Source of the DNA: Eledone cirrhosa
Lineage: Eukaryota
Reading direction: 5' to 3'
NCBI GenBank assembly: GCA_964016885.1
Contig: OZ024742.1
Location: 124,930,001 to 124,994,000 of the forward strand
DNA length: 64,000 bases
Below, in pieces: positions 1 through 64,000 of this stretch. A program made the translations under genes and the position numbers. Numbering within the stretch: the first letter of the stretch is position 1; each line of letters opens with the position of its first letter. A model generated the notes under the pieces. The model was not told where the DNA came from. It made no database searches and saw only the letters and a program-made list of their open reading frames with translations.

Positions 1-189
1 ATTACCACTGAGATGTTTCTGAATTATTTCCTCTGAGAGCCAAATTTCAATTCTCTTTTTTGCGTAACCACATGAAGTATATATATATATATATATATAT
101 ATAAAGGATCGATCGACTTTCGTCAAATCGGACCGAGGAAACAATGTTTCCGTTGGTCTTTCCAGTTGCTAGTACTATCTATCCGTCGC

Positions 190-311
190 AACTCCAGGTA
201 GAAGGAGCAACGTGAAATAAAGTGTCTTGCTCAAGGACATAACGCATCGCCCCGTCCAGGAATCGAACTCACAACCTCAAGATTGTGACTCCAATTCTCT
301 AACCATTAAGC

Positions 312-312
<1 letters not shown>
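190..312 (-). mobile_element. tRNA-derived SINE fragment with CORE-like segment
   Basis: Minus strand reads GGCTTAATGGTTAG (A box-like)...GAGTTCGATTCC (B box), then TGTCCTTGAGCAAGACACTT, which resembles the CORE-SINE core. Confidence 0.7.
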
Positions 313-594
<282 letters not shown>

Positions 595-624
595 AGATCA
601 AAGGATGGTTAAAGGAGTTCAATA

Positions 625-695
625 TATTTTATTATGCGCATTTCAAAAACAAACATCATCAAACAATAATATTTGTGTTTTCATCAGATAAAACA
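625..695 (-). ncRNA. Minimal type-I hammerhead ribozyme (family A, mirror copy)
   Basis: Reverse complement of the 816-886 motif inside the palindrome. Confidence 0.8.
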
Positions 696-815
696 GGAGA
701 ACATGATATGAAGGCTAAAAAAACACTTGTTGATAGTGCAGTTTTAAATCAACATATGTTGATTTAAAACTGCACTATCAACAAGTGTTTTTTTAGCCTT
801 CATATCATGTTCTCC

Positions 816-886
816 TGTTTTATCTGATGAAAACACAAATATTATTGTTTGATGATGTTTGTTTTTGAAATGCGCATAATAAAATA
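816..886 (+). ncRNA. Minimal type-I hammerhead ribozyme (family A)
   Basis: Stem I TGTTTTAT/ATAAAATA; core CTGATGA (824-830); about 16-bp AU/GU stem II with GTTT loop; GAAA (867-870); palindromic stem III ATGCGCAT; predicted cleavage after UA at 878. Confidence 0.85.
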
Positions 887-1007
887 TATTGAACTCCTTT
901 AACCATCTTTTGATCTTATATTATGCATACTCCAGTCCCACAAACTGTAGAGTGCTTCTTATCCGATATCTGCATTGCTTTATTGTACTACAATAAAACT
1001 CACCTCC

Positions 1008-1165
<158 letters not shown>

Positions 1166-1862
1166 ATAGCAGGGGGCTGGACTGGTGTAATTCCTTAAAA
1201 GGTTTATTATACTATGGTCATTTCAGTGACCGGGTTCAGCATGAATCCGGTGACATAGAAATTTAACGCAGGAATATAATAGACAAAATCTATGGGGCGG
1301 AAAAGCAGAGCCAAGAGGATGGCCTAATATTTAGCAGCTTCTAGTCCGGTCAGCCGCCCTCAAGTGATGATTATTAAGTCTTCTTATGTCCTTCTGGTGA
1401 AGGGGCGTAGGCTTATAATGTACTACTACCACCTCGTTATAGACAGAGGTCAACGGTGAGATCAGGTTACATTCAAGCTGGTCAGAAGTGCTAGGAAGTG
1501 CCACGAAAAATATTTTTTTCAAAAAACATATATCTTTAACAAAGCTATATATAGTGGGAATCTGCACAATATATTCTAGGCCCAGAAATTACGATTAACA
1601 ATTAGAAACGTTAAATTTACGTTCCGAGTATTTTCGTCTAGCGAAAGAAAGGGAAATTTATTTTTCTCCAGGAATGTTAACTGTCTCAAGCGCCGGGGAT
1701 GCTAGCGGGAAGTCCGCCACCGTCGGCTGGCTATCGTATATACCAAACGATTAATAGTTATTCATACTGGTGGGGTGTTTAGTTAAAGGTTAGTAGAAGA
1801 AGGCATGATAACATTTAAAGTTATGATTAAGCCTAGAATTTAAAAGTACTGTTTAGCGGTCA

Positions 1863-2106
1863 AATAAAATTGAAAAAGGGGATAATAACATGGTCAACAG
1901 TACAAAAAAGGGGATTTATTTGCAGTCTAACAATTGTTTCACTGATAAAGTTGTCTAAAAATTGCTGAACACTAAAAGCAGTGCCACTAAATTTTAGTGT
2001 TCACCAATTTTTAGACAACTTTATCAGTGAAACAATTGTTAGACTGCAAACAAATCCCCTTTTTTGTACTGTTGACCATGTTATTCTCCACTTTTTCAAT
2101 TTTATT
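1863..2106. repeat. Inverted repeat, about 115-bp arms with about 14-bp spacer
   Basis: 1863-1977 is the near-perfect reverse complement of 1992-2106. Confidence 0.9.
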
Positions 2107-2450
2107 ACTCCAAGATAAACTTACATAAGAATACAAGTGTTATCATAAACACGTCATCTACGTAAACCTCTTGTTGAGTCAACCAACGCCATACGCTAAA
2201 ACTAGCCATAATAAGAAGTATTCACAACCCCTAATTGGATTACCTATAACGATATTTTGTTATCCTTTATATATATATATGGGAAAAAAGTCTGGAGCCC
2301 GACGGCTGAGCTCCGGCCGTTTCGACACTAGAACGGCCGCAGCTCAGCCTTCGGCGTCCTGACTCTTTCCCTATTACCCACTCTACTACCCCAAGTATCG
2401 AGTACTGTGGTGCGTTATGGTCCACCTGGTCCCTTACACACTTCCTTCGT

Positions 2451-2452
<2 letters not shown>

Positions 2453-2541
<89 letters not shown>

Positions 2542-2589
2542 TTATGTGTGCGTATGTGTATATATATATATAGAGAGAGAGAGAGATAG

Positions 2590-2670
<81 letters not shown>

Positions 2671-2678
2671 GAGAGAGA
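2453..2678. repeat. Compound microsatellite (TA)n(TG)n(GA)n
   Basis: Directly visible. Confidence 0.97.
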
Positions 2679-3659
2679 ACTGATATATGGTCGATGTGCG
2701 GTAGTAGTCCAAATGAAGGATGAAATGAATTGCTACACGTTTTCGTACAAATCTCGGCAAGGACTAATTTGTTGTTGGTAACGCTTCCGAGAAGGAAGTT
2801 GCACGAAATAATGTGTGTATTTTTTTCTCTGGACCTCAGCTATTAGATTTCACTTTTACACTTAATACGAATATTTATTAAGAGTTTTGAAAAAAGTTCG
2901 GTGATATTTTTAGGAAAATATTTAATGAATATTCAATGAAATTATATAGTTATATTTATAGAAAGTTTTTGTTGAAATCTCTTGGAATTTCGTTGGTGAA
3001 CTATTTTGTAAGATATTTCATGGAAATTTATTGGAAACTTTTAATGAAATTTTTGTGAACATTTCTACTGAATTGTCCGTCCATTTATTTCACTTCGTTT
3101 ATGTACCAGTAATGTTTATTATTTGAAAAGGATTTTTCATAAACAAATCTGTATTAATACTAACGATTCTACCCAATTTACGGCCTAGTTATATTTATTA
3201 GAATGATACAAAACTTACGATGACTGTCGAACATCAACAAGTATTCTATCTGTAAGACGATATTATGATATCAATTTTAAAGCTTAGCTGACAGTAAAAT
3301 TCAATTTATTACATTGCTTCCCTTTAGAGGTAATTCTTTTGGCATTGGATTCTGTTGGCATCGGAATACTTGTCTTATAACTTCAACTAAAATTTAATGC
3401 CGAAAATATTGGAACACATTTCGATGTGTACATCGCAAAGTTAGATCTAAGATAGTGGTCAGCTCAAATCCTGAACTGTATTCTCTTTGAGAATGAATTC
3501 AATATACAAAACTCGGTATTTCTTAACACAAAAAACATTATGTAAATATACTTAAAGTAAGATTATATTCATAAACATTAATGATAAGTAGAGTGACAGT
3601 TTGTAACATATTGTTCCTTATGATAATACTACTTTTGTCATTAGTAGAATATAATAATG

Positions 3660-3862
3660 GTTTCTGATTTAGCCACGAGGCTAACAATTTTTGGGGAGAT
3701 GAAACTCGATTAAAACGACCCAAGTGCGTTACTGGTACTTTATTTTATCAACCCCAGTAAGTATGAAATGCAAAGCTAACCTCAGCCGGATTTGAACTCA
3801 GAACGTAAACGGACGTAACTCTATGCCGCAAAGTATTTTCTCCGATGCTCTACCGATACTAC
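3660..3862 (-). mobile_element. tRNA-derived SINE (abundant family with Nin/Deu-like core)
   Basis: Minus strand has GAGTTCAAATCC (B box), then ...TTTCATAC..GGGGTTGATAAAATAAAGTACCAGT. More than 10 related copies occur in the window. Confidence 0.75.
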
Positions 3863-3867
3863 GACAT

Positions 3868-4050
3868 CATTAGAACGTCGGATAGAATGATTTTGTTATT
3901 CATTTCGGCTCTCTAATCTGTGAGTTCAAATCAGGCCAAAGCCAACTTTGACTTCCATGCAGTCGAGATCGACAGAAAAATTACCAGTCTAGTATTGGTG
4001 GTCGATTCTTCATCTATATCTCTTTCCCACTTCCATTCTCTTGAAGAAAT
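3868..4050 (+). mobile_element. Diverged SINE of the same family
   Basis: GTGAGTTCAAATC...GCCAACTTTGACTTCCAT...TACCAGT. Confidence 0.55.
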
Positions 4051-4161
4051 CTACTGTATTCAAATCTGGAGAGAATACAGGCTCCTCCAGATTTCAAGAT
4101 GCGCTAGAAACACCATATGACTATAAGGCGCCCCTACAACTGTCTTAGGATTTACGTGAAA

Positions 4162-4273
4162 ATACATGCATACGTACATACGCATATACATACATACATA
4201 CATACATACATACATACATACATGAATACATACATACATACATACATACATACATACATACATACATACATAC
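4162..4273. repeat. (CATA)n microsatellite
   Basis: Directly visible; it flanks the 5' end of the R4/Dong element. Confidence 0.95.
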
Positions 4274-7200
4274 AGTCAACGCGATCAGTCGCATATTTTG
4301 GCGTGGGAGACTATTTATTAAATTTAAGATGAATACTATCTCCGACAGTAATGCCACAACTACAGTCATGTTGAATAACTGGTTATTCTTCTAACTATAT
4401 CTTCTGATGACACCTTTTATTCGAATTCGTAGAGATATCCGACTAAATACATAATTCATTTTACAAGGATTTGCTACAAACAGCATGGCTGAACACAACA
4501 TCAACAACACAATTAAGGAAGTACCGAAGACAAATAACAAGGAAGGTAAACAAACGTTATTCAGTTGTAGCTACAGAAGAAACCGAAATTATAAATCGCA
4601 TGTCTCTTGGAGTTGCGAACTTAATAATGATTTATTTAATTGTTATAAAATGGCAAAAAACAATCCCTCCATTGGCTAAATCAACAGAATGAAGCTACAC
4701 TGGGACGAAATACACCCAGAGCTAAATTATTTCACAGCGAAACAATTACGCCAACAAGCGACGTTTGTTGAACGTAAAAATAAGATAAATAGTATTAATT
4801 GTAAGTCCCCCACAACAAAGATGGGATCAACAACACGTGCTACAGGTCGCCATGCTACTAGCAGCCAGGTCGAACAGCGCCTTGAAACAACTCAGCCTGT
4901 AAGAAACTTGACACCACCTGTACCATCTAAGTCTATCTCGAATGCTGGGGAAAACACTATCGATAATAATATTAATCGAAGAAATAATAATAATAATCGA
5001 AGAAATTTGACACCATGTGTACCACCCGAGTCTTCCTCGACTGTTGTGGAAAATACATACTACCGATAATGATAATAATCAAAAGTATAAACAATTGAAA
5101 TTTTTCCTCAACGAAATCTTCCAGAGAGAAATTAATTCATGTATACATATCTCTCTTGCTGAACGTATTAAAACGACAATGTTCAATAAAAAACCAAATA
5201 ATGAAATATTACATATTATTGACGAAATAGAGGATAAAACGACGGATAAAAACCCCAAGATTTTGACAAATCAACGCCTGTTTATATGCCCTAGCAACGA
5301 CAGTGAAGCATTATCCTGGTGATAGCAGAGATATTAACAAGAACAGAACACCACCAAAAATACCATCATATATAACTAAAATAGAAAAAAAGATTGCTGA
5401 CCTACGAAAAAACATAGGATATGTGATAATGCAAACAAACACAAAAAACCTCACTCCTCATTAACAAAGAGGGAAAAATAAAATAGAGACGATGTTAGGT
5501 AACAGTAGAACCAGAACTCTCCAATATAAGCTGATCACCCTCGAAGAAGAATGGAGAGCTGTTAGCGAAAAACGCCGATACCTGAAGAAGGTAGATGAGA
5601 GAAAGTTGCTTAATAAAATATTCAGACGAAACCAAACATCAATCTATAGAGATATGAAGGGCAAAATAATAAGTGTCACTGAGGCCCCATCCCAGAAAGA
5701 CATAGATTCCTTTTGGAGCAAAATATGGGTGAAAAGAAGAATTTCAACCAAGATGCAGTGTGGCTAAGAGAAATCCGAAAGAATTATTGCTCTTACACTA
5801 CAACAAAAACATACGAAATGAGTGAGGGTACCCTTGAGACTGTGATAGGAAAACTCCAAGATAAGAAAACACCAGGAAGAGACATGATTGTCGGCTACTG
5901 GGATAAAAAAACTGATATTCTATCGGGGGTATCTTACTGACCTCTACCAACAAGTTCTTAATGGTTGACATTAGCACAAACATTACTGGTCCCCAAGAAC
6001 AAAGACACTCACTTGGCAAAAAACTACCGACCCATTGCATGCCAGAACCTGATGTATAAGATGTATACAGCCTGCCTGCCTGAACCTATTCCTCCAAGAT
6101 CACTGTGAAAATAATAACATCATCACAGATGAACAAGCAGCTGGAAAGAAAGGGGTTTTGGGATGTGCTGAACAACTCCTAATCAACAAAACTGCGATGT
6201 CGGAGGTGCGACAACTTAGGAGGAATATGGCTACATTCTGGCTGGACTACAGGAAAGCTTTCGATTCTGTTCCCCACTCTTGGATGATAGAGGCCCTCCA
6301 ACTTGCTAAAGTCCCAGACATTATTGTCAGAGCCATAGAGAGGCTGTCTTCTTCTTGGACTACTATACTAAGGTTAAAGACAGAAAGGGAGGATTCTATT
6401 TTCACTGATAAAATAAAATATTGCAGGGGTCTATTTCAGGGGGGCAGTCTCTCTGTGATATTATTCATCTTGTCATTAAACCCCTTGTCCTTTCTGCTCA
6501 AGAAATATGAGGGATACATCATTGGCTCACAGGAGGACAGAAATACGAACCTAACCCATAATTTCTTTGTGGACGATCTGAAACTCTATGCCAAGAACAT
6601 GGATGGGATGAAGAAAAATCTTGTCCTGGTTACAACGTTCTCAAAGGATATAGGAATGGATGTTGACCAAGATAAATGCTCATACATGACTGTAATACGG
6701 GGAAAAACAACAACCCAATCTAGCAACATTGTCATCAATGGCCTAGCTGTTTCACCAATATCTGATGAGGACTGCTATAGATACCTGGGGATAGATGAGA
6801 ACATATCCTATAATGGTATCTGTAATAAATAACGCGTAACCAGGGAATACTACACCCGATTAAGAAGGATCCGGTCATCGGAACTCTCTGCGCAAAACAA
6901 AACAGTGGCTCACAATGTGTTTGCTGTGCCTGTCCTAACACCAACGTTTGGAATACTCAATTGGACGATAGACGAAATCCGAGCTGTTGATGTTGGAACT
7001 CGAAAAACACTGAACAACACCGGAAACGTCCACATCAACAGTGACATAGGCCGCCTTTACTTGAAACGTAAGCAGGGCGGCAGAGGCCTAACATTAGTCC
7101 AGACAACATTTGAATGTCGCATCATACCCCTCTGACAACATCTACGAACCTCGAAGCGTAGGAGCCCTTTTCTCGGGCAAGTCTATCTACATGAAACAGA

Positions 7201-7980
7201 GAGTTGGGAAGGAACTCCTCGAGTGATATTCCCTGTGTGATAATCAAAACCTCACACACAGGGAAGTCGCTCAGCAGTATCGCATTGAATACATGGATGA
7301 AAAACTACATACCCATGTCATCAACCGCTGTCCAAAGATGTCATCGCGGTACTATCTACCTATGAGGCATGATGTAGTGGCCAAAATACTGTACAATGCA
7401 ATCCGTAGAAAATATAGCCCCAATAATAAACACATTAAAAGCTACAGCAATGTGGAAGACATACATATACATAATATGAATGAGTACTGGTGGAATGTTC
7501 CAGTAAAAAGCCAAATAAAATGCCGGTATAACAGACCAGGTATAATGATATGGGACAGGAAAAAGAAGTCATGCCCAGCAGATGCCAATATAATATCAAA
7601 GATTAGCGAAAAGGAGAATATTTATGCAGAACTAATGAGAAATCTGCAGATTCTCCACCCTGATTATACCTTCATATTTATGCCTGTGATTATTGGGGCA
7701 CTGGGATATGTTAGTAACTGCCCCACTACAAATCTTGAGAAGCCGGGCTTCACAGGAACATAAAGAACACAACTAGTTAGGAAATTACAAGTACAATCCA
7801 TTAATGGAACAGTAAAAGTATGTAAAACATTCCAAAAATTGTGCATCTAATACAAAACATACACATCCACACATAACATCCATACCTACACATGCATGCA
7901 TGCAGACATACATACATATCTACTTAGTTGATGTTGTGTAAGTTTCAATGAGTGAGTCTTGTAAATATGTTAGAAACCGA
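4274..7980 (+). mobile_element. R4/Dong-clade non-LTR retrotransposon (RT + restriction-like endonuclease), decayed near-full-length copy
   Basis: RT motifs GCAEQLLINK, WLDYRKAFDSVPHSW, GLFQGGSLS, HNFFVDDLKLY (6158-6832); RLYLKRKQGGRGL; HVINRCP...RHDVVAK...NRPGIMIWD...MPVIIGALG (7293-7763). Many stops and frameshifts. Confidence 0.85.
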
Positions 7981-8139
7981 CATACATACATACATACTAA
8001 AATGTCCATGCCTTTTCCGACAACACGCTAATAAACAGCTAGGCATCACAGTTTCTGAAGCATAAATATTCATGGGGCAAGTTGATTCAGGTTGTACTTT
8101 TAAGTGGATGAGTCTAAATTTAACACTGGGTAGTTTACA

Positions 8140-8285
8140 ACTCGTCGAAGAATTGGCAGATGACAAATATTACAATATTCCTTCAATCACACTCTGCTCT
8201 GAGTACAAATCTACTGATGTCAACTTTGCTTTCCCTTCTTTCGAGACGAGGTAAAAAGTACTAGTCAAGTAATGGCGTCAAGTCT
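8140..8285 (+). mobile_element. Diverged SINE copy
   Basis: CTGAGTACAAATC...GTCAACTTTGCTTTCCCTTCTTTCG...AAGTACTAGT. Confidence 0.5.
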
Positions 8286-9847
8286 TCTATATCTCTTTCT
8301 CATTTGCTATTTTTCACTTTCTCTTTCTTTAGAAATAATCGGTTCTATTCACACAAAGAAAGGGTGAGTTTCGCCAGGTTTTAAAAATAACCAGAACACT
8401 CTATATGTTACAACGGGGTTCCGACGACTCCATCAGGAGCTACGGATTCATCTTCAAATACATAGTTTATTACAATTCCCCTTTGCAGGAATTCAATGGG
8501 ACCTGAGATGTCCATCTAAGAGAATGGATTGTTTATACTTGACAACAATATATAGTTCCCCCGTGCTGCGTATGTATAGCTAAGTGGATTCGACCAATGA
8601 CACATACCTGGTGTGTCTTGATACTGATGGAATAATGCTGATAAGCTAACACGCGACAATTTCCAGGCTTAGTGAGTGAACAGTATCCTACCCACGTGTA
8701 TATGTTTAACTTCCTAGAAAAGGAGAATGTAAATATTTATTTAAATTAATAAATAGTGATGTCTCTTGTAGTAACGCGACGAGTGTATAATAAAATCAAT
8801 ATAGGTATTCGAAAACTTAACACTAGAATAGCTGTTAAAACCGCCAAATGCCATCAAAGACAGCGATGGGCAACAATGCCTCAGGACAGAGACCAGCAGC
8901 CAGCAGTCAGCAGAGAGTCAATCCACGAGATAGGTGACAGGCAGATGAAGAATTAAAATATTGAGGGACGAGCAGGGCAGGAAAAGCGTACAGGCACATG
9001 CACGGAACTGGATGAAGGAAATAAAATAGGCGATGTCCAAGACAAGTTTAATCACACAGCAACTGTAAAAACGATTTAATTTGAAAGTAACATTTTAAAA
9101 ATGATAGATCGTGCAACTCAAAAATGATCATGTGGAATGTGATATAAGGCTAAACAATCCAAAATGGACTGTAAGATGAAGGCAACAAAGAAGTAAGTTA
9201 GCTGGTAATCCTTTTTTTTTTTTCGTTTCTTTTGTTTTAATTATAAATTCGTCTGTTGGGACGATGTGTATGTGACAAAATAAACAGAACAGACCGACCA
9301 TGGAGCCCGTTATTTTCATTTCATTTTTTAAACTTTCTGTCGGCGGCTTAGTTTAGGCAAGAAGTCTTTCGCTTCAGTCCATGTTTAGGTTAACGTCCTG
9401 ATTTTAACAGAATGTGACTGCTTATGCTAAAATTATTCTTTTTTTATTTATACTACTCACATGGCTCATTTGCATCCACAGGTTAACCAAATGTATTTCA
9501 CCATAGAGAGATAAACTGAGAAGAAGCTGATTTTTTTCTTTTTCGTAAAATGCATTCGAGAAATAAAATAACTGTTTTTCATGAAGAATATTTGAAAAAT
9601 TATTATTAGTATTTAAACAAATTGTTCTGGTTTAGATAATTCATCTGATTAAGAATTTTAGCAGTCAGCTATCTATTTAACTACATGATTTAGAGAAGAA
9701 AAATATGTTCTTATTCTTTCATATGCTGGGCGATAATTTTATATAATATTATTGATTTATCGATTTTTTCTTATCTATATACTTACTTTTGATCAGATTG
9801 TTATAGTGATCTATCGTTACGAGATAATGTTTCAAAAGCAAGGTAAC

Positions 9848-9889
<42 letters not shown>

Positions 9890-11569
9890 GAATGTAATAT
9901 GGCGACACGATTCACATTTAAGTAAATTACTTAAACTAATGACCAGATCACAATAGTTAATTATATTATCTAACACTCTCTTATATTATATTCACGACAC
10001 CGTATTAATACTTCTAATGTTCGTCTCTGTGTAAAACAATTGTTGAGTTTGCTTGAATGAAATTTATCAGGAAAGAAACCTTAAAGTATTCGACGAAGTA
10101 CAAAATGCCACAAAGAAAACGAGAGCATATAGATTTGTGGAATGATGCATATTGGATATAGTTATGTTAAAGATTGGATATAAACAGTTAGATTTGGATA
10201 GTTTTGAAAAGATCTTGTAATGTGTTCAGTGTACCATGTGTGCTTTTATTGTGCAGAATCATGATCAGGAGTTTTGAGATATCATCCCTGCATCCCTCTG
10301 TTTCTTATTTCTTTATCAAATACTAAATGTTGCAACATGTTCCTAATATATCATAGGTGATAAAGTATAAATTGAGGGTCATTTAGTTCTTGTTTCTAGC
10401 TAGTTGCTAGTTCTGTCATTTAGCCGTAAAATATGTAAAAAAAGAAATTCCAAACATAACTATCCTGTCTTTATCTTCAGACAAGCTTCTCCATAATGTC
10501 CCACCTACTATAGAATGCTACAGCTTTTATTATCAATTAATGATTGACGTTAATGTAATGACTTGTGGCTACAAGTTGTCATTATATAGAGGTATACCTG
10601 AGCGTGAATATATAAAGTAATTAACATATTCCTATACTATTTAAAGTATGGATGGAATTTCTCCTGCCGAAAGCGTCTTTTACCTTTTGCTAGCAACCTT
10701 TTGATTAGTCACACCTTTCGCGTCTCGAAGATACGTGGACTATTTTTAGACAAGAAATGAACATAGTTTTCCATTCATTACAGCGGTGGCTGAATCCTTT
10801 GTGGTGAATATTTCTTCACTTTAATTCCTTTATTTTAAAGAAGTTTTAAAGTGGAGATTTCAGTGAAGGCGAAAATGTTTCGTGTTCTTTGGGTTTGCAG
10901 GATGTTTAAGGGTAGTGTGCATGAAACTGAAATGGAGTTTAATTCATTTAGTTTATATCTGAGGAGGCATTCGTTTCTACGACATATTGACTTCCCCGAC
11001 ACATGGTATAGTTTATATATTCAAGTTCTCTGTGGAAGTTTAATTGAATCTGTCACGGAACGAGGGCGAGCAAAGGTAGAGATGAAGATGAAAAGAAATA
11101 CGATTTTCTGTCAATTTTTTTTGTTATTGTTGTTCTTTTTTAATGTTGGAAGAAAGAATCAAATTTTGCTTTCTTTTAGTTTCATATATATATTTCTTTT
11201 GTTCAACAACATTTTCTTCCTAATATCCAACTGAATAAAAACGACATATATGCAGCAACGGTTGAATTAACTCTAATAAAATGACGAATTACAAGGAGGC
11301 AATGTCATATTTATTCGGAGCATGTATAGCCGATTAAATCGCCTCTAGTTTCTGATTGGTATATATGTAATTGACGGAAAATAGTAAAGAAATGTAAAAG
11401 AAGAAAAGACAATATCATCCTCGACGGGTTGGAAAATCAGAACATAAAGGCACGTAATTATATATTTCAAGGTATTTCGTATTATAGTTTTCAATAGAGG
11501 ACCCGTGGCTCACTTATATAATTATAATGGCAAACTATTTAAAATCAAAGATCAAATAAATGTTCCCCT

Positions 11570-11866
11570 TTTATTATTCTTATTATTAATCCTGAGCGGG
11601 TTGTGGGGGCAGAGTCCTCAAGCACTCCTTCCGGCGGGTCCTGTCAGAAGCTACCATCTCCAACTTTTCTAGATAGATCCCTAACCGAGACCAGCCTATC
11701 ATGGATGTTATCCAATCATATTGCTCGGGATCAACCTCTGGGTCTCCTGCTCGTTGGGTTTGTCAGTAAAATATTTCCAGAGGTTCTTTCTGAGGCATTC
11801 TAATCACATGCCCATAATATCGGAGCTGTGATCTCTCAATTCGGAGAAGTAGCAGCTCTACCTGAA
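11570..11866 (-). mobile_element. RTE-clade (Rex3/Expander-like) LINE 3' fragment
   Basis: Minus strand translates to LLLLRIERSQLRYYGHVIRMP...WSRLGI...VASDR...LRTLPPQP, followed by an (AAT)-like tail. Confidence 0.75.
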
Positions 11867-11896
11867 GTGAAGCCCTTTTATTATATATTTACATAA

Positions 11897-12110
11897 GGGC
11901 GGTGAATTGTGAGTATCAGTAGAGCGTCGGATAATATGCTTCGCGGCATAGATTTACCGCCCTTTACGTCCTGAGTTAAATCTCGCCGATGTTAGCTTTG
12001 CCTTCAATTCTGACGGGCTTGATGAAATAAAGTACCTGTCATGCACAGCGGTGGAGTTATTGGACTTTCTCCTTCCCCAAAATCGATGGCCTTGTATCTA
12101 TATCAGAAAT
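11897..12110 (+). mobile_element. SINE copy
   Basis: GGGCGGTGAATTG...TACGTCCTGAGTTAAATCTCGCCGATGTTAGCTTTGCCTTC...GATGAAATAAAGTACC. Confidence 0.7.
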
Positions 12111-13160
12111 CATTATATATTTATATATACATGACTTGGATATCAGAAGAGAGATATGCGGTTCCTGTCAGATCACTACCAATACTGCTTTATGTGAACT
12201 TATTTGAACGTGAGCAACTCTCATCTAACTGTAAGTATCACTCTGTAGGATAGTTTACCTCCCTAATTTGATGCAGTACTGTACATTTAGAGCATTTAGA
12301 GGCGGTATCCTTGATAATTCCTAACAAAGGATGAATTGTTAAGATTGCAGTGAATACAATATATGATTAATTATTCTGCTTAAGATATTGTCAAGATTTC
12401 AGTGATCTCTGATGACGTATTTCGAGGTAAGTAATTCTCTTATAACATTTTCAAATATCAAAATGTCTTCATTTCCTTATTACACATATGTTCAACACAA
12501 ATATCTTAATATGATTTTGAACGGAAACGAGAAGGTCATAAAACAGGTGGGACTACTGTAAATATAAACATTAGTTTATTTTCTTCATGTTGTTGGAAGC
12601 TGAGCGTAAATGACACCAACCTATATTGTGCTTCTCTTTCATTCCGTTGCCAATGAAATACGTATCAGGTATATACTCAACAATAACATTCCCGTATATA
12701 TTTGTATCAATGATTCAAAGTAACGAATCATAACCCTGTTCATTAAATGAACAATGACTGCAATCATACACCATCAGGCCCAATATTTAACTATAATCCC
12801 TTCCCTCACAATTTTGAGATCAATGACAGAAACATGAATAAAATAAATGCTAGTGGTTAGAAGCCAATTAATTAACTATACCTTGCAAACATTTAGGATG
12901 AACATGTCAGAAGAAAACAATATTATGTGCAGTCAAGGGGCAGAAGCTACACAGCGAGAGTAAGGTTCAGTTAATGAACAAGTAAATCAGATTACCTAAA
13001 TAAAATTCTCTTTATTTCTTACATCAATTCATTTCCACACCCCGACGCTTTAACAATTCTCTGCTCACAAAGATGGTCTGACGACGCGTATACATTACCT
13101 GGTAAGGTTAAGGTAACTATTAAACTTCAAACTCCCAGAATATAAGTTATCTCATATATA

Positions 13161-13274
13161 TATGACTCTGCCCTGATAACACTCACAGGAAGAACAATAT
13201 ATATGTATACATATATTACAAATATATATATATATATATATATTGTTCTTCCTATGAGTGTTGCCAGGGCAGAG

Positions 13275-13279
<5 letters not shown>
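13161..13279. repeat. Short inverted repeat (about 39-bp arms) around a TA-rich spacer, within (TA)n
   Basis: TATGACTCTGCCCTGATAACACTCACAGGAAGAACAATA versus TATTGTTCTTCCTATGAGTGTTGCCAGGGCAGAGTCATA. Confidence 0.85.
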
Positions 13280-13317
<38 letters not shown>

Positions 13318-16300
13318 TTATTATAGGATCGGTCCTAAAATTTATTTCACGGAGACTACGTTTATGAACCCACAGGCTATTATAATGCGGCACTCCCTAG
13401 TCCTGGCTTCCATAGTACACTTAAATGTATTCCTAATACACATAAAGTTTCAAATTCAATATGGAATTGTTTTAAAACTGCGACCAAATCTACACGCACG
13501 TACCAACACAAAGAGCGAACGAGGGTCACGAACATAATTATTCAAAACTCCCAACATATAGAACCACCAATGATAAACAAGTACAATCTCGAATCAACTC
13601 CTTTCTGAAAGGTCCCCACTATAAATCTTATCTCTGGTAAATCCTCCACATATTAATCAGGTTGTAATTAAAATCGCAAATATTTTCGTCAGGATAATAG
13701 ATAAACCTCCCCACTCTTATAGATAATGTGCAGGTGAATCATCAGACTGTCATATTTTACCTGAACGTCGAAAATCTTATAACAAAACTAAATATTAAAC
13801 GTCTATATGCTTATAAAAAAACAAAACCCACACATGAAAAGATAGATAGCACCAACATAAATAGAAGTAGCCACCACTCCACCCAGCCTACTAAAATATA
13901 AATAAACACACACATACCAAGGTTACTAGCTTGATTAACAAACGAGTCAATCTCACTCAAACTCATTCACAATCCCACATTCACTCTAAATACTCGATCA
14001 CTACGAAACACCAAACAGCACACATGGACAAGCTACAACGGTAGACAGCCCGATAAATGCCCTTTAATTGTGAAATGTGTTTAATAAAACTATCATTAGG
14101 GAATACGCTTAATTCGCATTTCAAATCAAGTAATAGCTGAATGAATTTATCAGACTGGCGCTCAATGTTATCAGTTTCATTCTCAATGTTGTAGTGCACC
14201 ACATATAGTAAGTGTTCAAACGTTGTATAATTTACGTTGGATTGATTAGCTTCATTCCTATGATATTTATATGACTTTGAAATACACCTATAGAAAAAAC
14301 AGTAAAATATATCTTCACATAGCGTATGACAAAATGTTTAAATAGAGAATCAGCTAACTCCTAGATTGCTGAACGTTATTTCTCCAATGTATACGGAGCA
14401 GACATTTTTAAATATTGATAGAAATTTTCTTGCATAAAACCTGATTATAATGAGATCAATATAACTACTAAAATGGTTATTTGGTTTGTTTTTATCATCA
14501 TGTAAACTTGCAAAATCTGTGTTGGTTGTTTAAGGAAACATCCAGAATATTCTACAATATATTTACTTTAATTTTCGTTTTGTATATGTCCACACCTACA
14601 TAGTTCGAACTGCCTTTACTTATATACAAGCAAATATTTAGACATATATGCTGGTATATATTTTTTCATTTGTAAATCGATAGTTACTTACAAGTTATTA
14701 GTTTTCCTCACGTCTCTTTTGTTCAAGCATATTTTGATATAGAATTGGCATTTCGCTATAGATATGTATTGTACAACGTTCGATAAGTTTTCCTTTCATA
14801 TTGCATCTTTGCGGTGTTTAAGATGCTATATAAAAGAAAAATGTAGACAAATATATGCTGTGGTAAAAGATGGACAGAACAAATATATGACAAAATATAT
14901 TACAGAAAACTACAAATACAATTCAATAAATCTTCTCTCCTCTTCTCTTGTGTGAGGAGTAGTTTTGGACAAAGGAAAAGCCTTGTCTATCCTTCTATAT
15001 TGACAATAAACCAATTACGAAAGGGGTAGTTCTTATGCATTAGATGTGCTGCGATCACTTTGATATCTGAAGACAGGAAATTTGTACATATAGAATAAAA
15101 AATTATCAATGACACTATCCTATCAATTGATATCGATCAGTTGAAAGCCACAACATTCTGCAGAGCTGTTTTTACATTTTCTTCTTTTAGTATTAGAAAA
15201 TGTATTTCACTTTTTTACATGATTAATTGGAACGTGCTCTTTAGTAATAGTTTCATGTATGAGTCATACAAAACGTAAAAGAAATGTTTATTTGTATTTC
15301 ATGTTACATCATTTGCAGACCAGCTACGACCTAATTTGTTTCACAACCCCGTACCCCTACAATTCTTTGTTCTTTTATTTTAAAGCTAATATTAAATTTG
15401 AATTTTAAATTCACCCACTTTCACATATGAATTTGCTAGTCACCAGTGCACACGATATTGCGTGATACTAATAGTTAGAAAGATTCAATGCCCAAACTTC
15501 TGGCTCATCGATAACCGTTATCTAGAATATAATTGGTCCACTTCATCCGAAGAATCATTTCGAAAGTATTTATATTTGAAGTAGCTATAGAATACATCAG
15601 ATGTACGGAACAAGTTCACTAATTTGGCGAGACTATTACTTCTATTATAACCAGATCGATTCCTTGGCAACTTTAACCTACATATTTTCGCACAGACAAC
15701 TAAACGAAATAGATCTTAACAATCAGAATATTGCTAAATGAAACAAAAGTCACCTAGTTCATTTCAGGTGAACTGAACCCCTGCAGAAATCCATTACATG
15801 TTTCTCATTGGGAATTAAGCCTTGTTGGCAACATAATGTTTCAAAATGCTCTCACATTTTCTTAACTAAATTAAAATTAGAATAACCAACCTTAAGGTTG
15901 CCTTAGCCAACGAGTCATTGAAAATAGTTTTGATCTCAGTATTATCATTCTAAACACACTATAGAAATCAATACCATGTTTAGAAGCCTGTCCAAATATC
16001 TTTATTTAAAGGGAAGTAGTCATGACAAGAATATTTCAAACAGATCTAATTTCAATAGCCATATGCTTATTTAGAATACTGTCTTTGAATTTTAACTACA
16101 AGATTGAAGGAGCAGGGCTTTACATTAAAGCTAATTAGACGAGATACAATAATGTACATTTATTTAAGTTTGTTTCTGTTATTTTTAATGATTAATTTAT
16201 GTCATAAGCACAAACCCACGAATTTATAAGATGGTAGTAGTCAATGATATAGAATGCAGTACTGAACTTGCACTTTATTTTGTCAGGCCAGCTCCTTGAC

Positions 16301-17179
16301 AATGACATTATGTTATCATACTAACTACACGAATACCACAATATTTCACCGAGCCAGTAGGTAAAGGTGACTTGTGCGGGAATAATTCGGATGCAAATGT
16401 AGTTATATTGTTATGTGATATATAAGTTTAATTCATAATTGAAGTATATTTAAAACATATGTATGAAACTTGACAGCCCAATATTTCATACTCCATCATG
16501 TGTGATGTACAATATTTCCCATGAGACATTGACGTATCTATCCATGACGCAGATCATCAGGTTATGTACGAGTATCTTGATGGACAAGCCATACCACAGT
16601 AAGCAAATACATCACATTTTTTTCCATTTGTTTAAGCTGACCGAACAGACATACGATTCAAGGGACCTTTACAGCAATTCTCTATACGTAATTGCAAGGA
16701 TACATGTTTTTCCAAAAGAGGTTTTCAAGCAAGTCATCACTTCGAACAGATACATTGAAACGGTTAGAAAAATGTTGAAGTTTCACATGGGTGTTTTTTT
16801 TTGTGGGATACATTTTCCAAAATGTCAGCATATCAAATGTCGACAACGTAGTTGCATGCCGAAGAGGCAAAACACAAGGTAGAAACCAGAAGGTAAGAAA
16901 TACCAATGCCACCGTATGTGCTTCAAACATATTTGTAGTAGGAACAAAAGAAGGGCAATGAATTGGAAGAAGCGAAGGTGAGAAATGATTCTAGTTGTTT
17001 GTACAGAATCGTGAATGAGCGGATCTGATCAATAAGGGAACCATGTGTGCAATTTAAATGTATGGTTGTTGGTATATTATAACTAGTGAAGAACAATCAG
17101 TGGGTTAGTGGAAATTGTCAGTAAATACTTAATCGACCACTCATACTCGATGACTTTGACGTCGTGCGAGAGGTGGTTG

Positions 17180-17420
17180 CTGGATCGCACTCCAGAAAAA
17201 TATCCACGCTGTCTGTCCCAGATAAGGTGCTATCCAATGTTTTCCTTAATAACTTGAAAAAGGTGGTGGCGGGTATATACGAGAAGCGCAGACGCTGTAC
17301 AGAAGAGTATTAAACTTATTCATGGGTACCGGTAGTCATTTGTAATTACCTCGATTTCAACACATCAGCGGATGGTGTGCTCAACGACACTCTATGGTAG
17401 ATCATTACATTATGTGATGA
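17180..17420 (+). pseudogene. Highly decayed LINE (RTE-like) RT fragment
   Basis: RKISTLSVPDKVLSNVFLNNLK resembles YRGISLLSVPGKV..RILL.RL; DFNTSADGVLNDTLW resembles DF.KAFDSV...LW. Confidence 0.35.
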
Positions 17421-17667
17421 TTACATCGTCAGAGCAAAGAATTGCAACACGGAAAGAGCGTTGAGAGGATACATTATAGTACTGAACTCTCTCCTTTGTT
17501 TCCGCTGATGGTGTATTTCGTTGGCAGACCATAATAATTACCCGACCTGCATTTCGCAGGTGATTTAGAAAGGTCTACTAGCATGTCTACGGAAAGGAAA
17601 AAGATGTCCCACAGTCACAGCAACGGCTGCACAAATCTATATGTGCAAATATTCATCGACACATATG

Positions 17668-17747
<80 letters not shown>

Positions 17748-17749
17748 TT

Positions 17750-17835
<86 letters not shown>

Positions 17836-17848
17836 CATATATATACAT

Positions 17849-20294
17849 ATTGTTATACTTTGGGAGGGTCATGTTGCCAATAAGAAACACACGCACCAGT
17901 TGCTTTCACTTCAACTTATTATATATTTATAAATTTATAAATTTACAAATCTACAAACTTATAAATTTCTGGTTGGTTGGTTGGTTGGTTCCACAACCAG
18001 ATAGTTGTTTATATATAGTCATAGTCCTTTCGTCACACACTCTGTGACCTCTTCAGTGACTGGGGATTCCTTTCTTTGTTTCTGTTCCTTTCCTTTCTTC
18101 TGTCCTACGCCATTTTGTTTCTGTGTGTGTGTTGTGTGCTCAGTTTGCGCATGCGCCACATCCGGGTGTCTGTGTGTGTTTGTGTTCATTTATCTATTTG
18201 TTTATTTATTTACATGTTGTTGGTTGGTTGTTTGTTCTATGTGTGTGTGTGTTTTCATGTTGTCCTCAATTGTAAATTGTGATGTTGCTGTTCCACTCAT
18301 ATTTTCTATTTAATTTTGGTTGTAATTCTTTTATGCTTACTGCCTCTGTAATTTGCCTAAACATTGCATCTTTTCTGTGTGTGGATTCTATTTTTATTTC
18401 TATGTTCTCTAATTTACCCTTGTGTTCTATCTTAGCATGTTGGTAGAGTACAGATGATTCTTTATTATCTTGAAGGTCTTGCCAGTGTTCATTTATCCGT
18501 TCCCCTATACTACGAGCTGTCTCACCTATGTACACTATATTTTTGTTTCTACATTGTCCTTCAGTACATCTTATGCTATACACTACATTTCTAGTTTTAC
18601 AGTTAATATCGGGGCTTATTTTACAGGTTATACATTTCTTATCTATACATGAGGGTCTTTGGAACGGGTATGTCTTGCTAATAAGTGTTTTTACGGAGGT
18701 ACCTGGTCTTTCTACTATCTTAATATTGAGTTTATGTTTATTTAGGGCCCTTCTAAATTTGTAGGCTAGTTCGCCTCTAGGGGTTGTATTGATGAACAGT
18801 AAACTCTGGTATTTATTGCTATCATACCATGAGTTTATTCTATTGGCCTTGTTCCTAGTTCTTTCTATTCCATTCCAAAATTTGCTCCTATACAAGGGGC
18901 AGGTCCCATTTATGTCATTATTTACCATTTTTTCCCATTTGGTTCTGGCTCCTCAATACACTCTGATTCTATCTCTCTGATTGTAGCCAGAGAACTGCAT
19001 ACGGTGGATGAAGTGTTGTATGTGTCTCTCTAGTTCTTCGGGGTTGCACATGCGGGACACATTTCTCATCACCCGTACCAAATACGCAATCAGTATGTTG
19101 ATTTTGGTATGGTCCGAAATGGCTGAGTTTCGGTGGATCAGATGTTTGGAAGTCATGGGTTTGGCATAATGGGAATGGAGGATTTGTTTTTGGTTGTTAA
19201 TGGTATCTAATCAGAGCTCTGTGTCTAGTACAAGTAATCGATGGTTGGGGTGTCTACTTGGGTAGTCTATAGTAACTCTAATGCTCCGGTGGATGGAGTT
19301 TGCTATTTGCTGGATGCTTTCCATTGTGTTTTTCTCTAGTTCCTGACTGTTCTCTAGTGGGGGTGTCTTAACTACGATGTTTATATCATCTACGTAGCGG
19401 GAGTACATTATCAGTGTTAAGCTGTCTTCTAATTGTTCTTTAAGTTTAAGTTTAAGTCTACTGTCCCACCATACCATGAATAAGTTAGCTATGTCGCCTG
19501 CAATGCTAACACCAATGGCTGCTCCTTCCTCTTGGGCATATCTTTTTCCATTAAATTTGAACATATGTTCCTTAAGGGTTAATTTTATGCTGGCCCCTAC
19601 CGCATGTGCAATCATTTTCTTCAGTTCATCGTGGTTTTCGGGTGTCTGTATGGCTCTGGTCCACCCGTTCCATCTATCTGTGTGGGTTTTCTTGGCCATA
19701 GAGGTAATGGTAGGTGGTCTGCCTCTTGCTGGTCTTGTAGGGCACAGGTTGCTAAGGTCATAAGTGTCTAGGTAACTATTACTATGTGTAAGCTTAAGTA
19801 GAAGTCCAAGCTCACTGGTATCAATCCCACGGAACTCAACCTTGCTCTCGCTGATCATTTCTACACATTTCTCCACAGCAAAATCCACGTCAATAGATGG
19901 ATACAGGGACACAACATCCATACTGCCTATTATGCAGTTTGTTAGGTCCCCAGATCGGTTACTCACGCCGATTCTGCTGAGGAGGTCCTCCGTGCTGTCA
20001 CATACATCTGGGGACATCTCAGTGATGGGGAGTATGATCAGGGAGAGGAAGTAGCACAGTCTGTATTTACTAGCAATGTTAGCTCCACAGACTGGCCGTG
20101 TTGGTGGTCCTTTTGTTGGGCTGGAAGTTGTTGGCAGTCCTTTTGTTGGGCTGCATTATATTCGTCCACATCACCATATGGGCATTGAGGGCTTTTTCTC
20201 TATCCTCATGCTCCTGTGGTGTTACCTCTCTTGTGTTAGTGATGTGGGGTTGCATTGCCTGGATGTAGTTTGGCAGGCTGTCAACCGACATTCT
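17849..20294 (-). mobile_element. Penelope-like element (Naiad-like), 5'-truncated pseudogenised copy
   Basis: RT motifs GSMDVVSLYPSID, QEEGAAIG, YSRYVDDI; GIY-YIG NVVYSIRC...YIGETARSIGERINEH; in-frame stops. 3' end lies in (TA)n. Closely related to 32071-35517. Confidence 0.92.
18017..18061 (-). ncRNA. Hammerhead ribozyme in the PLE 3' repeat
   Basis: AGTCA-CTGAAGA-G-GTCACA gagtg TGTGAC-GAAA-GGAC-TA-TGACT. Confidence 0.8.
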
Positions 20295-20295
20295 A

Positions 20296-20830
20296 TTATT
20301 TTACGTCTCTTATATTATTGTCCTGCAACCCCATGCATTGAACCACAATGTTATTAAGACAAAACCTATATATTTGCTAGCTTCGATATGCATTTGTATG
20401 TATATATATGTTACTAGATATAAATTCTTTATTATTATCTCCAAAATATTTCTCGAGCAATACTGGCCATGACTGCTGCTACGGTAGTAGGCTGGCCGCT
20501 GTCTTATTAACAACCCACTTTCCACCGATTGACCTCGACGTCACGTGTTCGATTCTTTTTGAATTTGCCACAGACAGAGAGGCAGTTATTTTCTCAATGG
20601 CTAGGAATTAAGTCCACGCTTTGCTATTTCCTATTCACTGATTTATTTTTTAATAAGCTTCCAGAGTCCTCGCTTTGCCTGGAAACTTATATGAGAATAG
20701 ACTTTCCTGATGACGGGATGATTCTCAACACCTTCTTCGGAAGATGTATCTACTCCATTCCAGAAACTAATTAGTTGGAAGTGATATTTTAGTAAGTAAG
20801 TTAATTTTATAATTTTCTTATTTTACGTCT

Positions 20831-20836
<6 letters not shown>
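20296..20836 (+). mobile_element. Retrozyme-like 522-bp monomer (family B) with 19-nt terminal redundancy
   Basis: TTATTTTACGTCTCTTATA at 20296 and at 20818. Contains an HHR and no credible ORF. 3' end runs into (TA)n. Confidence 0.7.
20701..20782 (+). ncRNA. Type-I hammerhead ribozyme (family B)
   Basis: Stem I ACTTTC/GGAAGT; CTGATGA; stem II GGGATG/CATTCC extended to a C(TTCG)G-capped hairpin, with a C.A mismatch at 10.1/11.1; GAAA; palindromic stem III ACTAATTAGT; GUU site. Confidence 0.75.
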
Positions 20837-20887
<51 letters not shown>

Positions 20888-21021
20888 AAGTGAGGTTTTT
20901 TTTTACAAAATGAAAAATAACCGAGGTGTCCTACACGAGTGAAAGTATAAAGAAAAAGAGATGAAATCGAAAATGCAACTGAAGTCTTATTTTTTAAAAA
21001 AATATATATATTTATTTGGTT

Positions 21022-21059
21022 CCTTTACCGGTTTCGCAGTTCTTCTGATTTTCAAAAGG
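21022..21059 (-). ncRNA. Hammerhead motif, family C mirror copy (G10.1 mutated to T)
   Basis: CCTT-TTGAAAA-TCAG aagaa CTGC-GAAA-CCGG-TA-AAGG. Confidence 0.6.
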
Positions 21060-21126
21060 TGAGTTGAGATGGAGGGTCTGTGGTTTTTCTCACATCTGAG
21101 ACCCTCAGACCCTCCATCTCAACTCA

Positions 21127-21164
21127 CCTTTTGAAAAGCAGAAGAACTGCGAAACCGGTAAAGG
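21127..21164 (+). ncRNA. Minimal hammerhead ribozyme with U3:A8 core variant (family C)
   Basis: CCTT-TTGAAAA-GCAG aagaa CTGC-GAAA-CCGG-TA-AAGG. All three stems pair; stem III is the palindrome ACCGGT. Confidence 0.75.
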
Positions 21165-21234
21165 AACCAAGTAAATATATATATTTTTTTTAAATAATAA
21201 GACTTCAGTTGCATTTTCGATTTCATCTCTTTTT

Positions 21235-21340
<106 letters not shown>

Positions 21341-22703
21341 TGTGAAGTAGTTTGGTAATGGTGCACTACACATTTCAATGAAGACAGTGGCCTCACGATT
21401 CCGTGTACCCAGTGCCGTGATATCATCAGACAGCTTCTTATATAATATGGTTACGTTCTCAAGGCATCCAGGGAACGGACAAGGCGTCTGTTCTTGAATC
21501 GCCTGCCCGTTCACCTGTGTTCAACAATTCACCTCCGCAATTCTGCGCAGGCGCAAACGAAAGCTAACTTTCCACTACACGAAACTCACCAAAACTACCC
21601 TAGGCAGCCCCCCCTCCTCCCTCCAACCAAACGACCACCCTGTCTAGGTTGGAAATATGACACTGTTAATGTGTACTGTGAGTTTCCTTGCCAGTGGCAG
21701 CTAACCGAAATATAGTGGTGGTGGCAGAGTATGAGTTTCAATAGGTCTTACTACTACCCCTAATCTATGTCTGGACAATGGGGTTAACCATCCCCGCTAT
21801 GAGAATATAAACTTATTTCTAGATATTATGGTTTCACAGTGGAAATTAAAAATTAAACGTAAAAATTTGATTGAAGTGAATAAATATATATATAAAGATT
21901 AAATAGGGAGATGTTTAAATTAAAGTAAGAAGTTTAGAAAAGGGAGTCAATATTGGATACTTCAGATATTTTATCAATATATTGAAAGATATACCATATA
22001 GTAGAACAGAAGATTAATTAAGATATGAAACGTAGTAATTAGTTTAACAATTATTTAATATCCTCTTCTTCCACATGAATGAAAACAAAACCAAAAGAAA
22101 ACGTACATACATGCAAAATGAGAGAGGGAACATGTATGAGAAAAAATATGAGAGAAGGAAAATATATATATGAGAAAGGCAAAATGTGTATCGGCATGGA
22201 GATGTAGGAAGAAGTGGTTGGCAATTTGACCATGTAAAGTGTATATAAAAATTCAGTGTCGGAGGGAGTGAGGGGGTTCAGTACAAAATGCATGTTCCTG
22301 CAGGAAAATAAGGGGCTTTACATTGCTTTCAGGTCCGCCTATTTCACCCGAAAGATTGGTTGAAGAATTGTTTAGAAATGTTAAGTTCATCTAGCTGTAG
22401 GGATATCCATGGTAGAGGGAATTTCCGGGTGCATCTGATGGTTGCTGCCTTCACTTCTTCACTATATTGGTTACACCATAAAGCGTTCCACATACCGGAG
22501 GAGAAAATGTTGGCAAATATTGATGCAATTCCCACAAGCACTCGACGCATTTTTTCCAAATAGGAAAAACGGAGAATATTTAGAATGAGAAAATGCGAAG
22601 TAGTTTCAGATGTTAATGTCCTTTATTTTGTAATGCTGCGCTATATACTTCAATGACGACAGTGGCCACATGATTCCGTGTACCATCAATGTTTACCGTA
22701 AGA

Positions 22704-22806
<103 letters not shown>

Positions 22807-22865
22807 TGTCAATACACACACACGTATATAATATTCGATACGTTTTCAATTATGGAAACAAGCCT

Positions 22866-22912
<47 letters not shown>

Positions 22913-22919
22913 TATATAC

Positions 22920-23391
22920 ACACACACAAGTACAATAACAAAAAACATATAAACTAAGATAGAATACAAAAACAAAAACTCATACACTCAAAGGCGAACA
23001 CACACACCAAACATTATACACACATGTAAACGCATGCGCAAGGACAGAGACAAGTATAAATAAATAAATAAAATAATAAAGGCGTAGACATTACAATACA
23101 ATAGGATGAAACATAGTAGTACCACTGATGATGTTGCAGATGTGCGACGAAAGAAGTTTGATAGACTATATATATTTTTATATCTGTATATTTAACCGTT
23201 GGTCAAACAAGGATAAATAAACATGGATTGCCAAATAAATTAACTATGGAGATATAAAAGATACAGAAGCGAAAACCAATCAAACAGTGTGTGTCTTTTG
23301 TTATTATTTCTGGAAATATTATGACAATATGGCCCTCCCCAAGTATAACAATATTTGTTTCGACACACGATTTCATACCAAATTCTTGCAA

Positions 23392-23398
<7 letters not shown>
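22920..23398 (+). mobile_element. 3' terminal repeat of a sister Naiad-like PLE subfamily
   Basis: GGCCCTCCCCAAGTATAACAATATTTGTTTCGACACACGATTTCA...TCTTGCAAAACAAAT matches 36970-37038; HHR at the equivalent position. A minus-strand relative lies at 25537-25700. Confidence 0.7.
23113..23169 (+). ncRNA. Hammerhead motif (Naiad sister subfamily)
   Basis: TACCA-CTGATGA-T-GTTGCA gatg TGCGAC-GAAA-GAAG-TT-TGATA; one stem I mismatch. Confidence 0.65.
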
Positions 23399-23469
<71 letters not shown>

Positions 23470-23907
23470 TATTGAAGTTTCCGTTGAAAATTGAAAAAGT
23501 CAGAGGAATGAAGAGTGCTCTATGTAAGTTACAGAGATACATTTTTAATGTATAATAAACAATACAATATAATTACCAAAGGTTTCCCGAATAAGACGAA
23601 TACAAGAAACGTCCGCATTCGTTCGTCAGATAAGGTAATTTAAAACATAGTGAAATATTTGAAAAATCTCCACATGAAGGGCTAAAGGTTTAAGGGGCAA
23701 AAAATAAATAAAAGTAATAATAAAAGAAATGTATAAAAAATACAAATAAAGAAATATAGTAAGGGGATGTGTGTAAATGTGGGTATATGCACATACATAT
23801 GTACATATGTACATGTGTGTGTATGTACAACTGCATGTGTATAGTGACAAAATGTGTGCGTAAGTACATACATGAGGGCAAACATATTAGTGTATGTGTG
23901 ACCACAA

Positions 23908-23955
<48 letters not shown>

Positions 23956-24990
23956 AAAATAGAAATTGGAAGTTAATGTAGTTAGCGTACATACCGACTT
24001 AGGGACTAAGGGCTGAAATATATTCACATACAAGGATGAAAGGACACACGCGTATAAACATACACACACGCCTCAACCACATACATGTATATGATATATA
24101 GAGGGAAGGGAGTGAATAAAGTCAACGCAGTGTCAGACGGGATCTACATACAAATATAAAATATGTATAAATGAAATAATATATAAGATAAGAATAAAAA
24201 TAAAAAATTAAGGCAAAGAGAAAGTAAGTGGAAGGGATTGTAATATATTAAGTAACACAAGAAAAAATAAATAAAAAGTAGAAAACATGCATATACACAC
24301 ATACATATATATAAATATATATATACATACAGACAAAAATACGTGCACAAAAGCATACATACACATACACGCATACATACATATACACGCATACATATAC
24401 ACATACATGCACACATACGCATACATACATATACAAAAAACAACAACCTTATGAATAAATGGGTACAAAATATAGGCAAGTATACATACATAAAAGCGGC
24501 TAAGGGACAACGGAAAATATCTGGAGTTAAAAACACAAGTGACAAGGATGTCGGGTAGTGAAAGAAAAAGGGGAAGTAAAGTACATGTAAATAATGTATA
24601 ATTGTTAAGATATAAAGTTAATGAATCAAATAGCAGTGGAGGTTCACTAGTGGATGTAAAGTAAAAATAAAAATAAAAGATAAGTATAATTCAATGAGAA
24701 TTCTATAAAAAAGAAAAATTAAGGAAAGTGAAGAACAAGAATTTATGGAGGATAAGTGTCTGAAAGTGAGTTAAGTTTATATGAGCTGTTAAGAAAGTGT
24801 GATTTCATGTGTGGGCAACTGGTAAAAATTTATATTTTTGCATTTAGGCAGGTTTTTGGTGATTTAATTTCTGTAAAATCCAATATTTTTCACTTATGCA
24901 GAGTGCGCATCTTCTTGTTCCTCTTGCGTATTCTTTAGCTTGGTTCAACATTGAGCAATCTAACTTATATTGGATAACTTGGTCGTTCAT
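23470..24990 (-). mobile_element. Decayed PLE 3' remnant (GIY-YIG C-terminus + long low-complexity 3' UTR)
   Basis: Minus strand gives [34 protein letters not shown]...SCPH at about 24780-24980. Degenerate HHR (CTGACGA...GAAA, stem I AATTACC/GGTAATT) at 23571-23640. Confidence 0.6.
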
Positions 24991-25092
24991 AGATTTATGG
25001 ATTTATATATATGTATATATATATATGGATTTATATATATGTATATATATATATATGGATTTATATATATGTATATATATATATATGGATTT

Positions 25093-25139
<47 letters not shown>

Positions 25140-25159
25140 TATATATATATATATATATA

Positions 25160-25213
<54 letters not shown>

Positions 25214-25232
25214 TATACACATATATATATAT

Positions 25233-25433
25233 GTAAGAGCTGAGTTTTATTGTAGTGCAATAAAGCAATGCAGATATGTTGATTTAAAACTACACTATCC
25301 ATAAGTGTTTTTTAACCTTCATATCATGTCTTCCTGTTTTATCTGATGAAAACACAAATATTATTGCATGATGATATTTGTTTTTGAAATGCGCATAATA
25401 AAATACATGGAACTCTTTTAAACATCTTTTGTT

Positions 25434-25438
<5 letters not shown>
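25233..25438 (+). mobile_element. Family A HHR element, second locus
   Basis: 25233-25277 is an inverted copy of the 966-1010 3' extension, joined through ATAT to a copy of 756-920. Flanked by (TA)n. Confidence 0.85.
25335..25405 (+). ncRNA. Minimal type-I hammerhead ribozyme (family A)
   Basis: Same fold as 816-886. Differences are confined to loop II (GCAT versus GTTT) and a U-G to U-A change that keeps stem II paired. Confidence 0.85.
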
Positions 25439-25492
<54 letters not shown>

Positions 25493-25725
25493 CCATATAT
25501 ATATATATCCATATATATATAAATCCATATATATATGTTATACTTGGGGAGGGTCATATTTGTGTAATTTTGCCAGAATTAATAACAGAACACACTCACT
25601 GTTTGGTTTGTTTTCGCTTCTGTGTCTTTTATATCGTTAATCTAATTTATTCGGTCCTCAATGTTGCCATTGACTGACCGACGGTCAAAAATAATACAGA
25701 TACAATATAGACACAATCACATATA

Positions 25726-25801
<76 letters not shown>

Positions 25802-26227
25802 TATATATACATATATATGCATATATATACATATGGATATATACGTATGGATATATATATATAAATCCATATAGCTAGGTAGGTAACTAATTAAAATTTT
25901 ACTAGAGCTTCAAAGTTTAACTAAAGCTTTTAAAACAATTTTGGATATGTATATATATGTATATATATATATATATATATACATAAATATATATATATAT
26001 ATAAATATATATATATATAAATATATATATATATATTTATATATATATATATTTCATTTCTCACTAAGAGTGAGAAATGAAATTTCGTTTTCATTTTGTT
26101 TTAATTTATCGTTTTCGGTATGCCTGACCGATTTAACTCACTCAATATGCAAATTAGGCTGCTCAGCCGTTAATTTTCATAAGGAAAGTATATACTTTCG
26201 AACGTTCAACTATCTGGCAGATGGGTA

Positions 26228-26272
26228 AACGGTGCTGATGATAGCTAACAAGCTTGAAACTAGTACATCGTT
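26228..26272 (+). ncRNA. Minimal type-I hammerhead ribozyme (family D, unit 1)
   Basis: AACGGTG-CTGATGA-T-AGCT aaca AGCT-T-GAAA-CTAG-TA-CATCGTT; 7-bp stem I; palindromic stem III ACTAGT. Confidence 0.85.
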
Positions 26273-26699
26273 CCTGTGTCAGTGTTGAACAAAAAGGTGA
26301 CGTGGTTGCCTTAACACCGTATGGCATAAATTCAGGCTGTTCAGTTTGTTTACAAACGAACAAAGCGACGTTATAATAAGCGCCGCTAAACTGATACGTG
26401 CATATATGTATGTGTACCTGTATGCATATGTATGTATATATGTATATGTATATATATATGTGCATGCTACTGTACGTCTGTATACATATATGTATGTACG
26501 TATACATGCATACTTACATTTAAGTAAGTGCCATACTAAGAGTGAGAAATGAAATTTCGTTTTCATTTTGTTTCAATTTATCGTTTTCGGTATGCCTGAC
26601 CGATTTAACTCACTCAATATGCAAATTAGGCTGCTCAGCCGTTAATTTTCATAAGGAAAGTATATACTTTCGAACGTTCAACTATCTGGCAGATGGGTA

Positions 26700-26744
26700 A
26701 ACGGTGCTGATGATAGCTAACAAGCTTGAAACTAGTACATCGTT
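26700..26744 (+). ncRNA. Hammerhead ribozyme (family D, unit 2)
   Basis: Identical to 26228-26272. Confidence 0.85.
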
Positions 26745-27171
26745 CCTGTGTCAGTGTTGAACAAAAAGGTGACGTGGTTGCCTTAACACCGTATGGCATA
26801 AATTCAGGCTGTTCAGTTTGTTTACAAACGAACAAAGCGACGTTATAATAAGCGCCGCTAAACTGATACGTGCATATATGTATGTGTACTTGTATGCATA
26901 TGTATGTATATATGTATATGTATATATATATGTGCATGCTACTGTACGTCTGTATACATATATGTATGTACGTATACATGCATACTTACATTTAAGTAAG
27001 TGCCATACTAAGAGTGAGAAATGAAATTTCGTTTTCATTTTGTTTCAATTTATCGTTTTCGGTATGCCTGACCGATTTAACTCACTCAATATGCAAATTA
27101 GGCTGCTCAGCCGTTAATTTTCATAAGGAAAGTATATACTTTCGAACGTTCAACTATCTGGCAGATGGGTA

Positions 27172-27216
27172 AACGGTGCTGATGATAGCTAACAAGCTTG
27201 AAACTAGTACATCGTT
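27172..27216 (+). ncRNA. Hammerhead ribozyme (family D, unit 3)
   Basis: Identical to 26228-26272. Confidence 0.85.
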
Positions 27217-27517
27217 CCTGTGTCTGTGTTGAACAAAAAGGTGACGTGGTTGCCTTAACACCGTATGGCATAAATTCAGGCGGTTCAGTTTGTTTACAAA
27301 CGAACAAAGCGACGTTATAATAAGCGCCGCTAAACTGATACGTGCATATATGTATGTGTACCTGTATGCATATGTGTGTATATATGTATATATATATATA
27401 TATGTGCATGCTACTGTACGTCTGTATACATATATGTATGTACGTATACATGCATACTTACATTTAAGTAAGTGCCATACTAAGAGTGAGAAATGAAATT
27501 TCGTTTTCATTTTGTTT

Positions 27518-27591
<74 letters not shown>

Positions 27592-27938
27592 TTATTACAT
27601 GGTCTAGTGAGAGATAGAAATGTTAAAAGTGAAGATAAATGAGCAAAGATTTACCACGAGGACATTGATATTTACACCATTTGCATGCTTCCGTGTATAC
27701 ACAAGAATATCTGTTATGCGTACATGTTCTTTAGTACGTTATCATTTGTAATAAATTTAATAAAATGTCAACTCATTATCTATGACTATTACTGCATATA
27801 TTCTTTGAAATGTATTAGTCAATACAATATCTAAAAAATTACCACAATTCACCAAAGCTGAAATTGCGAAAGCTTTCATCTTTGGAAACTAAATTAAAAT
27901 TTGTTTATTTCTTAGAAATAGTTTATAACATATCTATT

Positions 27939-27997
<59 letters not shown>

Positions 27998-28056
27998 ATA
28001 TATACATATATATATATGTATATATAATATATACATATATATATATATATATATAC

Positions 28057-28190
<134 letters not shown>

Positions 28191-28258
28191 AATTAAAATA
28201 AATTAAAATAAATAAGTCAAACATTTAAAATTTGGCTTCGTTTATTCCTGCTATATTC

Positions 28259-28308
28259 CTGCTAGATTTTGGTGGGAGCCATCTTTGGCTGTGACCTCTT
28301 CAGGCAGT
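28259..28308 (-). ncRNA. Hammerhead motif, probably inactive (GAAA mutated to AAAA)
   Basis: ACTGC-CTGAAGA-GGTCACAGCC aaagat GGCTCCCACC-AAAA-TC-TA-GCAG. Confidence 0.55.
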
Positions 28309-28906
28309 CCGAATTAGTGTGGTAGAGACGAGTACACATGTCGTTGGGGTCTTTAACTTTGTCAATACTCTGTTATGCCCAGTTCCTGGTTGGGTTGTTG
28401 TTTCTATGAGGAACTGGAATCAAATGAATTTAAACAAACGAATTTCAGGGTCAAAGGAATCCTCTCCTCCCATTGGTCAGTTGTGAGTACAAAAGTCTAT
28501 AGAAATTCTTTCTGGGGCGAGGCAATCTGTAGTGGTTGTTTTTGTTATTGTTAAGTACAACTGACCTCAATCCCTTATGTTGGTAGTAGTGTTGGTGCTG
28601 GGGTCAGATTTAAGTCCTGCTGCTGTTTATTTTAGAAGGACCTGTGTGTGTGTGTTGGCATCAATCCTGCCACCAACCATTTCTCTCGGTGGTTGGGGGT
28701 GCGGGGTGTTTGCCAAGCATCTGAATAAATAATAGGCAATAAGATGAAGGAAATAAAACATAAAATATAAAAAATAAAAAATAAATAATAAATAATAGAA
28801 TGAAAGGAAAAGTGAAAAGATTAAAAAATACGAATAAAATAAAGAAAAATAGAGTAAAATAAGATAAAATAAAATAAGATAGAATAAAATAAAGTCATAT
28901 AAGATA

Positions 28907-29072
28907 ATTGTTTCTACTTTAGGCACAAGGCCAGTAATTACCTAGTGCATTACTGGTACTTTTATTTTATCGACCTCGTAAGGATGAAAGGCAAAGTCAA
29001 CCTCGGCTGATTTGAACTCAGATCATAAAGGGACGTAACTATGCTGGAAAGCATGGCGTCCGACCCTCTACC
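28907..29072 (-). mobile_element. SINE inside the PLE 3' UTR (second copy at 29651-29812)
   Basis: AATTGTTTCTACTTTAGGCACAAGGCC...TACTGGTACTTTATTTTATCGACC...GATTTGAACTCAG. Confidence 0.8.
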
Positions 29073-31911
29073 TTAATCAAATAAGTAAACAAAAAAAATG
29101 ATAAAATGGTAGAAGGAATAAGATGATTAAAAGAATAAAATAAGATAATCAAATAAAATGTGTGTGTGTAATAACCAATCTCAAAGTTAGAAAGATTTGG
29201 AAGATCCTCTCCTCCCATGGTCAGTTGTGAGAGCATTCCTCAGTCAAAAGTCTATAGAAATTCTTTTTGAGGTGAGGCGATCTGTAATGTTTGTTTTTGC
29301 TATTGTTATGTACACCTGACCTCTACCCTTATGTTGGCATTGGTGTTGGTGCTGCGGTCAGCTTAAGTCTTACTGCGACTGATTTTAGAAGAGTCTGTGT
29401 GTGTGTGTTGGCATCCATCCTTCCACTATTTCTTGTGGTGTTGGTGGTCGTGGTGGTGGTGGTGTGTGTGTGTGCGGGGGGGGGGGGGGGGGGGGGTCCA
29501 AGCATATCAGGGAATAAAAGGCAATAAAATCAAGAGAACAATAGAATGACATGAAAAGGAAAAGACAAAAAATAAGAATAAAATAAAGACATAAAGAAGA
29601 AAGTAGAGTAAAATGAAATGAAATGATGTAAAATAAAATAAAATAATATAATTGTTTCTACTTTTGGCACAAGGCCAGCAATTACTCAGTGCATGACTGG
29701 TACTTTATTTTATCGACCCCGTAAGGTTGAAAGCAAAGTTAACCTCGGCGGGAATGGAAAGGGTTATAACTCTATGCATCAAAGCATGGCGTCTGACTCT
29801 CTACTGATACTGAAGCAAATAAGTAAGCAAAAATATGATAAAACGGTTGAAGGAATAAGATGATAAAAGAATAAAATAAGATATTCAAATAAAATGTGTG
29901 TGCGTTATAATCAATCTCAAAGTTAGAAAGATTTGGAAGACGTTGGCCAAATTAGAAAGGCTGTGTCAGAATCAATCTCTAGACTATCATGGTGTGTTGT
30001 GTATTTGTATTAAGAGCAGGTGAGATAATGGTGGAGTGTAATAGCCCATAATTCGGGTGTGGAAATCCGGAAATGCGGAGGACTACAGTTCCTATTTTGG
30101 CATGGAGCTCATATTCGTGTCTTTCAACTCACATCCTTCCAAGCACACACGCAGAAGCACAGGTCCAGTGGCATCCTAGGGCCCCCTCCACACACATACC
30201 CACATACATACACACACACACACCCACACACGCATACACACACGTACACATACATACACCCACCCACATGCCCACGCGCACCTACCCACCCGCACACACA
30301 CATATAAGTATCTGTACATGTACAATCCTAAATAACAGTATCCATGTATGGACATATGCATGGTATGTGTTGTCACAGGCGTCGATCGGGGCTGTTGTAT
30401 GGTGGGGCTGCTGTCCTTGAAGCTAGAGGGAAGTTCCCATCCAAATGTTTTGTTCTTATCCGTATAACTTGAGGAAGGTCCCGGCCCTGATGTATTTGCG
30501 CGTCCCGGATGGGTTCCTATGGCTTGAGAGGAGTTCCAACCTACTGTGTTCTTACTGTTCATATGGCTTGAGGGAGGTCCGGCCCAGAGGTGTCAACATG
30601 TTCTAGAGAATTCCCTATAGCTTGGGGGGAGTTCACATCCCAGCGTGTTGTTACTGTCCATATAGCTTGAGGAAGGTCCCGGCCATGAGGTGTCTACATG
30701 TTCCAAAGAAGTCGGTTCTGAGATTTATCAGGTGGCTTCCACCTCTTAGTATCTCGATGGTCTCGCTCAGACATACGTGTTTGCAGATGTCAGATCCCTC
30801 TTTATCAGGTGGTACTTTCCTGATTATGGACCAGGCTAGAGAGTATGGGGTCCTGTCCAGGTTAAGCTTCCAGATCAGGTCGAAAAGAGCCGTACTTTCC
30901 TTTTGAACTCCTTGTTGAAGGAATGGCGATGATTATACCAACGGTCTTTAAAGCTCGTTGATGTGGCTCCTATGTAAAGGTGTTCAGAGTTGGGGTTTTT
31001 ACTCTACATCCGTATATTAGGTTCTTCCTAAGGCATTCATTACTAAGGGGGCATAATTCGGGGTTTCTGCAGTTGCAGAAGGTGGCCGAACTCTGTGTGC
31101 TTAGTGTGGGGTTCCCGTTACGTGTTACATGGTGGTACTACCCCGGTCCCGGTGGGGGGGGGGGGGGGTCCCTGAGTATGTTTGAGTTTCTTGGGTTGGC
31201 ACTGGGTCCACCCTTCTCTACTTTCACACGGTTCTGCTGGGTGCTTATATTGCCAGCTTCTGGTTGTGTGTGGTTTTTAAGCCTACTCCTGTTGATGCCA
31301 ATTATGTGTTGGGCCAGATTTATAGTGGTAGATTACGAGAACTTCACAGTGCATCTGTTGAAGATCTTGTGGTATCTATGGTCCCTTGGGAAGCATTTAT
31401 CAAGTGCTCCAAAGAATGATCGGGCCAAGCTGTTCTTTAGGGCCGCTGAGTAGGGTAGGTTGTACCACGTGATTTTTCTGCGTCCACTCCTATGTGGGTG
31501 GGTTGAGGGCGCCGTGGGCTGTTGGAGAGAAATGGTGGGAGGATAGATGCCAACACGCACACACACAGTTCATTCTAAAATAAACAGCAGCAGGTCTTAA
31601 ATGTGACCCCAGCACCAACACCACTACCAACATAAGGGTAACGGTCAGTTGTACTGAAAAATAACAAAAACAACCACTACAGATTGCCTCGCCTCAGAAA
31701 TAATTCCTATAGACTTTTGACTGAGGAATGTTCTCACAACTGTCAATGGGAGGAGAGGATGTCCTTTGACGCTGAAAATCGTTTGTTTAAATTCATATGA
31801 TTCCAGTTCCTCGTAGAAACAACAACCCAACCATGAACTGGGCATAACAGAGTATTGACAAAGTTAAAGACCTCAACAACATGTGTACTCATCTCTACCA
31901 CACTAATTCGG

Positions 31912-31966
31912 ACTCCCTGAAGAGGTCCCAGCCAAAGATGGCTGTCACCGAAATATATATAGCAGT
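31912..31966 (+). ncRNA. Hammerhead ribozyme in the inverted PLE 3' repeat
   Basis: ACTCC-CTGAAGA-GGTCCCAGCC aaagat GGCTGTCACC-GAAA-TATATA-TA-GCAGT; palindromic stem III ATATATAT; one stem I mismatch. Confidence 0.7.
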
Positions 31967-32012
31967 AATAAACGAAGCCAAATTTACAATAAACAACCAA
32001 CATATACTCAAA

Positions 32013-32074
<62 letters not shown>

Positions 32075-32243
32075 TTATACTTTGGGAGGGTCATGTTGCC
32101 AATAAGAAACACACGCACCAGTTGCTTTCACTTCAATTTATTATATATTTATAAATTCATAAATTTACAAATCTACAAACTTATAAATTATAAATTTCTG
32201 GTTGGTTGGTTGGTTCCACAACCAGATAGTTGTTTATATATAT

Positions 32244-32288
32244 AGTCATAGTCCTTTCGTCACACACTCTGTGACCTCTTCAGTGACT
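32244..32288 (-). ncRNA. Hammerhead ribozyme in the PLE 3' repeat
   Basis: Identical to 36775-36819. Confidence 0.8.
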
Positions 32289-32516
32289 GGGGATTCCTTT
32301 CTTCGTTTCTGTGCCTTTTCTTTCTTCTATCCTACGCCATTTTGTTTCTGTGTGTGTGTTGTGTGCTCAGTTTGCGCATGTGCCACATCCGGGTGTCTGT
32401 GTGTGTTTGTGTTCATTTTTCTATTTGTTTATTTATTTATTGTTGGTTGGTTGTTTGTTCTATGTGTGTGTGTGTTTTCATTTTGTCCTGTGTGTGTTTT
32501 CATTTTGTGTGTGTTT

Positions 32517-35130
32517 TCAATTGTAAGTTGTTTGTTCTATGTGTGTGTGTGTTTTCATTTGTCCTAAATTGTAAGTTGTGATGTTGCTGTTCCACTCATA
32601 TTTTCTATTTAATTTTGGTTTTAATTCTTTTATGCTTACTGCCTCTGTAATTTGCCTAAACATTGCGTCTTTTCTGTGCATGGATTCTATTTTTATTTCT
32701 ATGCTCTCTAATCTACCCCTGTGTTCTATCTTAGCATGTTGGTAGAGCACAGATGATTCTTTATTATCTTGGAGGTCTCGCCAGTGTTCATTTATTCGTT
32801 CCCCTATACTACGAGCTGTCTCACCTATGTACACTATATTTTTGTTTCTACATTGTCCTTCAGTACATCTTATGCTATACACTACATTTCTAGTTTTACA
32901 GTTAATATGGGGGCTTATTTTACAGGTTATACATTTCTTATCTATACATGAGGGTCTTTGGAACGGGTATGTCTTGCTAATAAGTGTTTTTACGGAGGTA
33001 CCAGGTCTTTCTACTATCTTAATATTGAGATTATGTTTATTTAGGGCCTTTCTAAATTTGTAGGCTAGTTCGCCTCTAGGGGTTGTATTGATGAACAGTG
33101 CACTCTGGTATTTATTGCTATCATACCATGAGTTTATTCTATTGGCCTTGTTCCTAGTTCTTTCTATTCTATTCCAAAATATGCTCCTATACAAGGGGCA
33201 GGTCCCATTTATGTCATTATTTACCATTTTTTTCCCATTTGGTTCTGGCTCCTTTATACACTCTGATTCTATCTCTCTGATTGTAGCCAGAGAACTGCAT
33301 ACGGTGGATGAAGTGTTGTATGTGTCTCTCTAGTTCTTCGGGGTTGCACATGCGGGACACATTTCTCATCACCCGTACCAAATCCGCAATCAGTATGTTG
33401 ATTTTGGTATGGTCCGAAATGGCCGAGTTTCGGTGGATCAGATGTTTGGAAGTCATGGGTTTGGCATAATGGGAATGGAGGATTTGTTTTTGGTTGTTAA
33501 TGGTATCTAACCAGAGCTCTGTGTCTAGTACAGGTAATCGATGGTTGGGGTGTCTACTTGGGTAGTCTATAGTAACTCTAATGCTCTGGTGGATGGAGTT
33601 TGCTATTTGCTGGATGCTTTCCATTGTGTTTTTCTCTAGTTCCTGACTGTTCTTTAGTGGGGGTGTCTTAACTACGATGTTTATATCATCTACGTAGCGG
33701 GAGTACATTATCAGGGTTAAGCTGTCTTCTAATTGTTTATTACGTTTTTGTTTAAGTCTACTGTCCCACCATACCATGAATAAGTTAGCTATGTCGCCTG
33801 CAATGCTAACACCAATGGCTGCTCCTTCCTCTTGGGCATATGTTTTACCATTAAATTTGAACATATGTTCCTTAAGGGTTAATTTTATACTGGCCCCTAC
33901 CGCATGTGCAATCATTTTCTTCAGTTCATCGTGGTTTTCGGGTGTCCGTATGGCTCTGGTCCACCCGTTCCATCTATCTGTGTGGGTTTTCTTGGCCATT
34001 GAGGTAATGGTAGGTGGTCTGCCTCTTGCTGGTCTTGTAGGGCACAGGTTGCTAAGGTCATAAGTGTCTAGGTAACTATTACTATGGGTAAGCTTAAGTA
34101 GAAGTCCCAGCTCACTGGTATCAATCCCACGGAACTCAACCTTGCTCTCGCTGATCATTTCTACGCATTTCTCCACTGCAAAATCCACGTCAATAGATGG
34201 ATACAGGGACACAACATCCATACTGCCTAATATGCAGTTTGTTAGGTCCCCAGATCGGTTACCCGCGCCGATTCTGCTGAGGAGGTCCTCCGTGCTGTCA
34301 CACACATCTGGGGACATCTCAATGATGGGGCGTATGATCAGGGAGAGGAAGTAGGACAGTCTGTAGTTACTAGCAATGTTAGCCCCACAGACTGGTCTTG
34401 TTGGTGGTCCCGTGACAGGGTCCCAGCCCGTTTTATGGTCTTTTCGAAGCCCATACAACGCCGGCACGTCATTGTTCCAGGCCTGGAAGTTGTTGGCAGT
34501 CCTTTTGTTGGGCTGTATTATATTTGTCCACATCACCATATGGGCATTGAGGGCTTTTTCTCTATCCTCATGCTCCTGTGGTGTTACCTCTCTTGTGTTA
34601 GTGATGTGGGGTTGCATTGCCTGGATGTAGTTTGGCAGGCTGTCAACCGACATTCTGCCAGACTTGTCTGTTGGAAAACATGCTATCTCTCCATTACGTG
34701 AGCGCTGCATGAGCTTACGCAAGCCATTTGCAGATTCTTCTCCCAGTTGCTGGGCCTCTATTCTATTATGATTCTTGCTATACTGTTCTATAATATTTCT
34801 AAGTTCGGATTTAGCTATACTAAATTGTGCTTCTGTTTGTTCATCGACCTGCGACGGCAACTGCGTGCGTTTGTTAAATGGCAAAGTCGTGGCGTGGACT
34901 CGTCGTAGGTCGAATGATTTATCGGAGGGGTTATAAAACGGAGAGTTCCAGGCTGCTGCTTTATGTGTACTAGTGCTATTATTATTGTTAGTTGTGTTAT
35001 TTCTATTTCTATTTCCACCAGCAGCCTCAGCTTCATGGTTGTTTCTATGTCTCTCATAATTACTCCTGTCTCTTTCGACTGGCTCAATGTTGTTATCTAC
35101 CCTATTTTGTGTGTCGTGTGTTCGTCTTGG
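32517..35130 (-). pseudogene. PLE RT-GIY-YIG polyprotein, split by a 1-nt homopolymer frameshift at about 33228
   Basis: The 555-aa ORF (PTDKSG, PPTRPVCGA, GSMDVVSLYPSID, YSRYVDDI) continues upstream without stops to about 35130 (...FDLRRVHATTLPFNKR). T7 here versus T6 in the 18.9-kb copy shifts KWEK/MVNND into the 236-aa Cys-rich GIY-YIG ORF. Confidence 0.88.
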
Positions 35131-35517
35131 TTATTCTCTTTGTCCTTAGTCTCCCATCTCCTTTTCTTTTTTTTTAATCCTATTACTTTCTCTTATTTCT
35201 CTGATTTCTGTGCTACTGTCATTACTTGTTTTCTGTGTCTGTGTGTTTGTTAAGATTGTGGTGGTGGTGAGAGGCATTGAATGCGTGTGTGTTGTTGTTG
35301 TTGATGTGTGTTGTTGTTGATGTGTTTTGTTGTTGTCTCCGTGTGTGTGTTATCGTTGTTGTGTGTGTTGTTATTGTTGTTTGTGTCTGCGTGTCTGTTG
35401 TTGTTGTATCTGGGTATGTTGCTATTGTTGTTGATGTGTGTGTTGTTGTTATTGTTGTCTCCGTGTGTGTTATCGTTGCTGTGTGTGTTGTTATTGTTGT
35501 TTGTGTCTGCGTGTCTG

Positions 35518-37047
35518 TGGAAAGCATCCAGCAAATAGCAAACTCCATCCACCAGAGCATTAGAGTTACTATAGACTACCCAAGTAGACACCCCAACCAT
35601 CGATTACCTGTACTAGACACAGAGCTCTGGTTAGATACCATTAACAACCAAAAACAAAACCTCCATTCCCATTATGCCAAACCCATGACTTCCAAACATC
35701 TGATCCACCGAAACTCGGCCATTTCGGACCATACCAAAATCAACATACTGATTGCGGATTTGGTACGGGTGATGAGAAATGTGTCCCGCATGTGCAACCC
35801 CGAAGAACTAGAGAGACACATACAACACTTCATCCACCGTATGCAGTTCTCTGGCTACAATCAGAGAGATAGAATCAGAGTGTACAAAGGAGCCAGAACC
35901 AAATGGGAAAAAGTGGTAAATAATGACATAAATGGGACCTGCCCCTTGTATAGGAGCAAATTTTGGAATAGAATAGAAAGAACTAGGAACAAGGCCAATA
36001 GAATAAACTCATGGTATGATAGCAATAAATACCAGAGTGTAATGTTCATCAATACAACCCTAGAGGCGAACTAGCCTACAAATTTAGAAAGGCCCTAAAT
36101 AAACATAATCTCAATATTAAGATAGTAGAAAGACCTGGTACCTCCGTAAAAACACTTATTAGCGAGACATACCCGTTCCAAAGACCCTCATGTATAGATA
36201 AGAAATGTATAACCTGTAAAATAAGCCCCCATATTAACTGTAAAACTAGAAATGTAGTGTATAGCATAAGATGTACTGAAGGACAATGTAGAAACAAAAA
36301 TATAGTGTACATAGGTGAGACAGCTCGTAGTATAGGGGAACGAATAAATGAACACTGGCGAGACCTCCAAGATAATAAAGAATCATCTGTGCTCTACCAA
36401 CATGCTAAGATAGAACACAGGGGTAGATTAGAGAGCATAGAAATAAAAATAGAATCCATGCACAGAAAAGACGCAATGTTTAGGCAAATTACAGAGGCAG
36501 TAAGCATAAAAGAATTAAAACCAAAATTAAATAGAAAATATGAGTGGAACAGCAACATCACAACTTACAATTAAGGACAAAATGAAAACACACACACACA
36601 TAGAACAAACAACCAACCAACAATAAATAAATAAACAAATAGAAAAATGAACACAAACACACACAGACACCCGGATGTGGCACATGCGCAAACTGAGCAC
36701 ACAACACACACACAGAAACAAAATGGCGTAGGATAGAAGAAAGAAAAGGCACAGAAACGAAGAAAGGAATCCCCAGTCACTGAAGAGGTCACAGAGTGTG
36801 TGACGAAAGGACTATGACTATATATATAAACAACTATCTGGTTGTGGAACCAACCAACCAACCAGAAATTTATAATTTATAAGTTTGTAGATTTGTAAAT
36901 TTATGAATTTATAAATATATAATAAATTGAAGTGAAACAACTGGTGCGTGTGTTTCTTATTGGCAACATGACCCTCCCAAAGTATAACAATATCGGTTTC
37001 AACACACGATTTCAGATAAAGAATCTTGCTAAACAAATTCAGAAACG

Positions 37048-37050
<3 letters not shown>
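35518..37050 (+). mobile_element. Inverted 3' arm of the Naiad-like PLE (RT C-terminus + GIY-YIG + 3' repeat + about 59-nt extension)
   Basis: Reverse complement of 32071-33623; continues 36992-37050 before (TA)n. Confidence 0.93.
36775..36819 (+). ncRNA. Hammerhead ribozyme in the PLE 3' repeat
   Basis: AGTCA-CTGAAGA-G-GTCACA gagtg TGTGAC-GAAA-GGAC-TA-TGACT. Confidence 0.8.
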
Positions 37051-37082
<32 letters not shown>

Positions 37083-38057
37083 TTCTTCACCTTTCATGTT
37101 ATATTTTCTGTTTTTCTATATTTTTATTTTTATTTCCTGCCTGTTCAATGAGGAATATCTCAGCACTCTATTTTTATTTCCTACAGTATTTTGTATTCGA
37201 TATAATTATATATACCTTTTATACTAATTGTCAGTATTAACGATAAATATTTGAACATAAATAAAAGCTAAATGTATACCTATTTATACGTTTATTTATT
37301 TACAATTCTTTCTTTATTGTTTGGTATATTAGGTAAATTAATGTCATTACGTGTAATATCCATTTTCTGTTTATATTTATTATCATAGCCACATTAGTTT
37401 TCTTTATCATCAAAATTATAAATGATTTAAGGAATGGCACCTTAGATATATTTGTAAAATTATATGAAAATCTACGATAAAACAATCAATTTCATGTATT
37501 CATTACATATATGAGCACATACAACTATGCGTGAATGTAATTTTTATTTTATGGAAACATACGACATATCTCACTCATAATAATATTTCATAGTCCGGCA
37601 TTCAAAATAGCATAATTAATTCAATCTAACTGCAGTTAAAGTAGCCGACATTAATAACCTCAAGTCCAATTTTCTTAACGCCAAAACTACATTCACCACT
37701 GAACGGTCTCTAGACATCCTGAAATAAGCTAACAGTGCTATTGTCCTCTTTTTGGAAAATGTTGTACATAGTATCTAGTACGCGAATAGACTGGCAACAT
37801 CAAATGTGTGATGGAGAAAAGTGAGCTAAGGTGATAAGAGTACGGTGTTATTGTAAAAGCCACACGCTGTTGAAATGTTTTTCTTTCGTTTTTCTGTTCT
37901 GCATTTCTTTGATGAATTACAATTTCCGAAACATTGAAGGCAACTTCGTATTTCTGCGTTACAGCGGTAAGCTAACACTGTCATATAAAATGTCCTTGTA
38001 TGTTAAATGTGTTCGAGTAATATTATTAGTTTTCCATCACGATCACGGCCCTTGCCA

Positions 38058-38372
38058 TTTTGAGTTCAGATCCCGTCGAGGGAATCCCTTCATCCTTACG
38101 GAGTCGATAAAATAAAGTACCAGTAATACACTGGTTAATTGCTGGCCTTGTGCCAAAAGTAGAAACAATTATTATTTTTCCATCACGGTGGATTGGCAGA
38201 ATTGGCAGAGGGTCGGACATGCTTTCCATCATAGTTACGTCCCTTTACGATTTGAGTTCAAATCCCGCCGAGGTTAACTTTGCCTTACATCCTTACGGGG
38301 TCGATAAAATAAAGTACCAGTAATTATATTGGGTAATTACTGGCCTTGTGCCAAAAAGTAGAAACAATTATT
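38058..38372 (+). mobile_element. Two tandem SINE copies
   Basis: TTTGAGTTCA(G/A)ATCCCG...CATCCTTACGG.GTCGATAAAATAAAGTACCAGT...GGCCTTGTGCCAAAAGTAGAAACAATT occurs twice. Confidence 0.8.
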
Positions 38373-38984
38373 TTTCCATCACGTTAATCAATTTTTCCGA
38401 CATAGCTTCACCATCAATTAATTTTAATTAATTTTAATATTTCTTAAGTCAGTGCAATATGTTTAGAACAACAATCTTTGGCTTTCATGCACTGTGTTTT
38501 TCCTATGTACACTTTCACTCGTTTATTTACTCAAATTCTGACTACAATTTAATAGATATCTCAGCATTATAACTGTGTATGACTTTTTAGATATGTTTTC
38601 AAAGTTTGATGGTTCACTATTTAAAGTGATGTCCCCAGTAATCACCAGGAATTCATTGTCAGTAACATATATAATTCTCAAATATTACTTCTTATTTTAT
38701 AAAGAGATTTGAATTGTATGAGGAAAACAACAATGAAAGAACTTCTGCTACATCAAAATAAGTATAAAATCTATATAAAGTACATTTTTGAAAGAGACAT
38801 TGAGTATAGATTTTAATATAGAATTTGAAATAAGATGGAATGGGATTTGATATTCCCGTAATTCTGGATGGACTCGTAGGGGCATATGGCTTTTCTTGAG
38901 CATTTTAAGCCTGGCGGAGCCTATCACTCTCAAATTCTGAAAACAGCAAATAAGGTTTGCGAGAGAGACAAATCGAGAAACACA

Positions 38985-39150
38985 TATAGGGGAAGAATCG
39001 ATCCCAGTACTTAACTGGTACTTTCTTGTTGACCTCGAAAAATGAACGGCAAAGTTGAACTCGGCCTGATTTGAACCCAGAGAAGAGAGAGCCGGAACGA
39101 ATACCACAAAGCATTTTATCCGACTTTCTAACGAATCTGCCAATTCGCTG
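38985..39150 (-). mobile_element. SINE copy
   Basis: ACTGGTACTTTCTTGTTGACCTCG...GGCAAAGTTGAACTCGGCCTGATTTGAACCCAG. Confidence 0.7.
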
Positions 39151-39456
39151 TGATAAATCAATACGCTTAGAAACGTTTGAGAAATAACTCACTATATGAT
39201 CTTATGTTGAATAAACAAGTTGCCATTTTATGTGTTATTGTTAGAGCTCAATGGCCACACGAATAAGACAGAGGGTGATTAAGGAAATTTATATCTAAAA
39301 AAAATTCAAGTGTTAAATGTTCCAATCCTCTTCCCTCACCTCACACTCACACCTCTCAAGCTTATCCGCTTCATTATTCGCCTCCTCCTGCTTTTTCTCT
39401 TCACAGGCACCATCATCACCATCATCCGGTTGATATTAATATTGATATATTTATCG

Positions 39457-39457
<1 letters not shown>

Positions 39458-39497
<40 letters not shown>

Positions 39498-39520
39498 ATA
39501 ATAATAATAATAATAATAAT
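39458..39520. repeat. (TAC)n(TAA)n microsatellite
   Basis: Directly visible. Further (AAT)n tracts at 45146-45208, 54453-54482, 58357-58367 and 60639-60660. Confidence 0.95.
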
Positions 39521-42500
39521 GCTTTCTTTATTAACTACAAGGGTTTACATAAAGTAGACATTAAGGACAATACAGCACGGTACAAATGGGCATTTCTGCG
39601 TGTAACAAAAACAAAAACAGAGGATGTAACAAAAAAATAACAATGAAAAATTCCTCAATAGGGGGGAGACTTCCGAGGGACATTTGTGGAGAAAGCCCAT
39701 TAAAAGGCCACAGTGACCCTGACCACCAGGGCAAGTGCCCTCTCCCGGTTTTCCACCTTTAATTTACAGACACATACTCAGAGTAGGCCCATTCACTCGG
39801 GCCATACTTGCCTCTCTCACCCATCTTTCAACAAAATGCTGGGAAGAGAGCACTTCCCTCTCTACCCTGATTTTCCTTTTCAAATGAAATTTGTAAAAGT
39901 TAATCAGGGCATCACCGAAGAGATAAGTGCTCGTCTTCAGCCCTTTCAAACGTGTCCACCATACTATCTTTTTCGCAATGGCCACCAGACAGATAAAAAC
40001 TGCCTGCCCTTCCCGACTAAAGGAAGAGAGCGGGGCAATCCTCACGATGGATTCAGCTGATAGCTGGATCCGTCCTACACATGACAGTAGGTGTTCGAGA
40101 TAAACCCACAAGTCAGCAATGCTCGGACAGTGGACGAGTACGTGTAGGGCGGTTTCGTCGCCCTGCGTGCATCTCGGACAGGCCCGGCTGACGGCACCTC
40201 CATGCCTGTAGAGTTTATCCCGGACTGGCAAAGCTCCTCGGTAGCACTGCCAGGCCAGGGATTTCTGGAAGATGTCCATAGGACCCAGCCCGAAAATTCT
40301 TCCGAAGAGATTGGCTAGTTGATTTTCGTCCACGCCTAGAGTTTTTCCAAGTACGTCGTCACTCTTCCCCTCCACTAATCTTCTATAGAACGCCAAGGTG
40401 GAGTTTCCTCCGATCACATTGCTCGATTGGCCGTGGGCTGTGAGCGTCTGAAGACATTCCAGTCTCCAAGCGCTCCCTCTCGGTCTACGCTTGACCCAGG
40501 ACTGCAGCTCCGTCAAGGAGACGAGCTGGGGAAAGACGCGTCTCGCAAACGGCGATCACACCTGATCACCGTCGAGGAAGAGGTGGAGATGTCGTAGCCT
40601 GAGCCCGTGTCTGCGCATCATCAGCCACGGCATGCCCAGCCCTCCACGTAGCGGCTGTTGACAGCGGAGGGACCGTCTGACCATCGGAGCGCGTCCCTTC
40701 CTCAAAAAGCGAAAGAGCAAACGCTCAAGCGCAGTCAGGCGGGGCTTAGGACAAGGTACGACGGTCAGGCGGTAGTAGATGACGGACGCGAAGTACGCGT
40801 TAGCCACCTCCGCTCGACCTTTTAGGGATAACTTCCTCTCCGCCCAATTCTGGGTGAGAGAAGCCACCCTGCTCGTCACCTCGTCCCAGTTTGTGTCCGT
40901 CTGGAGGTCCGGACCGAACCAGACCCCTAGTAGTTTAACCGGTCCGTCCGTCCAGCGCCCGACGACGCTGTTGGGCGGCATGGACCGGCCTCTCCAGGTG
41001 GCGACCTGCAGACCCACTGACTTTTCCTGGTTGATCATTGCTCCTGTCACCGCTTCGTATTCTCTTAATGTAGTGCCGATCGCCTCGATGTGTTTGGCGT
41101 TCGACACCACTACTGTGACAAGGTCCGCAAATGCCGAAAGGTGACCGTTCACTCTCACCACAGAGCAGATGTCGCTGTGCATGGCAGCGATCCAGCCTCT
41201 GAAGACGGGCCCAAAGTCAGCCGCTCTGACGACAGCCGCTAGGTAACGGTGGTCGACCATATCGGAAGCTTTTGACTGATCTAAATTGATCAAGGACCCA
41301 TCCGTGCCAGGTTCCCTAGCTACCCTCTCTACGATGTATCGCATGATGTGGATGTTGTCGTGGATGGATCTGTCGGGAATGGCGCATGTCTGCGCCTCTC
41401 CCACCAGACCACCAACGACAAGCGCCAACCTCTTTGCTAGCCCCTTGGCTAAAATCTTGAACTCTGTGTTTAGCAGAGTTATGGGCCTGAAATTATCTAT
41501 GTTATCCCCCTTGTTCGGATCCTTTCTCAGCAGCACCACAGCTCCTCGGCTCACAAAGCTGCTAATTTTCCCGTTCTGTTGCCAGTTGCAGTAGACGTCC
41601 GCCAAATAGGCCGCCGAACAATCTCTGGCATCTGTTCATCAAAGTTCATAGGGCATACCATCCAAACCAGGCGATTTACCCCTTGTGCAGCCAGTCATCG
41701 CCTCCCGTACTTCAGCGGCTGTTATCGGCTTTTCGCAACACTCCGCCTCAGTGACAGAGAGCCGCGGCAGTCCGTCGAGGTAGACACTAAAGTCCATCCC
41801 TCGATCCGGCCCGCCGCTGCCTCCGAACAGCTGTGCGAAGTTATGCTGAACAGCTTCACACATTTGCCCAGGATCGAGTAGCATACGCCCGTCGTGGTCC
41901 AGCATAGACCGGATCGTGGCTTTGTTGCCACGACGCGCCTCCGCTACTCGGGCCCATTGAACGGCTTTCTTCCCCTCGTGGCTGCGAGCACGCACCCTAG
42001 CTCTGACAACGCAGCCTTCGTGCTTTGCATTGAAGAATTGGTCAAGGGCCAATTTCGCCGCAAGTACATCGGTCGGGATGACTTTGCTAAGCGCCTCGTC
42101 TAATTTTCTAACTAGTTCTCCCTCTACTCTATTTTTCTCTATTGCTAAGGCCTTACTAAACCCAATGGACTCTATTTTAATCGCTCTTTGCAGAGCATAC
42201 CACCACTTGCTGTTGACCATGGCCCTCGTCACCGTCAACGCCCGCTTAACTAGTTCGCTAATCCGGTCTCTGTAGGCCTTGCACGCTGTTAAGGACCCGT
42301 CTATGAAGCCTATCTAAGTCAAGCACACAGATCACGAATTTGTGGTCCGTGTAGCTGACTATCTTGAATTATGGACAGCCTATGCTAGACCTATCTATTT
42401 CCCTACAAAATAGTCTATCTAGATATGATCTGGATGACCCTATGCGATTTGTCCAAGTCCACATTGGCACATTCGGGAAATCCAATCGGTACCTGTCAGA

Positions 42501-45145
42501 CAGTTCAAAACGCCTGAGCAGGTTGGTGAGGCTCTTGCCCCCTCCTCCCTTATCCGCTAATCCCACACAATCCCAGCGTGCATGTAAGATTCGTTCCAGT
42601 CGCCCACTAAGACTAAAGAGCGGGACGTTCTAAGAAAGGTCTCCAGACGCCGGAAGAAATCAGGCCGCCCTGCTCCTGTTGGAACATAGACGGCCACTAG
42701 CCTGAAAGCTTGCCCGTCTTCACTGGTCACGTCCAGCACCACCAACTTACCTTCTGGGTCCAGGAAGATAGCCCATATGGCGAGATCCAAACCTGTCCGA
42801 AAAAGAACAGCAAATCCTCCCCCGACCCAGGACGGCTGGGAGATGCGTACACACCGTAGCTGCCGAAGATCGGTGCGAAGGCCCGTGCTTCGGAGATTCT
42901 GGTCTCGCTGATGGCCATTACATCTATGTTTAGTGGCCTGATGTCGCTGAGCATGTGGCCCTGCTTCCATGACGACCCTAAGCCACGCGCATTTATGCTG
43001 CCTATTCTGAGTTAGGTCATGTTGAAATGGAGTGGAAAAGATGGGAAAGACCACTTACCTTACTTCTCTGCTTGTGGCCTCCTCCGGAAGGTTGTCCTTA
43101 TAAATCCTCCTAGAGAGTGCTTGTGGGAAGTCTCCGATGTCTTTGTGGAATTTTTGTTTTAGTGCCGTGTACGTTTTCTGTGTGATGCTAGTGATTTGTA
43201 TGTGTGGAAGTGGTGTGAACTTTTGGGTTTTTGTGTAGTCTTTTTCTGTGATGCTGGTGTTGTGTTGGATGTAGCGTAATAATTGGTTGTTGTTCAAATT
43301 TATTGCTGTGTAGTGTGTATCGTTTTGGTTGTTTTGTGTTGTTTGCGTTTGTTGTGGGTTTGTTCCTGTTTCGCTTTTTGGTGACTTTTGTGGTGTTGGT
43401 GATGGTGGTGTTGGGGTTAATGATGGTGATGGTATTGGTGTTTGTGGTGATGGATTGGTGATGCTGGTGTGGATGGTGGCATATCTCTCCTAACTTTTTT
43501 GTTTGATAGTTTATTTGTTTCCCTCTGTATTATGTTTTTGGATGGGGAAGGATGTAGATTTGTCTTTTTTGGTTTCTTTTCCTTTTTTTCTTTTTTCCTG
43601 ATACCGTTTCCCACTCCTCGTCGTCACAATCTGTCTCCAGTTGTGATAGGTCGGGGAGTGGAAAATCCTCCACATGCGTTGGTTTTGGTTGTTGCGTGGT
43701 GGACGGTGTAGGCGCTGGTGCTAGTCCTTGCGCGTTGGGTGGTGGTGGTGTTGGTTTTGCTACTGTTGCTGGGGTTGTTGCTGTTACAGTTGCTTCTGGT
43801 GTTGCTGCTACAGTTGTTGCTGCCATTTCTGCTGCTGGCGGTGTTGATGGTTGAGTCACTGAGGTGGGTAAGAGAGGTGGCCTCAACCTTTTAGCCTGAG
43901 GGCAGAAAGCCCTTAGGTGGGTTCCTTCACCACAAACGACACACCTAGGCCTTCTGCCCTCGACGATTACGGTGAGGTTGCTGCCCTCAATGCTTGTTTG
44001 GTCCGCTTGGATCAGGAGTTCCATCCCAGATCCGACCTGTTCTCCTGCTTTTTTTTCGCTATTTCGATTATCTTGGTGTTGACCTCGATGCCGGAGAGGA
44101 CGGCATCCATTAGCCAAGGAATTTCGATGGCTGGTGGAACGTGGGTCACCCTGATCTTCACGAGTCTCTGGCCACAATAGCTTGGGACGAGTGTGAAGTC
44201 GTCACTTCTTAATGGGGCCATGGAGTGTTCTCTGGCCTCCTGTGGTGTTTCAAAGAACACATCCACGGTTCCATATTTCTGCCCACGTCTGATGTGGTTT
44301 TTTTTTGCCCACACATGTCCCAAAGCTTTTTGGATTTGGGAGTCGGATGCCCGTTCCACTCGGCGCGATTTTATGTTAATCGTCCGATAAGACACGGTGC
44401 ATAGGCGCCGATGCTCCATTTTATTAGGTGTGTGTGTGGGGGGGGGGGGGCTGACCTTGTACCCATCTTTCTTTACCATTCTTTTGACTTCTTCTAATTC
44501 CTCCTGAGTTACCTGGAATGCTTCGCACTTTTTTGCTACTCTGGCAAAAGACAGGGTGGTTTTCTTAATTTCATTGTTGCTGTTGTTGTTATCGTTATTT
44601 TTGTTATTGTTAATTTTAGTTTCAGTTGTGGTGGTGGTGGCGTCAGTAGTGTTCGCTGTGGAAGAGTTCATTTTGGGTGAATTCATTTCGATATCACGAG
44701 ATAATTTATTTATTTCTGTTATTTCTGTTGTCGCTGTGGTGGTGGTGGGGGGGGGGCGGCTTCAACACCTGCAGTCATTGGTAATGGCGGGAAATGAATG
44801 TCTGCCTGAGACGAATTTAAAATATTGCTACTGCTTATATTTTTAGTGTTGGCAAACGTAGAATATTTACAATGGTGGTGTCGGTGTGAGGTGTTAGTTT
44901 GTGAGGAAGGTGTGACTCTGAGTCGTCCATGATCTTTTCAAAGAAAAATCTTTTGTTTGATAATTATAAAAGTTTAAATTTGGGGCTCAAGGCCCCAATC
45001 TTTTTGAGTGTCCTTTTCAGATAACAATGTATGTGCACTTATATACAGTTAACAATAAAAATTTTCCATAAATGGCAATTTTAAACAACTGAAAATAACA
45101 AACCTTTGCGGAGCTCACGATAATACGATTTACTATGTAGTTCGC
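39521..45145 (-). mobile_element. Tx1/L1-clade LINE, copy 1 (near full length, decayed)
   Basis: ORF1 44686 to about 43050 with CCHC RPRCVVCGEGTHLRAFC. ORF2 from 43020: APE endonuclease (SINARGL, LVGDWN, SYLDR, TDHK), RT (KSPGLDG, FRPITLLNTEFKIL; QGCPLS segment deleted), C-terminal CPRC...HVLVHC. (AAT)n on both sides. Confidence 0.9.
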
Positions 45146-45153
45146 CAATAATC

Positions 45154-45191
<38 letters not shown>

Positions 45192-45207
45192 TATAATAAT
45201 AATAATA

Positions 45208-45382
45208 ATTGTTTCTACTTTTCGGCACAAGGCCAGCAATTACCCAGTGCATTACTGGTACTTTATTTTATCGACGCCGTAAGGATGAAATGCAAAGTTA
45301 ACCTCGGCGGGATTTGAACCCAGAATTGCAAGGGCCGTAACTCTATGCGTCAAATCATGGCGTCCGACCCTCTACCGATACT
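45208..45382 (-). mobile_element. SINE copy abutting (AAT)n
   Basis: Same family motifs; the 3' end AGAAACAATT runs into (ATT)n. Confidence 0.8.
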
Positions 45383-45399
45383 AAATAATAATAAAAATA

Positions 45400-46437
45400 T
45401 AACATCCCTCCACCCGAAACTGACAACCATGTTCAATGTCTGCTTGATGTCAGGTGAGGTACCAGAGTGGTTGACAAAAGGTACCACAGTTCTGGTAATG
45501 AAAGACCGAACCAAGGGTAATGATGTTACCAAATATACACCTATCATATGTCTGTCCGTAATGTGGAAATTGTTAACAAGCATTGTGTCTGAGGAAATCT
45601 ACCATCACCTCCACATAAACAACTTGTTACCGGACGAATACAAAGGATACCGAAAGAAGTCCCGTGGTACAACGGACCAGTTACTTATTGATACGATGGT
45701 AATGAGGAATTGCAGGGGGAGACACACTGGTCTTGCCATGGGATGGATAGACTACAAAAAGGCATTCGATATGGTAACTCATTCTTGGATAACTAAAAGC
45801 CTAGAGATCTTCAAGGCGACATATAACATCAGACAGTTGTTGAGCAAAAGTATGAAGTCCTGGAAAACAGAGTTAACAACGGGTGGAGAATCCTTGGGAG
45901 GCGTGAAGATCAAGAGAGGTATCTTCCAGGGAGATAGTTTGTCCCCTCTGTTGTTTGTCCTTGCCCTGATCCCTCTGAGCATTATACTGCGAAAAGTGAG
46001 AGCAGGATACAAGTTGTGGAAGGGAGAGCTTACCATCAATCACCTCCTCTTCATGGACGATCTTAAGCTCTTCGGGAAGAGTGAGAAGGAGTTGGATGTG
46101 CTTGTTGACACTGTCCGTATTTTCGTCAATGATATATGTATGCAATTTGGTATTAGTAAGTGTGGAGTCCTTGTGATGAAGGGGAGTACATTGAGCAGAG
46201 GCAACGGAATCCAGGTACCAACAGGTGAGATGATAAAGGAAATTGATACTGAAGAAGGGTACAAATATGTAGGTCTTCTGGAGGCTGATGACATCAAGAA
46301 CAAAGAAATGAAGGAATTGATAAGATCTGAATACATTCGGAGAATAAGGAGCATTTAAAGTCACATCTGAACAGTAGGAATGCCATAAGTGCAATACATT
46401 CCCGAGCTGTGTTTATTATTAGGTACAGTGCGGGAAT
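45400..46437 (+). mobile_element. R4/Dong-clade RT fragment
   Basis: WIDYKKAFDMVTHSW, RGIFQGDSLSPLLF, HLLFMDDLKLF; same family as 58563-60640. Confidence 0.88.
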
Positions 46438-49400
46438 TGGCTAGTTGATTTTCGTCGACGCCTAGAGTTTCTACCGATCACATTGCCCGATTGGTCGAGG
46501 GCTGTGAGCACATGAAGACATTCCAGTCTCCAGGCGCTCCCGCTCGGTCTTCGCTTGACCCAGCACTGCAGCTCCGTCAAGGAAACGTGTCTAGCAAACG
46601 ACGATCACACCTGATCACCGTCGAGGAAGAGGTGGAGATGTCGTAGCCTGAGCGCGTGTCTGCGCATCATCAGCCACAACATTCCCAGCTCTCCACGTAG
46701 TGGGTGTTGACAGCAGATGGACCGCCTGACCATCGGAGCGCGTCCCTTCCACAAAAAGCGAAAGAGCAAACGCCCCAGCGCAGTCAGGCGGGGCTTAGGA
46801 CAAGGTACGACGGTCAGGTGGTAGCAGTTGACAGACGCGATGTACGCGGTAGCCACCTCCGCTCGACCTTTCAGCGATAGCTTCCTCTCAGCCCATTTCT
46901 GGGTGAGAGAAGCCACCCTGCTCATCACCTCGTCCGAGTTTTTGTCCGTCTGGAGGTCCGGACCGAACCAGCCCCTAGCAATTTAACCGGTCCGTCCGTC
47001 CAGCGTCCGACGACGCTGTTGGACGGCATGGACCTGCCTATCCAGGTGCCGAGCTGCAGGCCCACTGACTTTTCCTGGTTGATCATTGCTCCTGTCACCG
47101 CTTCGTATTCACTTAGTGTAGTGCCGATCGCCTCGATGTGTTTGGCGTCCGACACCACTACGGTGACATCGTCCGCATATGCTGACACGGATCTTCCGCA
47201 TCCTAGTTCGCGCGGGACGCCCCTCAACGTCTCCAGTTTGTGCAGTAATGGCTCGAGAATCAATAAGTACAAGAGGGACGAGAGGGGACATCCTTGGCGG
47301 ACCGAGCGCATGATGTTGAACGGTTCCAAAAGGTGACCGTTCACTCTCACCACAGAGCAGATGTCGCTGTGCATGGCTGCGATCCAGCCTCTGAAGACGG
47401 GCCCAAATCCAGCCGCCCTCAGGACTGTCGCTATGTAACGATGGTCGACCTTATCGAAAGCTTTCGACTGATCTAAATTGATCAAGGACTCACCCGTGCC
47501 AGGTTCCCTAGCTACCCTCTCTACGATGTATCGCATGAGGTGGAGATTGTCGTGGATGGATCTGTCGGGAATGGCGCATGTCTGCGCCTCTCCCACCAGA
47601 CCACCAACAACAAGCGCCAACCTCTTTGCTAGCACCTTGGCCAAAATCTTGAACTCTGTGTTTAGCAGAGTTATGGGCCTGAAATTATCTATGTTATCCC
47701 CCTTGTTCGGATCCTTTCTCAGCAGTGCCACCGCTCTTCGGCTCACAGAACTGGGAATTCTCCCGTTCTGTTGCCACTTGCAGTAGACGTCCGCCTAGAG
47801 GCCTCCGACCAAGCCTGGCATCTGTATGTAAAGTTCATAGGGCAGACCATCCAAACCAGACGATTTACCCCTTGTGCAGCCAGTCATTGCCTCCCTTACT
47901 TCAGCGGCTGTTATCGGCTTTTTGCAACACTCCGCCTCAGTGGCCGAGAGCCGCGGCAGTCCGTCGAGGTAGACACTAAAGTCCATCCCTCGACCCGGCC
48001 CACCGCTGCCTCCGAACAGCTGAGTGAAGTGTCGCTGAAAAGCTTCACGCATTTGCCCGGGATCGAGTAGCATGCGCCCGTCGGGTTCCACCAAAGACCG
48101 GATCGTGGCTTTGTTTCCACGACGCGCCTCCACCACTCGGGCCCATTGACCGGTACCCTAGCTCTGACAACGCAGCCTTCGTGCTTTGCATTGCTGAATT
48201 GGTCAAGGGCCAATTTCGCCGCAAGCACGTCGGTCGCAATGCCTTTGCTAAGCGCCTCGTCTAATTTTCTAATTAGTTCTCCCTCTGCTCTATTTTTCTG
48301 TATTGCTAAAGCCTTACTAAACCTAATCGATTCTATTCTAATCGTTCTTTTCAGAGCAAACCACCACTTGTTGTTGACGATGGCCCCTATCAACTCCCGC
48401 TTAACTAGTTCGCTAATCCGGTCTCTGTAGGCCTTGCGCGCTGGTAAGGACGCGTTTAGCTTCCAGTAGCCGGGTCCTCGTCTATGAAGCCTATCTAAGT
48501 AAAGCACACAGATCACGAATTTGTGGTCCGTGTAGCTAACTATCTTGAATTGTGGACAGCCTATGCTAGACCTATCTATTTCCCAACAAAATACTCTATC
48601 TAGATATGATCTGGATGACCCTATGCAATTTGTACAAGTCCACATTGGCACATTCGGGAAATCCAATCGGTACCTGTCAGACAGTTCAACACGCCTGAGC
48701 AGGTTGGTGAGGCTCTTGCACCCTCCTCCCCTATCCGCTAATCCCACACAGTCCCAGCGTGCATCTAAGATCCCGTTCCAGTCGCCCACTAACACTAAAG
48801 AGCGGGAAGTTCCAAGAAAGGTCTCCAGACGCCGGAAGAAATCAGGCCGCTCTGCTCCTGTCGGGGCATAGACGGCCACTAGCCTGAAAGCTTGCCCGTC
48901 TCCACTGGTCACGTCCAGCACCATAAATTTATCCTCTGGGTCCAGGAAGATGGCCCGTATGGCGAGATCCAAACCTCTCCGAAAAAGCACAGCAACTCCT
49001 CCCCCCGATCTAGGACGGCTGGGAGATGCGTACACATCAGAGCCGCCGAAGATCGGTGCGAAGGCCCGTGCTTCGGAGATTCTTCTCTCGATGATGGCCA
49101 CTAAATCTATGTTTAGTGACCTGAGGTCGTTGAGCAGGTGACCCTGCTTCCATGATGACCCCAAGCCACGCGCATTTATGCTGCCTATTCTGAGTGAGGT
49201 CATGTTTAAAATAGAGTGGTAAAGATGGGAAAGACCACTTACCGTACTTTTCGTAGAGGAAGGATGGTTTTTCCATCCCTTTTCACTTGATCGTCTGGTG
49301 AAGGGACCGTTGAATCGTCCCTTCGGCTGGTCGTAGGCTCTTCTATGAGTATGTCCGAATATACTCTTCGGTTGAGAGTCCCTCCTAGGTCGCTGAAATC

Positions 49401-49948
49401 ACCAACTGCGTTTGTGTATTGTTTCTGTGCTATTTTTAGCAGTCTTATGTTAGTTGGCGTTTTGATTGGTGCTGGTATTATGTAGTCCTGTTGTGAAATG
49501 TCTGTGTGTTCAATTATGTAAGTCATTAGTTTCTTGTTGTGTGTATTTATTGCCGTGCATTTGTTTTTCTGGGGGTGGGGTGTGGTTCTGCTATTTTCTT
49601 GTCGTTGTTGCTGGGTGTGTGTGTTTTGTATTTGTGTTTGCGATGTTGGTGCTTGTGGTGGTGGTGTTGAAGGTGTTGTTGTTGTTGGCGGTGGGGTTGT
49701 CACCGGTGGTGATGGTGGTGCTAGTGTGGGTGGTGATGGTGTTGGTTGTGTTGCTGCTGTGAGTCTCTTTGCAGTAGCCTTTACCCTTTTTTCATTTCTT
49801 TCCTCCCTTTTCGAAGGCGACGATGCGCTGCTTCTGCGTTTGTGCCTTCTTACGACCTTTTGCCATCCCTCTCCCACCTCACACTCCATGTCTCATTATG
49901 TGAGGTCGGGGAGGGGTACCAGCTCCACTCTTTCACTTGTTGTTGTTG
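46438..49948 (-). mobile_element. Tx1/L1-clade LINE, copy 2 (truncated at both ends)
   Basis: ORF2 starts at 49203 (MTSLRIGSINARGL); RT motifs DQSKAFDKVD, VRQGCPLS, AYADDV; ORF1 C-terminal part at 49239-49889. Confidence 0.9.
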
Positions 49949-52900
49949 ACCTTTCAGTGATAGCTTCATCCCAGCCCATTTCAGGGTGAGACTGGCTACC
50001 CTGCCCGTCACTTCGTCCCAATTCTTATCCACCCGGAGGTCTGGCCCGAACCAAACCCCTAGCAACTTTACCGGTCCGTCCGTCTAGCGCCTAACGACGT
50101 TGTTGGATGGCATGGACTTGCCTCTCCAGGTGCCGAGTTGCAAGCCCACCGACTTTTCCGGGTTAAGTTTTGCTCCCGTCAAACTTCCATATTCCTCCAA
50201 TAAGTTGCCGACCACCTCGATTTCTAAGGTGTCCGACACCATCACGGTGATGTCATCCGCATAAGCCGACACAGCCTTTCCGCGTCCCTGTTCGAGCGGG
50301 ATGCCCTGCAACATCTCCAGCTTCTGCAGTAAAGGCTCGAGAGTCAATACGTACAGAAGAGAGGAGAGAGGGCACCCTTGACGGACCGATCGGTAGATCT
50401 GAAACGGTTCCGAGAGGTGGCCATTAATTTTGACCATCGAGCAGGTGCCGCTGTGCATTGCAGCCATCCAGCTTCTGAAGATGGGGCTGAAGCCAGCCGC
50501 CTTGAGGACAGCCTACAGGTTCCGATGGTCGACCCTATCGAATGCTTTCGATTGATCTCAATTGATCAGAGCCCCACCGAAACCAAGTACACCCTACCCT
50601 CTCTATGATGTATCGCATTAGGTTGAGGTTGACGTGTATGGACCTGGTTGACATTGCGCAAGTTTGCGCCTCCCCAACCAAATCCCCAACGACAAGCGCC
50701 AACCTCTTCGCCTACACACTGGGCAAAATCTTAAACTCTGTGTTGAGCAGTTATGGGCCTGAAATTGTCTAATGTGTACCTCTTATTTTCGTCTTTCCTT
50801 ATCAGTGTCAATACTCCCGTTTTGCTGCCAGTTGCAGTAGAGGGCTTCGAGGAGATTGGAGAACAAGTCTGGCATATTTACGTAAAGCTCGTAGGGCAGA
50901 CCATCCAAACCGGGTGACCTGCGCTTCATGCAGCCGACAAGAGCATCCTGAATCTCGGCTGAAGTAATTGGCCTTTCGCAGCGCCCAGCGTCAGCTGTCG
51001 AGAGTTGCGGCAGCCATCGAGGTAGGGACTGACGTCGGCCACCATCTCTGATCCGCCACTTCCCCCGAACAACCGAGCAAAATGTTGGCGAAAGGCTTCA
51101 CACAACCGCATGGAATCGCTCAGCTCGTGTCCGTCTCGGTGCGTCAAAGACCGAATCGTGGTTTTATTACCACGTTGCGCCTCTGCCACGCGGGCCCATC
51201 TAACAGCTTTGGTTCCCTCGTTTCTCAGAGCACGCGCTTTAGCTCTGACAATGCAACCTTCGTGTTTCGCATTGAAGAAATGGTCTAATGCCATTCTCGC
51301 CACTAGCACGTCAGTTGCAATGCCACTACCAATAGCCTCGTCTAACTTATCTACCAACTCCCCCTCTTTTCTATTTTTCTCTAACGCTACTTCTTTGCTA
51401 AACTCTATCGACATTACTCTAATCTCTCTTTTGAGAGCCCCCCACCATCTATTGTTGACGACTCCCCATGTCAACTTTTTCTTAACTAAATTGTTGACCT
51501 GGTCCCTGTAAGCGTTACGTGCCCGAAATGACATGTTTAGCTTCCAGTAACCAGATCCTAACCAACGCGTCTCATCTAGGTCGACCATACAGATCACAAA
51601 CTTGTGATATGAATTGGTGACCGTTTCAAAACGTGGACAGATTACACTATTTCTGTCTATTTTCCTAATGAATATCCTGTCTATATACGATCTAGATGAC
51701 CCTATGCGGTTATTCCAGGACCACACTTGCGCATTAGGGAAATCTAGTCGGTACCTTTCAGACAGTTGGAAATGGCTGATCAGGTTCTTGAGGCTTTTAC
51801 ACCCTCCGTTCCTATCGGATACTCCCACACAGTCCCAGCGTGCGTCTAAGATGCCGTTCCAGTCCCTCGCTAACAGTAAAGGGCGAGACGTATCCAGAAA
51901 GGCTTCCAAGCGGAAAAGAAGTCCGGCCGTCCTGCCCCAGTAGGAGCATAGACGGCCACCAGTCTAAAGGCACCACTTTCGTTATTGTTCACGTCCAGGA
52001 CCACCAACTTCCCGTCCGGGTTCCGGAAGATCGACCTTATCTTTGAGATCCAGGCCTTTCCTAAACAGCACAGCAACCCCGCCTCCCATTCCCGGCCGGC
52101 TAACAGATGCCAAGATCTGATAGTCGTCGAAAATGGGGGCTAGTGCGCGCGTGTCGGAAATCCTGGTCTCGCTGAGGGCAATTACATCCATGTCTAGAAA
52201 CCTGAGGTCGTTGAGCATTTGGCCCTGCTTCCAGGACGATCCCAGGCCTCGAACATTTAAACTTCCTTCTCTTAATACGGCCATTTTGGCAGGTTAAAGA
52301 GAGAGAGAGCTGAAAGGTTTATTTACCTTCCGGGCTCTTGTGAAGGTCGTGTGGTTCGACCTCCATAGTCGGTGGGGTTTCTTTTGTAGTGGGTTTTACG
52401 TTCGGGGATCCCACGTCCCAAGGAAAGCTGTCTCGTATTTCTTTGTATAAATCGAGCGATATTCGCACCAGAAACAAATCTGCCGGCACGCGAAATGTGC
52501 TGGATTTAAAAATTTCCCCCTCTTTTTGTATGTTTTCACTTCGTGCTACGAGGGCCATCAGTTCCTTGTTGGCCCTCCTGACGAGCACGAAGTTTCGTAT
52601 GTTTTGTTGGTGTCATTTTATTTGTTTGCGTGGCTGTGGTGGTGATGGTTTTGGTGGTGTTGTTTCGGTTGTGTCTGTGTTTGTTGTGAGTGCCGTGTCT
52701 GTGGTTTCAGATGTGTGTGTGTATATTTGTTCTAGAGTCTGTTTCGGTTGTTTGCGTTTGGGGGATTCTGCTGATGGTGATGGTGGTATTGATGTTGGTG
52801 TTATTGGAGAGATGTTTGCGTGGGTGGTGTCTGCATTAGGGTGATTTTTCTGCTTTGTTGAGTATTTTTTTTCTTTTTGTGTTTCCTTTTTTGTATTTTG

Positions 52901-54452
52901 GGGGATTTTGGTTTTCCCTCATCTTCACTACTGGTAGATGAGGGGGTCTGTGTCTGTAAGTGTGTCTGTGTGTGTTTTTATGTTTTTATTGGTGTGTGTA
53001 TTTTGGGGTGGAGGGGGAATTTGACAACTTTCCTCGTTTCCCCCCTGGGTGGTCAATGTTGGTGGTGATCTTTCTATTTGTGTTGTTGTTGGTGGTTTTG
53101 CCGGTGCTGGTATTGGTTGTGGTCCTCGCCCCGGCGTAGGCAGCAGTGGAGCCTTTCGACCCCTTGCATCTTTCAGCAGTTGAAGGCAGAAGGCTCACAA
53201 ATGGGTTTTTTCCCCACAAACAAAACAATGTGGCCTTTCGCCCTCGGTCATAATATGAATGACCATCCCATTCTGAAGGCGGATGTGGTCCGGGATTGTC
53301 TTCACATTCACGGGCCTGCTCTGGAGAAGGATCTGCAGGTCAACCCCGGACCAGTCCTCTCTGGCCGTTCTGGTCACTTCTATCGGGACGGTGTCCGTCC
53401 CCTCCACAATCACACATCCCAAGAAGCCACCACATGTCAAGTCCTGGTGGGATTGTGGGAATGCGAAGACGGGCTGTTCTTTTTTCCCATGTGGGAGGGA
53501 TACATTAAGACCTAGCTGGTTTTGCAAGGAGTCATAGCGGGTTTTTTTAGCGAGGGCTTCTGACTTGAACAGCATGGAAATGGTGACGTACAGTCTTCCC
53601 CTCGCTATGTATTCGGTGTCTTCTCTGATGCACCTCAGCGCGACTTCGACATCTGCTTGTGGGATTAAAGCTGCCCTTTTGGTTTGTGCTATGATGCATC
53701 TATAATGCACCGTTCTGCGCTCCACTGCCTCAATAGCTTCTACCGGGACAGTTAAGTTGGCCCAGGATTGCTCTCGCTTGATGAGCTTCCAGGCCTGGGC
53801 CAACATTTCATCTTTGTTTGCGAGGTCCATGTTGAAGCATGGCCTATTTTTGTCGTTGGGGGTGTTGTTGTCGTTGTCGTTGTTCTTGTCGGTGTTGTTG
53901 TTATCACTGTCGCTGTTATCATTGTTGTCTTTGTTGCCACCGTTGTTCTCGTTGCAGTTGGTATTGTTGCTGTTGGTGTTGTCGCTATTTGTTTTAGTGG
54001 TGTTGATATTGTTGTTGCATTTGTCATTTTTTTTTTGTTATCTGTATTTTCGTTGTCGCTGTTACTGTCATGTTTTCAAAATTAGAGATCTCATTGGTAT
54101 TATTGGTGTCTTTGTTTACATTGTTTGTGGTGGTGTTTGTGTTATCAATTTGTGTTAATTTCGCCGTAGCTCTCCTCTCAACTTCTACGTCGTTGTCGCA
54201 CGACAGCTGACATATCGCTGGGGGGCGTGGCTCAGCCATGTGTTTTGGGGGGGTTTTTTCTCGATAATTTTTTTAAATGTAAAAAAGTTCAACTGTTTGG
54301 GCCAAAAGGCCCAAATATTATTCTTTCCCCTTCACAGGGCAAAGTCCAAGGGCTTGTGTGCCTTACACAACAACAACAAATTCAATAAATCAGTTTTGAT
54401 AGGTAAATAAATGAACTTACGGGAGCGAGCAAAAAGACGTCCGTTCAGACTC
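49949..54452 (-). mobile_element. Tx1/L1-clade LINE, copy 3 (divergent subfamily, 3' part lost)
   Basis: ORF1 at about 54239-52319 with RPHCFVCGEKTHL; ORF2 from 52284 (SLNVRGL, DWNG, SYIDR, VRQGCPLS, AYADDI). 5' end abuts (AAT)n. Confidence 0.88.
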
Positions 54453-54482
54453 AATAATAATAATAAGAAGAAGAAGAATAAT

Positions 54483-57400
54483 ATGTACTTTCAATACCTT
54501 GAGTAACCCAAGCATGTACTGCGAGATGAACAAATAAAAATTAATACACTACCAAATCGCTTTTCCTATGGTTAATCAGGAAGTGCGTCCCTCAGGAAGG
54601 TGCCAACCTGAGATCGAAAAGTCCTCCTCTGGCACAAACTCTTCTCCAATTATGGACCTGGATGTTCACGTGATCGGGGATTGCCCCAACTCGGGCCCTC
54701 CAGATCCACCACCCAAACCACCTCAAAAAGAAAAACCTAAAAGATGAAATGGAACCTAGAAGTAATATATGCATATTACTAAGCCATCACTAGACAGACA
54801 CATTTTAAATACTACAAAATCTGGAAAACTCGGAATCAAGCTAGCAGACGTGATATGGATGGAAATAAGTTGGCAAATGTAAGGAGGTATATCTTCAAAA
54901 ATAATAGACTCACAGACAGTGAACTAACTGCGATCAAGCAGGCTGTGGAGAATGACATAAATATAAATGATGAAAGAAGTGAAGAATCTCCTGGAGATAG
55001 TAACCAGTCACAAGTCTTTACTGAAAGACCTGCATCTGACCAAATCACAAATAGATTTGTAGAAATGAGAAGCCCTACTGAACCCGCTGAAAATAGCCAG
55101 GAGAGGGACATAGAAACAGTAATTGAAAACCAAACATCTGCTGAAGAACACAGGGAGTCTATGAAGAAATTAAAGCAAAAAATACTGAATGAACTTGCAG
55201 TAGTAAGACATTCTAGTATAAATGATAGAGAACCACTTCCAAAACTCCCAAATACAATCCAAAATAGAAAACGAATAATGATCGGTAATTCTGTCACAAA
55301 AGAAATCATAAAAGAACTAGAACCTGGTCTTACTGAGTTAAATGAAATCATTTATGCATCTGCTAGAGTAATTGAAACAAGTTGTTTACCACCAAAAGAA
55401 CAAAATAAGTCGAACCTTCGAGGTAAACCAATTTGGAGGAGTAGAATCGAAAAGGAGATTGACGTAATGAGAGGAGAAATATCTTTATTGAGTGAGTTAA
55501 CCACTGGAAATTATATAAGATCCAAGAAGGTAAGAAAGCTAAAGAGAAAATATGGACTGTCTTCTAGAGAAGCAATAATTTCAACAAAAGAATCTCTGAA
55601 ATAAAAAGTCCAAGTAAAAGCCCAACGAAATAACTTCTACAGGCAAAATAAGTCATTTTATAGAGAAGTAGGGCAAAAAAAAATAATTATTGAAGACCCT
55701 CCAGTCTCAACTTCTGGAGTAAGATTTGGAGTGATGAGAAGACATATAATGCTAATGTAGATTGGATTAGTCACCTGGAAAAATCCTACACAAATTTAGA
55801 AGAACAGGCGTGGGAAGACATCTCTATAGCGGACTTAAGGACAGCACTCAATAAATCTTATAAATGAAAATCTCCTGTTAGAGACAAGGTGCCAAATTTC
55901 TGGCTTTCCTCACTCCTGTGCACTCACAATATATTGGTCAAGCTGTTTAATGGAATTATGAATGATCAAAAAAATACACCTGATTGGATAGCAAGTGGCA
56001 TTACCTACCTTCTACCAAAGAACAACGAAACCAAATATTCAAAAAACTATCGGCCCATAACCTTCTTGTCCACTACTTATAAACTATTAACCTCTATTCT
56101 CATGGAAAAAGCATTCGCGTTTTTGGAGGATAACAATCTTTTCCCCATTGAACAAAAAGGGTGCCGACGAGGTTCATATGGTTGCAAAGATCAACTTTTG
56201 ATTAATCGTATGATCCTTGAAAACTGTCATAATAAACACAGAAATCTCTGTTCTGCGAGGATCGATTATACAAAAGTCTTTGACAGCATACCACACTCAT
56301 GGATTCTGAAATCATTGGACATCTTCAAAATCTCACCTGTGATCTCAAACTTCCTGAAACACAATATGTCATTATGGAACACAAATCTCCAATTTTCTCA
56401 TTCCACTGGGGTACTGTGCTCTAGGAATATAAACAGCAACTGTGGTATATTCCAGAGTGACTTACTTTCACCCTTGCTTTTCTGCATAGCTTTCATACCC
56501 CTTACATCCGAACTTAATAGAACAGGGTACGGTTATAGAATTGACAACAAAACAATAAGCCACTTATTTTATATGGATGATTTGAAGCTATATTGCAAAG
56601 ATAATGACGAACTGGAAGGCCTTTTTCGGACAGTAAAAACGTGTAGCGATGACATCGGGATGAAGTTTTGACGTGAAAAGTGTGCAAAAGCCACTTTCAA
56701 GAAGGGGAAGATTGTCAACTCAGCCTCAGTTGAATTGGATGCTGAACAATCATACAGGAACTTGAGCAGGAACAAACCTATAAGAACTTAGGGATTAATA
56801 AGTGCTCTGGCATACAGCATGCAAGCATGAAAGAGGGGTAAGTAAAGAATGTTACAGGAGAGTACGTGCAGCTCTGAGATCAGAACTAAACGCTCGTAAC
56901 AAGGTGCTAGCCATAATTCCTTGGCAGGCCCAGTTGTCACTTATAGCTTCGGTGTGTTGAAATCAAATGAGTGAAATCAAAAGAATCGACACCAAAGTCC
57001 TACTGACCTGTAATAGGATGCACCACCCAAAAGCAGATGTGGATCGTCTTTACCTTCCTAGAACTCAAGGAGGCCGTGGCCTGATCCAATTTGAACTTGC
57101 TTACATGACCACCATCATTGGACTGGCCAAACACCTTGAAACAAATAACAACTGTATGCTGAAACTTGTTGAAAAGCATGAGAGAAGTAAGAAGCTTCAT
57201 TCTATCTTGAAGGAGAGCAAAAAATATGCTACTGATCGCATGCTTGATACCCAGGCTGGACAGACTAAAGAAGCTGTTGCAACTGATGCTGCTAGGCACA
57301 TAAAATCACTGGCAAAAGCAAAAGGTCAAGGACAATTAGCATCAAATTAGGAGCAGAAACCACTGCATGGCAAATATGTGGCCGGTAGCAAACAAGTTGA

Positions 57401-58352
57401 TGTTGACCAAAAGCACATCCATCAGTGGCTACGTGGCTCAGGGCTAAAGTCGCAGAGTGAAGGCTTCATCTTAGCTGCCAAAGATCAAAGCTTATTGACT
57501 CGTAATTACCAGGCCAATGTGATGAGAAACGGAATAAACCCAGAGTGCCGATTCTGCAATGCTGAGGTTGAAACAGTGGATCACTTAGTCTCTGGATGTA
57601 ACGTTTTAGAACCAGTAGAATACAAATATAGACATGACAGAGTTGGCCAATGTCTACACTGGGTAATATGTCGGCATTATAAAATCAAAGCTGAAGACAA
57701 GTGGTACAATCATCACCCTGACGCTGTAACTGAAGGAGTAAAGTAACAATTATCTGGGACTTTCCTGTACATACTGACAGGACCATAAAAGCAAATAGAC
57801 CTGACAACATTGTAAAAGATCAACATAACAAGGTATGTTTATTGATAGATATGAGCATCCCATGTGATCACAATATCGCGGCAAAAGATTTTGACAAGCT
57901 ACGAAATATAAATGCTACTGATTTCATGCTTGATACCCAGGCTGGACAGACTAAAGAAGCTGTTGCAACTGATGCTGCTAGGCACATAAAATCACTGGCA
58001 AAAGCAAAATGTGGCAACTCAAGGCCGTTACAATACCAGTGATTGTGGGAGGACTGGGAATGATCAAGAAAGGAACAGAACAGTATTTGCGAATGATTCC
58101 TGGTTTACCCTCTCTGCAAGAAGTGCAAAAAATTGTTTTAACTGCTACTGCACACGTATTGAGAAGAGCACTATCTCTGTAAAATTGAAATCCCACATGT
58201 ACATATGCATATGCACGGTTTTTAAAAAATTTTTTTATTATAATCAATGTGATGTATTAACTGGCTTCCCATCGCACACTGTGAATTTATTTGCCCTAGG
58301 TGTCAGGAAGACACTCGGCATATATCTCAGAAACAATAATGAAAGAATATAA
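54483..58352 (+). mobile_element. R4/Dong-clade RLE LINE, decayed near-full-length copy
   Basis: NYRPIT, EQKGCRRGSYGCKDQLLIN, HLFYMDDLKLY, RLYLPRTQGGRGL, CRFC..ETVDHLVSGC..RHD, NRPD..LIDMSIP. Confidence 0.88.
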
Positions 58353-58366
58353 AAAAAATAATAATA

Positions 58367-58542
58367 ATTGTTTCTACTTTTGGCACAAGGCCAGCAATTA
58401 TCCCAGTGTATTACTGGTACTTTATTTTATCGACCCCTTAAGGAAGAAAGGCAAAGTTAACCTCAGCGGGTTTTGAACTCAGTCCGTAAAGCGACGTAAC
58501 TGTACTGCAAAGCATGGCGTCCGACCCTCAACTGATACTGCC
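58367..58542 (-). mobile_element. SINE copy abutting (AAT)n
   Basis: Same family motifs as 45208-45382. Confidence 0.8.
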
Positions 58543-58562
58543 AAAAATAATAATAAGAAGAA

Positions 58563-60640
58563 GAATGGTTGACAAAAGGTACCACAGTTCTGGTAATGAA
58601 AGACCGAATCAAGGGTAATGATGTTACCAACTATAGGCCTATCACATGTCTGTCCGTAATGTGGAAACTATTAACAAGCGTTGTGTCTGAGGAAATCTAC
58701 CATCAGCTCCACATAAACAACCTGTTACCGGACGAACAGAAAGGATACCGAAAGAAGTCCCGTGGTACAAAAGACCAGTTACTTATTGATAGGATGGTAA
58801 TGAGGATTTGCAAGAGGAGGCATACTGGTCTTGCCATGGGATAGATAGATTACAAAAAGGCATTCGACATGGTACCTCATTCTTGGATAACCAGAAACCT
58901 AGAGATCTTCAAGGTGGCAGATAACATCAGACAGTTATTGAGCAAAAGTATGAAGTCCTGGGAAACAGAGTTAACATCAGGTGAAGAATTAAGAGGTATC
59001 TTCCAGGGGGATAGTTTGTCCCAGCTGCTGTTTGTACTTGCCCTGATCCCCCTGTCCGTTATGTTGCGAAAAGTGAGAGCAGGATACAAGTTGGGAGGAG
59101 GAAGGCTTACCATCAACCACCTCCTCTTCATGGTCGATCTTAAACTCTTTGGGAAGAGTGAGAAGGAGTTGGATGTACTTGTTGACACTGTCCGTATTTT
59201 CAGCAATGATATATGTATGGAATTTGGTATTGATAAGTGTGGAGGCCTAGTGATGAAGAGGGGTAAATAGAGCATAAGCAATGGAATCCAGGCACCAACA
59301 GGTGAGATGATAAAGGAAATTGACGCTGAAGAGGGATACAAATATTTAGGTGTTCTGGAAGCAGATGACATCAAGAACAAAAAAATGAAAGAATTGATAA
59401 TATCTGAATACATAAGGAGAGTAAGGGACGTATTAAAATCACATCTAAATATTAGGAATGTTATAAGTTCAGTGAATTCCCGAGCTGTGTCTATTATTAG
59501 GTACAGTGCGGGAATTCTGAAACAAATAGCTGAACAAAAATAAATGGATAGGAAGAGTAAGAAGTTCATGACTCTCTACAACATGTACCACAAGAGGAGT
59601 GATGTCGATAGACACTACTTAAAGAGATCTGAAGGTGGAAGCGGTCTTATCAGCATAGAGGACAGTGTTCAGATGGAGAAAAACAACCTGCACAAATATG
59701 TGACTAACAGTAGGAAGCCAATACTCAAAATTGTATTGAAGGAGAAGACAATAGACCAGGGGATGTCCAAGGAGGAAATAACAACAAGGAGGAAGAGAAA
59801 CCTTCATGAAAATCTCTTCATAACACCTTCTTTAAGAAAACTGAATTTAGAGATCCACAGACATGGAACTGGTTAAAAAGAGGAGACCTTAACAAAGCTA
59901 CAGAAGGAATGTATATGGCTGCGCAAGAGCAAGCCCTCAGAACGAAGTGGGTGAAACACCATATTAACACGGAGGAGGCTAGCTCACTGTGTAGGGTATG
60001 TGGAGAGATAGAGGAGACTGTGGCTCACATTGTATCCGAGTGTAAACACCTAGCCCAGACTCACAATAAAGACTGGGGACATGATGTGATAGGCAGGGTG
60101 ATCCACTGGCATCTATGCAAAGTAAACAATTTACCACATTCTGAGAAGTGGTATGATCATAAGCCAGAGTCGGAGATAGAAAACGATCAGGTGAAGGTGC
60201 TATGGGAGTTTAGGATACAGACGGACAAGAAATTATAACATAATAGGCCTGACCTGGTGGTTTTGGACAAGGAAAAAAGATCGTGCCTGATTGTAGATGT
60301 AGCTTGCCCCTTTGACACCAGAGTGCAGGAAAAGGAGAGGGAGAAAATTAACCGATACCAGGATTTAAATTGGGCGTTAAAAAGAATTTGGAACTGCCAT
60401 GAAATCAAGGTCGTCCCGATTGTCATAGGCGCACTAAGTACTATCTCAAAGAGTGTCCAATGATGGTTAAAGAAGATTAGTCCAGCCCCGCTTTTGGGAA
60501 CACTTCAAAAGGCATGCTTGCTGGGAACAGCAAGAACACTCCGATACGTCCTGAATGTCTGAGGCTGCAAATAGCGGCTTGATATACATTTCTACAAACT
60601 TTCCAGTTAAATAACATCAATGACTGAGACTCAAAGAACA
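58563..60640 (+). mobile_element. R4/Dong-clade RLE LINE, 5'-truncated, with (AAT)n tail
   Basis: RT, then CRVCGEIEETVAHIVSEC and RPDLVVLDKEKRSCLIVDVACPFD (PD..D nuclease), VVPIVIGAL. Confidence 0.9.
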
Positions 60641-60660
60641 ATAATAATAATAATAATAAT

Positions 60661-61208
60661 GTTTTCTTTATTAACCTCGAGGGTTGACATTAAAAATATC
60701 ATTAAGGACAGCACAGGACGTTACAGGACTGTAGAAATTGGCATTTCTTCATGTAATGTGAAGAAAAACTGAAAATGACAAAAAAGAAACAAAGGAAAAT
60801 TTCCCAAAGGGGGAGTCTTCCCAGGGATATTATGGAGAAAGCCCATTAGAAGAAGCCACGGTGACACTGACCACCGGAGCAAATGCCCTCTCCCAGTTTT
60901 CTACCTTCAATTTACAGACGCATACTCAGAGCAGGCCCATTCACTTTGGCCATGCTTACCTCTCTCACCCATCTTTCAACAAAATGCTGGGAAGAGAGCA
61001 CTTACGGATCCGTCCTACACGCGACAGAAGGTGTTCAACATGAACCAACAAGTCAGCAATGTTCGGACACTGGACGAGTGCGTGCAGGACGGTTTAGTCG
61101 TCCTGCGCGCATCTTGGACAGGCCCGGCTGACGGCACTTCCATGCCTATACAGTTTATCCCGGACTGGCAAAGCTCCTAGGTAGCACTGCCAGGCAAGGG
61201 ATTTCTGT
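60661..61208 (-). mobile_element. Tx1-clade 3' fragment with an internal deletion
   Basis: Homologous to 39521-40267; 3' end abuts (AAT)n. Confidence 0.85.
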
Positions 61209-61519
61209 TAACTTAAGAAAGGGGAAGGTGGCAGTAACACTAGACAAGGGAGAGGCTAACAAAAGATTTAAATAGACTGACTCAGTGACTCGGTCAAAAG
61301 TTAACGACTATGGCATTGAAGTTCCACACCAACAATAGAACACTTCCCCTCTTCCCCCCCCCCCCGACACAGCCCCAGCACCACCGGCATAGACAACAAT
61401 AACAACAGAAGCAACTTCAACAAAAAGTAGTTTATATTAATAATTTCTTTCTTAGCCACGCAGGGCTCACATTGAGGAACCACTCATGATAATAACAATA
61501 TAAAAAAAACAAAAAAAAA

Positions 61520-64000
61520 ACCTGTGACCAAGAAATACCGGGATGGCGGCCGTGGGGGATTAGCCGCGTCTCTAGGGGAGGACGACCCTTCTAGTCTTGG
61601 TCGACACTCGTCCTAGGAGTGGTAACACGAAATGATTACCCCTTGGCGGTTAAGGATAAAAGCAACAAAATAAAGCCAATGTCAAATGATAAAAACTCAT
61701 ACCGGAGAGGAACCAGACTGGGTTCGAAAAATCAGCTAATAGTTCAAACCTTCCCATCAATTCGGAGCTGGAGGCATCCCATAACTGTTGACCCTCCATG
61801 CTCACCACCAAAAAATCCAAAGAAAAAGAGAGAAAAACGGTGAAGGGAAGACAATAAAGAAGTTATTGAGGTTTTCTACACTGCCATGTACTACCCATCA
61901 AATATTTCGAATACAGAGCAGACGTATATCAACTGGAAAAAGAAACATCCCGTAAACAGAGTCTGTATTGACAGTAACAAACTAGCTAACATACGAAGGA
62001 ATATTGTTAAGAAAAAGTTACTAACTGATATAGAAATTGATCAGATCAAGCTATTAGCGCAAAGTCAGAGAAGGGAAAATGAAACATGTGTCACTGAAAA
62101 CAAATAAATTGTAACACTTTTAATCCCAGGGTTGGGGCGGAATCACTGAGAGCAGAACAAATTAAAGAAAGGATCGTAAAAGTGGAAGGAGTGCATGCTG
62201 AAGATGAAACTGAAAATGAAAACAATGAGATCGTCAATGATAACGAAATGAATGAGAATGAAGACGCCAACTTGAAGAATGAAATTATGATCGAATGGAT
62301 GAAAATGGAAGAATCAGACATGGGTGAATGAGATACTCTCCCTAAGATCCAGAACTCCCAACAAAACCAAAGGATAATACAAAAGACTAACATAACTCTC
62401 AAAAACATTATCATCACACATAAACTAAACATTACTGATCTAAATCATCTCTATTATGCATCGGTTAAAGTCACCATTCACTTATGAATTCCCACAAGAA
62501 ATCTACTTGGCAAGATAACATCAATCGCCAAATAAACCTTCTACGATCTGACAGAAATTTTAGCAAACTACAAAGTAGGTGAACATGTTAAACAAACTAA
62601 ACTTAGAAAATTGAAAAGAAAATACAGTATAAAATCAACAAGTGACATAGAAATGCTGATAGTAACAATCAAGCAAAAAGTGTCGGCCAAAGCTACTCGT
62701 ATAAGGCGCTTTGAAAAACGATCTAGATTCTATAAGGACAATAATATGTTCAAAAACAATCAACGACACTTCTACAGACAAATTGGCAAGTCAACAATAA
62801 CTGCTAAATCAATACCATCCAAAGAGGAAGTGCAAGAATTCTGGGAAAAGTTCTGCGCCGAAGAAAAATTTCATAATATGCATGCCCCATGGATAGACAG
62901 ACAAATGAAAGATACAGCTCACATTGAGGAACAAATATGGAAAAATATAACAGTTGAACATCTGCGTTTAGCTCTTAGAAAATCCAGCAAATGGAAATCC
63001 CCAGGGAAGACAAAATACAAAATGTTTGGAGAAATACCTTCACAGAGTCTCATGAGCTGTTAGCCCAACTTTACAATGAAATGGTTAAGGAGATAGAAAA
63101 GATACCATCACGGCATTACATTCCTACTTCTGAAGAATGATGAGACAAACAATCCCAAAAATTACAGACCGATAACTTGCTTGACCACAATGTATAAAGT
63201 GTTAACATCAGTCTTAACTGAATATACATATGATCACCTGATAGCAAATGATCTATTTCCCAATGAGCAGGAAGGGTGTAAACGAGGCTCATATGGCTGT
63301 AAGGATCAGCTTTTAGTTAACAAAATGATACTGGAAGATTATCATAATAGAAACAAAATCTTTCAATTGCTTGGATAGCTTACAAAAAAGTATTCGATAG
63401 TTGCCACACAGTTGGATTTAAAAGTGTTTAGAGATTTTCAAAATATCTCCCGTTCTCAGGAGGTCCCTGTCATTCAGTATGAAGACATGGAAAACGACAC
63501 TCCTTTTGAATAGTGAAAAAAAATCGCTGGAAGCTGGAGAACTTAATGTTAATTGTGGAATATTTCAGAGTAACTCTTTATCACCGTTTAAGTAAAATGC
63601 TCAATGAAACACGGATATTAAGTCTATGACAAAACCATTAATCACTTGTTCTACATGGATGACCTGAAACTATTTGCAAAAAATAATGAGCAATTGCAAG
63701 GGCTATTATCCACTGTGAAGCAGTTCAGTGATGATATTAAAATGGAGTTTGTACTAGATAAATGTGCCATAGCCACGTTCACCAGAGGAAAGCTGCTGAG
63801 AAGTTCAGACATTAATCTTGATCCGGGGAACGTGATAAGAGAAACCTACAAATATGAGGTGTTTGTGAAGGAGACGGAATCAAGCACTCGACAATGAGGG
63901 AAAGGATAAGGAAGGAATGTTACCGCAGAGTAAGAGCAATCTTAAGAACCGAGTGGAATGCAAGGAATAGGATTGATGCCATAAACACGCTTGCCATACC
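61520..64000 (+). mobile_element. R4/Dong-clade LINE, 5' portion (runs off the window)
   Basis: DSNKLANIRRNI (compare 54855 ORF), [36 protein letters not shown]. Confidence 0.85.

Follow-up and report, generated by a model that had tools for sequence, protein, structure and literature searches.

A chimeric insertion joining a Penelope-like element head-to-head to a retrozyme-like repeat in Eledone cirrhosa, and a recurring class of cross-family joints

Introduction

How do two mobile sequences that share no homology come to lie head to head in (TA)n DNA, with a single nucleotide between them? The question is raised by a locus at 17663-20883 of a 64,000-nt stretch of Eledone cirrhosa contig OZ024742.1 (the window, to which all coordinates refer). 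There, a (TA)n tract is followed by a minus-strand arm of an autonomous Penelope-like element (PLE, family P), a single A, a plus-strand arm of a repeat that we call family B, and a second (TA)n tract. A first-pass annotation, made from the letters alone, had read this chimera as a footprint of PLE machinery copying retrozyme RNA, and as a sign that two separate templates, rather than fold-back, give rise to inverted arms. How the inverted arms and tails of PLEs form, and which enzyme moves retrozymes, are named as open questions in passages of PMC8557442, PMC7229834 and PMC7761336. A genome with thousands of young insertions makes arm and tail formation, as well as retrozyme mobilisation, countable. 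We set the chimera against a sample of insertions from the same genome.

Structure of the chimeric locus

The two target remnants are the (TA)n tracts at 17663-17849 and 20833-20883. The 5'-truncated P arm (17850-20294, minus strand, untailed 3' end pointing left) matches the 3' portion of the minus-strand element at 32072-35517, in blocks 94-98% identical. By sequence comparison it ends at ...CCGACATTCT, where the 32-kb copy continues GCCAGAC, exactly as first annotated, and the break falls directly past the codons of the DKSG motif. The B arm (20296-20836, plus strand, untailed 3' end pointing right) is 541 nt long, that is one 522-nt unit plus a 19-nt repeat of the unit start, running into (TA)n. 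No (TA)n separates the arms, which agrees with the original description; the single A at 20295 is accounted for by neither P nor B and is either an untemplated filler or the last relic of a TA target. The sequence preceding the start of a B unit is usually ...TTTTC, so that the joint can be read as one filler A or as a 4-nt TTCT overlap plus 2 nt, and the T-A-T at the joint could itself be a TA relic. The absence of (TA)n at the joint alone proves little, because fewer than three TA units are also present at 21 of the 79 5' ends of non-inverted B insertions. Neither outer end of the chimera carries a tail, and both lie exactly at the start sites of their families against TA.

The P arm carries a private rearrangement at 20111-20120 (minus strand, read from the sequence), 175 nt from the joint: 72 nt were lost and 10 nt gained, copied from just beyond (net -62), with microhomologies of 4 and 3 nt. 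The arm is 98-99% identical to its 39 closest relatives, none of which aligns over this segment gap-free. Both arms show about 1% private divergence (19 substitutions in 2001 columns for P, 4 in 522 for B; p 1.0); differences from the column majority number 22/2001 and 10/522, respectively. Two of 77 unselected B ends and six of 26 P copies are equally close to the window arms, and this closeness reflects subfamily as much as age. The age match of the arms also discriminates little, because most B insertions are similarly young (arm-to-arm mean 1.9%).

An assembly artefact merging two repeat copies is highly unlikely. The region is repeat-dense, and none of the contigs or reads compared spans the joint: in four runs against 19500-21100 (three with short contigs, one with RAD-seq from another sample) no record crosses the joint or shows its absence. 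Against such a merger, the partners have no homology for mis-joining, both arms hold private variants, the assembly contigs reach 443 Mb, and 11 more joints of this kind were found (see below). The left flank is single-copy. Used as a query, the junction returned only B copies, with no second P/B joint among the 40 scored of 3609 candidates. This one locus is suggestive, not decisive, and its origin is unprovable from its sequence.

A separate self-inverted insertion of family E (20884-21240) lies past the right TA tract. Further self-inverted or nested TA-targeting insertions occur in the window at 578-1012 (family G), 1869-2267 (H), 25231-25453 (G) and 28191-32015 (C), together with ends resembling a second PLE family, P2, at 22886-23398 and 25537-25728. 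Several copies of LINE-type elements with broken endonuclease and RT frames occupy 39764-56671.

Family P

Within the P arm, all on the minus strand, we recognised a minimal type I hammerhead motif predicted by motif scan (18015-18066, CUGAAGA core at 18056-18050), part of a C-terminal GIY-YIG endonuclease with a CX4CxxC linker and CCHH-type residues (18266-18952; PF01541, 23.3 bits against a cut-off of 22.6), and part of the RT core, broken here by stops and frameshifts (19211-20155; RVT_1, E 1e-4, under the curated cut-off). The linker reads CIDKKCITC, with C..C within the core and two His further on. The hammerhead core lies about 200 nt from the 3' end and the same motif is predicted in 12 library copies. 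Four intact relatives (L175, L176, L181 and L190; L numbers denote sampled sequences) each encode RT followed by a terminal GIY-YIG in a single uninterrupted frame (1114 aa or longer), so that P is a young family and perhaps still an active one. In the 3.0-Gb genome, 11,901 untailed and 10,039 tailed P ends lie exactly against TA, the two fixed 3' ends being 59 nt apart.

P had been called Naiad-like. Naiads are characterised in the relevant part of PMC8557442 by an N-terminal endonuclease, a DKA motif and the absence of a canonical hammerhead, so that the C-terminal GIY-YIG, the hammerhead and the DKSG motif of P rule this label out. Nor is P a Hydra PLE, a group with no CCHH, a CxCX5C linker and DKT. 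Its single ORF with RT and C-terminal GIY-YIG, its CX2-5CxxC linker, CCHH motif, hammerhead, inverted copies, tail and (TA)n targets fit the canonical EN+ architecture of Neptune and Nematis, to which P is provisionally assigned by features rather than by a tree. Despite the C-terminal endonuclease, motifs A and B of the RT are separated by about 130 aa (L181:1-3345; window 33217-35130, minus strand), which would be long against the canonical spacing. A lengthened A-B region (IFD) is linked, in the part of PMC8557442 that treats it, to clades with an N-terminal endonuclease such as Naiad. An Atlas search with the P RT returned unnamed eukaryotic RT clusters only, and a search for its motifs in one supplement of PMC8557442 gave no match.

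The window also holds a self-inverted P copy, with a long minus-strand arm ending untailed (32072-35517) and a short plus-strand arm (35518-37050) that ends in a 59-nt tail (36992-37050). The short arm differs from its long arm by 8 substitutions in 1472 positions and from the P arm of the chimera by 37-40. The chimera was first described as having the same geometry as this copy: the orientation of the arms does agree, but the tails do not, with a 59-nt tail there and none in the chimera.

Family B

The initial search for B gave 2177 candidates, the top relatives being 97-98% identical. The family consists of tandem 522-nt units, sometimes four or more in a row, with a longest ORF of 87 aa, and it shows no similarity to P or P2 except for AT-rich words. 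Its ends next to TA lie at unit position 20 (1321 exact untailed ends, compared with 1 for the control) or at 137-141 (474, counted with one pattern); the optional tail is thus 121 nt long, and in the chimera the tail sequence lies inside the unit (about 20316-20435) and is not terminal.

Each unit contains a predicted type I hammerhead (20701-20782 in the chimera, plus strand), with stem I pairing 20701-20706 with 20777-20782, CUGAUGA at 20707-20713, a long stem II, GAAA at 20763-20766, a palindromic stem III CUAAUUAG and predicted cleavage after GUU at 20776. The core letters are conserved in 162-166 of 166 units and stem II covaries, with two-sided changes in 39 and 22 units. Rfam at its gathering score did not match this hammerhead, and it does not form in the minimum-energy fold of the monomer; when hammerhead and start-site regions were folded, two of five stretches reached z of about -2.3, so that structure is not decisive. 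A tandem unit with one such hammerhead each, non-coding, without LTR and low in GC, B qualifies by sequence criteria as a putative non-LTR retrozyme. A second retrozyme-like family, A, is represented in the window at 26063-27525 by three tandem 472-nt units that are 99% alike and have a hammerhead core each.

B bears the footprints of PLE-type copying, namely TA targets, two fixed 3' ends and inverted arms in 87 insertions, and it is likely that some PLE copies it. The claim that PLE-type machinery copies this retrozyme is thereby upheld, and these footprints are a firmer sign of it than the chimera is. As B has no ORF, the PLE protein must be borrowed; no ORF-bearing element with B ends was found among the sampled B loci. 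The protein that copied B may be that of P or of another family, the same genome containing other ORF-bearing TA-targeting PLEs (P2 and K), and the chimera does not single out P.

Tails and arms of inverted insertions

The genome sample comprised 431 sequences (1.93 Mb, overlaps included); it was anchored on chosen ends of families B, P, X and D, mostly from contig C1, and is therefore non-random. Sequences were cut at TA tracts and the ends clustered. At least 15 TA-targeting families have two fixed, nested 3' ends 34-121 nt apart, and a loose pattern found a hammerhead-like motif 60-270 nt upstream in 12 of 20 library families. Where both ends of a same-family inverted insertion could be typed, 271 insertions combined one tailed and one untailed end and only 6 had like ends (283 mixed before removal of look-alikes). 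The P copy at 32-37 kb obeys this one-tail rule, its right arm carrying the tail and its left arm none. The chimera breaks it, and so lacks the pairing of a tailed with an untailed end that marks an ordinary self-inverted PLE.

Are the arms of ordinary inversions made by fold-back of a first cDNA, or from separate templates? Of 82 B inversions, 37 have arms of which neither is included in the other, and the tailed arm is the shorter one in 24 of 38 P inversions, including the 32-37 kb copy; fold-back of the first cDNA is excluded in these cases. To this extent the early argument against fold-back stands, but the general claim of two separate templates for inverted arms is not supported. B arms of one insertion differ by 1.9% on average, versus 8.0% between loci (77 loci); pooled over 41 loci, units differ by 1.4% when they belong to the same arm and by 2.0% when they belong to opposite arms; and in young B insertions (L002, L005, L140, L221, L029) both arms mostly carry the same rare haplotype. 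Moreover, P ends outnumber B ends about ninefold, and yet the partner of a B arm is again B in 87 insertions. The arms are thus not drawn from a common pool: normal arms are usually of one haplotype and two different templates are the exception. In the B inversions L007 and L012, and in the older L156 and L233, the arms differ at shared variants while the tail rule is kept; as units inside one arm also differ (L014), a mixed multimeric transcript could explain these four. The simplest reading would be two priming events on one RNA or on sibling units, one per start site, which agrees with the two start sites and the use of both strands seen in vitro (PMC11167929).

Joints between families

The first-pass annotation had advised a search for other heterologous head-to-head joints, and this search revealed a recurring class. 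Adjacent pairs of different families within 60 nt were classed by orientation and by the presence of TA between them, leaving out the chimera locus and SINEs (one family here, which we take to be a SINE). The TA-free joints comprised 11 head-to-head, 9 head-to-tail and 1 tail-to-tail, the TA-separated neighbours 2 head-to-head, 49 head-to-tail and 125 tail-to-tail. Head-to-head pairs thus make up 11/21 of the TA-free joints versus 2/176 of the TA-separated neighbours (Fisher p 8e-11), with the proviso that the 60-nt limit may under-count TA-separated head-to-head neighbours. The 11 joints are found in L214 (X/B), L244, L259 (P/C), L265 (D/P), L324, L339, L342, L359, L379 (P/Q) and, twice, L419; the survey of ends added two complex cases, L383 (D with the ORF-bearing family K) and L021 (M/B). 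Relative to the 415 same-family TA-free head-to-head joints, or to the 277 fully typed ones, cross-family joints amount to 3-4%.

Several candidates were set aside. SINEs were involved in 8 of 20 TA-free cross-family head-to-head joints, several of them nested, and all 8 were dropped. At L075 TA lies between the partners, as it does at L221 and L222, whose ends appeared to be of the same type; at L061, L142, L146, L012, L361, L384, L408, L414 and L430 other DNA or short TA separates them. L196, which mimics a head-to-head joint, is nested, a family A tandem inside a family F arm (160-815) flanked by a 13-bp target-site duplication, which indicates that such elements make duplications, invisible in (TA)n.

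The class bears directly on whether two separate insertions were fused later, either because B entered a TA tract at the 5' end of P (or the reverse) and the tract was lost, or because the inner arms of neighbouring inverted insertions were deleted, perhaps from fragile palindrome centres. Insertions are indeed densely stacked in shared TA tracts, with 187 cross-family neighbours having TA between them, and the TA between separate insertions can be short or absent (L071, L155, L337, L347); at L071 just ATATAT is left. The two untailed ends of the chimera, unlike those of 271/277 one-event inversions, also suit a fusion, which predicts random end types. But deletion predicts that tail-to-tail joints should be the commonest and head-to-head the rarest, and the reverse is seen: head-to-head precursors are rare (2/176), yet they would have given the largest TA-free class (11/21), and TA-free tail-to-tail joints are almost lacking (1). 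Furthermore, the losses at six clear TA-free head-to-tail joints (3, 8, 27, 34, about 200 and 328 nt) are mostly below 35 nt, which in most cases would not suffice to delete an entire inner arm. We consider later fusion, in either form, rather unlikely for the chimera. Most of the cross-family class likely represents two cDNAs that were primed simultaneously and joined at their 5' ends.

End types point the same way. Typed by hand, 13 cross-family joints gave 7 mixed, 4 with two tails, 1 with two untailed ends and 1 unclear; the 7 mixed to 5 same differ sharply from the 271 to 6 within families (p 2e-5) and are compatible with two free choices of start site. Such independence is also accounted for if two synchronous insertions at two different TA tracts had their cDNAs joined 5'-to-5', with a bridging deletion, inversion or translocation as in human L1. 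The anatomy is that of an L1 bridge as reported in the part of 10.1101/2024.08.27.596794 that describes it, where a pair of 5'-truncated elements meet at their 5' ends and each carries a poly(A) tail. Against a two-site origin, large germline rearrangements would seldom persist at about 4% of inverted insertions, and at L379 collinear halves of one older repeat lie on both flanks, in a flank-continuity test of low power that was positive for 1/7 cross-family and 3/48 same-family joints. We regard a bridge between two sites as unlikely. As for the age of the arms, 10 cross-family joints were not significantly closer in arm age than 116 TA-separated neighbours (p 0.18).

Short templated jumps close to the joint, as at 20111-20120, were also seen at the same-family inversion joints L002 and L119 and at L214, L359 and L383. 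They raise the thought that one RT simply switched template to antisense B RNA or DNA, or folded back, and same-orientation joints such as L064 appear to show jumps as well. We find this scarcely credible for the chimera: a switch leaves unexplained that the end of the second partner coincides with the start site of its own family against TA, and fold-back cannot introduce unrelated sequence. At L064 itself (reverse strand, about 3150), P2 (about 68% identical to P) is fused to a B copy of like orientation without an intervening TA tract, stopping about 20 nt beyond its own hammerhead at a short TA-like stretch; this joint is either a template switch or an insertion with deletion.

Discussion

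We propose, with a probability of roughly 0.55, that the chimera consists of two cDNAs that were primed independently and linked by their 5' ends during a single event at one (TA)n site, two different RNAs having been reverse-transcribed from nicks on opposite strands of that target. P and B, like a dozen other TA-targeting families, end at either of two fixed points. Normally, one complex would use both start sites, on one RNA or sibling units, with one site per strand, which would yield arms of the same family with one tailed and one untailed end. In roughly 4% of the inverted insertions, priming would instead involve two RNAs that were loaded independently, each choosing its start site freely, so that families mix and the tail rule lapses. 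The 5' ends of the cDNAs would then be end-joined with an overlap or filler of 0 to a few nt, here one A, and a 1-nt filler is within the range of same-family inversion joints. A one-event origin is supported by (i) the ends at start sites against TA, (ii) the like private divergence of the arms, (iii) the 1-nt filler and (iv) the templated jumps nearby. As the free choice of start sites suggests separately loaded complexes, the chimera is no proof that the P protein copied B.

Put generally, a PLE inverted insertion would be the work of two RTs, each serving one target strand and one of the two start sites, as a rule on a single RNA, and a few percent of events would co-integrate unrelated RNAs head to head, protein-free hammerhead retrozymes without PLE homology among them; taken as a whole, we judge this reading evenly balanced between right and wrong. 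If it is true, chimeras record PLE-driven retrozyme mobilisation directly in the genome and offer a way of shuffling PLE and ribozyme modules. The chimera is a variant of PLE and retrozyme biology with an analogue in L1, and its value lies in the genome-wide pattern that it exposed: a near-strict one-tail rule in at least 15 families, the exclusion of simple fold-back, a footprint-bearing retrozyme and recurring chimeras are all countable, and from each a precise expectation follows for the in vitro PLE assay that already exists. Within the literature covered (PMC8557442, PMC11167929, PMC7761336 and PMC10191854, among others), a tail at one end is described qualitatively. In the parts of the literature covered, we found no cross-family PLE chimeras, no counted tail rule and no retrozyme tails or inversions; older papers on Penelope structure may hold such models.

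P closely resembles the canonical PLEs with a C-terminal endonuclease described in the structural part of PMC8557442: RT followed by GIY-YIG, a CX2-5CxxC linker, a hammerhead near the 3' end, (TA)n targets, and an inverted 5'-truncated copy with a tail often at one end only. Unlike in that account, as far as this part of it goes, the one-tail rule is counted here (271 vs 6) and includes non-coding families, the tails measure 34-121 nt, and the arms sometimes come from different families. In the in vitro work on PAc Poseidon, the PLE protein, a predicted dimer, cuts both strands and extends each of them, and two internal RNA start sites bound the tail (PMC11167929, sections on the reaction). 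These sections report neither a strand difference in start sites nor inverted or mixed products, whereas our genomic data imply that the start sites are shared out, one per arm.

B, for its part, is like the metazoan non-LTR retrozymes, which consist of tandem units without coding capacity, each bearing a single type I hammerhead, and whose mobilisation by PLEs has been proposed from co-occurrence and pLTR homology (relevant passages of PMC7229834 and 10.64898/2026.07.22.740005). It differs from known retrozymes in having no homology to P or P2, but a tail, inversions, a TA target and a physical joint to a PLE. Finally, the chimera is comparable to the antisense chimeras and two-L1 bridges of human L1, in which one RNA is copied from each end of a break and the two copies are linked 5'-to-5' (as set out in parts of PMC13174262 and 10.1101/2024.08.27.596794). 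L1 uses an enzyme of another family, and its target-site duplications, which would be invisible in (TA)n, prove single events; moreover, the arms produced by classic L1 twin priming do not overlap, whereas PLE arms share their 3' region.
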